Below are positions 1 to 56,420 of a stretch of DNA of 56,420 bases, in pieces. The stretch's first letter is position 1. Each line of letters opens with the position of its first letter. The notes below the pieces were generated by a model. It ran no database searches. It worked only from the letters and a program-made list of their open reading frames with translations, and was not told the origin of the DNA. Origin of the DNA: an uncultured Anaerolineaceae bacterium (GTDB taxonomy: Bacteria > Chloroflexota > Anaerolineae > JAAYZQ01); the NCBI GenBank assembly GCA_964387775.1, contig CAYLZO010000003.1:1-56420 (forward strand). The letters run 5' to 3'. A program made the translations under genes and the position numbers.

Positions 1-42
1 AACGGGGCACAGGTTGTGCACGTGACGTTCATCAAGAACTGA
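1..42 (+). CDS. 3' end of unidentified CDS entering from upstream (...GAQVVHVTFIKN*)
   Basis: Frame 1 is open from the window edge to TGA 40-42 and is followed by a terminator hairpin. Too short to name. Confidence 0.25.
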   Translation, partial: NGAQVVHVTFIKN

Positions 43-59
43 GATCGCGAGATACCGTG

Positions 60-90
60 AAAGAGCCGGGCTGTTCAGGCCCGGCTCTTT
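60..90 (+). terminator. Stem-loop terminator (12-bp stem aaagagccgggc/gcccggctcttt)
   Basis: Perfect 12-bp inverted repeat with a 7-nt loop just after the upstream stop codon, ending in a T run. Confidence 0.6.
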
Positions 91-129
91 GTCATGTAAG
101 GCTGCCGTTGCTACACGAACCGGGCCAGA

Positions 130-159
130 TTGGGTCTTGCCCTGATTCTGGCGTATAAT
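130..159 (+). promoter_or_regulatory. Sigma70-like promoter of vapBC (TTGGGT-18-TATAAT)
   Basis: -35 at 130-135 and -10 at 154-159. The ORF-track ATG at 158 lies inside the -10 box. Confidence 0.4.
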
Positions 160-199
160 GGCAACGTGCAAGTACACGACTCTGGAAAGGAGCGTAACA

Positions 200-481
200 A
201 TGCAAGACGAGATCCAGTTGAAGCAGGCAGCGCTTGAACGATTGGGCAAATTGAACTCACCGGAACTGCGCCAGGTGCTCGGTTTTATGGATTTTTTACT
301 CGATCATCCCACGTCGCAAGCTAAAGAGTTGAAAGCACCTCCAGGAACCGTACAAGATTTGTTAGCTGTTGCGGGGTCCTGGGAATTTGAGCCAGGGGAG
401 CTTGAAGAGATTCTCCAGGACATTGAACAATCACGATTGATGGAATTAGAAGAGTCTTACGATGACAGTCTACTTGTTTGA
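200..481 (+). CDS. Type II antitoxin, DUF2281/VapB-like
   Basis: ATG 200 is preceded by GGAAAGGAG. The small acidic protein (LGKLNSPELRQVLGFMDFLL) overlaps the downstream PIN gene by 20 nt. Confidence 0.6.
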   Translation: MQDEIQLKQAALERLGKLNSPELRQVLGFMDFLLDHPTSQAKELKAPPGTVQDLLAVAGSWEFEPGELEEILQDIEQSRLMELEESYDDSLLV

Positions 482-863
482 TACCAACCACGCCTCCAGA
501 ATCATGGGTAGCAGGGACCAGATGGAGGCATTGATTACCCGCCGGACACAAGTAGGAGATCGATTCTTCACATGCGTGACAGTTCTGGGAGAGCTATATT
601 TCGCCGCATATGCCAGCAGCCGCCGGACCTACAACCTGCAGAATATCGAGGTATTGATCGACCACATCCCCGTTCTGGACTTTGACCTGGCAGCCGCCGA
701 AGAATATGGCCGCATCAAAACCGAGTTGAAAGCCAAAGGCCGGCCCATCCCCGGCACCGACGCCCAGATCGCGGCGGTAGCCCGCCTCCACGGCCTGGCT
801 GTGCTTTCGTCCGATCGCCACTTCCAGCACATAGACAGCCTGGAAGCAAAGAACTGGTTCTAG
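462..863 (+). CDS. vapC: PIN-domain toxin VapC
   Basis: 133 aa. N-terminal LFDTNH acidic motif, central E (GELYFAA), GTDAQIAAVA and SSDRHF motifs typical of PIN. Overlaps the antitoxin gene. Confidence 0.8.
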   Translation: MTVYLFDTNHASRIMGSRDQMEALITRRTQVGDRFFTCVTVLGELYFAAYASSRRTYNLQNIEVLIDHIPVLDFDLAAAEEYGRIKTELKAKGRPIPGTDAQIAAVARLHGLAVLSSDRHFQHIDSLEAKNWF

Positions 864-1038
864 TCACGAAAGCCTCCTCCGCACGGCTCGATTTCCAGTC
901 TGCACAGGAGTCCTCCTCCCCCAATCCCCCCTTGGTAGTAAGTTGAATAGTCCTTCCTGCCTATAGACAACCATCATAATCTGCGATAAACTGCGAGAGC
1001 ATCAACACGAACATCCACGACATTGGGAGAAAGCGACT

Positions 1039-4000
1039 ATGAAACTGAGACACGCGGTGCAGGCACTCCTGGTGGCCGTCGCCTTGCTGCTGGGCGGCGC
1101 GGCCAACGCCCAGCGGGCATCGTCTTTTACGCTCTATTTCTACCGCGAGGGCCAGGCCGTGCCGGTCCAGCGCGCCGGAATCCTAACGGGCGACGACCAG
1201 GCCGACGCCGAGACGCTGCTCGAAGCCCTGCTGGCCGGCCCCACCGGCGACGAACGGGCCGGCGGCCTGACCTCACCCCTGCCGCCGGACGCCAAGCTCG
1301 CGGCCGTGATCGTGGCCGGCGACGAGGTCACCGTGGACCTCGACCTTCCCCTCGATTTTTTGCGCGGCGACCTCGACCCCTTCCGCAGCGACGCCATCGT
1401 CGAGCAGATCGTCAAGACACTCCACCCGCTGGGCCTGCATCACGTCCACGTCCGCGCCGAGGACGAGGGGGGAGCGATTCTGCCCATCTCGGCTTTCCTG
1501 CCACGTCCAGCCGTGCCGGCGCCCGGCGTCCCGCCCAACGACGATGGTGCCCCGGACCGGCCGGGGTCTGAGCCCTCTGGCGTCGCGCAAGCCCAGGGCG
1601 CCCTCGCGGGCAAGGCGGTCTGGCTCAGCGCCGGCCACGGCTGGTACTGGAGCGAGACCCTGGGCCGCTGGACCACCCAGCGGGGCAACAACCACGGCCT
1701 CGTCGAGGATTTCTCCAACGCCGAGGCTGTCAACTATTACCTGGCCCGCTACCTGTCCAACGCCGGCGCCGACGTGTGGCTCGTCCGCGAGCGAGCCATG
1801 ACCGAGCACGAGGTCATCGTCGACAACGACGGGGGCAGCCCCGGCTACACCGAGACCGGCAGTTGGCTCACCAGCAGCACGCCCGGCTACCAGGGCGGCA
1901 CCTACCGCTGGGCCAACACCTTCGATACCCTCTCGGCCACGGCCACCTGGACGCCCGACCTGCCCCAGGCCGGCCGGTATGCCGTCTGGACCTGGTACCG
2001 CGAGGGCACCAACCGCCCCACCGATGCCCGCTACGAGGTCCACCACGCCGGCGGCGTGACCACCGTCCGGCTCTCCCAGGAGGTCCACGGCCGGACGTGG
2101 CGCTACCTGGGCGAATTCTATTTTCAGAGCGGCACGGCGGGCCACGTCACCCTGCTCAACGCCTCGGACGACCCCGCCCAGGCCGTCATCGCCGACGCCA
2201 TCCGCTTCGGCGGCGGGCTGGGCAGCATTGAGGCCCCTGCCGGGTCCAGCATCGAGGCCCCCGCCGGGGCCAGCGGCGAGCCCCGCTGGGAGGAGGCGGC
2301 CAAGTACTGGGCCCAATACCAGGGCGCGCCGCCCGAGGTCTATGGCAGCGACGTCACCGCCCGGCCCCTCTACGCCGAGTGGGAGGCGGCCAAGGGCTAT
2401 CCGGGCGAGGCCGCGAACGCCGTCTATGTCTCGTGGCACACCAACGCCGGCGGCGGTACCGGCACCGACAGCTTTGTCCACGACACGGAGCCGACCACCG
2501 GTAGCCTCCAACTCCAGGATTGGGTCCACGACGAGTTGATCTACGACCTGCGCCACGCCTGGAACCCCGAGTGGGTCAATCGCGGCCAAAAGAGCGCTGA
2601 TTTCGGCGAGTTGCGCGAACTCTCGACCATCCCCGGCGTGCTGCTCGAAGTCGCCTTCCACGACACCGAGGACCCCGGCGACGCCGACGACCTGCGCGAG
2701 CCCCACTTTCGCCAGATCGCGGCCCGGGCCGTGTACCAAGGCATCGCCAAATACCACGCCCAGCGGGAGGCGGCCCCGGTGTACCTCCTGCCCGAGCCGC
2801 CTCAACGGCTGGCTGTCCGAACCACCGCCTCCGGCCAGGTGACGCTGACCTGGGCGCCGCCGCCCTGCTGCGACGGCGTGCTGGGCGACGCCGCCACGGG
2901 CTACAGGGTCTACCACAGCGCCGACGGCCGCGCCTTTGACGGCGGGACCGAAACCCTCAGCCCGACCCTGGTCCTGCCCGGCCTGCTGCCCGGCTCGCTC
3001 CACTTTTTCCGGGTGACGGCCCTGAACCCCGGCGGCGAGTCCTTCCCCTCGCCCGTCGTCGCCGTGCGGCTCCCGGAGGAAAAGATGTGGCGTAGTGCAA
3101 CTCTCCCCCTCCCTTCGGTCGCCTCCCCCAAGGGAGGGGAGCCAGCTCCCTCTCCCCCCGGGGGGAGACACTTCGTCAGCGCCTTTGGCGGGGATGGGGT
3201 GAGGGGGGATATTCTCGCAAACGTCCCCACTTTCCTCGTCGTAGACGGCTTTGACCGGCTGGACGCGGCGGCCCTCGTCCCCCAGTGGGAGAGCCCCTTC
3301 CTGGGCACCGCCCAACGCATGTTCCTGGAGCGGATGAACCGCTATGACCACGCGGTCGAGCACGCACAGGCCCTCGACGCCTGTGGCTGGGCCTTTGACG
3401 GCGCCGTGAACGAGGCAGTGGCCGCCGGCGACGTCGCGCTGTCCGCCTACCCGGCCGTGGACTGGTTCGTCGGCGAGGATGCTGCCGCCGACGCGGCCCT
3501 GGACGACGCCGAGCGGGCCTTGCTGGCCAGCTACCTCGACGGCGGTGGGGGGCTCCTACTCTCCGGCTCGGAGATCGGCTACGACCTGGTGGAGAGCGAC
3601 CGCGATCCGGACTTTTATGGCGACTACCTCCGCGCCGTCTACCTGGGCGACGACGCCGACACCTACGACTTTGCCGGGCTGGCGGGCGGACCCTTCTCCG
3701 GCCTGGCGGGCCGCTTTGACGCTGGCAGCGAGGGCGCCTACGACGTCGGCTGGCCCGACCGGCTGGCGGCCAGCGGCGGTTCGACCGTGACCCTCTCCTA
3801 TCTGGGCGGCACCGGCGATGGCGCCGCCGTGACCTACGACGGCGCCTACCGCCTCGTCCACGTCGGCTTTCCCCTGGAAACCGTCACCGATCCGCTGACG
3901 CGCACCGCCCTCTTTTGCGCTGCCGCCGACTACCTGCTGGCGCCCCGGGGGCCGGGGCTGTCTTTTGTGCCCTCTCACAGCGGGGTGGCGCTCGCCGGCC

Positions 4001-6291
4001 AGACGGCGACCTACACCCACACCCTGACCAACCTCGGCCCCCTGACCGACACCTTCCAACTGAGCCACGCCAGCAGCCGGGGCTGGACCGTGACCCACAC
4101 CCCGGCCCTCACCCTGGGCGCCGGGCTGTCCGCCACGCTGGCCGTCCAAGTCGCTGTGCCAGCCGATGCGCTGAGTGGCACCGTGGAGGCCACCGTCCTG
4201 ACGGCCACCTCGCAGCTCGGCCCGACCGTCTGGGCCGCCGTGACCGACACCACCACCGCCGTCCAGCCGGCCCCCGTGCCCCTGGCCTGCCGCCCCCGCC
4301 TGATCGACCCCGGCTTTGAGCAGGGGCCGGGCCAGTCGGCCTGGCAGGTGAGCGCGCCCGAGGCTGTCTCCGTCCTGGTGAGCCAAGACGACCTGCCCGC
4401 GGGCGTCCAACCGCACGGCGGCGAGTGGCTGGCCTGGCTGTCGCCCACTCTCAGCGAGACCGTGGCGCTGACCCAGGTCGTCGCCCTGCCGCCGGGCGAG
4501 CTGACCAGCACCTTGTCCCTCGCCTGGCTGGTCGACACAGACTGGCCCAATCTTGAAGACTGGGCCAGTCTCCAGGTGTACGACCTGGGCGGCGCGCTCC
4601 AGACGACGCTGCTGACCGTCACCGGCGAACCGCTCACGGATACCTGGTTCGTGAGCGAATTCGACGTGGGCGAATTCGCCGGCCAGACGCTGCAACTCGT
4701 CGTCCACGCCGACAGCCGTGCCACCCACTTTTTCGTGGACGACGTGAACCTCACCACCTGCGGCCCCCTCGGCGCCGACGAGTTCCGCGCCCTATGGGTG
4801 GACGCCTACCACGACGGCGCCAAGACGCCACAGCAGATCGACGAGTTGGTCGAGACGGCCCGGGCCGGCAATTTCAACGCCCTGGTCGTCCAGGTGCGGC
4901 GCCGGGGCGACACCTACTACCCCTCGGCCCTGGACCCCTGGGCGCCCGACGCCGACCCGGGCTTTGACGCGCTGGCCCATCTGATCCAGCGCGCCCACGC
5001 CGCCGGCCTCGAGGTCCACGCCTGGGCCACGACGCTGGCCATCTGGGGGGGCGATGGGCTACCCGCCGCGGCCGACCACGCGTTCAACGTCCACGGGCCG
5101 GGCGCCACCGGCCGCGATTACTGGCTGATGACCAGCTTTGCCGGCGAGGACAAGCCGGGCGGCGAGATCTACTACCTCGATCCGGGGCATCCCGACGTCG
5201 TGGACTATACCGTGGCCGTGTACGCCGAGCTGGCGGCCAACTATGACCTGGACGGCCTGCACCTGGATCGCGTCCGTTACCCCGAGCCCCAGGGCGCCTA
5301 CTGCCAGGGCCAGGACTGGTACTGCCAGGACTGGGGCTACAACCCGACGTCCGTCGCCCGCTTCCAGGCGGAGAAGGGCCGCGCTGACCCTTCGACATGG
5401 CGGCCCGAAGGCCGCACATCAGGGCAAAGCGTCCCCGATCCCCTCGACGAGGCGTGGGTCCAGTGGCGCCGCGACCGGGTGACGGCCCTGGTGCGCCGCA
5501 TCTACCTGGCGGTCACGGCGCTCAACCCAGAGTTGCGCGTCAGTGCTGCCCTGTCCACGGTGGGTTACGCGCCGACCGAGGCATTTGGCTGGGAGACCCG
5601 CTCGCCCTATCGCCAGCAGCTCCAGGACTGGCGGGGCTGGCTGGCGGAGGGCAGCCTCGACGTGGCGCTGCCCATGACCTACCGCGACGAGGACACCGAC
5701 GCGGCCCAGTTCGACGCGTGGGTTGAGTGGCAGAGGGATCATCAGTACGGCCGGGCCACCGTGGTCGGCACCGGTCTCTTTCTCAACGACGTGGCCGGCA
5801 GCCTGGCCCAGTGGCAACGGCTGCGGGCGCCGTCCGGCGGGGGCAACCAGGCCCTGGGCCTGGCGGGCTATAGCTACGCCACGCCCAGCCGCGATGGGAC
5901 CTCGCGCCGCGCGTTCGCCAACGCCGCCGTCACCGCTGTTCTCACCCGCCCCGCCTCGACGACGCCGCTCCCCTGGAAAGACGCGGCGGCGCTGGGCCAC
6001 CTGATGGGCACGTTGGCCCAGCCCGAGCCCTGTGCCAGCCTCGATGGCCTCTTCCTCACCCTCAGCGGCCCCCAGACCCGCACGCTAACCACCGACGGCA
6101 GCGGCTGGTTCGGTGCCATCGACCTGCCGCCGGGTGAGTATCTGCTCTCAACAGAAGTGCCGTCCACGGGGGAACCCCTCACCTCGAGCGTCTCGATTTC
6201 GGCCGGGGCAGTGAGCAGCCAGACAATCGTCTTGCCCTCTTGCCAAGTCTCTCGCCTCTATCTGCCTCTCGTAGTGAAAACACAACCCTGA
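1039..6291 (+). CDS. Secreted multidomain cell-wall hydrolase: GerMN-like domain, MurNAc-L-Ala amidase with inserted golvesin/CBM-like module, FN3, Ig/CBM-like modules, GHL10 (DUF187/YngK-type) TIM barrel, C-terminal CarboxypepD_reg-like domain
   Basis: Signal peptide MKLRHAVQALLVAVALLLGGAANA. Amidase motifs AGHGWYW, SWHTNAGGGTGTDSF and LLEVAFHD. FN3 segment (VTLTWAPP...FFRVTALNPGG). GHL10-like FRALWVDAYHDG...NFNALVVQVRRRGDTYYPS. RBS GGGAGAAAG lies upstream. Confidence 0.75.
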   Translation: MKLRHAVQALLVAVALLLGGAANAQRASSFTLYFYREGQAVPVQRAGILTGDDQADAETLLEALLAGPTGDERAGGLTSPLPPDAKLAAVIVAGDEVTVDLDLPLDFLRGDLDPFRSDAIVEQIVKTLHPLGLHHVHVRAEDEGGAILPISAFLPRPAVPAPGVPPNDDGAPDRPGSEPSGVAQAQGALAGKAVWLSAGHGWYWSETLGRWTTQRGNNHGLVEDFSNAEAVNYYLARYLSNAGADVWLVRERAMTEHEVIVDNDGGSPGYTETGSWLTSSTPGYQGGTYRWANTFDTLSATATWTPDLPQAGRYAVWTWYREGTNRPTDARYEVHHAGGVTTVRLSQEVHGRTWRYLGEFYFQSGTAGHVTLLNASDDPAQAVIADAIRFGGGLGSIEAPAGSSIEAPAGASGEPRWEEAAKYWAQYQGAPPEVYGSDVTARPLYAEWEAAKGYPGEAANAVYVSWHTNAGGGTGTDSFVHDTEPTTGSLQLQDWVHDELIYDLRHAWNPEWVNRGQKSADFGELRELSTIPGVLLEVAFHDTEDPGDADDLREPHFRQIAARAVYQGIAKYHAQREAAPVYLLPEPPQRLAVRTTASGQVTLTWAPPPCCDGVLGDAATGYRVYHSADGRAFDGGTETLSPTLVLPGLLPGSLHFFRVTALNPGGESFPSPVVAVRLPEEKMWRSATLPLPSVASPKGGEPAPSPPGGRHFVSAFGGDGVRGDILANVPTFLVVDGFDRLDAAALVPQWESPFLGTAQRMFLERMNRYDHAVEHAQALDACGWAFDGAVNEAVAAGDVALSAYPAVDWFVGEDAAADAALDDAERALLASYLDGGGGLLLSGSEIGYDLVESDRDPDFYGDYLRAVYLGDDADTYDFAGLAGGPFSGLAGRFDAGSEGAYDVGWPDRLAASGGSTVTLSYLGGTGDGAAVTYDGAYRLVHVGFPLETVTDPLTRTALFCAAADYLLAPRGPGLSFVPSHSGVALAGQTATYTHTLTNLGPLTDTFQLSHASSRGWTVTHTPALTLGAGLSATLAVQVAVPADALSGTVEATVLTATSQLGPTVWAAVTDTTTAVQPAPVPLACRPRLIDPGFEQGPGQSAWQVSAPEAVSVLVSQDDLPAGVQPHGGEWLAWLSPTLSETVALTQVVALPPGELTSTLSLAWLVDTDWPNLEDWASLQVYDLGGALQTTLLTVTGEPLTDTWFVSEFDVGEFAGQTLQLVVHADSRATHFFVDDVNLTTCGPLGADEFRALWVDAYHDGAKTPQQIDELVETARAGNFNALVVQVRRRGDTYYPSALDPWAPDADPGFDALAHLIQRAHAAGLEVHAWATTLAIWGGDGLPAAADHAFNVHGPGATGRDYWLMTSFAGEDKPGGEIYYLDPGHPDVVDYTVAVYAELAANYDLDGLHLDRVRYPEPQGAYCQGQDWYCQDWGYNPTSVARFQAEKGRADPSTWRPEGRTSGQSVPDPLDEAWVQWRRDRVTALVRRIYLAVTALNPELRVSAALSTVGYAPTEAFGWETRSPYRQQLQDWRGWLAEGSLDVALPMTYRDEDTDAAQFDAWVEWQRDHQYGRATVVGTGLFLNDVAGSLAQWQRLRAPSGGGNQALGLAGYSYATPSRDGTSRRAFANAAVTAVLTRPASTTPLPWKDAAALGHLMGTLAQPEPCASLDGLFLTLSGPQTRTLTTDGSGWFGAIDLPPGEYLLSTEVPSTGEPLTSSVSISAGAVSSQTIVLPSCQVSRLYLPLVVKTQP
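2224..2271 (+). repeat. 24-nt in-frame tandem duplication (SIEAPAGS/SIEAPAGA)
   Basis: agcattgaggcccctgccgggtcc followed by agcatcgaggcccccgccggggcc, with 3 mismatches. Confidence 0.8.
3095..3215 (+). repeat. GC-rich palindromic element translated in frame within the hydrolase linker
   Basis: Perfect 18-nt palindrome tctccccccggggggaga (3151-3168). Imperfect hairpin ctccccctccct...agggaggggag (3103-3141). Trailing ggcggggatggggtgagggggg. Encodes low-complexity PLPSVASPKGGEPAPSPPGG. Confidence 0.5.
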
Positions 6292-6314
6292 GGGCCTTTT
6301 CGACCCTGCTTGCG

Positions 6315-6344
6315 TTGTCTTTCCCTCGGAATCTGTGGTATAAT
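6315..6344 (+). promoter_or_regulatory. Extended -10 promoter (TTGTCT-18-TGgTATAAT)
   Basis: TATAAT at 6339-6344 with TG at -15/-14. About 150-nt leader before ATG 6500. Confidence 0.45.
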
Positions 6345-6499
6345 AAACGTCGATAAACGAGCCAAAAGCAGGCAGCTCTCATCGCCTCGCCTGGCTCTTC
6401 GAGGCCAGATTCCAATCTCGCAAAGGGGGTGAGCTATCGAATCGTGACCCATTTCGTTTTCCTACGTCCGTTTCCACAAGAAAGAAAGGAGGAACTTGC

Positions 6500-7222
6500 A
6501 TGAACAGCTTTGCCGGTTCCCTGCGACTGGGCTGGAGGGCGCTGCTCCTGAGGGAAGAGGCTTACGAGGAGATGCGTGCCGCCGACAATCCCGTCGTCAA
6601 GGGCCTGATCCTGATCTTGATCGTGGGCGTCGTCATCGCCCTGCTGGGCCTGGTGGGCACGACCATCGAATGGGCCAGCACCCCCGACCTGGGCCGGATG
6701 AAGGACGTCATCCTCGACTATATGCCCCAGATGTTCTGGTGGGAAGAGGCCATGCGCGCCGATCCCGATTTCGCCGAGGAGTTCTTGGAGCGGTACAACT
6801 TGGGCTGGGAGATCTTTCCCACCCTCTTTGGCGCGCCGGACGTGGGCGGCGCGGCGCTGGGCCTCATCACCACGCCGCTGGGCCTGGTCGTCCGCTGGCT
6901 TCTTTACGGCATCCTGGCCTACCTCTTTGCCCGGTGGCTGGGTGGTACGGCCGACTTTAGCGAGACACTGGGCGTGCTGGCCCTGGCCGTCGCTCCTCAG
7001 GCCTTGAACGTCCTGAACTTGGTGCCCTTTGTGGAGCTGGGCAGCGTGGTGAGTGTGTGGGGCATCCTGTGCGCTTACGTCGGGCTCAAGACGGCCCACA
7101 AACTCTCGTGGGCACGGGCTGTGTGGGCCACGCTTTTGCCCTTCATTCTCTCCATTGGAGTTCTTGTTGCCGCCGCGTGCCTGGGTTCGGGCATCGTGGC
7201 TGCCGTGGTGAAGGGGGGCTAG
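6500..7222 (+). CDS. Yip1-domain membrane protein
   Basis: RBS AAGGAGGAA upstream. N-terminal LLREEAYEEMRAADNPVVKG followed by five hydrophobic helices, as in the Yip1/DUF1282 family. Confidence 0.6.
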   Translation: MNSFAGSLRLGWRALLLREEAYEEMRAADNPVVKGLILILIVGVVIALLGLVGTTIEWASTPDLGRMKDVILDYMPQMFWWEEAMRADPDFAEEFLERYNLGWEIFPTLFGAPDVGGAALGLITTPLGLVVRWLLYGILAYLFARWLGGTADFSETLGVLALAVAPQALNVLNLVPFVELGSVVSVWGILCAYVGLKTAHKLSWARAVWATLLPFILSIGVLVAAACLGSGIVAAVVKGG

Positions 7223-7224
7223 TC

Positions 7225-7944
7225 ATGGGCAATCTGCTGAGTACCGTATTCCGAACCATCATCCTCGACGACGCAGCGTTCGAGGAATGGCGCGAGCGGC
7301 CGAACCTCTTTGTCCGAGGCATTCTCCTCATCGTCGCCGTGTCGCTCGTCGCCGGGCTGGTCTCCTTTGCCATCGGTTTTGTCGACAACGTCACGTCGGT
7401 AGACCCGCGCGAGATCAAAGAGGCCATCGAGCAGTCGTTCCAGTTCAATCCCGCCTACCAGGACCCCGAATTCCGCGAGATGATGGAAGAGCTGATGGAC
7501 ACCCTCGTGCCCATGATCGTCGAGATCTCTGAGGTCGAGGCGCCGCTGCCTCGGGGCATCGCGGGCTTTTTCCAGGCGGTGGGCGGCTGGCTGTCGGGGG
7601 CGCTGCGGTCCATCGGCGGCTGGCTCTTTTACGGGGCGCTGGTCCTCGTCGTCGCCAACCTGTTAGGTGGCGGGGCCAAACTGCCCGACTTTTTGGGGAT
7701 GGTCTCGCTCTACGCCGTGCCGGGACTGCTGAACCTCTTGGCCCCGATCCCGTGCGTGGGTGGCGTGATCTGGTTGGTCGCCACCATCTGGAGCATCGTC
7801 GTCTATGTCAAGGCCGTGTCGGTGATGACCGACCTGGACGTCGGCCAGTCGATCCTGGCCGTGCTCGCGCCGGCCATCGCCATCGTCCTCTTGGGCCTGC
7901 TGCTGCTCATCCTGGCGACCCTCTGGCTTCTCTTGCTGTTCTAG
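7225..7944 (+). CDS. Yip1-domain membrane protein (paralog)
   Basis: ATG 7225 lies 2 nt after the upstream stop. ILDDAAFEEWRERPNLFVRG followed by multiple TM helices. Confidence 0.6.
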   Translation: MGNLLSTVFRTIILDDAAFEEWRERPNLFVRGILLIVAVSLVAGLVSFAIGFVDNVTSVDPREIKEAIEQSFQFNPAYQDPEFREMMEELMDTLVPMIVEISEVEAPLPRGIAGFFQAVGGWLSGALRSIGGWLFYGALVLVVANLLGGGAKLPDFLGMVSLYAVPGLLNLLAPIPCVGGVIWLVATIWSIVVYVKAVSVMTDLDVGQSILAVLAPAIAIVLLGLLLLILATLWLLLLF

Positions 7945-7980
7945 CTGGATTCAAGACAAAAGGTGCCAGGCACCTGTCAG

Positions 7981-8024
7981 AAACAATTGGGAGGGTGGGG
8001 GTTCCCCCACCCTCCCAATTGTTT
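7981..8024. terminator. Bidirectional terminator: 44-nt near-perfect palindrome with 21-nt arms
   Basis: aaacaattgggagggtggggg / cccccaccctcccaattgttt between convergent genes. A smaller hairpin lies at 7960-7974. Confidence 0.7.
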
Positions 8025-8069
8025 TGGCCATCGCCTACAGAGAAGGCAAGACGGCGCCGTCTAGTGAAT

Positions 8070-8558
8070 TCACTGGGCTTCCAGCGCGGCTTTCACCTTG
8101 TCGTAGGTTTGCAGCCACGTCTCGGGCACTACCCGCATGTTGCCGACGACGGGCATAAAGTTCGTATCCCCCAGCCAGCGGGGCACAGCGTGGATGTGGA
8201 CGTGATCCTCGATGCCGGCGCCGGCCGCGCGGCCCAGATTGACGCCGATGTTGAACCCCTCGGGGGCCATAGCCGCTCGCAGGGCGGCCAAGCCCCGGTT
8301 GAGGAGCAACATCATCTCGGTCAGCGTCTCGGGCGCCAGGTTCTCCAGGCTGGGCACGTGGTCATAGGGCACGGTCATAAAGTGGCCGTTGTTGTACGGA
8401 TAGCGATTCAGGATGAGAAAGGCCTGCTCGCCCCGGAGCAAGACCTGGTTTTCCCGGTCGTCGTCGCCCTCGACAGCCTGGCAAAAAATACAGCCACCAG
8501 GCTCCGCCGCGGTCAGATACTCCAGCCGCCAGGGCGACCACAGATGTTTCATCAGCAA
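8070..8558 (-). CDS. HIT-family nucleotide hydrolase/phosphorylase (Ap4A phosphorylase-like)
   Basis: Histidine-triad motif HVHIHAVPRW. N-terminal LWSPWRLEYL. Confidence 0.8.
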   Translation of the reverse strand: MLMKHLWSPWRLEYLTAAEPGGCIFCQAVEGDDDRENQVLLRGEQAFLILNRYPYNNGHFMTVPYDHVPSLENLAPETLTEMMLLLNRGLAALRAAMAPEGFNIGVNLGRAAGAGIEDHVHIHAVPRWLGDTNFMPVVGNMRVVPETWLQTYDKVKAALEAQ

Positions 8559-8613
8559 TCCTCCTCACGGAAAGATAAAAAGCACGCTGGCCAAGACACA
8601 ACACGTAGCCAGG

Positions 8614-8679
8614 GCGTGATGCGTGTTGCGTGATCCGTGATCAGATACGCACTACGCACTACGCATCACGTTTTACGTT
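8614..8679. repeat. Heptamer-phased inverted repeat (gcgtgat-type x4 / ntacgca-type x5)
   Basis: gcgtgat gcgtgtt gcgtgat ccgtgat cag atacgca ctacgca ctacgca tcacgtt ttacgtt, in the divergent HIT/rnz gap. Confidence 0.8.
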
Positions 8680-8700
8680 TCGAGCCTTTTGTGCTACAAT
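8672..8700 (+). promoter_or_regulatory. Promoter of leaderless rnz (TTTACG-17-TGcTACAAT)
   Basis: The -10 box at 8695-8700 ends 6 nt before ATG 8707. The -35 lies inside the last heptamer units. Confidence 0.5.
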
Positions 8701-8706
8701 CCTTCC

Positions 8707-9651
8707 ATGTTTCAAGTCGTTTTTCTCGGCACTTCGGCCTCTGCGCCCTCGATCCGGCGCGGGCTGCCGGCCGCCGTCGTCATGCACAAAGAATATCGCT
8801 TCCTCGTGGACTGCGGCGAGGGCACCCAGCGCCAGTTGCTGCGGAGCGGGATCGGTTTTCGGCGCCTGGAAACCGTCCTGCTGACCCACGGCCACCTGGA
8901 TCACATCCTGGGGCTGGCCGGCCTGGCCTCCACCTTTTCCCGCTGGGAGATGGTCGACCGGCTGCAAATCTACGGCGGCAAGTGGGCGCTGGATCGAGTG
9001 GAAGCGCTGATGCGCGTCGTCTTTGGCCGCTATCGCCCGCCCATCCGCCTGGAACTGACCGACCTCCGGCCCGGCGTCCTCGTTGAGGATGACGCCTTCC
9101 AGCTGCATGCTTTCCCGGTCACCCATCGGGGGCCGGGCAACTTTGGCTTCGCTTTTGAAGAAAAGGCGCGACGTCCCTTTCTCGTCGAGCGGGCCGAGGC
9201 GCTGGGCGTGCCGGCCGGGCCGGAGCGTGCCCGCCTGGTGCGGGGCGAGCCGGTGACGCTGGACGACGGCCGCACCATCCAGCCCGACGAGGTATTGGGG
9301 CCGGCCCGGCCGGGGACCAAGTTCGTCTTTATCGGCGACGCGGCCCGCACCGACGACCTGGTGGACCCGGCCCGCGAGGCCGACACCCTGGTCATCGAAG
9401 CGACCTACACCGAGCTCGAGCGTGACGTAGCCCAGGAGTTCGGCCACCTGACGGCCCGGCAGGCGGCCGAGCTGGCCGTCGAGGCCGGCGTGCGGCACCT
9501 CATCTTGCATCACATCTCGCGCCGCCACTTCGAGCGCGACATCCTGGCAGAAGCCACAGCCGTCTTTGCCAACACCGTCGTCGCCCGCGACCTGGACCAT
9601 TTCGAGATCCGGCGCGACGCGCCCCTGACCAAGGTGACACGTAAAACGTGA
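8707..9651 (+). CDS. rnz: Ribonuclease Z (MBL fold)
   Basis: [15 protein letters not shown]..., [10 protein letters not shown] and [10 protein letters not shown] (HxHxDH) motifs. About 314 aa. Confidence 0.85.
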
Positions 9652-9705
9652 TACGTGACGCGTGAGCCCGAGTTCACGTTTCACGCATCACGCAGCACGT
9701 CTCAC
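9634..9705. repeat. Heptamer-phased hairpin acting as bidirectional terminator
   Basis: gtgacac gtaaaac gtgatac gtgacgc gtgagcc / tcacgtt tcacgca tcacgca gcacgtc tcac. It contains both convergent stop codons. Confidence 0.75.
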
Positions 9706-9941
9706 TCTTTTGGCTCCCCCAGCTCTTCCACCGGCGTACTGGCGTACTTGTCGCCGATCTCGATCAGCATCCGGGGGATGTCGTCGATGATGGGGTACTT
9801 GCGGTCGCAGTCGGGCTCCTGGCAGACCAGCCACTGGCCGTCCACCAGCTCCAGTTGCCCCGGATCGTCCCCTTCTTTGCGCGTCGGCCCGCTGACGCAG
9901 TACGGGCAGCGCAGGATCTCTAGCAAGTCTTGACTGACCAT
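9702..9941 (-). CDS. Trm112/DUF343-family small zinc-ribbon protein
   Basis: 79 aa starting from ATG 9941. LLEILRCPYC...LVCQEPDCDRKYPIIDDIPRML is typical of Trm112p-like proteins. Confidence 0.7.
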   Translation of the reverse strand: MVSQDLLEILRCPYCVSGPTRKEGDDPGQLELVDGQWLVCQEPDCDRKYPIIDDIPRMLIEIGDKYASTPVEELGEPKE

Positions 9942-10149
9942 CGCTCGCCTCCTCGCTTGAATGATTGCCGGGCCATTATAGCACAAAGAAGAGGAAGACT
10001 CAATTTGACGGGGATCGATCAAGCTTCCCAGAGGTATGCTACAGGGAACTTTTTCTGCCCTTGAACCGTCTAAGGACCGGTTTGCGCTTACAGGGAAAGC
10101 GCAAACCTCTATCGCACGCGTAGCAACCAGCAGACGCCAGGGAGAAGGA

Positions 10150-13080
10150 ATGGCGAGATCGCACAACAGACGACCACCGGCGGGGAACCGGCCCGGCCAG
10201 GGGGGCACGGGGCAAGGGCAGGGACGGCGGCCGAACCGCCGCCCCGATCTCCGCGCGCCCCGGCAAAGGCCCGCGCAGCCCCCTGGGCCGCCATGGGGTT
10301 ATTACGTCCCGCCGCCGCCACCGCCGCCCGAGCCCTCGCCAGGATCGCGGTTCGCTTCGAATATCCTCATCGCCGCCCTGAGCCTCGTCCTCGTCTTTTT
10401 GATCGTCCTGTGCGGCCTGGTCGGGGGCTACGTAGCCATCGCCGCCGAGCTGCCCCCGGCCGAGGAGCTCCAGAGCCGGTCGGCCACCTTTGTCAGCACC
10501 AAGATCTATGACCGGGACGGCCACCTGCTCTACGAGATTTTTGATCCCGAGGGCGGGCGGCGGACCCTGGTCCCCTACGAGCAGATCTCGGCCCACCTGG
10601 TCAACGCCACCGTCGCCACCGAGGACGAGCGCTTCTGGCAGCATCCCGGCGTGGACCCCATCGCCGTCGTCCGGGCCGTCTATTACAACGTCACCGAGCG
10701 GCGCATCGTCTCCGGCTTTAGCAGCATCCCCCAGCAGGTGGCCCGGCTGGTACTCCTCTCGCCCGAGGAGCGCTACGAACAGAGCCTCAGCCGCAAGATC
10801 CGCGAGGTGGTCCTGGCCTCGGAGATCAGCCGGCGCTACACCAAGCAAGAGATCCTCGAGATCTATCTCAACGAGATCAACTATGGCAACCTGGCCTACG
10901 GCGTGGGCGCTGCCGCCGAGACCTATTTCGGCAAGGAGGCCAACGAGCTGACCCTGACCGAGGCCGCTCTCCTGGCCGGGCTGCCCCAGGCGCCCGCCTA
11001 CTGGGACCCCTACGCCGACCCGGAGCACGCCAAGCGCCGCCAGGCGACGGTCCTCGACCTGATGGTCGAGGCCGGCTACATCACGCCGGCCGAGGCCGAG
11101 GCCGCGGCAGCCGAGCCGCTGAATCTCCGGCCCCGGCGGCTGGACGTCCGGGCACCTCACTTTGTGACGTGGGTCCAGCAGTTGCTGGAGCAGAAATATG
11201 GCACCGACGTACTCTACCGCAGCGGCCTGCGCGTCCACACCACCCTCGACCTGGACCTGCAAGCCATCGCCCAGGAGGAGGCCCGCGCCCACCTGGCGAC
11301 GCTGAAGGGCCTGCACGCCACCAACGCCGCCCTGGTCGCCATCGAGCCGAACACGGGCGAGATCGTGGCCATGCTGGGCAGCGTCGATTTCAACGACCCC
11401 CAGATCGACGGCCAGGTCAACGTCGCCCTGCGGCCCAGGCAGCCCGGCTCGTCCATCAAGCCCGTCACCTACGTCACCGCCTTTGAGAAGGGCTGGACGC
11501 CGGCGACCCTCATCTGGGACGTCGAAACCGAGTTCAAGGACGCCCTGGGCCGCTCCTACGTGCCCAAGAATTACGACCGGAAGGAGCACGGCCCGGTCCT
11601 CGTCCGCCGGGCGCTGGCCCAGTCGCTGAATATCCCGGCCGTCAAGACCCTCGATTTGGTCGGCTTGCCGGCCATGCTCGACACGGCCCACCGGCTGGGC
11701 ATCGCGTCGCTCAATCGGCCCGACTATGGCCTGAGCCTGACCCTGGGCGGCGGCGACGTGACCCTGCTAGAGATGGCCGGGGCCTACGCCGTCTTTGCCA
11801 ACGGCGGCCGCCGCGTGCCCCCCGTCGCCATCTTGCGCATCGAGGACCCCGCCGGCAACGTCATCGAAGAATACCAGCCGCCCCCGGGCGAGCAGGTGAT
11901 TAGCCCCCAGCACGCCTACCTCATCACCGACATCCTCTCCGACAACCAGGCCCGGGCGCCGGTCTTTGGCCGCAACAACCCCCTCCGGCTCGCGCGGCCG
12001 GCGGCAGCCAAGACGGGCACCACCGACGATTGGCGCGATTCGTGGACCGTAGGCTACACGCCCGACCTGGTGGCCGGCGTGTGGGTGGGCAACAGCGACA
12101 ACACCGAGATGGAAAAGGTGACCGGCTCGCGGGGGGCAGCCCCCATCTGGCACAACTTTATGGAGCGCGCCCTGGCCGGGGTGCCCAAGAGCCAGTTCGC
12201 CCGGCCGGAGGGCATTGAAGAGATCGAGATCAGCGCCGATGCCGGCTCGCTGCCCAGCGAGGCGTGCCCGCCCGACCGCCGCAAGATCGAGATCTTTGCC
12301 GCCGGCCAGGGGCCCCTGGGGCCGGAGCACGACTTTCACCAGTTTGTGCGCATCGACACCACGACCAACGCTCGCGCCACTCAATACTGCCCGGAGAGCG
12401 CCGTCGAGGAAAAGTACTTCTACTACCTGCCCGGCGAGGAGGGCCAGGCGTGGGCTCGGGCGCGCGACATTCCCCAGCCGCCACCCGACTTTTGCCCGGT
12501 GCACACCGGGCCGGCTGACGTAGCCATCCAGGAGCCCTTTGCCGGGGCCAGCGTCTCGGAAGAGGTCTATATCGTGGGTCGGGCCAACATGCCCGGCTTT
12601 GACCATTACGTCGTCGAATATGGCGAGGGGCAGAATCCCATCGGCTGGGGGCTGGTCGCCGGGCCGGTCCACTCGCCGGTGGAGGGCGGCTTGCTGGCCG
12701 TGTGGGACGTGCGCCGCCTGGCCGACCGCGATTACACCCTCCGCGTCGTCGTCTTTGACGGCCAGGGCAACGGCGTCGAGGCGCGGACGTGGGTCATGGT
12801 CCAGAACCCGACGCCCACGCCGTCGCCGACCGCGTCTCCGACGACGACGTCCAGCCCCACGCCCAGCCCCACGCCGACGGTGCCAACCCTGACGCCGACA
12901 CCCACCCCGACCGCCTCTCCCCTGCCGGCCACCCCTACGGCTACCCTGGAGCCGACATCGACTCCGTCTCCGACGATGCCGCCGCCCACCCTCTCGCCCG
13001 TTCCGATCGGGACGCTGGAACCGCCGCTCTTACCGGCGGTGACGGTGACGCCGACGCCGACCCCCACGGAGACGCCGTAG
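10150..13080 (+). CDS. Class A penicillin-binding protein (transglycosylase/transpeptidase, PBP1A type) with R/G/P-rich N-tail and PT-rich C-tail
   Basis: ATG 10150 after GGAGAAGGA. GT51 motifs [14 protein letters not shown] and RKIREV. Transpeptidase motifs SSIKP, SLN and KTGTT. Confidence 0.9.
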
Positions 13081-13112
13081 ATGAGGTCGTTGCGGGGGGC
13101 GCCGCCCGATTT

Positions 13113-13141
13113 TTGACGAAATTGCGGAGTTGAGGTAAGCT
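13113..13141 (+). promoter_or_regulatory. Candidate csp promoter (TTGACG-17-TAAGCT)
   Basis: Hexamers at 13113-13118 and 13136-13141. It implies a leader of about 100 nt. Confidence 0.45.
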
Positions 13142-13188
13142 ATAGGCCAAAGACGTGGGAAGTTGTGTTCGAGCGTAGGCAGGTGCAC

Positions 13189-13220
13189 CGCCCAGTCTGA
13201 GAGAATCTGGGCGTTTTTTT
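13189..13220 (+). terminator. Intrinsic terminator/attenuator upstream of csp
   Basis: Stem cgcccag/ctgggcg, 11-nt loop and a T7 tract, lying 30 nt before ATG 13251. Confidence 0.6.
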
Positions 13221-13250
13221 GTCCAGCCGGACAAAAGAAAGGAAAGGGAA

Positions 13251-13487
13251 ATGGCTACACGGGAGACGGGAACGGTCAAGTGGTTCAACGACCAGAAGGG
13301 ATACGGCTTTATCACCCGCGACCAGGGGGGAGACGTATTCGTCCACTATTCCGACATCTCGGGGCAGAGTGGCTTCAAGAGCCTGACCGAGGGCGAGCGG
13401 GTCGAGTTCTCCGTCGTGCAGGGAGACAAAGGCCCATCCGCCGTGGACGTGCGCGTCACCGATTCGCAAATGGGTGAGAGGTTTTAG
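13251..13487 (+). CDS. cspA: Cold-shock protein (CspA family)
   Basis: [15 protein letters not shown] (RNP1) and DVFVHYS (RNP2). Confidence 0.9.
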
Positions 13488-13587
13488 CTAAAAACGCTTC
13501 CGCGATCTCAACTTGCCAACCACCCGGCCTGATGCTATAATCAACTGCCGTTGACGACTGCTCAGCCACGTTTGGCCTGGGCAGTTT

Positions 13588-14271
13588 GTGCAATTCTACC
13601 TTGGGAGTGAAATTGTGGAAGCTTTAGAACATCAACTGGTCGAGTTTCTGACCCACCTGCTCCAGACCATCGACTGGTTTGGCGTAGTCGTCATCATGGC
13701 CCTGGAGAGCGCCAACATCCCGATCCCGAGCGAGGTGACGATGCCTCTCGCCGGTTGGATGCTGGTCGAGGCCGAGGGTTTGTCCGCCTGGATGGCCATC
13801 TGGCTGGGCGGTCTGTGGGGCGGCGTGGGCTGCACCATCGGCTCGGTAATCTCTTATGCGCTGGGCGCCTGGGGCGGCCGGCCCCTGGTTGAGCGCTATG
13901 GTAAGTACATCCTCGTCCACGAGGAGGACCTGGAAAAGGCCGACCGTTGGTTCGAGCGCTGGGGCGATTGGGCGGCCTTTATCTCGCGGCTGCTGCCCAT
14001 CGTGCGCACCTTCATCTCCTTCCCGGCGGGTGTGGTGCGGATGCGATTCACCAGTTTCACCATCTTGAGCTTTGTCGGCTCGTTCATCTGGTGCGGGCTG
14101 CTGGCCTGGGGCGGCTATCACTTTGGCCGCAACTGGGAAGAGCTGCGGGCCATCATGCGCCCCTTTGACATCCCCATCGCCATCGTCATCGTCGGCGGCT
14201 TGAGCTATTACGTCTATCGCCACGTGCGCAAGGGCCACAACGGCCAGACCGGGGCGGAAGCCGGACAATGA
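13588..14271 (+). CDS. DedA-family membrane protein
   Basis: GVVVIMALESANIPIPSEV and LLPIVRTFISFPAGV motifs. GTG start. Confidence 0.75.
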   Translation: MQFYLGSEIVEALEHQLVEFLTHLLQTIDWFGVVVIMALESANIPIPSEVTMPLAGWMLVEAEGLSAWMAIWLGGLWGGVGCTIGSVISYALGAWGGRPLVERYGKYILVHEEDLEKADRWFERWGDWAAFISRLLPIVRTFISFPAGVVRMRFTSFTILSFVGSFIWCGLLAWGGYHFGRNWEELRAIMRPFDIPIAIVIVGGLSYYVYRHVRKGHNGQTGAEAGQ

Positions 14272-15428
14272 CCAACGCTACGCCCCCATTGCGCGACAGC
14301 TACGAGGGCATCTACCAGCGGGCCCAAAATGCCCTCGCGGCTGGCGACTTTCCGACGGCCCTGGAACTCTATCAGCGCCTAGTCGAGCGCCTGGGCCGCC
14401 TGAGCGACCGGGTCCTCGCCCGGCGGCCGGAACTGGGCGCCATGCACGTCCAAGCCCGGCGGGAGCTGGCCAAGTTGCTGGAACTGGATGGTCGCTATGC
14501 CGAGGCCCTGGAAGTCGCTCAATCCCTTTTGGAAGAGGCAGAGGAGCCCGAACATCGCGAGGAGAATCGCCGCAATGTGGCCATCTTGCGTGTGGCCAAA
14601 GGCGAGGTCGAGCGAGGGCTGGCCGAGTTGCGGACCCTGGCCGAGGAGGCACCCGAGGACGCCGAGCGCTGGATCACGCTCGCAGCCCAGGCCCGCATCG
14701 AGGGGCGCTTTGCCGTGGCCGAGGAGGCGCTGGATCGAGCCCTGGACGTGGCCGTCGTCCATCACGAGCGTTTTGAGCTGTTTAAAAAGATGAAACGCGT
14801 CGATGAGGCGCTGGCCGCCTGGGAGCAAGCCGTTGCCCACGATCCCGAGTTGACCCGCCACGTCCGGGACGTCTACCAGTTGCTGACCGACGCCGGGCGC
14901 TACGGCGACGCCCTGTGCTACGTCGAGCGGGACGAGAACGAGATGCAGGCCGGCTTCCAGCGGGGCCTCATCGCCAGCCGCACCGGCAACCAGCTACAAG
15001 CCCGGGAAGCGTGGGAGGCTGTCGCCGAGTTGGACCCCTTCGAGTACGAGTATGGCCACGACGCCTGGGCTGAGGCCCTGCTACGCCTGGAAGAGCCGGA
15101 CCGGGCCCTGGAAAAGCTCCAATACCTCTTGCCCCGATACGGCGATCCCCGGCTCCTGGTCCTGTCGGGCATCGGCTGGGCGATGAAGGGAGACGTGCCC
15201 CTGGCCGCCATGCTCTTCCAACAGGCCATCGGCGCCCTGCGGCGTCAGCGCCCGCCCAAGAAAAAGCTGCCCGGCGAGGACTGGCGTCTGTTGGACACCC
15301 TGGTCGAGGACGAACAGGTCAAGGCGCCGCTTCGCACCTATTTTGCCGTGATCGAAACCGTGTGGGATGCGCCCGGCCGGGCAGCCAGGGATAGAGTTGA
15401 GCAAGTCTCTGGCGTTTTGCGCCCCTAA
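14268..15428 (+). CDS. TPR-repeat protein
   Basis: ATGA overlap with dedA. Repeated A/L/E-rich helical hairpins (AGDFPTALELYQRLV...). Confidence 0.55.
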   Translation: MTNATPPLRDSYEGIYQRAQNALAAGDFPTALELYQRLVERLGRLSDRVLARRPELGAMHVQARRELAKLLELDGRYAEALEVAQSLLEEAEEPEHREENRRNVAILRVAKGEVERGLAELRTLAEEAPEDAERWITLAAQARIEGRFAVAEEALDRALDVAVVHHERFELFKKMKRVDEALAAWEQAVAHDPELTRHVRDVYQLLTDAGRYGDALCYVERDENEMQAGFQRGLIASRTGNQLQAREAWEAVAELDPFEYEYGHDAWAEALLRLEEPDRALEKLQYLLPRYGDPRLLVLSGIGWAMKGDVPLAAMLFQQAIGALRRQRPPKKKLPGEDWRLLDTLVEDEQVKAPLRTYFAVIETVWDAPGRAARDRVEQVSGVLRP

Positions 15429-15446
15429 CCCCGTACCTGGGGCTGT

Positions 15447-15475
15447 TTGAACCACCCCTACTTCTGTGCTATAAT
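15447..15475 (+). promoter_or_regulatory. Consensus-like promoter (TTGAAC-17-TGcTATAAT)
   Basis: Hexamers at 15447-15452 and 15470-15475. Confidence 0.6.
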
Positions 15476-15515
15476 TGCGCCTGCTTGCCCCAGAATGAAT
15501 TCTTGAGGGATACGA

Positions 15516-17450
15516 ATGCGTTTTGCCGAGGCAGAACAAACCTACCGCGAATTGGAAGAGAGGCTCGTTCGCGGCGAGATAACCGAAGACGAATTCACGG
15601 CCCAGGTCGCCAAGTTGCGATTGGTGGACGAAGAGTGCCGTCGCTGGATGATCAGCCCCCGTACGGGGCGCTGGCTCGTCTACGATGGCCAGCAGTGGGT
15701 CTTTGCCGAGCCGGCGGTGGAAAAAGTCGAGCCGGAGCCGGAAGAAGAGTGGCCGGAAACCGAGGTGCTGGCCCCGGTTGCGGATGCCGAGGCGACCATC
15801 GCGGCCCCGGTGGCTCCGATTGGAGATGTGCCCCGGCGATCGGCCGCGCCCCGCATCCTGACCACCGGGGTCTTGGCCCTGCTGCTCGTCGGTTGTCTCA
15901 TCGGCGGGGGGATCTCGGCCTGGGTCTTTTTGCTGCGCGACTGGGGAGCCACCCCAACGCCGGTCTCCAGCGCCCTGGCCGCCATCGGCCCGGTCGAGAC
16001 GTACACGCCCCGGCCGGCGACGGCGACCTTTACGCCGACGGCCAGCCCCACGCCCAGCCGCACGCCGACGCCGACGATTACGCCCATTCCCACCGACACG
16101 CCGCCAGCCACGAATACGCCCACTTTGAGGCCAACGTCGACCCGGCCGGCCGAGGCGGCGAACACGCCTGGCGCGACAGAGGTAGCCGCCGCGCCGACGG
16201 CCCCGCCGGCGGAGAACAGCAGCCAGACCCACGTCGTCCAGAAAGGCGAGACCCTGTCAGAGATAGCCAGCCGCTACGGCCTGACGGTGAAAGAATTGGC
16301 CGAGGCCAACGGCATCGACAACCCGGCCCTGGTCCGGGTGGGCCAGGTGCTGCTCATCCCGGCGCCGGGGGCCTCTGCCAGCCCGACGCCGACGTGGACG
16401 CCCATTGTGCTCATCACGCCTGCGGTTGAGCCCACGGCGAGTGGCACCGCAGAGGCGACGCCCCCTTCAACCGTGAGTGCAACACCCACGCCCACGTCAA
16501 CGTCCCAAGCCACAGCCCCATCAACGCCAACCGAGAGTGGTCCTACCGCTACGCCCAAACCGACCAACACGCCCAAACCCACGGCCACGCCGACGCCCAA
16601 GCCCGTGGCCCTTTCGGGCAAGATCGCCTTTAGCGTGTGGAATCCCCATCTGGGGATGGGCAAGTACGAGTTGTACGTCAGCAACATCGACGGCAGCGGC
16701 CGGAATATGCTGGGCCAAGGCTTCCGCCAGCCGCAGTTCCGCCAGGACGGCAACTTGTTGGCCGCCAACGGCGACGGGGCGCCGAACCTGGAGCACCTGG
16801 TGACGATGGACGCCAGCGGCAACGGCAAGGTCGAAGTCAGCAACCACACCGAGGATGCCTACCCCACCTGGTCGGCCGATGGGGCCATCGTCGCCTACTC
16901 GTCCAAGTCCTGGGCGGACAGACAGAGCCGCCTGGGCATCGTCCACGACATGTTTGGCAAAAATCAGGACTCGATCAAGATCGGCACCACCGAGATCCGG
17001 GGCGAGTACCCCTTCTGGATGGCCGACGGGCGCGTGGTCTATCACGGCTGCGACTTTATGAATGCCACGTCGGCCTGCGGCCTCTATTGGGTGGGCGCCG
17101 GCGGCGGCAACTATTACCGGCTGACGAACCACCAGAGCGACACGGCCCCGGCCGGCTCTGGCTCCCGCGTGGCCTTTATGTCGGCCCGCGACGGCAACTG
17201 GGAGGTTTATGCCATCAACATGGACGGCTCGGGGCTAAAACGGTTGACCAACAACGGGTCGCAGGACGGCCTGCCCACCTGGTCGCCCGACGGGAACTCG
17301 ATTGCCTTCGTCTCGGATCGGAGCGGTGCCTGGGCCATCTGGGTGATGAACGCCAACGGCAGCAACCAGCGTAAACTCTTTGACCTGGGGGGCGGTTACG
17401 GGGGCGGCGACTACGACTGGACGACCGAGCGCATCTCCTGGGCGCCGTAG
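15516..17450 (+). CDS. Membrane-anchored LysM + PD40/TolB-type beta-propeller protein with PT-rich linkers
   Basis: Cytoplasmic N-domain and one TM helix. LysM (HVVQKGETLSEIASRYGLTVKELAEANGI). Repeated PD40 signatures (WSADGAIVAYSS, PTWSPDGNSIAFVSDR). Confidence 0.7.
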   Translation: MRFAEAEQTYRELEERLVRGEITEDEFTAQVAKLRLVDEECRRWMISPRTGRWLVYDGQQWVFAEPAVEKVEPEPEEEWPETEVLAPVADAEATIAAPVAPIGDVPRRSAAPRILTTGVLALLLVGCLIGGGISAWVFLLRDWGATPTPVSSALAAIGPVETYTPRPATATFTPTASPTPSRTPTPTITPIPTDTPPATNTPTLRPTSTRPAEAANTPGATEVAAAPTAPPAENSSQTHVVQKGETLSEIASRYGLTVKELAEANGIDNPALVRVGQVLLIPAPGASASPTPTWTPIVLITPAVEPTASGTAEATPPSTVSATPTPTSTSQATAPSTPTESGPTATPKPTNTPKPTATPTPKPVALSGKIAFSVWNPHLGMGKYELYVSNIDGSGRNMLGQGFRQPQFRQDGNLLAANGDGAPNLEHLVTMDASGNGKVEVSNHTEDAYPTWSADGAIVAYSSKSWADRQSRLGIVHDMFGKNQDSIKIGTTEIRGEYPFWMADGRVVYHGCDFMNATSACGLYWVGAGGGNYYRLTNHQSDTAPAGSGSRVAFMSARDGNWEVYAINMDGSGLKRLTNNGSQDGLPTWSPDGNSIAFVSDRSGAWAIWVMNANGSNQRKLFDLGGGYGGGDYDWTTERISWAP

Positions 17451-17453
17451 AAA

Positions 17454-17481
17454 GTCGCAAGTGGCAAGTTTCAAGTCTCAA
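17454..17481 (+). repeat. Four tandem heptamers GTNNCAA
   Basis: gtcgcaa gtggcaa gtttcaa gtctcaa immediately after the stop codon at 17450. Confidence 0.7.
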
Positions 17482-18513
17482 GCGGTGGGTGCGTTCGGCC
17501 TGGCCTTGATCGTAGCTCTGGTGGTCTTGCTGATCTCGGGCGGGGCCTCGGCTTCGACGCCGCCCCGGCCGCTGGGCACAGCCACGTTTACGGCGACAGC
17601 CACGCTGACCTTTACCCCGACCTCGACGCCAACGCCCACCGCCACGCCGACCCAGACCCCAACCCCGACCCAGACCCCAACGCCGACCCCAACGCCGACC
17701 CCAACGCCGACGCCCACGCCGACGCCGCTGCCGGCCAGCCCTACGCCCGCCTCCGCCTCGGACCACCTGTGGCTGCTGCCGCCCATCGGCCCTGATGCCG
17801 AGGGCGACCGCTATCCGGGCACCTACTTTCCCTATGGCTCCACGGGCGGCGGGCGCTATCACCTCCACCACGGGGTGGACTATATGAATCCGGCCGGCAC
17901 GCCGGCCCTGGCTGCGGCCGCCGGCACGGTCATCGTCGCCGGGAACGACCTGGAGACGATTTATGGCAAAAAGCCGGATTTCTACGGCAACCTGGTCGTC
18001 TTGGAGCTCGACCGGCCATTCAACGGCCAGCCGGTCTATCTCCTTTACGGCCACCTCTCCCAGGCGCTGGTGAGCGAGGGCGAGCACCTGGAAGCCGGCG
18101 ACACGCTCGGCCTGGTGGGCATGACGGGCGTCGCCATCGGCAATCACCTCCACCTGGAGGTCCGGCTGGGCAGCAACGACTATCGCAGCACGCGCAATCC
18201 GGTCCTCTGGCTGCGGCCGGAGCCGGGCCAGGGGGCCCTCGCCGGCCTGCTGGTCGACGCCCAGGGCCGCCCCCTGCCCGAGACGCCGGTGACCTTTTTC
18301 CGCGCCGCCGAGCCGAACAAGTGGTGGCGCCAGGTGCAGACCTACGCCAACGAGGAGGTCAACCCCGACGACGAGCTGGGCGAGAACTTTGCCCTGGGCT
18401 ACGTGCCGGCGGGCGAGTACCTGGTCAAGGCCAAGGTCAGGGGCAAATCCTACGTCCAACCGGTCACGGTGGAGCGGGGCGAGATCGCGTTTGTGCGCCT
18501 CGTGACCGAGTAG
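17461..18513 (+). CDS. M23-family metallopeptidase (LytM-like) with PT linker
   Basis: HHGVDYM and GNHLHLEVR motifs. Start is ambiguous (GTG 17461, GTG 17485 or ATG 17380). Confidence 0.75.
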   Translation: MASFKSQAVGAFGLALIVALVVLLISGGASASTPPRPLGTATFTATATLTFTPTSTPTPTATPTQTPTPTQTPTPTPTPTPTPTPTPTPLPASPTPASASDHLWLLPPIGPDAEGDRYPGTYFPYGSTGGGRYHLHHGVDYMNPAGTPALAAAAGTVIVAGNDLETIYGKKPDFYGNLVVLELDRPFNGQPVYLLYGHLSQALVSEGEHLEAGDTLGLVGMTGVAIGNHLHLEVRLGSNDYRSTRNPVLWLRPEPGQGALAGLLVDAQGRPLPETPVTFFRAAEPNKWWRQVQTYANEEVNPDDELGENFALGYVPAGEYLVKAKVRGKSYVQPVTVERGEIAFVRLVTE

Positions 18514-18584
18514 CGGCGCGGGAGGAAATCCTTCGCCGTGCCGCTGGCCAGTTGATCTCAACCCAACGTCAGGAGAGGAACGGA

Positions 18585-18968
18585 ATGGAAGCGCAAAGCT
18601 CGATTCTCAGCATCTTGCTCGTCTTGATCACGATCCTGGGGAGCCTGTCGGGCTGTGGCAGCCAGGAAGGGACGATCCGGGGTACGGTGCAATCGGCCCA
18701 GGATGGAGCGCCCATCGCGCGGGCCGAGGTGTATGTCATCGAACTGATGAGGGCGGAGAACGTTACGGACATGAACGTCTTTCAAAAGGGCGAGGCCCTC
18801 GACAAGCAGGTTAGCGGCGACGATGGCGGGTTTTCTTTTACCCTGGACGAGGGCGATTGCATCGTCGAGGTCTGGGTCGAGGGGCAGAAGGTGGCCGACC
18901 GCATGGTCAACGTCGAGGGAGGGCAAACGAACAGCCTAGACTTTGACGTCGAGGTGCCCTCGCCCTGA
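18585..18968 (+). CDS. Lipoprotein with carboxypeptidase-regulatory-like beta-sandwich
   Basis: ATG after AGGAGAGGAA. Lipobox LSGC, then GTIRGTVQSAQDGAPIARAEVYV. Confidence 0.55.
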   Translation: MEAQSSILSILLVLITILGSLSGCGSQEGTIRGTVQSAQDGAPIARAEVYVIELMRAENVTDMNVFQKGEALDKQVSGDDGGFSFTLDEGDCIVEVWVEGQKVADRMVNVEGGQTNSLDFDVEVPSP

Positions 18969-18988
18969 CGGAAACCTCTCTCCAAAAT

Positions 18989-19021
18989 CAAAGCGACGCA
19001 GATTCGAGGGCTGCGTCGCTT
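18989..19021. terminator. Bidirectional terminator hairpin (12-bp stem)
   Basis: aaagcgacgcag / ctgcgtcgcttt between convergent genes. Confidence 0.7.
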
Positions 19022-19076
19022 TGGGGTTGGACGATCGGGCGAACCTGCTGCTCGTCTCGCGGCCAGGGCCGGAAGA

Positions 19077-19418
19077 TCAGCGGCGCTTTTGCTTTTGACT
19101 CGACCTTCTACCCTTGCCGGAAGATGCTCTATCCTTGGGCTTGCTCCGCCGCCAGGGGGTGACAGGTGGCTCGTCTTCTTCTTCCCAGTCGTCCTCCTCC
19201 CAAAAGATTTGGCCAGGCACCGGGAACCCAAGAAGGCGAAAGACGACGAGCAACAGACCGACGCTGATGGCCAGGGCGATGAGGCTCGCCTCAAAGAGGG
19301 AGAGCCCGGGGAAGACTTGGACGGCAACCCAACCGACCCCAACGACGCCTAGTGTCGCGGCGAGGCTGATCGCCAGCGCCAATACGAGGATGAACAGAAT
19401 CGTCGAGATAGTGCGCAT
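19077..19418 (-). CDS. Small membrane protein (3 TM helices, acidic then basic tail)
   Basis: MRTISTILFILVLALAISL... with EEDDWEEEDE then a K/R-rich C-terminus. Last gene of the ABC operon. Confidence 0.45.
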   Translation of the reverse strand: MRTISTILFILVLALAISLAATLGVVGVGWVAVQVFPGLSLFEASLIALAISVGLLLVVFRLLGFPVPGQIFWEEDDWEEEDEPPVTPWRRSKPKDRASSGKGRRSSQKQKRR

Positions 19419-19447
19419 AACGTGCTCCTTTCCAATTGGTGTTCGAC

Positions 19448-20608
19448 TCAGCCCAGTTCCCGGGAAGTGGTGTACATGGCGACGATGTTCTCCAGCGGCG
19501 TGTCGGCCTGGAGGTAGTGAGCCGAGGCGCAAATGTAGCCGCCGCCCCGTCCCAAGACCTCACACCGCGCCCGCACCTCGGCCTGGACCTCCTCCGGCGT
19601 GCCGTGGGGCAGGGTCCGCTGGATGTCCACGGCGCCGTGAAACGACAGCCGGTCGCCGAACTCGGCCTTGATGCGGGCCATGTCCATGCCCGCTGCCCGG
19701 GGCTGGAGCGGATTCAAAACGTCGATGCCCATCTCGTCGGCAAAAGCGCCGATGAGGGGGAACACGGCCCCGCACGAATGGTAAAAGATCTTGACCGGGT
19801 ATTTCGCCGCGCGGATGGCGGCGTTGAGCCGCTGGTGGCGGGGCAAGATGTACTTGCGCCACATGCGCGGCGACAGGAGCAGCCCGCCCTGGATGCCCAC
19901 GTCGTCGTAGGTATAGACCGCGTCCAGCAGCCCGCCGGCGGCCTCGATGACGCGCACCGTGTTTTCGATATAGACGTCGGTGAAGCGGTCCATGATGGCG
20001 CTGGCCAGGTCCGGCTTTTCGACCAGGTCCAGTAAAAAGCGCTCAAAGCCGCGCAGGCCCCACGACCACTCGAAAATGCCGCCCACCTCGTAGCGCAGGT
20101 GGTGGCGCCAGGGGCTGTTGAGCCGCTCGCACTGCGCCCGTACGCCCGAGACGTCCCAGTCGTCGGGGCTGGGCCAATCCCAGTTTAGAACGTCGGCCAC
20201 CGTCTCGGCGTCGGCCAGGGGATGGCGGGCGTACTCGTCGTAGGCGCCGAACTCGTTGGCGATGCGGCGGCGATGGGCGCCCCACTCGTCGACGTAGGTG
20301 CCGTCGGCCAACTCGCGGGCCTTGGTGCCCACGTAGCGGGTCGTCACCATGCGGCAGTCCGCGCCCAGCAGGCGCAGGATTTCTTCATCGTCCGCGTCGA
20401 GAGCAGTGCGGAGCCGATCCCACACCTCGTCCACGGCCCAAAAGTCAAAGGGCACGCGGTCGGATTCCCGGAGGGCGAGGGCCGTCTCGACCCGCTCCCA
20501 GGGTGAGATCGGGCTGGTCTCGGGCCGGCCATAGTGGGCGCGCAAATAGGCCCGGAGTTCAGCCGGGTCCTTGAGGATCGAGGCGAGGGTGCCGGAAAGC
20601 GCGGTCAT
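19448..20608 (-). CDS. Uroporphyrinogen decarboxylase (URO-D/MtaA)-family protein
   Basis: Length and C-terminal half (IFYHSCGAV...GIDVLNPLQP...GGGYICASAHYLQ) match the URO-D fold. The start overlaps the permease stop (ATGA). Confidence 0.6.
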   Translation of the reverse strand: MTALSGTLASILKDPAELRAYLRAHYGRPETSPISPWERVETALALRESDRVPFDFWAVDEVWDRLRTALDADDEEILRLLGADCRMVTTRYVGTKARELADGTYVDEWGAHRRRIANEFGAYDEYARHPLADAETVADVLNWDWPSPDDWDVSGVRAQCERLNSPWRHHLRYEVGGIFEWSWGLRGFERFLLDLVEKPDLASAIMDRFTDVYIENTVRVIEAAGGLLDAVYTYDDVGIQGGLLLSPRMWRKYILPRHQRLNAAIRAAKYPVKIFYHSCGAVFPLIGAFADEMGIDVLNPLQPRAAGMDMARIKAEFGDRLSFHGAVDIQRTLPHGTPEEVQAEVRARCEVLGRGGGYICASAHYLQADTPLENIVAMYTTSRELG

Positions 20609-21876
20609 TGCTTCTCGTAGGGCTTGCCCTCCGCCGCCGGGGCGATGGCCCGCCCCACGACGCCGGCCACGACGACGATGGTCAGGATGTAGGGCGCCAT
20701 TTGCAGGAACTCGGGCGGGATGGGGATTTCGATGAAGGGCAGCACCGGCTTGAGGATCTGCATCTTGACCTGGAGCGCGTCGGCAAAGCCAAAGAGGAGG
20801 GCCGCCAGAAAGCCGCCGGTGGGATTCCAGTTGCCAAAGATCATGGCCGCCAGCGCCACAAAGCCCTGGCCCCGCGTCATATTGTCCTCGAAGGAGCCGA
20901 CGACGCCCAGCGAAAAATAGGCCCCGCCGATGCCGGCCACCAGCCCGCCGAGGATGACGCTCACGTAGCGCATGCGGTTGATGTGCACGCCGACGGTGTC
21001 TGCGGCTCGCGGGTGCTCGCCGCAGGCCCGCATCCGCAAGCCCCAGGGCGTGGCAAAGATGACGTAATTGACGACGACCACCAGGATGAGCATGATGAAC
21101 ACCGTCGGCTGGTTGTCAAAGAGGATGGGGCCGACGATGGGGATGTCGGCCAGGACCGGGATGCTGATGGCGTCAAAGTGGCCGGGCGTGCTCAGGCCGG
21201 CGGGCTCTAGCAGGCGCAGGTTGAAAAAGCGGGTGCCCCCGGCGGCCAAAATGTTGATGACCGTGCCCGAGATGATCTGGTCCACCTTGTACTTGATGGA
21301 CAGCACGGCGTGGAGCGAGGCCATCACGCCGCCGAGCAGGCTGGCCATGAGCAGGCCCATCCACAGGCTGCCAAAGACCCCGGCAAAGGCCACGGCGGCA
21401 AAGGCGGCCGTCAGCATCATGCCCTCGATGGCGATGTTGATGATGCCCGCCCGCTCGCAAAAGATGCCAGCCATGGCCCCCAGGGTCAGCGGGGTGGCGG
21501 CCGTCAGCGTGCTCTGGATCATGCCCGGCAGGTTCAGGCTGGTGCCGCTCGTCATCCAGACCAGGAAGGCGAACGCGGCCAGAAAGGCCACACTCCAGCT
21601 CAGGAAGGAGCGAAGGGAGGCCAGCCCCCGGTAGAAGCGCAGCCCGGCCATAAAGAGGCAGAGGATGCCGATGGTGTAGAGCGTGCCCTGGGACGGCAGG
21701 GAAAAGAGCGTGCCCAGCACCTGGTCGGTAAAGGTCGATTGGTCGCCGGGCTGGACGCTGAACCCGCCCAGCACCACAAAGATGGCGCCCAACAGCAACA
21801 CCAGCCCACTGGTCAGAAGATCCTTGCGGCTGAGGCCCGATCTTGGCCTGTCGATGGTTTGTGCTTGCACTGCCAT
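20605..21876 (-). CDS. BMP-family ABC transporter permease (YufQ/NupQ type) with N-terminal TM extension
   Basis: ERAGIINIAIEGMML core. ATG 21876 after GGAGAG. The track's TTG 21933 would translate the hairpin. Confidence 0.8.
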   Translation of the reverse strand: MAVQAQTIDRPRSGLSRKDLLTSGLVLLLGAIFVVLGGFSVQPGDQSTFTDQVLGTLFSLPSQGTLYTIGILCLFMAGLRFYRGLASLRSFLSWSVAFLAAFAFLVWMTSGTSLNLPGMIQSTLTAATPLTLGAMAGIFCERAGIINIAIEGMMLTAAFAAVAFAGVFGSLWMGLLMASLLGGVMASLHAVLSIKYKVDQIISGTVINILAAGGTRFFNLRLLEPAGLSTPGHFDAISIPVLADIPIVGPILFDNQPTVFIMLILVVVVNYVIFATPWGLRMRACGEHPRAADTVGVHINRMRYVSVILGGLVAGIGGAYFSLGVVGSFEDNMTRGQGFVALAAMIFGNWNPTGGFLAALLFGFADALQVKMQILKPVLPFIEIPIPPEFLQMAPYILTIVVVAGVVGRAIAPAAEGKPYEKQ

Positions 21877-21898
21877 GATTCTCTCCAGCCAGTTCTGG

Positions 21899-21937
21899 GA
21901 TATTGGATATTGGCGAGTATCGCCAATATCCAATACT
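21899..21937. repeat. Intercistronic heptamer hairpin (ggatatt x2; 16-bp perfect stem, 3-nt loop)
   Basis: tattggatattggcga gta tcgccaatatccaata between the two permease genes. Confidence 0.8.
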
Positions 21938-21943
21938 CAGTTC

Positions 21944-23398
21944 CTACGCGCCCCAACCCCGCGAAAAGACCGTGATCTCTTCGAGGCCCTCGCGCCGGGC
22001 CTCGCGGAAGCGGTAGATGGCCCGGATGATGGCCGGCGCGGCGATAAAGACGATGACCAGAGACTGGACGATCTGCACGATCTCGGTCGGGATGCCGGCC
22101 ACCGACTGCATCCGCCCCGCCCCGGCACGCAGGACGCCAAAGAGGATGCTGGCCCCCACGACGCCGGCCGGATGGCTCTTGCCCAGCAGCGCCAGGGCAA
22201 TCGAGTCGAATCCATAGCCGGCCTGGAAGCCGAGGGCGATGTTGTGGGTGATACCGAGGCCCTGGCTGACGCCCGCCAGCCCGGCCAGGCAGCCGCTCAG
22301 GAACATGGCCAGCACGTAATTCTTGGCCACGCTCATGCCGCCGTAGCGGGCCGCGTCGGGGTTGGCGCCCACCGTCCGCAGCTCGAACCCCCACGTCGTC
22401 TTGAACAGGAACCAGCCGGTGAGCACCGCCGCTGCCAGGGCCATCACAAAGCCCCAGTGCAGCGTGACCGGGTGGCCGAGAAAGCGGGGCAGGAAGGCGC
22501 TCCCGGCGATGTCGCGGGTGCGGCAGGTGCCCTGGGTGAACTCTAGCGGCCCGCAGAGCAGCCAGTCGCTGAGGCGAAAGACGACGTAGTTGAGCATGAT
22601 GGTGGTAATGACCTCGTGGGCGCCGGTCCGGGCCTTGAGCACGCCGGCGATGGCCGACCAGAGCCCGGCCGCGGCCGCCCCCACCAGGATGGCCAGGGGC
22701 AGGTGCACGATCGCCGGCAAGCCCGGGATGGAGAAGCCCAGGATCACGGCTGCCAGCCAGCCGACGCCGATCTGGCCCTCGGCGCCGATGTTGAACAGGC
22801 CGGCCCGAAAGCCCAGGGCCACCGCCAGCCCGGCGAAAATGTAGGGCACCGACTGGACCAGGCTGTCGCTGGGGCCGCGCACGGCGTTGAGCACCGGCTG
22901 GAGGCCCTCGCCCCCGAGCCAGCGGCCGATGGCGATCAAGATGCGCGCCGGGTCACTGAGCGAGCCCTGGTAGAGCGCGCCGTAGGCCCGGCCCAGGTTG
23001 CCGAACGCCAGGCCGATGGCCTCCCCGATCCGGCCCTCGCCCAGGGCCTGGTAGACGGCCTGGTCGGTGAACATGATGACCAGGGCGCCGATGAGCAGCG
23101 CCGTGACCACCGACAGGGCAGGCACGAGCAGGCCCCGCAGCCGGGTGCTCAGCCACTCCTTCATCCAGGGCCAGCCGCCCCGCCGCGTGGCAAAGAGGGC
23201 CAGCACACCCAGGCCGAGCAGGAGCGTGATGGGCCACAGGCCCAGCGCCACGAGGAGGAGGAGCACCAGCCACTTGCTGAGCAAGACGACGACGCCCACG
23301 GCGGCGGCCAGCAGGGCCGCCCGGGCCCACAGGGGCAGGGCCGCGAGCCGCCGGCCGAGATTTGTCTGACCCGGTTCTCGATCTCCTTCCCTAGCCAA
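21944..23398 (-). CDS. BMP-family ABC transporter permease (YufP/NupP type) with ~78-aa N-terminal TM extension
   Basis: TTG 23398 preceded by GGAGG. The start overlaps the ATPase stop by 8 nt. Canonical permease core begins at MKEWLSTRL. Confidence 0.75.
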   Translation of the reverse strand: MAREGDREPGQTNLGRRLAALPLWARAALLAAAVGVVVLLSKWLVLLLLVALGLWPITLLLGLGVLALFATRRGGWPWMKEWLSTRLRGLLVPALSVVTALLIGALVIMFTDQAVYQALGEGRIGEAIGLAFGNLGRAYGALYQGSLSDPARILIAIGRWLGGEGLQPVLNAVRGPSDSLVQSVPYIFAGLAVALGFRAGLFNIGAEGQIGVGWLAAVILGFSIPGLPAIVHLPLAILVGAAAAGLWSAIAGVLKARTGAHEVITTIMLNYVVFRLSDWLLCGPLEFTQGTCRTRDIAGSAFLPRFLGHPVTLHWGFVMALAAAVLTGWFLFKTTWGFELRTVGANPDAARYGGMSVAKNYVLAMFLSGCLAGLAGVSQGLGITHNIALGFQAGYGFDSIALALLGKSHPAGVVGASILFGVLRAGAGRMQSVAGIPTEIVQIVQSLVIVFIAAPAIIRAIYRFREARREGLEEITVFSRGWGA

Positions 23399-25262
23399 CG
23401 CTTGCCTCCCCTCTCTCCCGTTCGAGCCGCGAGCCGGCCATGAGCAGGCCCAGCTCCTCGCGGGTCACCTCGTCGGCGTTCACCGTGTCCACGATTTCGC
23501 CTTCGTACATCACCGCGATGCGGTCCGAGATGGCCATGATCTCGTCCAGCTCGACCGAGACGAGGAGCACGGCGACGCCCTCGTCGCGTTGCTGGATGAG
23601 CCGCCGGTGGATGTACTCGATAGAGCCCACGTCCAGGCCGCGCGTCGGCTGGGCGGCGATAAGCAGTTTGATGGGCCGCGAGAACTCGCGCCCGACGATG
23701 ACCTTCTGCTGGTTCCCGCCCGACAGATTCTGGGCCGGAAGGCCGATGCTGGGGGTCCGCACGTCGAATTCCTCTGTCACCCGCTCGGCAAAGTCGTAGA
23801 CCTGCTCGAATTGAAGGGATGGACCGCGAGCAAAGGGGCGCTGATAGTAGTTGCACAGGATATAGTTGTCATAGATGGGGAAGGGAAGCACCAGGCCGTC
23901 GCGCTGCCGGTCCTCGGGGATGTGGGCCACGCCCAACTGGGTGACGGTCCGGGGCGGGGCGTTGGTCACGTCCTGGCCCAGGACGCGGACCGAGCCGGCG
24001 GTGGCCGGGAGGAGGCCGGTCAACACCTCCACCAACTCGGTCTGGCCGTTACCCTGGACGCCGGCCACGCCGAGGACCTCGCCGGCGCGCACGCTGAGGT
24101 CCACGCCGCGCAGCAGGGGTTGGCCGCGGACGTCCTCGGCCGCCAGATCATGCACCTCCAGGACCACGTCGCCGGGCGACGCCGGCCCTTTTTCCACCCT
24201 CAGAGCTACCTCTCGCCCGACCATCATCTCGGCCAGGTCCTCCTCCGACGATTCGGCCGGCGTGGTCTGGCCCGTCACCCGCCCGTCGCGCAACACGATG
24301 ACCCGGTCGGCGATGGTCATCACCTCTTTGAGCTTGTGGGTGATGAAAATGATCGATTTGCCCTGATCCGTCAACGAGCGCATGATCTGGAAGAGTTCTT
24401 CTGTCTCCTGGGGCGTCAAAACGGCCGTCGGCTCGTCGAGGATGAGGATCTCGGCCTCGCGATACAAGGTCTTGATGATCTCGACGCGCTGCTGCACGCC
24501 CACCGGCAGGTCCTCGATGAGGGCTTCCGGGTCGACGGCCAGGCCGTATTGTGAGGACAGGGCCCGGATGCGCCGCGCCGCCGTGCGCCGGTCCAGCGCC
24601 GTGGTCAGCACCTGGAGCGCGGGATAGGAGAGGGCGGCGAAAAAGAGGGCCAGGACGACGAGGAGCGGGATCTGGCTGGCGCTGCCCAGGAGCAGGGCCA
24701 GGGCGACGAAGGACGCCCCGCCGGCCAGGGCGGTGACGGGGAAGTAGATGCGCAGCCCCTGGCGGCTCAGGAGGCCCAGCAGCATGACCACGCCGTAGAT
24801 GGCCGCCGTCGCTGCTGCCCCGGCCAGGGCGGCCAGGAGCCACTGGCCGGCGTTGTCCAGGGCAAAGATGCCGCCCACGAAAAAGAAGAGGGCCGCCAGG
24901 CCGCCGGTCCAGCCCAGCGTCTGCCAGGAGAAGGAAAAGCGGGTCGGCTCGGTACCCATCACGATGTTTTCGGCCACGGTAAAGACCGGGACGAGCTGAA
25001 AGTGCTGGTGGACCATGCCGATGCCCAGCTCGATGGCGTCGTTGGGATCGGTGATTTCCACCGGCTGGCCCCAGACCTCGATCTCGCCCTCGTCCTGGGC
25101 ATAGAGGCCGTAGAGGATGTTCATCAAGGTGCTCTTGCCCGCGCCATTTTCGCCCAAGAAGGCGAGGATCTCGCCCTGGTTCAGCGCAAAGCTCACCTGG
25201 TCGTTGGCCAGCACCCCCGGAAAGCGTTTGGTGACGTTGCGTGCTTCTAGGATCGGAGCCAT
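23391..25262 (-). CDS. BMP-family ABC transporter ATP-binding protein (tandem NBDs) with hydrophobic insertion in NBD1
   Basis: Walker A GENGAGKST, Q-loop VHQHFQL, signature VGVQQRVEI, Walker B ILILDEPT. Second NBD has LSGGNQQK. About 115 extra hydrophobic residues lie between the Q-loop and the signature motif. Confidence 0.85.
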   Translation of the reverse strand: MAPILEARNVTKRFPGVLANDQVSFALNQGEILAFLGENGAGKSTLMNILYGLYAQDEGEIEVWGQPVEITDPNDAIELGIGMVHQHFQLVPVFTVAENIVMGTEPTRFSFSWQTLGWTGGLAALFFFVGGIFALDNAGQWLLAALAGAAATAAIYGVVMLLGLLSRQGLRIYFPVTALAGGASFVALALLLGSASQIPLLVVLALFFAALSYPALQVLTTALDRRTAARRIRALSSQYGLAVDPEALIEDLPVGVQQRVEIIKTLYREAEILILDEPTAVLTPQETEELFQIMRSLTDQGKSIIFITHKLKEVMTIADRVIVLRDGRVTGQTTPAESSEEDLAEMMVGREVALRVEKGPASPGDVVLEVHDLAAEDVRGQPLLRGVDLSVRAGEVLGVAGVQGNGQTELVEVLTGLLPATAGSVRVLGQDVTNAPPRTVTQLGVAHIPEDRQRDGLVLPFPIYDNYILCNYYQRPFARGPSLQFEQVYDFAERVTEEFDVRTPSIGLPAQNLSGGNQQKVIVGREFSRPIKLLIAAQPTRGLDVGSIEYIHRRLIQQRDEGVAVLLVSVELDEIMAISDRIAVMYEGEIVDTVNADEVTREELGLLMAGSRLERERGEASVG

Positions 25263-25288
25263 CGCCGCTCCCTCTTGTTAACAACGGA

Positions 25289-25368
25289 TTTGCAGAATGA
25301 ACGGATTAAGCGAGACAGTGCCAACGCCTAACCTCTCGGCCAAATACGATCCGTCAATTCTGCAAATT
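25289..25368. repeat. 19-nt inverted repeat (2 mismatches) in the SBP-ATPase intercistronic gap
   Basis: atttgcagaatgaacggat ... atccgtcaattctgcaaat. Confidence 0.7.
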
Positions 25369-25384
25369 CACTGTTCTCACAAGG

Positions 25385-25416
25385 GGCGGTGCCGAGCAGA
25401 CACTCGGCACCGCCCA
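25385..25416 (-). terminator. GC-rich 13-bp hairpin after the SBP gene (partial terminator or processing site)
   Basis: gggcggtgccgag cagaca ctcggcaccgccc. No U-tract follows on the minus strand. Confidence 0.45.
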
Positions 25417-25440
25417 CAAGGTCAAGCTAGTTGTGGCTGG

Positions 25441-26481
25441 CTAGCTGCCCCAGCCCGTGTCGATGGTTCCGTCCTTGATCCCCTGGATGATCTCCTCGAC
25501 CTCTTGTTTCAGAGCCGGCGGGATCTCGTCCTCGTAGTCGTGGTAGGGGGCCAGGCCCACGCCATTGTTCTCCAGGGTGCCGACGTACACGCCACCGCCG
25601 GGGAAGTTGTCGTTGACCGCGGACTCGACCACGGAATAGACGGCGTTGTCCAGGCGCTTCATGCACGAGGTGATGAGGATGTCCTTCTCGTTGGGCAGCG
25701 TGTAGTACTGGTCCACGTCCACGCCGATGCCCCACTTGCCCCGCTCCTTGGCCGCGGTCAGGCCGCCGTTGCCGGTCTTGCCGCCCACGCCAAAGATGAC
25801 GTCCACGCCCTCGTCGATCAGCGAGTTGCCCTGGATCTTGCCCTGGTCCGGGGCCTCAAAGTCGCCGACATAGACGCCCTTGACCTGGACGTCGGTGCCG
25901 TTCTGCTGGTTGTAGTAGGCCACACCGGCCTCGTAGGCGACGATGAACTGCTCCACCGGCGGGATCTGCATGCCGGCCACGTAGCCCACCTGCGGATCGG
26001 CGGCGTCCTTCAGATTCGCCCAGCCGGCGGCCAGGTAGCCGATGGGGAAGGTCGCTTCGTCCACGTTAAAGACGATGCCGGCCACGTTCGGGATGGGCGG
26101 GTCGTAGGCAAAGTCGATGATGGCAAAGTTGACGTCCGGGTACTGCTCGGCCATCTTTTGGGTAGCGTCGCCCAGCAAAAAGCCGACGGTGATGATCAGG
26201 TCGTATTCCTGCTCGGCAAACTCGGTGATGTTTTTCTCATAGTCGGCCTGGGCCTGGCTCTCGATGAACTGGGCGCAGACGGGCAATTCCTCGTCGGCCT
26301 TTTGCAGCCCTTCCCAGGTGTTCTCGTTAAAGCTGGCGTCGTCCAGACCGCCGACGTCCGAGACCATACCGGCCTTCAGGTCACCACTCTCGCAGCCTTC
26401 GGGCAGCGCGGGGCCGCAGCCCACCACGACCAGCGACAGCACGAGTAGCGCCACCAACGTAGCAAAGATCCACTTTCTCAT
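25441..26481 (-). CDS. BMP-family (PnrA/Med/TmpC-like) ABC substrate-binding lipoprotein
   Basis: Lipobox VVGC. BMP-type motifs (GMVSDVGGLDDASFN, ITVGF, GVGGKTGNG). Confidence 0.85.
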   Translation of the reverse strand: MRKWIFATLVALLVLSLVVVGCGPALPEGCESGDLKAGMVSDVGGLDDASFNENTWEGLQKADEELPVCAQFIESQAQADYEKNITEFAEQEYDLIITVGFLLGDATQKMAEQYPDVNFAIIDFAYDPPIPNVAGIVFNVDEATFPIGYLAAGWANLKDAADPQVGYVAGMQIPPVEQFIVAYEAGVAYYNQQNGTDVQVKGVYVGDFEAPDQGKIQGNSLIDEGVDVIFGVGGKTGNGGLTAAKERGKWGIGVDVDQYYTLPNEKDILITSCMKRLDNAVYSVVESAVNDNFPGGGVYVGTLENNGVGLAPYHDYEDEIPPALKQEVEEIIQGIKDGTIDTGWGS

Positions 26482-26615
26482 TTGTTCCCCTCCTTTGGGT
26501 TGGTTTTACGACTTTTGCAAACGCGAATTTCCGACAGAACCCTGTTCGATTGTTTGGCCGACGGCTCACCTCCTTCGCTCCCTTGTGAACAGATGAACGC
26601 TAGGCACCGGCGGCT

Positions 26616-26644
26616 ATTATACCCGATTTGGTCAAGATAGGCAA
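26616..26644 (-). promoter_or_regulatory. Operon promoter (TTGCCT-17-TATAAT)
   Basis: Read on the minus strand. About 125-nt leader to ATG 26481. Confidence 0.55.
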
Positions 26645-26669
26645 GGGCTTTGCCAGCCTGTGCCGGGGA

Positions 26670-29543
26670 TCAGCCCTCGGCGGGCCAATCGCCGGCCAGC
26701 CAGCGGCGGGCGGCTTCGGGCAGCTTGGTCACCGAGTTGCGCACCAGCTTGCATTCGGGCAGCGAGTTGAGGAACATCGGCCCGTACGACTTGGTCAGCA
26801 CCCGCTTGTCGAGGATGACGACCACGCCCCGGTCGGTCTTGGTCCGGATCAAGCGGCCAAAGCCCTGGCGGAAGCGCAAGATCGTCTCGGGGATGGCGTA
26901 TTCGCCAAAGGGGTTCTCAAAGGACTCGGCCCGGGCGGCAAAGATGGGATCGTCGGGCACGGAGAAGGGCAAGCGGGCGATGACCAGCACGCTCAGCGCC
27001 GGCCCCACCACGTCCACGCCCTCCCAGAAGCTGCGGGTGCCCAGGAGCACCGACTTGGGCGTCGTGCGGAAATTCTCCAGCAGCTGGGCCCGCGAGATGC
27101 CCGCCCCCTGCTGAAAGACCGAGATGCCCTCCTCGCCCAGGGGCCGGGTCAGGGTGTCACTGGTATTACGAAGTTGGTAGTACGAGGTAAAGAGCCCCAG
27201 CAGCCGGCCCTCGGTGGCCCGGGCCAGGGCGAGGAGGGTCTGCTCCACCGTCTTTTGATAGTAGGGCTGGTTGGGCTCGGGGATGTCGGTGGGCACGTAG
27301 AGCAGGGTCGAGCTCTTGTAATCAAAGGGCGAGCCGACGGCCAGCTCGGCGGCGTCCCAGGCATTGAGCCGCTCGCGCATAAAGTCAAAGCTGTTGTCGG
27401 TGGTCAGCGTGGCCGAGGTCATGATGACCGATTTCTTGGGGTAAAACAGGTGCTTCTGGACCAGGTTGCCCACGTGGAGCGGCGCGGCGTGGAGCGTCAC
27501 CCGGTCGTCGCGGGCCGAGACGCTGGCCCAGTAGATGGCCGCGTCGCTGGGCTCGACGATGCAGCCGTTGATCTGGTCGCGCAGCTCGGCCAGGCGGGCC
27601 AGGTAGCCGTTGCAGTCCTGCACCAGCCCTTCCACGTCCTCGACGTCGTAGCCCTCCAGGTCGCCCAGCCCGCCACACAGCGCGTCCAGGTCGCTGACGA
27701 TGCGGTGGAGCTGAGCCGCAAAATTGTCCCACGTGATCTCGACCTCGTCCCAAGCCGGCTGGATGCGCAGCCCGCTGGTCAGCCGCAGCCGCTGGTCGTA
27801 GGACCCTTTGCGTGGACTGTGATCCTCCAAAAAGCTGCCCAGCACCCGAAAAAAGCCGTACACGCCCGTCAGCGCCGCCTCGACCTGGCGCTGGAGCTTG
27901 TGGACGTGGCCCTCCAGCCGGCCCCAATCGTCCGGGGGGACGGCGCCCCGGCAGCGGGCCAGCACGTCGCTGAGAAAGCCGGCGTACCGCCGATTCCCGA
28001 CCGGCCGAGCCAACTCGTTGAGCACCCGCTCCACCACCCGCTGATCGGCCTGGAAGCTGAGTTGACGCGTGACGTTATCTTCCAGGTGATGGGCCTCGTC
28101 GACGATGAGGTAGCGGTACTCGGGCAGGACCCGGTTCTCGACGGCCACGTCGGAGAGGAGCAGGGCGTGGTTGATGACCACGGCGTGGGCCCGCTCGGCC
28201 GCGCGACGGGCCCGGTAAAAGAAGCAGCGCCCCCGCTCGCGGAAGCGACAGCGCTCCAGAGTGCACGTCTCGCTCTCCGCTGAGAGTTTGCTCCACAGCA
28301 CCTGCTCGACGCGGGTGGGCATAAAGAGCTCGCCCCGCTCGCCGGTCTGGGTGCTGGGCAGCCAGGCCAGCACCTTGGCCAACATGCGCATCTCCTCGGT
28401 GGTGCTGACGCCCGTCCCGCGCAGGCTCGCCAGCCGCCGCTGGCAGAGGTAGTTGCTCCGGCCCTTCAGGAGCGCGGCTCGGAATTCGAAGGGGAGCAGG
28501 GCCTGCAAATCGGGGATGTCCTTGAGAAAGAGCTGGTCCTGCAAGTTGATGGTGTTGGTCGAGATCACCACCCGCTCGTCGTTGAGGTGGCCGAAGGCGA
28601 TGGCCGGCAGCAGATAGGCGATGGACTTGCCGGTGCCCGTGCCCGCCTCGACCATCAGGTGCTGTTGCTCGTTGAGCGCCTGGGCCACGGCCCGCAGCAT
28701 CTCAACCTGCTGGGGCCGGTGCTCAAAGCCAGGAAAGCGCTGGGCAAAGAGGCCGCCCTCTTCCAGCATGGCCGCCAGCCGATCCACGTCCAGGGCCCGG
28801 GGCCGGGCGGCGGGGGACAGCTCCTCCTCGTCCTCGGGGCTCGTGGCAAAGAGGGGCCCCAGGACGTCCTCGTGGGCGTCGACCTGGGCGGCCAATTGCT
28901 GGCCGATCCCGCCCCGGAAGGGGGTGCGGGCCAGGCCCCGCTCGACGTCGCGAAAGACGTCCTTCAGCGACCAATCGACCGGCGCCGCCAGCCGGTTCAA
29001 CTCCTTGAGGATGGCCCTCGGCAGTTGGGCCGCGTGCTCCAGCAGTGCCACAAAGAGGTCTACCACGGCCAGCGCGTCGTCCAGGGCGCGGTGGGTGCAG
29101 AGGTTGGTCAACTCAAAGACCTCGCCCAGCTTGGTCAGGCTGTAGCGGGCGGCGTGGGGCATGAGGATGCTGGCCAGCTCAAAGGTGTCGATGGTCGAGT
29201 TGGCGAGGGGCACGTCGTGGCTGCGCAGGAAGCTGAGGTCAAAGCCCACGCTGTGACCCAGCACGGGATGGTGCCCGACGAACCGCCGCACCTGGTGGGC
29301 CACCTCCGAAAAGGGGGGGGAGGACTCGACCTTCTCCTGGGTGATGCCCGTCAGTTGCTGGACCTGGATGGGGATGGGCCGGCCGGGGTTGACCAAGGTG
29401 GACCAGGTGTCGAGCACCTCGGCCTGGACGGTGCCCTCGCGATAATAGGTGCGAAAACGGGCCGCGCCGACCTCCGTGATGGTGTCGCGCTCGGGGTCGA
29501 GGCCCGTCGTCTCCAGGTCGAGGGCCACGTAGGTTCGGTTCAT
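26670..29543 (-). CDS. dinG: Bifunctional DnaQ-like 3'-5' exonuclease / DinG-family ATP-dependent helicase
   Basis: N-terminal ALDLETTGLDPERD (Exo I). Helicase motifs EAGTGTGKS and DEAHHL, plus the four-Cys FeS region (CQRR...CTLERCRFRERGRCFF). Confidence 0.9.
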   Translation of the reverse strand: MNRTYVALDLETTGLDPERDTITEVGAARFRTYYREGTVQAEVLDTWSTLVNPGRPIPIQVQQLTGITQEKVESSPPFSEVAHQVRRFVGHHPVLGHSVGFDLSFLRSHDVPLANSTIDTFELASILMPHAARYSLTKLGEVFELTNLCTHRALDDALAVVDLFVALLEHAAQLPRAILKELNRLAAPVDWSLKDVFRDVERGLARTPFRGGIGQQLAAQVDAHEDVLGPLFATSPEDEEELSPAARPRALDVDRLAAMLEEGGLFAQRFPGFEHRPQQVEMLRAVAQALNEQQHLMVEAGTGTGKSIAYLLPAIAFGHLNDERVVISTNTINLQDQLFLKDIPDLQALLPFEFRAALLKGRSNYLCQRRLASLRGTGVSTTEEMRMLAKVLAWLPSTQTGERGELFMPTRVEQVLWSKLSAESETCTLERCRFRERGRCFFYRARRAAERAHAVVINHALLLSDVAVENRVLPEYRYLIVDEAHHLEDNVTRQLSFQADQRVVERVLNELARPVGNRRYAGFLSDVLARCRGAVPPDDWGRLEGHVHKLQRQVEAALTGVYGFFRVLGSFLEDHSPRKGSYDQRLRLTSGLRIQPAWDEVEITWDNFAAQLHRIVSDLDALCGGLGDLEGYDVEDVEGLVQDCNGYLARLAELRDQINGCIVEPSDAAIYWASVSARDDRVTLHAAPLHVGNLVQKHLFYPKKSVIMTSATLTTDNSFDFMRERLNAWDAAELAVGSPFDYKSSTLLYVPTDIPEPNQPYYQKTVEQTLLALARATEGRLLGLFTSYYQLRNTSDTLTRPLGEEGISVFQQGAGISRAQLLENFRTTPKSVLLGTRSFWEGVDVVGPALSVLVIARLPFSVPDDPIFAARAESFENPFGEYAIPETILRFRQGFGRLIRTKTDRGVVVILDKRVLTKSYGPMFLNSLPECKLVRNSVTKLPEAARRWLAGDWPAEG

Positions 29544-29623
29544 GGGGAACTCCGTTCTAGGGGAGCAGGTCACAAACTGCGCAGCGCGCGCTGCGTGGAC
29601 TCCTCTCTCTCCCAACACCGACG

Positions 29624-29652
29624 ATTATACCCCAGGCCGGGAGAAAAGGCAA
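29624..29652 (-). promoter_or_regulatory. dinG promoter (TTGCCT-17-TATAAT)
   Basis: Same hexamers and spacing as the ABC operon promoter. Confidence 0.5.
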
Positions 29653-29797
29653 ATGGCAAAGAGATCTCTCCGGCGATCCCGATCCTGGGCCCAGATCCTT
29701 GGGGTTTTTGACTCTCGGACAGGCGTTGTGAATTTGACGCAGGGCATCTCGGCAGATTCCCTTCGGTCTGAGCCAGAAACCCCAAGGGTCTAGGCGG

Positions 29798-30583
29798 TCA
29801 GCCGTCCGGCGAGGTCTGGAGGTAGATCTCCTGGCCGTCGGTGCCGATCTCGTCCATGCCCAGCTTTTCGGCAAAGTAGATGGCGACCTTCTGGCGGATA
29901 CCGATCCGCCACAGGGGACGCACGCCCCGGGCAAAGAGGTGGGCAAAGAGGGCCTCGACGCAGTCGGTGGCGTAGCGCCGGTGGCGGTGGCGGCGCCGGG
30001 TGTAGACGCCCACGTCGCAGTAGCGGGGCGTCAGGGCCAAGGAAGCGGCCACGCTCACCAGCCGGCCCCGGCGCACGACGCCAAAGGCCAGGCCCTCGGC
30101 CAGCAGCGCCTCGGCCGCGCCAAAGTTGTGGTGGAGAAAGGCTGCCTCGTCGGGCAGGGCGGCCAGCAGCGCCAAGTCGTCCGGGCCGAGGCGGCGGACG
30201 AGCTCCGGCCGCCAGACGGCGAGACCCTCGGGGATCTGCCGGTAGGTGAAGCACAGGCCCTCGACTTCCAGGTGGATGGGCCGCCGGGCGCGGAGGGGCT
30301 GCACCAGTGCCAGGGGAATCAGGTAGCCGCAGGCGGCGTCGAGCCGGGCCAGGAAATCGGCCAGGGGGTCCCGCTCCGCTGCGGGCAGGTCGCTCGCGCC
30401 AAAGACATAGACGTCGGGGTCGGGCGCGTGGGGCACGACGGCGCCGTAGCGGGGCTGCGCCGCCGAATCGGCATAGACGTCGCAGCGCCGGTGTTTCAAG
30501 AGAAAGTAGGCGGTGACGGTAAAGGGCGTATCGCCCACGATCTCGGCGGCCGCGTCAAAGCGGCTGGCGTCGAGCCGGATCAC
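29798..30583 (-). CDS. GNAT-like acetyltransferase (C-terminal GNAT fold, uncharacterised N-domain)
   Basis: C-terminal VRRGRLVSVA...[33 protein letters not shown]...AEKLG resembles the GNAT AcCoA-binding region. GTG start. Confidence 0.45.
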   Translation of the reverse strand: MIRLDASRFDAAAEIVGDTPFTVTAYFLLKHRRCDVYADSAAQPRYGAVVPHAPDPDVYVFGASDLPAAERDPLADFLARLDAACGYLIPLALVQPLRARRPIHLEVEGLCFTYRQIPEGLAVWRPELVRRLGPDDLALLAALPDEAAFLHHNFGAAEALLAEGLAFGVVRRGRLVSVAASLALTPRYCDVGVYTRRRHRHRRYATDCVEALFAHLFARGVRPLWRIGIRQKVAIYFAEKLGMDEIGTDGQEIYLQTSPDG

Positions 30584-30595
30584 GGCCTCTGTCCC

Positions 30596-30697
30596 TTACC
30601 GGCGAAAAGCGGCCGGGTCTTTGTACAGGTTAAAGATAAAGCCGAAGGGGTCGCATAGATAGCACCGGTCGCTGGCCCCTTCCCAGCGGACGACCTC
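30596..30697 (-). pseudogene. VOC/glyoxalase-like C-terminal fragment
   Basis: Minus-strand frame reads EVVRWEGASDRCYLCDPFGFIFNLYKDPAAFRR*. No intact upstream ORF or start codon. Confidence 0.3.
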
Positions 30698-30983
30698 ACA
30701 ACATATCGATCCTCTCCTTTTCCCAGTTGCTGGACCGCCGCCCAGCCCCCAGGTTCTATTTTGCTACCGGACACCTGTTGCCGGGAGGAATAGCCGCGGA
30801 TCGACAGAAATGCGCGGATTTTTCAAAGCAGACGAGTTTTGTGCCCCAATTCAACGAGTCCAATCCGCGTTTTTCTGTAAATCCGTGATTCTGAAGCACA
30901 TGGCAGAAAAAGTGTCCGGTAGTGAAGGTTCTATCACGGATCGCGCGATTTGGCAAGTTTTTCTGTCGCCTGGCCCGATTCGC

Positions 30984-32282
30984 TCAAGTGATGGCGGCCG
31001 GAAGCGTAAAGGCAAAGGTGCTGCCCCGGCCCGGGAGCCCCTCGCTCTCGACGCTCACCTCGCCACCCAGTTTGTCCGCGATGCGCCGCACGATGGACAG
31101 GCCGAGTCCATAGCCCTCGGCCCGCAACTGGCTCAGGCGCGTAAATGGGGTGAAGAGCCGCTCCTGTTCTTCGGGGCCGAGGCCCGGCCCGTTGTCCCGC
31201 ACCCAGAATTTGACCCGGGGTGCACCTTTTGGGCCGCGCGGCTCCAGGATCGTGTAGCCCAGGGTGATTAACGGAGGCCGGCCGCCGTACTTGATGGCGT
31301 TGCTCAAATAGTTGACCCATATTTGCTCGACCCAGGGGGCGTAGCCCAGGGTCGAGGGCCAGGTGTCCGGGGCAATGATCTCGGCTTGATGAGCCTCGAT
31401 CAAGTCCGCCAGCCGCCCGCGGGCTTCGGCCACGATTTGGGCCATGTCCAGGGGAGCCAACGCCACCTCGCCCTTGCGTACCTGGGCCAGGAGCAGCAAC
31501 TCCTCGATGATGCGGTCCATCTTGCGCCCACTCTCGGCGATGTTTCGCAGACTCGCCTGTAGTTCATCCTCTGGCATCACGGCCCAGTCCAGTTCCAACA
31601 ACTCGGCCGTGCCGACGATGACGGACAGCGGGTTCTGGAGGTCGTGGGCCACGGTGTGGCAGAAGGCGTCCAGCTCCTCGTTGCGCGCCTGGAGCGCGGC
31701 GTTGGAGCGGCGCAGGGCCGCCTCGGCCCGCTGCCGCTCCTCGACCTCTTGCTGTAAGGTCCGGTGCGTCTGGGCGTTTTTCAGCACCGTCTCGGCATAG
31801 CTGGCAAAGGTCTGGGCCAGGGCCAGATCCTCGCCGGTGAAGGGCTGGCCGATGCGGTTCAGGCACATGCCGCCCCAGACCTCGTCGTCGACGATGAGGG
31901 GGGTGACGATGACGTGTTCCTCTTCCTCCACGGGCGTACCCGGGATCTGGTAGCCGGCGGGGCTCTCGGTGGCGTCGTTAAAGATGAGGCTCTGCCGGGC
32001 CTGGATCGCCTGGCCGGTAAAGCTCCCCTCGATGGGGATCCGGGCGGCGAGGATCTCCTGCTCGAAGGGCTCAAAGGTGGCGACGGGGCGCAGGGTCTGG
32101 CCGTCAGGCTCCAGGAGGTAGATGGCCGATCCGTAGGCCGCCAGCAGCTCCTTGGCCGCGTCGCCGATGCGGACCAGGACCTCGTCCCGGTCGAGGCTGG
32201 AGGTCAGGTAGCGGGCGGTCTCGAGGAGTTTCTCCAGTTGGCCGATATTGGGCTGTGATGATTTCTGTTCTTCAATGGTCAC
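30984..32282 (-). CDS. GAF-domain sensor histidine kinase
   Basis: GAF region in the N-terminal half. H-box HTVAHDLQNPL. HATPase N/G boxes (NAIKY, DNGPG, GYGLGLSI). Confidence 0.85.
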   Translation of the reverse strand: MTIEEQKSSQPNIGQLEKLLETARYLTSSLDRDEVLVRIGDAAKELLAAYGSAIYLLEPDGQTLRPVATFEPFEQEILAARIPIEGSFTGQAIQARQSLIFNDATESPAGYQIPGTPVEEEEHVIVTPLIVDDEVWGGMCLNRIGQPFTGEDLALAQTFASYAETVLKNAQTHRTLQQEVEERQRAEAALRRSNAALQARNEELDAFCHTVAHDLQNPLSVIVGTAELLELDWAVMPEDELQASLRNIAESGRKMDRIIEELLLLAQVRKGEVALAPLDMAQIVAEARGRLADLIEAHQAEIIAPDTWPSTLGYAPWVEQIWVNYLSNAIKYGGRPPLITLGYTILEPRGPKGAPRVKFWVRDNGPGLGPEEQERLFTPFTRLSQLRAEGYGLGLSIVRRIADKLGGEVSVESEGLPGRGSTFAFTLPAAIT

Positions 32283-32364
32283 GTCAGCCTCTCTCCTGTG
32301 ATAGGTCTAGGTGCAATTCGGATGCGGTTCTGGCAGGCCGGGGCGAAACGCACCTCCTCCGGGA

Positions 32365-33126
32365 TCAATCGCCCTTGCCCACGGCCGCCACGATGGCGGG
32401 CAGCACCTCGGCCACGTCGCCGTGGATGACGACGTCGGCCTGGGCGTCAAATGCCGTAGGTTGCAGATTGACGATGATGGCCCGGGCGCCGCTCTCCACT
32501 GCCACAAACGGCACGTCGGCGGCGGGGGTGACCTCCAGCGACGAACCGGCGACCAGGACCAGGTCGGCGCGGCGGGCCTCGGCCATCGCTTCGTTGAGCA
32601 CGTGGATGGGCAATTGCTCGCCAAAGAGAATGACGTCGGGCTTGAGCACGCCGCCGCAGGCGCAGCGAGGTACCTTTCCTTCGAGGATGGAGTGTTCGAG
32701 GCTGGGGTCCACCGGTACTTTTTCGTAGCAGCGGATACAGGTCGCCTCGCGCAGGTGGCCGTGGAGCTCCAGCACCCGGCGCGAGCCGGCCCGTTGGTGG
32801 AGGTTGTCGATGTTCTGGGTGACAATGGTTTGCAGGTGGCCCATCGCCTCCAGGTCGGCCAGGGCCCGGTGGGCGGGGTTGGGCGGGGCGTTGAGCAGCA
32901 ACTCGGCCATCGGCCGGATCCAGTCGTAGAACGTCTTGGGGTTCAGGCGAAAGGCCCAGATGGAGGCCACGAGCATGGGATTGCTCGTTTCCCATAGCCC
33001 GGAGCCAGGGCCGCGAAAGTCGGGGATGCCCGAGGGCGTGCTGTGTCCGGCGCCCGTGAAAGCCATCATGTGCCGGGAGCGGCGGATCAGTTCGGCAGCC
33101 CGTTCGATGCGGTCTTGGATGCGCAT
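32365..33126 (-). CDS. cobB: NAD-dependent protein deacylase (Sir2/CobB)
   Basis: GAGHSTPSGIPDFRG, QNIDNLH and the Zn ribbon CIRC...CACGG. Confidence 0.85.
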   Translation of the reverse strand: MRIQDRIERAAELIRRSRHMMAFTGAGHSTPSGIPDFRGPGSGLWETSNPMLVASIWAFRLNPKTFYDWIRPMAELLLNAPPNPAHRALADLEAMGHLQTIVTQNIDNLHQRAGSRRVLELHGHLREATCIRCYEKVPVDPSLEHSILEGKVPRCACGGVLKPDVILFGEQLPIHVLNEAMAEARRADLVLVAGSSLEVTPAADVPFVAVESGARAIIVNLQPTAFDAQADVVIHGDVAEVLPAIVAAVGKGD

Positions 33127-33143
33127 GTGCCTCCTGGTGTGAC

Positions 33144-33234
33144 GCGTATTGCGTATTCCGTATTGCGTAGATGCTGATCACGGGTCACGTTTCACACGTT
33201 ACGCTGTACGCAATACGCTGTACGCAATACGTTC
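33144..33234. repeat. 13 phased heptamers forming an inverted repeat (gcgtatt-type / tacgcaa-type)
   Basis: gcgtatt gcgtatt ccgtatt gcgtaga tgctgat cacgggt cacgttt cacacgt tacgctg tacgcaa tacgctg tacgcaa tacgttc. Confidence 0.85.
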
Positions 33235-33237
33235 TGG

Positions 33238-33936
33238 TCAGAGCAATGCCGGTTGCCTGTTCTCAATCTCCAACTCTGCGCCGCCGGCCACTTTGTGTGC
33301 CCAGCGCGTCGTCTCGGGCAGGCGGTAGCCGCGGCCGCAGCGCAGCACGAACGCGATGGCCGTCTCCAGGTCCACCCGGTGGCCGATGGACACAAAGACC
33401 GGCTTCACATTCTTTCGAGTGCGAAGGACCGCGCCGATGGTCTCCTCGCCGTCCTTCAGTGGCGACCAATCCCCGACTTTGTTGCCGGGCTCCTCGTACT
33501 CGCCCGTGAGCCGCGACTTGGCGCAGCCGATACTCGGCCGGTCGAGCAGCACGCCCATGTGGGCTGCCAGGCCGATGCGCAGGGGGTGGGCGATGCCCTG
33601 CCCGTCAAAGAGAAAGAGGTCGGGCCAGGTGTCGAGCTGCTCCAGGGCGGCCAGAACTGCCGGCCCCTCACGGAAGGTCAGCAGGCCGGGCACGTAGGGG
33701 AACGAGATCTCGGTCTCGGCCCGGGCATAATCCACCGGTTCGAGGTCCGGGAGGCTGAGCACCACCCCGGCCGCCCGCGTCTTTCCTTCCGGGAATCCGA
33801 CGTCCACCCCGGCCACGGTGCGCACCGACTCCGGGTCGAAGGTGGTCTCGCGGATCACGCGCTCGGCCAGCCACGATTGCAGGTCCTTGGCTTCGTCTGT
33901 AGATAGATCCCACGAATGGGAGATGGCCGTCTCCAC
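33238..33936 (-). CDS. nfi: Endonuclease V
   Basis: AGVDVGF, PYVPGLLTFREGP, DGQGIAHPLRIGLA and GHR motifs. GTG 33936 lies 10 nt after GGAGG. The longer track ORF would translate a repeat hairpin. Confidence 0.8.
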   Translation of the reverse strand: METAISHSWDLSTDEAKDLQSWLAERVIRETTFDPESVRTVAGVDVGFPEGKTRAAGVVLSLPDLEPVDYARAETEISFPYVPGLLTFREGPAVLAALEQLDTWPDLFLFDGQGIAHPLRIGLAAHMGVLLDRPSIGCAKSRLTGEYEEPGNKVGDWSPLKDGEETIGAVLRTRKNVKPVFVSIGHRVDLETAIAFVLRCGRGYRLPETTRWAHKVAGGAELEIENRQPALL

Positions 33937-33961
33937 GCCAGCGCTGCCTCCAGATAAAAAA

Positions 33962-34014
33962 GTATTGCGTATGGCGGACGGTGCAACTGAGCCGGGGATA
34001 CGCAATACGGAATA
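33962..34014. repeat. Hairpin gtattgcgtat/atacgcaatac carrying the inverted 16-mer partner of 33154-33169
   Basis: 33999-34014 is the exact reverse complement of tattccgtattgcgta at 33154-33169. Confidence 0.8.
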
Positions 34015-34064
34015 GGCACTCGATACGGGTCTCACTGTATCATAAAACGACCTCTTTGGCAAGC

Positions 34065-34093
34065 TTGACTTTGAGGGCCTTTTGAGGTAAGAT
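34065..34093 (+). promoter_or_regulatory. Promoter (TTGACT-17-TAAGAT)
   Basis: Hexamers at 34065-34070 and 34088-34093. RBS AGGAGGGGG follows. Confidence 0.55.
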
Positions 34094-34122
34094 GCACGCC
34101 GTTGACTTCAAGAGGAGGGGGA

Positions 34123-34995
34123 GTGCGCGGCTACCTGATCTACGTCTCATATCGGCTGCTGGCAGCATTGACCGGCCGCCTACCGCCCCGAGTTGGCTAT
34201 TGGTTGGCCGGCCGGGTCGGGTTTCTTCTCTATCATCTCGTCCCCAGTCTTCGCCTCGTCATACTTCACAACATGCAGCACGTGCTCGGACCCCAGGCCA
34301 AGCCGGAAGAGGTCGAGGCCGCGGCGCGGCGGGCGTGCGTGAACGTCGCCAAGGGCCACTACGACCTCTTTCGGGTGTCGCGGCTGACGATCGACGAGAT
34401 CCGGGATCTAACCCAGGTGCAGGGCATGGAGCATCTGTACGAGGCCCTGGACCGCGGCCGGGGTGTCGTCGTCTTTTCCGCCCATTTTGGGAACGTGGAT
34501 ATTGTCGGCCAGTTGCCCGCCGCCCACGGCCTGCGCATCACCGGGGCAGCTCACCACATTCAACCCGAGCGGCTCTTTCGCTTTCTCCTCCGGATTCGAC
34601 AGCAGCATGGGCTGCGCCTGATCCCCTCCGACGAGTCGATGATCGGCCTTTTTCGCGCCTTGAAGCGGGGCGAGATCGTCGCCCTGCCCACCGACCGGAA
34701 CGTGACCGACCACAGCCGCGAGGTGGAATTCTTTGGCGAGCCGACCCACCTGCCCGACGGGCCGGTGCGGGTGGCGCTACGGACCGGCGCGGCATTGGTC
34801 TCGGCCTTTGTGCTGCGCCTGCCCGACAACTCGTTCCTGGTGCAGGTCGAGCCCGCGCTCGATTTGCCCCGGACGGGGGACACCGAGGCCGACGTCCAGG
34901 CCGGGATGGAATTGGTCGTGGAGGTCATGGAGCGGCACATCGGCCGGCACCCCGAGCAGTGGCTGGTGGCCGCCCCTGTCTGGCCGATGGATTAG
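34123..34995 (+). CDS. LpxL/HtrB-family lysophospholipid (lauroyl/myristoyl-type) acyltransferase
   Basis: Family-typical layout with SAHFGNVD (HX4D-like) and PTDRN motifs. GTG start after a strong RBS. Confidence 0.7.
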   Translation: MRGYLIYVSYRLLAALTGRLPPRVGYWLAGRVGFLLYHLVPSLRLVILHNMQHVLGPQAKPEEVEAAARRACVNVAKGHYDLFRVSRLTIDEIRDLTQVQGMEHLYEALDRGRGVVVFSAHFGNVDIVGQLPAAHGLRITGAAHHIQPERLFRFLLRIRQQHGLRLIPSDESMIGLFRALKRGEIVALPTDRNVTDHSREVEFFGEPTHLPDGPVRVALRTGAALVSAFVLRLPDNSFLVQVEPALDLPRTGDTEADVQAGMELVVEVMERHIGRHPEQWLVAAPVWPMD

Positions 34996-35031
34996 CCGGC
35001 ACCCACCAAAATCCGTTGAGGACGGAGATCT

Positions 35032-35703
35032 ATGTCATTCATCGAACAAAAAGCCCGCAAAGTCAGCCGCCCGGCACTGGAAGCCATCGGCCGGTTGCTG
35101 GCTCGCCTGAACGTCTCGCCCGACGGCGTCACCCTTGTGGGTCTGGTGCTGACCGTCGGCGTGGCGGTCCTGGCCGCCCTCGGAGAGATCCGCTGGGCGG
35201 GCCTGCTCTACATCGTCGCCGCCGCGTGCGACGCCCTGGATGGCACCCTGGCCCGGGTTAGCGGCAGGGGCAGCCGCTTTGGCGCCTTTCTCGACTCGAC
35301 CATCGACCGCTTTGAGGAATCTATCGTCTTTTTCGGCCTCATCGTCTACTACGCCGAGGTGGGTGGGGCGGTCGAGATCCCGCTGCTCCTCCTGGCTGCC
35401 GTCGCCTCGCTCATGGTCAGCTACACGCGGGCGCGAGCCGAGGCATTGGGCATCGCCTGCACGGTGGGCGTCATGACCCGGCCCCCTCGCGTGGCGATCA
35501 CCATCGTCGGCATGGTCCTCGACCAGGTTCTCATCGCCTTGGTCATCCTGGCCGCGGCGAGTCTGTTCACCACGTTTCACCGCATCTACCACGTCTGGCG
35601 CACGACGGGCGGCGAACAGGGCGGGTGGACGGCCCCCGAGGCGCCCTTCGTTGCGCCGGGGCTGTCCCGCCTGGAGAAGAAAGGGCAGGGGAAATCACCA
35701 TAA
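35032..35703 (+). CDS. CDP-alcohol phosphatidyltransferase (PgsA / PIP-synthase-like)
   Basis: DALDGTLAR...GAFLDSTIDR signature, D(x)2DG(x)2AR...G(x)3D(x)3D. Confidence 0.8.
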   Translation: MSFIEQKARKVSRPALEAIGRLLARLNVSPDGVTLVGLVLTVGVAVLAALGEIRWAGLLYIVAAACDALDGTLARVSGRGSRFGAFLDSTIDRFEESIVFFGLIVYYAEVGGAVEIPLLLLAAVASLMVSYTRARAEALGIACTVGVMTRPPRVAITIVGMVLDQVLIALVILAAASLFTTFHRIYHVWRTTGGEQGGWTAPEAPFVAPGLSRLEKKGQGKSP

Positions 35704-35720
35704 AGTTTCTGAACGTCCTG

Positions 35721-36779
35721 TTGGTTTTCGGCGTCGTCGCCGTGGTCGCCAGCTTTATGGGCTGGAACCCCGTGATCGTCTTTGTGGCCTCGGGCCTGGC
35801 CATGATCCCCCTGGCCGGGCTGATGGGGGAGGCCACCGAGGCCCTGGCCGTCCACACCGGACCCCGCCTGGGCGGATTGCTCAACGCTACCCTGGGCAAC
35901 GCCGCCGAGTTGATCATCACTATCTTTGCCATCCGCGAGGGCGTGGTCAACCCCAACGTCGCAGACCAGATGCTCGAGTTGGTGCGCGCATCGCTGACCG
36001 GCTCGGTGCTGGGCAACATCCTGCTCGTCTTGGGGCTCAGCATCCTGCTCGGGGGCCTGCGCCACGGCACTCAGAAATTCGAGCGGAGCCACGCCGGACT
36101 CAACGCGACGATGCTCATGCTGGCGGTGGCCGCGCTGGTCATTCCCTCGATTTTCAGCCACAGCATCGAGACGGTGGACCACGACGCGGTAGAGTACCTG
36201 AGCCTGGGCGTGTCCGGGGTGATGATCGGGCTCTACGTGCTGGCTTTGGTCTATCAACTCCGCCAGCGCAACGCCATCCGGGCGCACAAGCCGGCCGCCG
36301 GGCACGACGTCGTCCCCTGGTCGGCGCGCAAGGCCGGGATCGTGCTGCTCCTCGCGACGCTGGCCATCGCCTGGATGAGCGAGATGCTCGTGGGCTCAGT
36401 GGAGCACGTGGTGCTCGAGATCGGCATCACCGAGTTTTTCCTGGGCATCATCATCATCCCCCTCGTGGGCAACGTGGCCGAGCACCTGGTGGGCGTGCAA
36501 GTGGCTCTCAAAAACCAGATGGAGTTGAGCCTCTCCATCTCGGTCGGCTCCAGCTTGCAGATCGCGCTATTCGTCGCGCCGCTCCTCGTCTTTGTCAGCT
36601 TGCTGATGGGCAACCCGCTGACCCTGGTCTTTAACCAGTTCGAGCTGATCGCCATGATAGCCGCGGTGCTCATCGCCGGGCTGGTCTCCCTCGACGGCGA
36701 GTCCAACTGGCTGGAGGGCGCCATGCTCCTGGCCGTGTACGTCATCATCGCCCTGGCCTTCTTCTGGCTGCCGACGTAA
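35721..36779 (+). CDS. Ca2+/H+ antiporter (CaCA family, ChaA/Cax type)
   Basis: Alpha-repeat motifs GEATEALA and GNVAEH. Start is uncertain (TTG 35721 chosen; ATG 35757 removes TM1; ATG 35625 overlaps pgsA by 79 nt). Confidence 0.75.
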   Translation: MVFGVVAVVASFMGWNPVIVFVASGLAMIPLAGLMGEATEALAVHTGPRLGGLLNATLGNAAELIITIFAIREGVVNPNVADQMLELVRASLTGSVLGNILLVLGLSILLGGLRHGTQKFERSHAGLNATMLMLAVAALVIPSIFSHSIETVDHDAVEYLSLGVSGVMIGLYVLALVYQLRQRNAIRAHKPAAGHDVVPWSARKAGIVLLLATLAIAWMSEMLVGSVEHVVLEIGITEFFLGIIIIPLVGNVAEHLVGVQVALKNQMELSLSISVGSSLQIALFVAPLLVFVSLLMGNPLTLVFNQFELIAMIAAVLIAGLVSLDGESNWLEGAMLLAVYVIIALAFFWLPT

Positions 36780-36798
36780 GCGGCGACGGGGTGCCGGA

Positions 36799-39531
36799 AT
36801 GCAACGGATGGCTTCCGGGTTCAGGAGGTACGTCTTTCGGGGTTTGCCCCTGCTCTACGTCCTGCTGCTGGCCTGGCTCCTGATCGGCGCCTTGTGGCGC
36901 GCGCCCGGCCTGCCCAACAGCGCCGACGGTTTCCTGCACCTTCACCGCAGCGCCGCCGTGGCTCGATCCTGGACCGGCGGCGTGCTGTGGCCCCGCTGGT
37001 TCCCCGACGTGTACCAGGGCCTGGGGGCGCCTGTCTTTCACTACTACAGCCCACTCTTTTACCTGCTCGTCGCGCCGCTGCACTTCCTGGGCCTGTCCCT
37101 CGACCTGGCGGCCAAGGTCGTCATCACGGCCTTTTACCTGGTCTCGGGCCTGGCCACCTGGGCCTGGCTGCGGCGGCTCCTGACGCCGGCGGCCGGGCTG
37201 GTGGGGGCCGCGCTCTATCTCTCCCAGCCCCACCTCTTTCGCGAGTTCTACTTCCAGGGCGACTATCCCCAAATCCTGGCCCTGCTCTGGCTGCCCGTGG
37301 TCCTGTGGGCCTTTACCCGGCTCTACCAGGACGGCGGCTGGCGCAACTGGCTGCTCGCCCCGCTGGCCCTGGCGCTGTTGGTCATAACCCACAACATCAC
37401 GGCCATGCTGGGCGCCGGGGCGCTGGCCCTCTACTGGCTGGCCCTGCCCCTCTGGCGACCTCTTGAGGGCCGCTGGTGGCGGGGGCCGGCTGCCGGCCTC
37501 CTCGCCGCCGGGCTCAGCGCCTTTTTCTGGCTGCCGGCCCTGGCCGACGCCGATTGGGTCCGCATCGGCAACCTCCAGACGGGCTTTTTTCACTACAGCC
37601 AGCACTTTGTGCGCTGGCAGGATCTCCTGGCCCCGCCGCCGGTGTTCGATTCGCGGGCGGCCAACCCGCCCTTTCCCTACATGCTGGGCTGGGCGGCCTG
37701 GCTGGCGCTGGCGGCGGGGGGGATCGCCGTGGTCGTCGGTCTGGTGCGGCGCACCGGCTGGACGGCCAGCCGGATCGGGGCGGTGATGGGCGCAACCTTC
37801 GCCGGCCTGTGCCTGGCGCTCACCCAGGCGTGGAGCGCGCCCGTGTGGGAAACGGTGCCGGGCCTGGCCCTGGTCGAGTTTCCGTGGCGTCTGCTGGCCC
37901 TGGCGGCGTTGGGCGTGGCCCTGGCCGGGGGTGCGGCCGTGGCCGCTGTGGGCGAACGCCGCGCCTGGCTGCTCCTGGGCGGATTCCTGCTGATCGTGGG
38001 CTTGAGCAGCAGCGTGTTCCTCGTTCCCCACCAGCCCTTCTTGCCCACCGCCGCCTTGACCGCTGACGATACGCGCCCTTACGAGGCCCGGAGCGGCCAG
38101 TGGGGCACCACCAGCGGGAACGAATTCCTGCCCCACTGGGCCGATCCGCCGCAACGGGAGGCCGGTGCCCGGGCTCAGGCCGAGTTCCTGCCCCTTGGCG
38201 CCGAATGGTCCTGGGAGACGCCTCAGCGGGCCGTGCTCCGGCCGGCCGCCGGTACCACGCTGGCCGCCGGCCCACTGATTCTGCCCATCCACTACTTCCC
38301 GGCCTGGCAGGCCACCGCCGACGGGGAGGCCTTGCCGCTGAATCCGGGCGACGGCGGCTTGGCCGCTCTGGAACTGCCCCACGCCGCCCAGCAGGTTGTC
38401 CTTCACTGGCAGGGCACTGCCTGGCAGGGGTGGGCAGAGAGTGTGACTCTGTTGGCGCTACTGGCCTGGGCTGGCTGGCTAGGCTGGCTGGGCTGGCGTG
38501 GCCGGCGGCAGACGTCGCCCCAGCCGGCGACGTTCCCGGCACTCGGGTATCGGTGGTGGGCGCCGTTGGGCCTCCTGCTCGTCTTGATCCTGGGCCGCGA
38601 GGCGATCCAGATCTTTGAGCCGGGCTGGCTCCGGCGCAGCTCGCCGCCGGGCGCGGTGAGCCACGTCCAGCACCCGCTGCACGTAGAACTGGGTGGTGGC
38701 GAGCAGCCGGGGGTTGCGCTGCTCGGTTGGGATCTCTTGTCGGGGGCGCCCCGGCCCGGCGCCCAGGTGCGGCTGCGGCTCTACTGGCAGCGGGAGACCC
38801 GAATACGACAAGACCTGCACAGTTTCGTCCACCTCTACCAGCCGGCGCTGCAACGCACCTGGGCCGTGGCCCAGAATGCCAATCCGGGGGGCATTCCCAC
38901 CAGCAAGTGGATCCGGGCGCTCTACTACGTGGACGAGCTGACGCTGGACCTGCCCCTCGACCTGCCGCCCGCGACCTTTACCCTGGCGGCCGGCATGGTC
39001 GACGAAGCTGGAGAACGCCTGGCTGTCCAGGACGACCCGGAAGATGGGTTGATCTTTCTGGAAGAGATCCGGGTGGAGCCCCTGACGGCCGGCTGGCTTC
39101 AGCCCCTGCGCGCCGAGACGGCGACCCCCGCCCGGTTCGACGGGCGTTTGCGGTTGCAGGGCTACGATCTCTTGCCCGATCCGGATGGCCCCATCCTGCG
39201 GCTCTACTGGGAGGTCCTGGAGACGCCGCCGGAGGACCTGGTGACCTTTGTCCACCTGCTGGACGGTCAAGGCCGGCGGGTGGCCCAGTGCGACGGCCCG
39301 CCGCTGGAAGGGCTGTTGCCCACCAGCCGGTGGGCGGCCGGCTCTCTGCTGATCGACCGGCGCCAGCTCCCGCTGCCCGATGGACTGGCGGGGGGCGCAT
39401 ATCGCCTGCTGGTGGGGCTCTACGATCCCGCCACGGTGCGACGGTTGCCCGTCGAGCCGGAGGCAGGGGCGGCAGAGTATTTCAGCGCGGATGATGCTTT
39501 GGTGATCTCCTTCGAGATCCCGCCCAAATGA
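36799..39531 (+). CDS. Large polytopic membrane protein, GT-C-fold glycosyltransferase-like, with extracytoplasmic C-domain
   Basis: N-terminal ADGFLHLHRSAAVARSW...WFPDVYQGLGAPVFHYYSPLFY followed by about 12 TM helices, then a soluble ~350-aa C-terminal half. Confidence 0.45.
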   Translation: MQRMASGFRRYVFRGLPLLYVLLLAWLLIGALWRAPGLPNSADGFLHLHRSAAVARSWTGGVLWPRWFPDVYQGLGAPVFHYYSPLFYLLVAPLHFLGLSLDLAAKVVITAFYLVSGLATWAWLRRLLTPAAGLVGAALYLSQPHLFREFYFQGDYPQILALLWLPVVLWAFTRLYQDGGWRNWLLAPLALALLVITHNITAMLGAGALALYWLALPLWRPLEGRWWRGPAAGLLAAGLSAFFWLPALADADWVRIGNLQTGFFHYSQHFVRWQDLLAPPPVFDSRAANPPFPYMLGWAAWLALAAGGIAVVVGLVRRTGWTASRIGAVMGATFAGLCLALTQAWSAPVWETVPGLALVEFPWRLLALAALGVALAGGAAVAAVGERRAWLLLGGFLLIVGLSSSVFLVPHQPFLPTAALTADDTRPYEARSGQWGTTSGNEFLPHWADPPQREAGARAQAEFLPLGAEWSWETPQRAVLRPAAGTTLAAGPLILPIHYFPAWQATADGEALPLNPGDGGLAALELPHAAQQVVLHWQGTAWQGWAESVTLLALLAWAGWLGWLGWRGRRQTSPQPATFPALGYRWWAPLGLLLVLILGREAIQIFEPGWLRRSSPPGAVSHVQHPLHVELGGGEQPGVALLGWDLLSGAPRPGAQVRLRLYWQRETRIRQDLHSFVHLYQPALQRTWAVAQNANPGGIPTSKWIRALYYVDELTLDLPLDLPPATFTLAAGMVDEAGERLAVQDDPEDGLIFLEEIRVEPLTAGWLQPLRAETATPARFDGRLRLQGYDLLPDPDGPILRLYWEVLETPPEDLVTFVHLLDGQGRRVAQCDGPPLEGLLPTSRWAAGSLLIDRRQLPLPDGLAGGAYRLLVGLYDPATVRRLPVEPEAGAAEYFSADDALVISFEIPPK

Positions 39532-39536
39532 GGAAA

Positions 39537-39566
39537 AAACGGGGGCGGATGATTCCGTCCCCGTTT
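39537..39566. terminator. Bidirectional terminator hairpin
   Basis: aaacgggggcgg atgatt ccgtccccgttt between convergent genes. Confidence 0.7.
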
Positions 39567-39573
39567 GTCGTTT

Positions 39574-40920
39574 CTAGGGATACATCCGCCCCAGCAGCCG
39601 GGGGAAGGGGATCGTCTCGCGGATGTGGTCCAGGCCGCAGATCCACATGACGGTCCGCTCGATGCCCAGGCCAAAGCCGCTGTGGGGCACCGACCCGTAG
39701 CGCCGCAGGTCCAGGTACCACTCGTAGGCTTCGCGGGGCAGGTCGTGGCACTCGATCTGCTTTTCCAGATACGCCAGGTCGCCGGAGCGCTCCCCGCCGC
39801 CGATGATCTCACCATAGCCCTCGGGGGCCAGCAGGTCGGCCGAGCGGCAGGTCTCGGGCCGGTCGGGCTCCTGGGCCATGTAGAAGGCCTTGACCTGGGT
39901 GGGATAGTGGTGCACGAACACCGGCTTGTCGAATTGCTCGGCGACGTAGGTCTCGTGGGGCGCGCCAAAGTCGTCGCCCCATTCGATAGCGGGCACCGGC
40001 TCGTTGTCGGGCGGGACGGGCTCGCCGGTTTCGGCCCCCTGGTTGATCATCTCCACGGCCTCGTCGTAGGTGATGCGAGGGAAGGGCGGCTCGATCTTTT
40101 CCAGGCGGCTCAGGTCCCGGCCCAGCAGTTTCAGCTCCTCGCGCCGCTCGCGCAGCGCCGTCTGGACGAGGTAGCTGACGAATTGTTCCTGGATCTCCAG
40201 GTTCTGCCACAGGTCCACGTAGGCCGCCTCCGGTTCAACCATCCAGAACTCTTGGATGTGCCGCCGGGTTTTGCTCTTTTCGGCGCGGAAAGTGGGGCCG
40301 AAGCAATAGACGCGGCCAAAGGCCATGATGTTGGCCTCGTTGTAGAGCTGGCCGCTCTGGCTGAGGTAGGCCGGCGTGCCGTGGTAGTCGGTCTCAAAGA
40401 GGGTCGTCGTCCCCTCACAGGCGGCCGGCGTCAGGATCGGCGTGTCCATCAGGAGAAATCCGTGGCCGTCCAGCCAGTCGCGGATGGCCTTGATGACCGT
40501 GGCCCGCACGCGCAAAGTGGCCCACTGCCGCGAGGAGCGCAGCCACAGGTGGCGGTTCTGCATGAGAAAATCGACGCCGTGCTCTTTGGGCGTGATGGGG
40601 TACTCGTCGGTGACGAGCTGGACAATCTCCAGGTCGCTGACGCCCAGCTCAAAGCCGCCGGGCACGCCGGGCGCCCGATCGTCGGCGCGGATGCTGCCGG
40701 TGACGATCAGCGAGGACTCCTGGCTCAGGTCCCGTGCCGCCTCAAAGACCTCGGGCGTGACCTCTTTTTTGAACACGACGCACTGGACGATGCCCGTGCC
40801 GTCGCGCACCTGCAAAAACTGGAGCCGCCCTTTGCCCGTTTTGGCGTAGAGCCAGCCCTTGATGGTCACCGTCTCGCCGACGTGCTCGGCAATGTTCCCG
40901 ATGTAGATCTGCTCGGCCAT
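39574..40920 (-). CDS. asnS: Asparagine--tRNA ligase
   Basis: [21 protein letters not shown] (motif 2, AsnRS type), GYGEIIGG and [10 protein letters not shown]. Collinear with what I recall of Thermus-type AsnRS. Confidence 0.85.
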
Positions 40921-40966
40921 TTCCTCTCCTCGTGCTGGCTGTTATCCTTGGTTCAGTTCTTAGTGC

Positions 40967-41755
40967 CTATCCTCTGAGCGCTTCTTCTTCGGGCTCGATT
41001 ACTTCAAAGCCAGCTTCCCGCAGGACCATCGCCCGCCGGCTGTGAATGGACGCAGTCGCCAAGACAAAGCGCACGGGCTCTACACCCACGGCCTGTGTAT
41101 AAAGTTCTCGCTTGCGTTCCAGGCGCTCCTGGATTGTGGAGCCCACGCTGGCAGCGATCTCGACCAGGATGTGTTGGCCGTCAAAGATGATGCAATCGAA
41201 TTGCTCGCCCTCGATCCAGCGCTCTTTTAACTGTGAGCCAAAGGATTCTTCGAGCAATTCCTTGATCGTCTGCCGAAACAGGCTCTCGTTGCGAATGCCC
41301 CAGCGGCTTCCCAGGCGGTCAATGGCCCGGTGGAGTTCCTGGAAACCAGCTTCCATTCGTGCTTCAAGGTGCTCGAAGCGTTGGTCCACCTGCTCGAAGC
41401 GTTGGTCCACCTGCTCGAAACGTTGGTCCACCTGCTCGAAACGGCCATCTACTTGCTCGAAACGTTGGTCCACCTGCTCGAAACGGCCATCTACTTGCTC
41501 GAACCGCTGGTCCACCTGCTCGAAGCGTCGATCTACTTGCTCCAAGTGCTCGTCCACCCGCTCAAAACCCGAGCGAGTTTCCGCCCGCAAGGCGTGGATC
41601 TCGTCAAAAATGGCAGCGACCTCTTCCTTCGTGACAAACGTCGTCATGAAAGCGCGATAAATGCGTGGTTCCAGGTCGGGTCGCTGCTCAAGCAGTTCCG
41701 TCAATTGTCGCTCGAACAGGTCAATCAGTTCTTCGTCCGTCAGCTTGGTAGCCAT
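40967..41755 (-). CDS. DUF3782-like coiled-coil protein with C-terminal PD-(D/E)XK-like domain
   Basis: ATG 41755 after GGAG. Central (R)FEQVD(Q/G)R heptad array. C-terminal E...DCIIFDGQHILVEIAAS resembles a restriction-endonuclease-like fold. Confidence 0.5.
   Translation of the reverse strand: MATKLTDEELIDLFERQLTELLEQRPDLEPRIYRAFMTTFVTKEEVAAIFDEIHALRAETRSGFERVDEHLEQVDRRFEQVDQRFEQVDGRFEQVDQRFEQVDGRFEQVDQRFEQVDQRFEQVDQRFEHLEARMEAGFQELHRAIDRLGSRWGIRNESLFRQTIKELLEESFGSQLKERWIEGEQFDCIIFDGQHILVEIAASVGSTIQERLERKRELYTQAVGVEPVRFVLATASIHSRRAMVLREAGFEVIEPEEEALRG
41369..41557 (-). repeat. 9 x 21-bp in-frame tandem repeat
   Basis: Units ctgctcgaa[ag]cg[tg]tggtccac / ...acggccatctac, with degenerate copies at both ends. 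Confidence 0.9.
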
Positions 41756-41788
41756 AGCTCGCACTCCAATTTCCATCTCGCTGCCAAC

Positions 41789-41817
41789 ATTATACACTGA
41801 GCCAGGCTAGAAATCAA
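41789..41817 (-). promoter_or_regulatory. Promoter (TTGATT-17-TATAAT) of the DUF3782-like gene
   Basis: Read on the minus strand. About 27-nt leader. Confidence 0.55.
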
Positions 41818-41847
41818 ATAGCGACTGCCCTGCAAAAAGGCAAGAAG

Positions 41848-41894
41848 GTACTGTGTGTTGTGTGTGCGGGAAGCGCACACACAACACACAGTAC
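41848..41894 (-). terminator. 21-bp perfect GT/CA-rich hairpin with GGAAG loop
   Basis: gtactgtgtgttgtgtgtgcg ggaag cgcacacacaacacacagtac. A second hairpin ccactga/tcagtgg lies at 41896-41916. Confidence 0.65.
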
Positions 41895-41966
41895 TCCACT
41901 GACCTTTTTTCAGTGGATTCAATAGCTCTTTGAGCCGTAGAGCTCACTGGTCCGCCCCGGCAGCCA

Positions 41967-43487
41967 TCACCGGCTCCACGAGATCACGCGCTCGCTGGCA
42001 AACTCGTAGCGGATGCCCAGGGGGTCCAGGTTCGCGCCGAACATGGGCCGCTGGCCCGTGCCGTCGGCGTTCATGACGTAAAGGCGCCACGGGCCGTCGC
42101 GGTTCGAGAGGAAGGCGATCCGGGCGCCGTCGGGCGACCAGGCCGGGGCGACGTTGCTGGGCGGCGCCTCCAGGTCCGGGTCGCTCCAGGTCAGCCGCCG
42201 GCGTCCCGAGCCATCGGCGTTCATGACGAAAATCTCCCAGCGATTGTGCACGCGGCCCATGTAGGCGATCCGCTGCCCATCGGGCGAAAAGGTGGGCGAA
42301 TTGTCCCAAGCGCTGCCACCGGCGAAGCGGCCCGTCTCTATCTCGTCCTGGGGTCCCCAGAGGTCCGTCTTAGGAAAATCAATCCAGGCCAGCCCCCGGC
42401 CGCCGGCGTAGACGATGCGCTCGCCGCCGGGGCTCCACGTGGGCGCGTGGACGGCCTGGTCGTCGAGGGGCAGGTTGAGCAGCCGGCCGGTGTCCAGGTC
42501 GGCGACCCAGATCTGGCCGAAGGAAAAGGGCGGGATGGTGAAGCAGAAGCCAAAGAAGCAGAGCTCCATCGGCTCGCCGGAGCTGTAGTTGATGGTGAGG
42601 GCGACCTGCCGCCCACCCGGCGCCCAGGCCGGCTCCTTCAGGCGAATGCCATCCACCAGGCGTTCTTCGCCGCTGCCGTCCGGGGCGATGACGTACAGGC
42701 CCCAGGGATGGCGCCAGCGGGTAAAGGCGATCGCGCTCCGATCCGGCGCCCAAGCGGGGTCGAGGCCGTCGGTCAGCCGCCGCAGCCCCGAGCCATCGGC
42801 GTTGATGAGATAGATGTTGCCCCCACTGCTGGCCTGGAAGACGAGTCGGCCGTCGAGTGGGGCGCGCTGTTGCTGCCGGCTGGCGCTGGCGGGCCTGGGC
42901 GTCGGCGTGGGCGCCAGTGTCTGGACGCTGGATAGGGAGATGCGATCGATCAGCCACAGGCCCCGCTCGGGGGTGAGGACCAGTGTCATCGTCTGCGTAG
43001 CGGGCGCGTCCTCGCCGATCCCGGCCCAGCGGAGCAGCGTCCGCGCCTCGTAGCTGGTGGCCGTTGCGTGGCGGAATTCCAGCAGGGTGGCATCGACCAG
43101 GGCGGGAGCGGCGGCGACAAAGTCGGAAAGGAGCTGGCCGGCCTCGCCCTGCTGGGCTTCGTCGGTCAGGTAGAGGCGAAAGGCACTTTCCACCTCGCCC
43201 CGGGCCAGGCGGTTCAGGAAATCCCACGCCGTGCGTTCGGCCAGGAGGTCGTCCACTTTGGAAAGGGGCTCAGGATCGGGGTCCACCACCGGGGCCGGCG
43301 TGGCCGTGGGCGGCTGCTCGACAGGCAGAGCCGTCGCAGTCGCCGGCGGCTGGGTAGCTCGGGGCCGGGGCGTCGCCGTCGCCGCCAGCGGGATCGCTGT
43401 GGCCGTCGGCTCCAGTGAGGTCGGCCCGCACGCGGCCAGGGACAGGACCAGTCCGAAAAGGATGAGCAGGACAAGACGTATTCGCAT
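41967..43487 (-). CDS. Lipoprotein with PT-rich linker and PD40/TolB-like beta-propeller
   Basis: MRIRLVLLILFGLVLSLAAC lipobox. Repeated WAPDRSAIAF, WSPGGERIVY, FSPDGQRIAY and WSPDGARIAF. Confidence 0.7.
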   Translation of the reverse strand: MRIRLVLLILFGLVLSLAACGPTSLEPTATAIPLAATATPRPRATQPPATATALPVEQPPTATPAPVVDPDPEPLSKVDDLLAERTAWDFLNRLARGEVESAFRLYLTDEAQQGEAGQLLSDFVAAAPALVDATLLEFRHATATSYEARTLLRWAGIGEDAPATQTMTLVLTPERGLWLIDRISLSSVQTLAPTPTPRPASASRQQQRAPLDGRLVFQASSGGNIYLINADGSGLRRLTDGLDPAWAPDRSAIAFTRWRHPWGLYVIAPDGSGEERLVDGIRLKEPAWAPGGRQVALTINYSSGEPMELCFFGFCFTIPPFSFGQIWVADLDTGRLLNLPLDDQAVHAPTWSPGGERIVYAGGRGLAWIDFPKTDLWGPQDEIETGRFAGGSAWDNSPTFSPDGQRIAYMGRVHNRWEIFVMNADGSGRRRLTWSDPDLEAPPSNVAPAWSPDGARIAFLSNRDGPWRLYVMNADGTGQRPMFGANLDPLGIRYEFASERVISWSR

Positions 43488-43503
43488 GGGACCTTCCAAG
43501 GGG

Positions 43504-44739
43504 CTATTCATAGCGCAGCGCGTCGATGGGGTTGAGCCTCGCGGCGCGGAAGGCGGGATAGATGCCAAAGAGCAGCCCCACGGCGGCCGAGACGCCTGTG
43601 GAGAGCAAAATCACGTCGGGCGTGACGACCGTCGTGAGCTGCTCGGCCAGGCCGGCCACCACCTGCGAGCCCGTGATGCCCAGGGCGATGCCGATGCCGC
43701 CGCCGATGAGCGAAAGCACCACCGCCTCCACCAGGAACTGGACGAGGATGTCGCGCCGCTTGGCGCCGACGGCCTTGCGGATGCCGATCTCGCGGGTCCG
43801 CTCGGTGACCGACACGAGCATGATGTTCATGATGCCGATGCCGCCCACGACCAGCGAGATGGCGGCGATGGCCCCCAGAAAGAGGGTCAGCACGCCGGTG
43901 ATGTCGCCAAAGATCGAGATGATGTCCGTCTGCTTGATGATGGAAAAATCGTCGTCGTCGCGGAAGGCGATGTCGTGGCGCTGGCGCAATAGCTCGGTGA
44001 TCTGCTCCGAGGCCCGGTCCATGAGCGCTTCGTCGGCGACCTGGACATAGATGGTGGACAGGAGGGGTTCGCCCTGGCGGCTGCGCCAGTTGGGAAAGAG
44101 CCGGGCGTGGGCCGTGGTCAGCGGCACGTAAATGGTATTGTCCACGCCGCCGAACGACGAGCCCCCCGACTCTTCCAGGACGCCGATGACGCGAAAGGGA
44201 ACGCGGTTGATCTTGATTGTCTGCCCGATGGCATAGACGCCTTCCTCAAAGAGGTTCTCGTAGGCCTTGCTGCCCAGGACGGCCACCCGCGAGCGGGCGC
44301 TGACGTCGGCGTCGGAGACAAAGCTCCCAAAGGCGATTTCTTTTTTCCGAAGGATGGAGAATTCGGGTGTGACGCCCGAGATGTCGGTGCGGATGTCGCG
44401 CCGGCCGTTGACCACGTCGGCCCGGCCGGCCACCTCGGGGGCGACGCCCACCGCGTCGGGCACCCGAAAGGGGTCGGCGATGGCCCGGTAGTCGCTCATG
44501 GTCATCTCGGGGCGGCGGGTGCTCGACGTGCCTTCCAGCGAGCCGGGAAAGACAAAAAGCAGGTTGGAGCCGATCTCCTGGAACGACTCCTGGACCAGTT
44601 GCTCCACGCCCTTGCCCACCGACATGAGGGTGATGACCGCCCCCACGCCGATGATGATGCCCAGCATGGTCAGGATAGCGCGCAGTTTGTTCGACAGCAG
44701 CGCCCGTAGTGCAATTCGGATGCTCTCAGCAAAAGTCAT
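43504..44739 (-). CDS. MacB/FtsX-type ABC transporter permease
   Basis: N-terminal MacB_PCD layout and C-terminal FtsX motif (RTREIGIRKAVGA). Confidence 0.85.
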   Translation of the reverse strand: MTFAESIRIALRALLSNKLRAILTMLGIIIGVGAVITLMSVGKGVEQLVQESFQEIGSNLLFVFPGSLEGTSSTRRPEMTMSDYRAIADPFRVPDAVGVAPEVAGRADVVNGRRDIRTDISGVTPEFSILRKKEIAFGSFVSDADVSARSRVAVLGSKAYENLFEEGVYAIGQTIKINRVPFRVIGVLEESGGSSFGGVDNTIYVPLTTAHARLFPNWRSRQGEPLLSTIYVQVADEALMDRASEQITELLRQRHDIAFRDDDDFSIIKQTDIISIFGDITGVLTLFLGAIAAISLVVGGIGIMNIMLVSVTERTREIGIRKAVGAKRRDILVQFLVEAVVLSLIGGGIGIALGITGSQVVAGLAEQLTTVVTPDVILLSTGVSAAVGLLFGIYPAFRAARLNPIDALRYE

Positions 44740-44755
44740 CTGATTTCCAATGGAT

Positions 44756-44790
44756 AGTGGGTAGCTTACAGCAACTACAAGCTACCCACT
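44756..44790. repeat. Intercistronic 12-bp perfect hairpin
   Basis: agtgggtagctt acagcaactac aagctacccact between the ATPase and permease genes. The flank shows 7-nt phasing (ctacaag ctaccca ctacgat ctacaat). Confidence 0.75.
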
Positions 44791-44795
44791 ACGAT

Positions 44796-45509
44796 CTACA
44801 ATCTTTTGTCGTCCTCAATCAGTCCATCCCGAAGATAAACGATCCGCCGCGTCTGCTCGGCGATCTCGGGATCGTGGGTCACAAAAACAACGGTGATGTC
44901 CCGCTCCTCGTTCAGCCGGTAAAAGATGTCCATGATCTCTTCGCCCGACGTCGTGTCCAGGTTGCCCGTCGGCTCGTCGGCCAGGATGATGGACGGCTCG
45001 CTGACCAGGGCGCGGGCGATGGCCACCCGCTGCTGCTGGCCGCCCGACAGTTCGTTGGGCCGGTGGCCCATGCGGTCGCCCAGTCCCACTGCTTCGAGAG
45101 CCGCCTTGGAGCGCTCGCGCCGCTCTCGGGCGCCAACCCCGGCGTAGATGAGCGGCAGCGTCACGTTTTGGAAAGCCGTCGTCCGGGATAGGAGGTTAAA
45201 GGTTTGGAAGACGAACCCGATCATGCGGTTGCGGATCTCGGCCAAGGCGTTGTCGTCGAGCTTTCCCACGTCCGTGCCGTCGAGCCAGTAGCGGCCCGAG
45301 GTCGGCTGGTCGAGGCAGCCGACGACGTTCATCAGCGTCGACTTGCCCGAGCCCGACGGCCCCATGATGGACAGGAACTCGCCTTCCGAGACCTGGAGGG
45401 ACACGCCGCGCAGGGCGTGCACCTCGACGTCGCCCATCTGGTAGACTTTGGTGATGTCCTCGATGCGGATCAACCCGTTCTTGGTCATTGGTCCTTTGCC
45501 ACTGGTCAT
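44796..45509 (-). CDS. MacB/LolD-type ABC transporter ATP-binding protein
   Basis: [24 protein letters not shown] and ILADEPT. Confidence 0.9.
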
Positions 45510-45515
45510 GGATCG

Positions 45516-46943
45516 TTACCGCGGCGGCCCCATCATCTCTCGGAGCTGGTCGATGCTCGACTCCTGGACCAGGACGACGACGTCGCCTTCCTCCAGCCCG
45601 GCCAGCACCTCGCTGTGCGTTTCGTCTCGCAGGCCGAGCTGGATCTCGACGGGCTGGACCTCGTTGCCAACGGCCACGTCCACAAAGGCGCGCCCCGTGC
45701 TGCGGTCGATGCTGATGAAGCGGTTGGGCACGAGCAGCACGTCTTCGCGCCGCTCGGTGACAATGTCCACGTTGGTCGTCATGCCCACGCGCAGCCGCGC
45801 GTCGGTCGGATCGAGCTGGACCGTCACCTTGTAGGTCACGATGCCCGCCTCGAACTGGGCGGTCTCGGCGATCTGGGACACCCGGCCGGTGAGCATCTCG
45901 TCCGGCAGCGCGTCGAGGGTCATCGTCACCGGCTGGCCGACGGCCACGCGGCCGATATCGATCTCGTCCACGCTAATGTCCACGTGGTGCTCGGACAGGT
46001 CGGTCAGGATAAAGGCCGGCTGCCCGCCACTCAACTCCCCCGCTTTGACGCCCACCAGCGTGATCGTCCCGTCGTGGGGCGCGCTGAGGGTCGTGCCCTC
46101 CAGTTGGCTCTGAGCCTGCTCCAAGGAGAGTTGGGCCTGGTCGGCCGCGATCTGGGCCTGCTCGACCCCCAGTTGGGCCACGAGCAGGTCCTCCTCCGAC
46201 GCGCCCTCTTGCAGCCGGGCCAGATTCGCCTCGGCCTGGACGATGGCCGACTGGGCCGAGGCCAGCTCGGCCTCGGAGGGCTCGCGCGTGGTCAGTTCGA
46301 AATTGGCCTTGGCGACCTCGTAAGCGATGCTCGCCTGCTGGAGTTGCAGGGCCTGGGGCAGCATGGCCACGTCGGGCCGGTCGGCCACCTGGTCGTAGGC
46401 CCGCTGCGCCTGTTCGAGGCTCGCTTCGGCCTGATCCAGGTTGGCCCGCGCCACCCGGATCTCCTCCGGGGTGGGGCCGGACACCAGCCGGCGGTAGGAG
46501 GTCCGCGCGCTGTCGACGGCGGCCTCGGCGGCGGCGATCTCGTACTCGGCGGGCTGGCGCAGGGCGCGCAGCAACTGGGCCTGGGCCGAGGCGAGGCCGA
46601 CCTGGGCCTGCCCGGCCGCCAACTCGGCCTGGGCGATGGAATACTCGATGTCCGTCGTCTCCAGCCGGGCCAGGATCGCGTCCTCGCGCACGAACTGTCC
46701 CTCTTGGACCAGCACCTCGGCCACGCGGCCCGGCGTCTTGAAACTCAGGGTCATTTGCTCTTCGGGCAGAATGGTACCTGTGGCGTTGACCAGGGCCAAC
46801 AGGCTGCCCCGCTCCACGACGACTTTTTCCCGGGGTGCCTGGGTATCCTCGGGCTGGGGGGCAAAGGTCTGATAGGCCCAGATCCCGGCCGTTGCGAGGA
46901 CGGCCAGGACGATGAGCGTGATCAGCGTTCTTCTCATGTACAT
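45516..46943 (-). CDS. HlyD/MacA-family periplasmic adaptor
   Basis: N-terminal TM helix, long coiled-coil hairpin (AQAELAAGQAQV...) and barrel-sandwich segments. Confidence 0.8.
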   Translation of the reverse strand: MYMRRTLITLIVLAVLATAGIWAYQTFAPQPEDTQAPREKVVVERGSLLALVNATGTILPEEQMTLSFKTPGRVAEVLVQEGQFVREDAILARLETTDIEYSIAQAELAAGQAQVGLASAQAQLLRALRQPAEYEIAAAEAAVDSARTSYRRLVSGPTPEEIRVARANLDQAEASLEQAQRAYDQVADRPDVAMLPQALQLQQASIAYEVAKANFELTTREPSEAELASAQSAIVQAEANLARLQEGASEEDLLVAQLGVEQAQIAADQAQLSLEQAQSQLEGTTLSAPHDGTITLVGVKAGELSGGQPAFILTDLSEHHVDISVDEIDIGRVAVGQPVTMTLDALPDEMLTGRVSQIAETAQFEAGIVTYKVTVQLDPTDARLRVGMTTNVDIVTERREDVLLVPNRFISIDRSTGRAFVDVAVGNEVQPVEIQLGLRDETHSEVLAGLEEGDVVVLVQESSIDQLREMMGPPR

Positions 46944-47177
46944 TTCTCCTGCGTCATCTACATCGAAGGGGAATCATCTGTCAGCAAAAACTTGCGTCAC
47001 AGCCCCTCTACGTTAAAAGCAGGCCCCGGTTGCGATGACCGGCGCCAGCCTCCCATGCTCAGAATAGTAACATAAGCGTCATCCCTTGTCAAAAAAAGTG
47101 GATTTGCTCACTCTGAATTGGAACTCGTGGGGCCTCTGCGTCGTCTATTAGGCGTAGACTTGAGAGAAGGAGAAATC

Positions 47178-48791
47178 GTGACCGTTTGTCGAAGGCAATC
47201 GAATCATTCCACGCGCCCCTCGTGGGATGACGGCAGGGGGGCGTTCTATCAGCCGGACGAGCCGCCGGCCCGCAGCAGGGCGGGCTACGCCGTGGCTTTC
47301 CTGCTGCTGCTGGCCGTCGTCGTGCTCTGCGGCGCGGGTTTCCTGATCGCGCGCCTCATCCTGCCCGATTCGTCCCCCATCGCCCTGCCCACCTTCTCGC
47401 CGTGGACGGCCACGGTGGCGCCGGGCAGCACCGACCTGCCGACCGTAGCCCTGGGCACGGCGGCGCCGGGCGATGCCTCGGTGAGTATCAACCCCGAGCA
47501 GGGTTACATCAACACCCTGGTGACGGTGATGGGCCAGGAATGGTGGCCGGGCGAGCCGGTGTTTATTTTCCTCCGCTCGCCAGCGGAGGGGGACGGCCGG
47601 GGCTATTCCTACGCCGCCGCCGTGGCCGACGACCAGGGCAACATGCGTACCGCCTTCACCTTTCCCAACGAGGTGCGCTGGATGGACCAGGAATGGGCCG
47701 AGGTCATCGCCCGGGGCAACCGCTCGGGCATGGAGGCCACCACCCGGTTCACCTTGATCGCGCCGACGCCCACCGACACCCTGCCGCCGCCCACGCCGCG
47801 CCCCACCCAGGCTGCCACCGACACGCCGCCACCGACCGACACCCCTCTCCCGACGGCCACACCGACGCCGGACGTCGTCATCACCGAGTGGCGGGGCGAG
47901 TACTTTGCCGGGCCGACGCCCGCCGGTGAGCCGGCCCTGGTCCGCAACGAGGTTTTCGTCGATTTTGACTGGGGCCAGGGCGCCCCGGCCGAGACGCTGC
48001 CTGCGGACCATTTCTCGGCCCGTTGGACTCGGCGGCTCCACTTCCGCGAGGGCGTCTATCTCTTTACGGCTGCCGCCGACGATGGCGTACGAGTCTGGGT
48101 CGATGGCCGGTTGGTGCTGGACGAGTGGCACGACGGCCCGCTGACGCCCTACAGCGTCGAGCTGGCTTTGTCGGAGGGCGACCATACCCTGCAAGTCGAA
48201 TACTACGAGAGCCTGGGCGCTGCCGCCATCCAATTCTCCTGGGAGCGCTACGAGGAGCCGACAGCCACGCCCTCGCCTTCGGCCACGCCGACGCTCACCC
48301 CCTCGCCGACGGCTACGCCCTCACCCTCTGCCACAGTCCCACCTTCGGCCACGCCGACGCCTGCCTGGACCCCGACCCCGCAGCCGACGCTGCCCGAGAC
48401 GTGGCAGGCCGAGTACTATGACAACCCGGCCCTTCGCGGAGCGCCGGTTTTGACCCGGCAAGACGCCGGGGTGAATTTCAACTGGGGCATGGGCTCGCCC
48501 GGCCCCGAGGTCCCGGCCGACGGCTTCTCGGCGCGCTGGACCCGCGAGATCTGGACCTCGACCGGCAGCTATCGTTTCGCCTTGCAGGCCGACGATGGTG
48601 TGCGTTTCTGGATCGACGGCATTCTCCTCGTGGACGAATGGCACCTGACCACGGGCGAGGTCTACGAAATCGAGATCGACCTGCCCGAGGGCGTCCACCG
48701 CCTCAAGATCGAGTATTACGACGAGATCCTCCTGGCCGCGATCCACTATTCGATGCAACAGCTATCGAATTCTTCCTTCCCGCGGCCATAG
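47178..48791 (+). CDS. Membrane-anchored protein with two PA14 domains and PT linkers
   Basis: GTG 47178 after GAAGGAG. Two copies of W[RQ][GA]EY[FY]...F[DN]WG...FSARWTR...DDGVR[VF]W[VI]DG. Confidence 0.7.
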
Positions 48792-48816
48792 GCCCTGCGT
48801 TCGAGGCTGGGTATTT

Positions 48817-48845
48817 TTGGCAAGGGACCCAAGCCGTGCTATAAT
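48817..48845 (+). promoter_or_regulatory. Promoter of leaderless acyP (TTGGCA-17-TGcTATAAT)
   Basis: The -10 box ends 7 nt before ATG 48853. No RBS is possible. Confidence 0.6.
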
Positions 48846-48852
48846 CGGGACC

Positions 48853-49155
48853 ATGAGTGACCAACAGCAAGGAAAAGACAAAACAGCGCGGTTGGAGGCG
48901 ACCCTCCACGGCCGCGTGCAGGGCGTCAGCTTTCGCTACTACACCCGCAAGCAGGCCAACGAATTGGGGCTGACCGGCTACGTGCAGAACATGCCCGATG
49001 GCACCGTGGGCGTGGTTGCCGAGGGCCCGCGCCCCGATCTGGACGAGCTGCTTTCCTTTTTGCGCGTCGGACCTCGGGCCGCCCACGTGACCGACGTGGA
49101 CGTCCAGTGGCCGGCGCCCACGGGCGAGTTCGACCGATTTACGGTGCGTTACTAG
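48853..49155 (+). CDS. acyP: Acylphosphatase
   Basis: [12 protein letters not shown]...GYVQN..DGTV signature. 100 aa. Confidence 0.85.
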
Positions 49156-50370
49156 ATGAAACGCAAACCGGAGCGGGTGGCCTGGACCGTCCTCTCGCTG
49201 GCTTTTGTGGTCTTTTGTGCCCTGGCCGCCGGCATTCCCTTGAGCGGACGGGCCTACGTCCTGAATGCCACCGAAGCCCAGGATGCCCAGATGCAGGTCA
49301 TCGAGGGCACGGTGCTCGTGCGCAAGCCCAATGGCGCGGAGCCCATCGGCGTCACCCAGTCGGCGTCCTTGTCGCCGGGCGCCGAGGTCATCACCGACGA
49401 TACGTCGTGGGCCACGTTGGACCTCTTTGACCGCAGCCACGTCATCCTCTATAGCGATACGAACGTCGAATTGCAGCAATCCCACCTCCGCCGCTTCGAC
49501 CTGAGCGACCGCCCCAACCAGATCACGCTGAATGTGACCGGCGGCCTGGTGCGGGTCGGCGTCGCCCTGCCCCGCGAGCGGGCGACCGATTTCCACGTCG
49601 TGACGCCCCACACCGTCGTCTCCCTGGAAGAGGGCAGCTATCGCATCCTGGTCAACAACCAGGGCACCGAGGTGACCGTGGCCCGGGGGCGGGCCATCGT
49701 GGGGCGAGGCACTGAACGGCTGGCCGTATCCCAGGGAGAACGCACGCTGACCGGGCTCGACGGCTTGCCGTCGGAGGCCATGCCCGCCGCCCAGAACCTC
49801 GTCGAAAACGGCGACTTTCAGGAGCCGCTGGGCACAGCCTGGCTGACCAGGACCGTGGTGCTCAGCCCCTCCGTCACCCCACCCCAGGCCGAGATCGTCG
49901 AAGAGGGCGGGCGTCGAGCCGTGCGCCTCTTCCGCCGTGAGGAGGATCAGGGCAATCACACCGAGATCGCCATCGAACAGCGGCTCGACAGGGACGTGCG
50001 CGACTTTGTACGGCTCGGGATCTCGCTGGACGTGCGCCTCGACTTTCAGAGCCTGTCCGGCGGGGGGCTGCTGAGCTCCGAGTTCCCCATCATCGTCCGC
50101 CTGGACTACAAGGACCGCTGGGGCAGCGACAAATTCTGGACCCACGGCTTTTACTACCAGAACCAGGCCGGCTATCCCGTCGCGCCGGACCCCTGGGGGC
50201 AGCCCAGCGGCGAGCAGATCGCCCGGGGGGTGTGGTATCCCTACGAATCGGGCAATTTGCTAGACCTGCTGGGGGATAACAAGCCGGCGCACATCACCGG
50301 GCTGACCATCTATGCCTCGGGCTGGAACTATGACGGCCTGGTCTCCGAGGTGCAGCTCGTCGTCGAGTAA
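49156..50370 (+). CDS. Membrane-anchored FecR-domain-like protein
   Basis: The start abuts the acyP stop. N-terminal TM helix and FecR-like beta segment (GTVLVRKPNG...LSPGAEVITD...ATLDLFD). Confidence 0.45.
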   Translation: MKRKPERVAWTVLSLAFVVFCALAAGIPLSGRAYVLNATEAQDAQMQVIEGTVLVRKPNGAEPIGVTQSASLSPGAEVITDDTSWATLDLFDRSHVILYSDTNVELQQSHLRRFDLSDRPNQITLNVTGGLVRVGVALPRERATDFHVVTPHTVVSLEEGSYRILVNNQGTEVTVARGRAIVGRGTERLAVSQGERTLTGLDGLPSEAMPAAQNLVENGDFQEPLGTAWLTRTVVLSPSVTPPQAEIVEEGGRRAVRLFRREEDQGNHTEIAIEQRLDRDVRDFVRLGISLDVRLDFQSLSGGGLLSSEFPIIVRLDYKDRWGSDKFWTHGFYYQNQAGYPVAPDPWGQPSGEQIARGVWYPYESGNLLDLLGDNKPAHITGLTIYASGWNYDGLVSEVQLVVE

Positions 50371-50390
50371 GGGCGAGGCATCCCAGAGAA

Positions 50391-50421
50391 CCGGTTTGTG
50401 AGCGGAAGGCTCACGAACCGG
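50391..50421. terminator. Bidirectional terminator hairpin with GGAAG loop
   Basis: ccggtttgtgagc ggaag gctcacgaaccgg (one G-U pair). Confidence 0.65.
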
Positions 50422-50986
50422 ACGAAATCATTGCTGTGCATCCGTTTTGTTGGGAATGCCTCGCCTCTCGCAGTTGAGCCTTGTAGCGCTCGCGGATCTC
50501 GCCGAACATCTGGCAATAGCGCTCGCTGCCATAGTCGGGATAGGTCCAGGGCCAGGGGCGGTAGCGGCCCTGTTGGAAGGTCAGCGTCACCTCGCCGTAG
50601 ACGCCCTGGGCCAGGTAGAGGCGGTGGCCGTGGTTCTTGGTCGAGGCCAGCACCAGCTTGACCAACGAGACGTAGCCGGGGTCCACGTTCACGCGACGCT
50701 TCCCTTCGGCGGCCAGCGACCTTTCCAGTTCGTTGGCCTGGCACTTGATGCCCGGTAGATCGCCCGGGCTCACCAGGCGCTCAAAGGTCACGATCTGGCG
50801 CTGGAGCCCCGGCCCGAACTCGGGCGCGTAATAGTCGGTGTGGTCGAAGGGCAGCAGTTCGCTCTCAAAGTCGATAGGGCCAAAGAGGCGCGCCAGCGTG
50901 GCCCTGACCGGGGGCAGCAGGTCGAGGTGCCCCGTCAGCAGGCTGGCGATGAGTTTGACCGGCTGTGGTTCGCGTGCGGTTCCCAT
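50411..50986 (-). CDS. DUF4416-family protein
   Basis: PVKLIASLL...FGPIDFES...FDHTDYYAPEFG...NVDPGYV...LVLASTKNHGHRLYL...WTYPDY fits my recollection of the DUF4416 profile. Confidence 0.55.
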   Translation of the reverse strand: MGTAREPQPVKLIASLLTGHLDLLPPVRATLARLFGPIDFESELLPFDHTDYYAPEFGPGLQRQIVTFERLVSPGDLPGIKCQANELERSLAAEGKRRVNVDPGYVSLVKLVLASTKNHGHRLYLAQGVYGEVTLTFQQGRYRPWPWTYPDYGSERYCQMFGEIRERYKAQLREARHSQQNGCTAMISSGS

Positions 50987-51075
50987 GGCTCCACTCCTTT
51001 CCAGCGCATGATACCCGCAAGGCCCCGTTCTGTCAAACTCTGATTCGAGACCTTTAGAACGATGGGCTCAAAGTC

Positions 51076-51104
51076 TTGACAATAAGGGTGAATTGGGGTA
51101 CGAT
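51076..51104 (+). promoter_or_regulatory. Promoter (TTGACA-17-TACGAT)
   Basis: Consensus -35 with exact 17-nt spacing. Confidence 0.6.
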
Positions 51105-51158
51105 ATCTTTACCAGCCAGTTTGGCTGGACACGCTTCCACATAGAGGGAGATTCGGCC

Positions 51159-52118
51159 ATGCGCGTGATAGGTCGAAATGCGGTACTCGTCAGTATTGTC
51201 TTTCTCCTGGCTCTGTCCTTCGGAGCGCAGCCGGTGCAGGCCCAGGCCCACGTCGTCCAACGGGGCGAGACGCTGTCGTCCATCGCCGCCCGCTACGGCA
51301 CCACGCCCCAGGCCCTTGCCAGCGCCAATGGGCTGGCCAACGCCAACTACATCTATGCCGGGCAGCGGCTGGCCATCCCCGGCGGGGGCGGCGGCGGCAC
51401 CTACACCGTCGGGCCCGGCGACACGCTGGCTGCCATCGCGGCGCGGCACGGCACGACGGTCAACGCCCTGGTGCAGGCCAACGGCCTGGCCAATGCCAAC
51501 TACATTTACGCCGGCCAGAAGCTGCGCATCCCCGGCGGGGGCAGCAACAGCAGCGGCTCGGTCCACGTGGTGCAGCGAGGCGACACGCTGGCCGCCATCG
51601 CCTATCGCTACGGCACGACGGCCTGGGCCATCGCCAACGTCAACGGGCTGGCCAACCCCAATCGGATTTACGCCGGCCAGAAGCTGCGCATCCCGGCCGG
51701 CGGCGGGGCGGCGCCCGCCCCGGCATCGCCAGGCGGCGGCGGCAAGCGCATCGTCATCGACCTGTCGGACCAGCGCATGTACGTCTACCAGGGCGGGCAG
51801 TTGCTCTGGAACTGGACGGTCTCGACGGGGCGGCCGGGTCAAGAGACGGCCGTGGGCCACTACAAGGTGCTCAACAAGATCCCCAACGCCTACGCCTACA
51901 CCTGGAGCCTGCAAATGCCCTATTGGCTGGGCATCTATTGGGCCGGCAGTTTGCAGAACGGCATCCACGCCCTGCCCATCCAGGCCAACGGCCAGCGACT
52001 GTGGGACGGCTACCTGGGCCAGCGGGTGTCCTACGGCTGCGTGATTCTCGGCACCGAGCAGGCCAAGGCGCTCTACAATTGGGCGCCGGTGGGCACGCCG
52101 GTAGACGTCGTTTGGTAA
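51159..52118 (+). CDS. Secreted 3x LysM + YkuD L,D-transpeptidase
   Basis: Three HVVQRGETL/YTVGPGDTL LysM repeats. YkuD catalytic region GIHALP...SYGCVIL. Confidence 0.85.
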   Translation: MRVIGRNAVLVSIVFLLALSFGAQPVQAQAHVVQRGETLSSIAARYGTTPQALASANGLANANYIYAGQRLAIPGGGGGGTYTVGPGDTLAAIAARHGTTVNALVQANGLANANYIYAGQKLRIPGGGSNSSGSVHVVQRGDTLAAIAYRYGTTAWAIANVNGLANPNRIYAGQKLRIPAGGGAAPAPASPGGGGKRIVIDLSDQRMYVYQGGQLLWNWTVSTGRPGQETAVGHYKVLNKIPNAYAYTWSLQMPYWLGIYWAGSLQNGIHALPIQANGQRLWDGYLGQRVSYGCVILGTEQAKALYNWAPVGTPVDVVW

Positions 52119-52119
52119 G

Positions 52120-52194
52120 ACGTATTCCGTATAGCGTAAAGCGTAAAGCGTAAAACGTAAAGCGCAAGACCATTACGTTTTACGCTTTACGCTT
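52120..52194 (+). repeat. Heptamer-phased hairpin/terminator (gcgtaaa-type x7 / tacgctt-type x3)
   Basis: acgtatt ccgtata gcgtaaa gcgtaaa gcgtaaa acgtaaa gcgcaag accat tacgttt tacgctt tacgctt, followed by a T run. Confidence 0.85.
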
Positions 52195-52210
52195 TTTCAG
52201 GGAGATCATC

Positions 52211-53401
52211 ATGTCCATCGAAGTAGACGCGGAAGCAGGAACTGCCCCGGCGGACCCCTTCCAGACCGGCGACGTGACGACCATCAGCGCCGGGCACGCG
52301 GTCCACGACACGTACACGGCCTTCCTGTCGCCCCTGTTGCCCGCTTTTATCGAGAACCTATCTTTGTCCAACACCGAGGCCGGGGTGCTGACGGTCTTTA
52401 ACCAGGCACCGTCGCTGCTCCAGCCCCTCATCGGCCACCTGGCCGACCGGGTGAGCCTGCGCTACGCCGTCATCCTGGCGCCGGGCGTGACGGCCACGGC
52501 CATGAGCCTGCTGGGCATCGCGCCGGCCTACGCCGTGCTGGCCCTGCTGCTGACCGTGACCGGTCTCAGCTCGGCCACGCTCCACTCGGTGGCGCCGGTG
52601 ATGGCCGGGCGGCTCTCGGGCCGCAACCTGGGCCGGGGCATGGGCTTTTGGATGGTCGGCGGCGAGTTGGGGCGCACGCTGGGGCCGCTGGTCATCGCCG
52701 CCTATTTCCTGGTCAAGCCCGACAGCCTGGCCAGCCTGCCCCTGCTGATGATCGGTGGTTGGCTGGCCACGGCGCTGCTCTTTGTCCGGCTGCGCGACGT
52801 GCGGGTCCGCCCGCCCGGCGCCGGCGAGGGGCTGCCCTGGCGGCAGGCCCTGGGCGTGATGGGCCCCTTCCTGGTGCCGCTGGTGGGCATCATCGTCGTG
52901 CGCTCCTTCATGTCGGCGGCGCTGACCACCTATCTGCCCGTCTTTCTCACCGCCGAGGGCGCCGAGCTCTGGTTCGCGGGCATCAGCCTCTCGGTGCTGG
53001 AGGCCGCGGGCGTGGTCGGCGCGCTGCTGGGCGGCTCTCTGAGCGACCGGCTGGGCCGGCGGACCATGCTGCTACTCTCGCTGCTCACCACGCCGCCTCT
53101 GATGCTGGCCTTTCTGGCCGTAGATGGCTGGGTGCGCTTCCTGCTGTTGCTGGGCCTGGGCCTCTCGGCGCTGTCGGTCACGCCCGTGCTCATGGCCCTG
53201 GTACAGGAGAGCTTTCCCCAGAACCGGGCGCTGGCCAACGGCGTCTATATGGCGCTGAGCTTCCTGATCCGCTCCGGCGTGGTCGTGGTGGTCGGCGGCA
53301 TGGGCGACCTGTGGGGATTGCGGCTGGCCTTTGGCGTCAGCGCCGTGATTCCGCTGCTGGGCTTGCCCTTCCTGCGGCTGCTCCCGGCGCGGCGGCGCTG
53401 A
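52211..53401 (+). CDS. MFS transporter
   Basis: 12 predicted TM helices. Loop 2-3 motif GHLADRVSLR. Confidence 0.8.
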   Translation: MSIEVDAEAGTAPADPFQTGDVTTISAGHAVHDTYTAFLSPLLPAFIENLSLSNTEAGVLTVFNQAPSLLQPLIGHLADRVSLRYAVILAPGVTATAMSLLGIAPAYAVLALLLTVTGLSSATLHSVAPVMAGRLSGRNLGRGMGFWMVGGELGRTLGPLVIAAYFLVKPDSLASLPLLMIGGWLATALLFVRLRDVRVRPPGAGEGLPWRQALGVMGPFLVPLVGIIVVRSFMSAALTTYLPVFLTAEGAELWFAGISLSVLEAAGVVGALLGGSLSDRLGRRTMLLLSLLTTPPLMLAFLAVDGWVRFLLLLGLGLSALSVTPVLMALVQESFPQNRALANGVYMALSFLIRSGVVVVVGGMGDLWGLRLAFGVSAVIPLLGLPFLRLLPARRR

Positions 53402-53416
53402 GTTAGCGGATGGTGT

Positions 53417-53445
53417 TTGATGGGTTGGGTGGGGTATGGTATAAT
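53417..53445 (+). promoter_or_regulatory. Promoter (TTGATG-17-TGgTATAAT)
   Basis: Hexamers at 53417-53422 and 53440-53445. Confidence 0.5.
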
Positions 53446-53603
53446 GGCTGCGCAGCGCAAAGGAGTCGAAATTTTGGCTTGGACCGGTGGCCCTGGCCCG
53501 AAATCTTGGCTTTAGCGCCAAGGAACTGCGCAGGATCGAACGGATATTGGCAGAGCACAAAGAGGAATTGCTGGAGGCATGGTATGCACATTTCGGAGCT
53601 TAG
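53445..53603 (+). pseudogene. N-terminally truncated DUF4160-like gene remnant
   Basis: Frame reads ...SKFWLGPVALARNLGFSAKELRRIERILAEHKEELLEAWYAHFGA*. It lacks the N-terminal ~35 aa and any start codon with an RBS. Confidence 0.5.
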
Positions 53604-53859
53604 ACCCGGCGAAAAGGTAAAGCACGTGTTTTTCTCCAAAGACACTTTGGGTGTCGATCTGCTGGACGGCCGCACGATCATAGTTCCACCAGTCTGGTAT
53701 CCCAGGCTTCTGCACGCCACGCCGGAGCAGCGGACTAACTGGCAGATATGTGGGGGCGGCTATGGCATCCACTGGCCAGACATCGACGAAGACTTGAGCA
53801 CAGAGGGCTTGCTGCGTGGTGCGCCCGCGTCCCGCCAATCCGTGCCAGTTCCGGCGTGA
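53584..53859 (+). CDS. DUF2442-family protein
   Basis: VFFSKDTLGVDLLDGRTIIVPPVWYPRLLHATPEQRTNWQICGGGYGIHWPDIDEDLSTEGLL. Overlaps the DUF4160 remnant, as in canonical pairs. Confidence 0.65.
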   Translation: MHISELRPGEKVKHVFFSKDTLGVDLLDGRTIIVPPVWYPRLLHATPEQRTNWQICGGGYGIHWPDIDEDLSTEGLLRGAPASRQSVPVPA

Positions 53860-54081
53860 TGCACCGAGATAACTCGTAAGAGGACCGTGTGACAGAAAAG
53901 AGTTCTGGCAGCCAACAGGAAACAGTGTACCTGAGCACAGCCCAGGCTGCAAGATGGTTGAGGGGTGGATTACCGAACTGGAAGCACAGCTCTCCGGGCC
54001 ATAAGGCGCTCTGCCCACGACCCCAGCCTTGACCTTCGCAAGGCTTGACATCTGGGCAATTCGCTGTCTTGGGGGTGAAGA

Positions 54082-55299
54082 TTGGCTCAAAGATACCGCA
54101 AACTGCAAACCGCCAAAGACCTGACCCGCCTGATGACGCGCTACTATGCCACGCAAAAGATCGTCAGCAAGGTGCGGCCCCTGGCCTGGGTCACCAGCGG
54201 CGCGCCGGTCGAGATCCTGACCGGCATGGGCGTGGCCACGGCCTACCCCGAGAATTACGGCGCCCTGGTCGGCGCCCAGCGGGCGGCCGTGCCCCTGGCC
54301 CGGGTGGCCGAAGAGCGGGGCCTGAGCCCCGACGTGTGCTCCTACGCCCGCTGCCACCTCGGCTCGATCCTGGATGCCAGGAACGCGCCCCAGGGCGGCC
54401 TGCCCCGGCCCGACCTGCTGGTGGCCTGCAACAACATCTGCGGCACGGTCATCAAGTGGTACCAGGCCCTGGCCCAGGAGCTGGACGTGCCGCTCTTTCT
54501 GCTCGACGCGCCCTACCAGCACGAGCCGGGCCTGCCCGAGCACGCCGCCGGGTACGTGGCCGCCCAGCTGGAGGACCTGATCGCCTGGGTGACGGGGCAC
54601 ACGGGCCGCAAGCTCAACGAGCGCAATTTCCGCCAGGCGCTGGACCTCTCCAACCAGGCCGTGACCCTCTGGCGCGAGATCCGCGAGCTGTGCCAGGCGC
54701 GGCCCTCGCCCCTGAACGCGCCCGACCTCTTTCTGACCATGGCCCCCATCGTCGTGCTGCGCGGCAGCAAGGACGCGGTCAAGTTCTACCAGAAGCTCAA
54801 GGACGAGGTCGAGGGGCGGGTGGCCCGGGGCGAGGGCGCCCTCCTGGAGGAGCGCTACCGGCTGCTGTGGGACAATATCGCCATCTGGTTCCGGCTCTTT
54901 CGCCTGTTCCGGCTCTTTATCGACGCCGGGGCCTGCTTCGTGGTGGACACCTACACCAACGCCTGGTCGGCCTCGGTCGATACCGACGAGCCGATCCTGG
55001 GCCTGGCCCGAACCTACTCGACGGTGTACATTAACCGTTGCCTCCAGGTCCGCGCCGACGAGATGGGCGACCTGATCGAGCGCTTTGGCGTGGACGGCGT
55101 GGTCTTTCACTCCAACCGCTCCTGCAAGCCCTACTCGCTGGGCCAGTACGAGTTGCTGGAGGCGGTGGGCCGCCGCACCGGCGTGCCGGGCCTGGTCCTC
55201 GAAGCCGACATGTGCGACACCCGCCTCTACGCCGACGAGCCGATCAAAAACCGCATCCAGGCCTTCCTCGACGTGCTGGAAGCCCGACCTCGCCGGTGA
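54082..55299 (+). CDS. 2-hydroxyacyl-CoA dehydratase family subunit (HGD-D/BcrB-BadE-like)
   Basis: Family-typical N-terminus (WVTSGAPVEILTGMGVATAYPENYGA), Cys ligand regions (CSYARC, ACNNICGT) and C-terminal HSNRSCKPYS. TTG start. Confidence 0.7.
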   Translation: MAQRYRKLQTAKDLTRLMTRYYATQKIVSKVRPLAWVTSGAPVEILTGMGVATAYPENYGALVGAQRAAVPLARVAEERGLSPDVCSYARCHLGSILDARNAPQGGLPRPDLLVACNNICGTVIKWYQALAQELDVPLFLLDAPYQHEPGLPEHAAGYVAAQLEDLIAWVTGHTGRKLNERNFRQALDLSNQAVTLWREIRELCQARPSPLNAPDLFLTMAPIVVLRGSKDAVKFYQKLKDEVEGRVARGEGALLEERYRLLWDNIAIWFRLFRLFRLFIDAGACFVVDTYTNAWSASVDTDEPILGLARTYSTVYINRCLQVRADEMGDLIERFGVDGVVFHSNRSCKPYSLGQYELLEAVGRRTGVPGLVLEADMCDTRLYADEPIKNRIQAFLDVLEARPRR

Positions 55300-55334
55300 C
55301 TCGCCAGATACCAGAATTCAGCGCCGACGAAAGC

Positions 55335-55363
55335 TTGCGCTCTGCAAGACTCCCTGGTAGAAT
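55335..55363 (+). promoter_or_regulatory. Promoter (TTGCGC-17-TGgTAGAAT)
   Basis: Followed by RBS AGGAGG and ATG 55388. Confidence 0.5.
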
Positions 55364-55387
55364 GGGAGCCAGGAGGTAAGAAGCGCG

Positions 55388-55813
55388 ATGTCCCAGACGA
55401 TCACGATAGATTTGCCGGACAAGTTGTACAAACACCTGCAACGGGCCGCCGAGCTATCAAGCCAGCCGACGGAAACCATCGTCGTGCAGAGCCTGGCGCA
55501 CAGTTTGCCACCTTTGCTGGAAGAGATTCCGACGCACTATCAACCAGACGTGTTCCCACTCTTGCAGATGAGCGACGCCGAACTCCAGCGGGAAATGAGC
55601 CGCGTGTATTCCCAGGACCGGTGGGCCGAGTACCAGGCGCTGCTTGACAAAAAGAAACAAACGACTTTGAGGGCAGAAGAAGAGGCGCGCCTGAAAAGCC
55701 TGCGTCGCCAAGCCGACGTGCTCACCTTCCGCCGGGGATACGCCGCCGTTTTGCTAAAAAGGCGGGGCTATCGTCTGCCATCGCTTGAGGAACTGCAACA
55801 CGCCACAGCATGA
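55388..55813 (+). CDS. Hypothetical protein with RHH/antitoxin-like N-terminus
   Basis: MSQTITIDLPDKLYKHLQRAAELSSQPTETIVVQSL resembles ribbon-helix-helix. ATGA overlap with the HNH gene. Confidence 0.4.
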   Translation: MSQTITIDLPDKLYKHLQRAAELSSQPTETIVVQSLAHSLPPLLEEIPTHYQPDVFPLLQMSDAELQREMSRVYSQDRWAEYQALLDKKKQTTLRAEEEARLKSLRRQADVLTFRRGYAAVLLKRRGYRLPSLEELQHATA

Positions 55814-56244
55814 CCCCGACTGCTCGCGAATTGCGTCGTCGAATTGCAGAGCAGGCAGGCCACCGCTGCGGCTACTGCCTGACACAGGAGGTCGTCAGCG
55901 GCGTACCCCTCACCCTGGAGCACATCGTTCCCCGGGCGAAAGGAGGCCAGAATACGGAAGAGAACCTGTGGCTCTCGTGCCGGCTCTGCAACGAAGCCAA
56001 AGGCGTGCAAACCGAGGCCCTGGACCCCCAAACTGGCGAGTCCGCCCCACTCTTCAATCCCCGCACCCAGGATTGGACCGAGCATTTCGCCCGGGCGGAG
56101 GCAGGCACGCACGTCATCGGCCAGACGCCAACCGGTCGAGCCACGGTGGCTGCCCTCGACTTGAATCACGAATTCCGGGTGCGCGCTCGCGCCATCTGGG
56201 TGGAAGCGGGCTGGCATCTGCCCGCCTCTGGCGAACGGGATTGA
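55810..56244 (+). CDS. HNH endonuclease (small Zn-finger type)
   Basis: CGYC...LEHIVPRAKGG...NLWLSCRLCN (CxxC...H...N...CxxC HNH core). Confidence 0.8.
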   Translation: MTPTARELRRRIAEQAGHRCGYCLTQEVVSGVPLTLEHIVPRAKGGQNTEENLWLSCRLCNEAKGVQTEALDPQTGESAPLFNPRTQDWTEHFARAEAGTHVIGQTPTGRATVAALDLNHEFRVRARAIWVEAGWHLPASGERD

Positions 56245-56258
56245 CGCCGTGGAGGCCC

Positions 56259-56420
56259 CTTGAGCGGCGAACTCGTTGCCCTGCTGAGCGCCCTGCTATG
56301 GGCCGCGGCCAGCGTGCTGCTGACCGTTGGCGCCCGGCGGCTGCCCGTCGTGCCCCTGAACTTGATCCGCTGCGTAGTCTCGACGGCCTTTTTCTGGGCG
56401 CTGCTGCCCTTCTACGGCGG
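56259..56420 (+). CDS. EamA/DMT-family transporter, N-terminal fragment (runs off the window)
   Basis: TTG start. LSALLWAAASVLLTVGARRLPVVPLNLIRCVVSTAFFW. Confidence 0.5.

Follow-up and report, generated by a model that had tools for sequence, protein, structure and literature searches.

Heptamer repeats were described in bacteria around 1990. Dispersed palindromic repeats of another kind, the REP and BIME elements of enterobacteria and pseudomonads, occupy short spacers behind stop codons, frequently within operons, those of ABC transporters for instance. They are imperfect palindromes whose hairpins stabilise the mRNA upstream and modulate read-through, and a RAYT transposase mobilises the REPs, all of which follow a single consensus of 20-40 nt. 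The cyanobacterial STRR repeats (Calothrix, Nostoc/Anabaena) have a 7-nt unit, with several unit types per genome dispersed through intergenic DNA. They are mainly direct arrays, paired inverted arrays being few in Nostoc; slippage has been proposed as their origin and their function is unknown or disputed. GGGAATC heptamer arrays in Xanthomonas form 70-75 convergent pairs per genome with noted stem-loop potential, and at a given locus related species keep the repeat type but vary in its length (Rehm et al., 2015, PMC4692102). A general excess of heptanucleotide long simple sequence repeats (SSRs) in bacteria is attributed in that paper to Mrazek et al. (2007). Finally, TAACTGA repeats have been described in Beggiatoaceae, cyanobacteria and Bacteroidetes, and a post-transcriptional role has been proposed for them (MacGregor, 2015, PMC4679880).

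Here we analyse a 56,420-nt stretch of DNA from an uncultured Anaerolineaceae bacterium (hereafter the window), in which about a quarter of the intergenic gaps carry runs of 7-base units. Most of these runs form inverted arrays, which fold into long hairpins. These heptamer-built hairpins are a real, lineage-wide repeat class. They show what characterises heptanucleotide SSRs and STRR repeats, namely at least three head-to-tail 7-nt copies, intergenic bias and dispersal. With the Xanthomonas arrays they share the tandem heptamers, a genome of about 65% G+C, an almost entirely intergenic location and same-unit arrays lying close together on opposite strands and able to pair. The host belongs to another phylum, however, and hairpins predominate in the window, at 7-8 of 10 loci; the Xanthomonas unit is single, G-rich and G-quadruplex-forming, whereas the window has several A/T-rich unit families with a fixed core, free positions and no G-tracts. 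Unlike the mainly direct STRR arrays, the window elements are mostly inverted, and the units themselves differ. [quoted passage not shown]

The elements form no new category: both an excess of heptamer SSRs and inverted pairs of heptamer arrays have been published before. An earlier sequence-only reading of the window had taken inverted heptamer arrays to be undescribed, which is incorrect because Rehm et al. (2015) report such pairs in Xanthomonas. Full-text literature searches returned no report of heptamer repeats in Chloroflexi or Anaerolineae. What is new is the phylum, a vocabulary of several unit families each made of a fixed core and variable bases, the predominance of the hairpin form, the positional interchange with ordinary gene-boundary hairpins and a turnover at orthologous sites in which the two arms change in concert. 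The explanation that we favour, with moderate confidence, is that slippage makes STRR-like heptamer arrays which are then folded back into stem-loops that act as RNA hairpins at gene boundaries.

The window has a G+C content of 65%. On a crude gene map based on codon usage, a Pfam scan of 40 window proteins returned ordinary housekeeping and envelope functions. Rfam had no match in the window, and ARAGORN found neither tRNA nor tmRNA there; in four related loci (L088, L081, L105 and L113) a tRNA was the sole Rfam match. The closest relatives of the MFS, YkuD and endonuclease V proteins have 73-78% amino-acid identity and come from metagenome-assembled genomes (MAGs) mostly labelled Anaerolineae or Anaerolineales, phylum Chloroflexota. 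A genome scan for close relatives reached 73% amino-acid identity at best, and an exact-protein look-up of the MFS gene gave no match; a metagenome scan for close relatives reached 77% at best, and the endonuclease V search returned its own sequence (100%) followed by one at 78%. No same-genus genome was found in the relative searches. An identical endonuclease V protein lies on three Logan contigs from three sequencing runs, which represent essentially the same strain as the window. For comparisons we used 1.23 Mb of related loci, mostly from Anaerolineae and cited here by number, and a broader set of 1.48 Mb that includes the window.

The heptamer signal is strong by several measures. The intergenic autocorrelation at lag 7 is 0.297 against 0.256 ± 0.006 after shuffling (z = 6.9), a value reached by 0 of 300 shuffles. 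It echoes at lags 14 and 21 (z = 4.8 at lag 21), and coding DNA shows 3n periodicity only. Nine spacers carry the signal: with these removed, the lag-7 value falls to 0.270 and the signal is gone. A strict lag scan (13 of 14 matches) found four lag-7 arrays, all intergenic, against 0.1 in dinucleotide shuffles. A fixed-core detector requiring four units and at least four invariant columns found nine arrays at lag 7, whereas lags 8-11 yielded 0-1; non-coding DNA makes up only about 10% of the window, yet it holds eight of the nine. Among the 36 spacers of at least 25 nt, 13 have a stem of at least 12 bp, and seven of these 13 have heptamer-periodic arms: identity is 0.60-0.86 at lag 7 and does not exceed 0.38 at any other lag.

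With Tandem Repeats Finder (TRF), period-7 arrays of 2.3-5.3 copies were located at 8614-8641, 8646-8665, 9681-9699, 17452-17482, 21898-21913, 33144-33169, 33200-33231, 52128-52164 and 52173-52195, that is, at nearly all of the dispersed loci named by the sequence-only reading. Its list needs adjusting: the loci at 21899, 33962 and 41848 have only 2-3 units per arm, two further loci at 44752-44804 and 45481-45509 had been missed, and 7981-8024, which had been counted as heptameric, is an ordinary palindrome with a lag-7 value of 0.24 and no signal. With the exception of 17454, the listed loci have stems of 14-25 bp and fold with z scores of -2.5 to -10 against shuffles. The units combine a fixed core of 3-4 nt (mostly CGT/ACG, CAA/TTG or CAC/GTG) with 3-4 variable, A/T-rich positions. 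Five of nine window arrays have a contiguous pattern of four fixed and three variable positions, and a sixth has three contiguous variable positions and only three fixed columns; over all 71 detected arrays the contiguity of the variable columns (18 of 65, against 20-33% expected) is not significant.

Most elements reach from a stop codon, or a point just past it, to about 15-20 nt short of the following start codon (for instance those at 52120, 33144 and 44752), so that most leave room downstream for a ribosome-binding site only. The hairpin at 52120-52195 (+ strand) fills the spacer between a YkuD/LysM gene (51234-52118) and an MFS gene (52211-53401), ending 15 nt before the MFS ATG. Its left array has seven CGTNNNN units (52121-52169), and its stem (52138-52160/52173-52195) is a perfect 23 bp, the two 23-nt arms being 100% complementary, with a 12-nt loop (dG -33.8, z = -6.0). 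On the - strand, the hairpin at 33144-33234 fills the spacer from the endonuclease V gene (33238-33936) to a Sir2 gene (32365-33126), with arms of CGTATTG-type units at 33145-33169/33207-33231 (25 nt, 88%) and a 14-nt superperiod in its sense-strand 5' arm (33200-33231). As had been pointed out, CGTATTCCGTAT is identical at 33152 and 52121; the longest identity between any two window loci is 12 nt. A short CGT-heptamer hairpin at 33962-34014 (-), with arms of two units each (33962-33975/33995-34008), belongs to the 5' UTR of endonuclease V and follows a good promoter, TTGCCA-17-TG-TACAGT (34062-34034).

A CGTGNNN hairpin without assigned strand, at 8614-8679, occupies the divergent spacer between a HIT gene (8070-8552, -) and a metallo-beta-lactamase-fold gene (8707-9651, +), with arms at 8615-8638/8647-8670 (24 nt, 79%). 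The tail of its right array supplies the -35 hexamer TTTACG of a promoter at 8672-8700; this promoter, of the TG-TACAAT type, ends 6 nt before the ATG, and its mRNA is therefore probably leaderless. Also without assigned strand, a hairpin of GTGANNC and NNNCACG units at 9634-9705 lies at the convergent ends of the genes at 8707-9651 (+) and 9702-9941 (-), overlapping the stop codons of both (fold z = -7.0 and -6.0). Two hairpins sit inside ABC-transporter operons, between subunit genes. The one at 21898-21938 (-), a 17-bp hairpin with two CCAATAT units per arm, lies in the operon of a Bmp-type ABC transporter, between its permease genes at 21944-23398 and 20605-21801 (fold z = -8 to -10). The other, built of CTACNNN units at 44752-44804 (-), lies between an ABC ATPase gene (44796-45488) and a MacB/FtsX permease gene (43504-44739); its stem is TAGTGGGTAGCTT/AAGCTACCCACTA (fold z = -5.1).

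The remaining loci are less typical. A perfect 21-bp hairpin at 41848-41894 (-), with the units GTACTGT, GTGTTGT and GTGTGCG in arms at 41848-41868/41874-41894 (21 nt, 100%), follows a PD40 gene (41967-43256) and sits upstream of a promoter at 41817-41789; it is weakly heptameric and no less GT-rich, its lag-7 value being 0.64 against 0.67 at another lag. At 17454-17481 (+), four CAAGTNN units form a direct-only array in the 34-nt spacer between the genes at 15516-17450 and 17485-18513, with no hairpin (fold z = 0.3), and a weak direct array of TGACCAN lies at 45481-45509 (-) in the 27-nt spacer between an HlyD gene and the ABC ATPase gene. The architecture proposed earlier, in which one arm carries the unit and the other its reverse complement, thus holds at most loci, as the folds and inverted arms show, and fails at 17454. 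Two refinements of it did not survive: the 7-nt phase is strict within an arm but shifts between arms in most elements, as a CG-lattice analysis shows, and the arms measure 14-25 nt rather than following a 21-nt rule.

The positions of these hairpins raise the question of termination. Several elements come directly after stop codons, the one at 9634 lies at convergent gene ends, TTTTT follows the one at 52120, and at one convergent gene end two relatives (L105 and L113) have a heptamer hairpin in the position of a classical terminator of the window. The elements could then be lineage-specific intrinsic, factor-independent terminators that need no U-tract, which we regard as highly improbable. 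A terminator scan flags none of the heptamer hairpins in the window, while it does flag the classical GC hairpin at 39537-39566. Most of the heptamer hairpins have no T-tail, short T-runs being present at 52120 and 9634 only, and as a class they depart from the canonical intrinsic terminator with its G+C-rich stem, 3-8-nt loop, 3' T-run and place at the end of a transcription unit. Against termination also stand the elements at 21898 and 44752, each between subunit genes of the same ABC transporter, the one at 33962 in a 5' UTR, and the one at 8614, which precedes the -10 element of a promoter. Between the 52120 hairpin and the MFS start codon no promoter can be seen. The view that these are not simple terminators, put forward from the sequence alone, agrees with this evidence.

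The elements are dispersed, palindromic and extragenic, and two closely related loci (L012 and L013) differ by the presence or absence of a hairpin over one whole spacer. Stretches of 12-17 nt are common to different loci and genomes, such as GCGTGTTGCGTGATCCG, found in the window at 8621-8637 and in a 5' UTR of L105. Such features would suit mobility of the REP/BIME or MITE type, with a RAYT or another transposase spreading the elements, an explanation that we nevertheless hold to be extremely unlikely. The shared stretches do not go beyond what the unit vocabulary gives, every locus differs in length and units, and orthologous elements change in place by unit turnover. There are no conserved termini and no GTAG-type guide, and an unsystematic look noted no target duplications. 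The Pfam scan found a transposase or IS200/RAYT domain in none of the 40 window proteins. Where REPs follow one 20-40-nt imperfect palindrome with a conserved flanking tetranucleotide, the window elements have neither a common consensus nor an internal REP-like motif, and their arms are tandem 7-mers; where MITEs have near-identical copies with shared, conserved termini, these have none. The likeness to REP and BIME elements is one of position and proposed working, not of family membership, and the suggestion that a REP/RAYT-type recombinase targets them finds no support: what any two loci share stops at about 12-17 nt of common units.

The same repeats occur well beyond the window. In the 1.23 Mb from relatives, 7 is the commonest tandem lag, with 25 arrays where no other lag between 4 and 15 has more than 14, and merging leaves 48 heptamer loci. 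In the 1.48 Mb set, 167 runs have the same trinucleotide at least four times at exactly period 7, against 16-39 such runs for periods 5, 8, 10 and 11. The cores named from the window sequence alone, CGT/ACG, TTG/CAA and GTG/CAC, proved to be the top period-7 cores there: ACG/CGT has 19 runs against none at other periods, CAA/TTG 15 against at most one, and CAC/GTG seven against none. The CGT family follows the profile C-G-T-R-W-W-R over 147 units from 20 records including the window. CGTRWWR, CAAGNNN, CCAAYNT and GAGTAAC recur as unit families in many MAG loci, mostly of Anaerolineae, in keeping with the lineage repeat family that had been suspected. Direct-only arrays and inverted hairpins both occur in relatives, the former with at least 14 units in L080 and the latter of up to 34 bp, in L021. 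Measured from a stop codon, the hairpins of relatives start at -13 to +15 nt, and 16-29 nt separate their ends from the following start codon.

Orthologous sites show how the elements change. On either side of the endonuclease V gene, the spacer holds a CGT-heptamer hairpin in three species, namely the window, L105-L107 (78% amino-acid identity) and L113 (74%). In the spacer towards Sir2, the window has CGTATTG/CAATACG with four units per arm, L105 has CGTGGTGCGTG/CACGCACCACG and L113 has ACGTAAAACGTAAA/TTTACGTTTTACG. The variable tetranucleotides are thus ATTG/CAAT, GGTG/CACC and AAAA/TTTT, with the CGT core and the complementarity of the arms kept, and the variable bases of the 5' UTR hairpins likewise differ among the three. 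Orthologous hairpins have two versus four units per arm, and in L113 the left arm has decayed. At a convergent gene end, L105 and L113 both have a CAAGT-heptamer hairpin where the window has the GC hairpin at 39537-39566, so that heptamer and ordinary hairpins replace one another at gene boundaries. Other relatives, of 72-77% identity, have no such elements at these positions.

Most other relatives, at about 70-77% identity, have orthologous spacers without the elements. About ten syntenic relatives have, in the spacer from YkuD to MFS, either a conserved TGTGGTATACT promoter with a structured leader or a GC hairpin (L084, L087), and none of them has a heptamer array there; the window spacer retains only the ribosome-binding context CAGGGAGA...ATG. 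We considered whether the CGTATAG array at 52120 had been seeded by a remnant promoter, GGTATACT, but the likeness is a mere 5-nt resemblance and we make no such claim.

Over shorter distances, L012 and L013, which are 91.6% identical in their syntenic block, keep one hairpin with two uncompensated substitutions, have had one hairpin-bearing spacer swapped wholesale, and differ by a 15-nt indel in one direct array. Changes in the L105 and L113 stems are also uncompensated. Base-by-base compensatory evolution can therefore be rejected for both of these close pairs, and selection for perfect pairing is weak because stem substitutions go uncompensated over such distances. Within the strain, the arrays at 33144 and 33962 are identical on the three Logan contigs, with no change in copy number, one contig having two SNPs nearby. 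One short-read contig terminates inside an array. From the sequences compared, the pattern reads as decay by point mutation together with unit-sized renewal that hits both arms and retains the core.

A rival reading is that heptamer slippage and quasipalindrome formation are mutational biases in the replication of this lineage, whose neutral by-products selection clears from coding DNA, the elements having no function. We consider this reading rather unlikely. It accommodates the patchy conservation, with most relatives at about 70-77% lacking elements at orthologous sites, the uncompensated stem substitutions and the decayed left arm of L113, as well as the coexistence of direct-only and inverted forms; an idea cited in PMC4692102 is that 7 bp suits polymerase slippage. 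The window hairpins also show no sense-strand preference, five of six folding slightly better as the antisense strand. In contrast, G.U pairs over 18 co-directional hairpins number 45 in the sense and 24 in the antisense orientation, and this sense-strand excess, which comes from four hairpins in relatives, speaks against neutrality. So do the consistent boundaries from the stop codon to just before the ribosome-binding site, the identical 3-4-nt cores that stay invariant over arrays and genomes while neighbouring positions vary, and the CGT hairpin kept at two orthologous spacers in three species despite complete replacement of its variable bases.

The fixed core is also where slippage falls short: slippage alone does not account for a fixed core of 3-4 nt beside varying positions, which keeps alive a model in which a protein reads the core and, more generally, a dedicated mechanism. 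HutP-like UAG-N4 spacing and cold-shock-protein-like 7-nt footprints are models for such reading of cores in RNA. The elements may accordingly be binding arrays for a protein that reads the 3-4-nt core at 7-nt spacing in RNA or DNA, the hairpin being a sequestering or alternative state, although we judge this very unlikely. A fixed core recurs exactly every 7 nt with free bases between, direct-only arrays lie immediately upstream of start codons (17454 in the window; L017), and the 8614 array overlaps a -35 hexamer. Heptamer-binding partners have been speculated on in Nostoc (bioRxiv 10.1101/2022.06.06.494920), and Csp binding in Beggiatoa (PMC4679880). However, one genome has at least 5-6 different cores and would need several readers, and most arrays are self-complementary, which would occlude single-strand binding. 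The Pfam annotation shows no functional theme common to the element-bearing genes, and no candidate protein was identified.

A broader form of the idea is that a dedicated Anaerolineae mechanism writes and renews gene-boundary hairpins from a small heptamer vocabulary, as a REP-like system without RAYT. It could consist of a protein recognising a 4-nt core at 7-nt spacing, or of a fold-back template-switch process regenerating both arms together. Such a mechanism would explain the invariant core, the concerted replacement of variable bases in both arms and the uncompensated point substitutions. We think it quite unlikely.

We therefore return to arrays made by slippage and folded back into gene-boundary hairpins. 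On this account the elements would be heptanucleotide simple-sequence repeats of the STRR or long-SSR kind, spread across an Anaerolineae clade. Slipped-strand mispairing would create and lengthen the arrays in place, within short non-coding spacers, and the inverted copy would result from a fold-back (intrastrand) switch of template, a step proposed on the model of quasipalindrome correction. We infer it because the variable bases are replaced as whole sets in both arms at once, whereas single substitutions are uncompensated. The outcome would be a stem-loop of 14-25 bp that begins at the stop codon or close behind it and stops about 15-20 nt short of the following start codon. It may work as a generic gene-boundary RNA hairpin, at once a barrier to 3' exonucleases and a partial terminator after the upstream gene; alternatively, it may protect or process the 5' end of the downstream message. 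The gene-boundary hairpin is the likeliest role because relatives have ordinary GC-rich hairpins at those positions. An RNA-level role, for which we see weak to moderate support, is in line with the RNA-structure function suggested by the sequence-only reading: the part that stands is that the heptamer hairpins occupy the positions of ordinary hairpins in relatives, which makes the function plausible.

These elements bear on genome annotation, as heptamer hairpins escape terminator predictors. They also allow the regeneration of palindromes to be studied in evolution, and the orthologous sets of Anaerolineae provide material for studying the function of bacterial heptamer repeats. If our reading is true, a large and mostly uncultured class of bacteria would build many of its gene-boundary stem-loops from slippage-prone heptamers and not from unique palindromes.

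The heptamer array upstream of the metallo-beta-lactamase-fold gene (8614-8679) contributes the -35 hexamer, TTTACG, of a promoter-like site at 8672-8707 (TTTACG-17-(TG)TACAAT). Because this site stops 6 nt short of the ATG, we predict that the mRNA of the gene is probably leaderless. Another array, a weak one (45481-45509; minus-strand units TGACCAG TGGCAAA GGACCAA TGACCAA) takes up the whole of the 27-nt spacer between the HlyD and ABC ATPase genes and extends into the start codon. Its plus-strand unit TTGGTCA is identical to the STRR2 unit of cyanobacteria, a match that is probably coincidental.

Arrays were also seen in the loci fetched from relatives, mostly Anaerolineae MAGs. Long direct arrays of up to 16 units (CCAATCT/CCAACCT, GCCACTT and others) lie within long ORFs in L021 (2962-3028), L022 (2723-2784 and 20294-20352) and L062 (18603-18717), a placement that rests on a crude gene caller. 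Their sequences may code for peptide linkers that repeat every seven residues; alternatively, the ORF calls may be wrong. In the array of L013 (19533-19574; TTTTACG x2, CAATACG x2, CCTCACG x2), every variant unit occurs as exactly two consecutive copies, a paired pattern that simple slippage from one unit fails to explain.

In several relatives (L081-L083, L088-L092, L008 and L024), the spacer 5' of the MFS gene carries a promoter and a structured leader (e.g., L088 4725-4890). The TGTGGTATACTG promoter is conserved directly 3' of the YkuD stop codon and is followed by a structured leader of 60-130 nt, with a GGGCCGGGTTTTCTGTTGCC terminator-like hairpin preceding the MFS start. Since no Rfam family matched this leader in the loci scanned, L088 and L081 among them, it may be an uncharacterised cis-regulatory element. 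The window lacks both the TGTGGTATACTG promoter and the leader upstream of its MFS gene.

The gap between substrate-binding-protein and ATPase genes is a classic site of hairpins that raise binding-protein expression. In the Bmp ABC operon of the window, this gap holds an imperfect inverted repeat (25270-25385; 37 nt, 76% complementary, 42 nt between arms) and a GC-rich hairpin (25406-25437), both non-heptameric.

Tandem repeats also occur within genes of the window. A 21/42-nt repeat (41370-41568; 9.5 and 4.7 copies) is a coding repeat within gene 40967-41755, which matches DUF3782, PDDEXK_10 and many coiled-coil families and is missing from the syntenic relative L105. Likewise, a 162-nt repeat (51248-51706; 2.9 copies) in the YkuD L,D-transpeptidase gene corresponds to its three LysM domains.

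Finally, a Logan short-read contig of the same strain (L104) stops within the 33144 heptamer array, its end falling at window position 33157. Heptamer arrays probably break up metagenome assemblies and are probably under-represented in MAGs.
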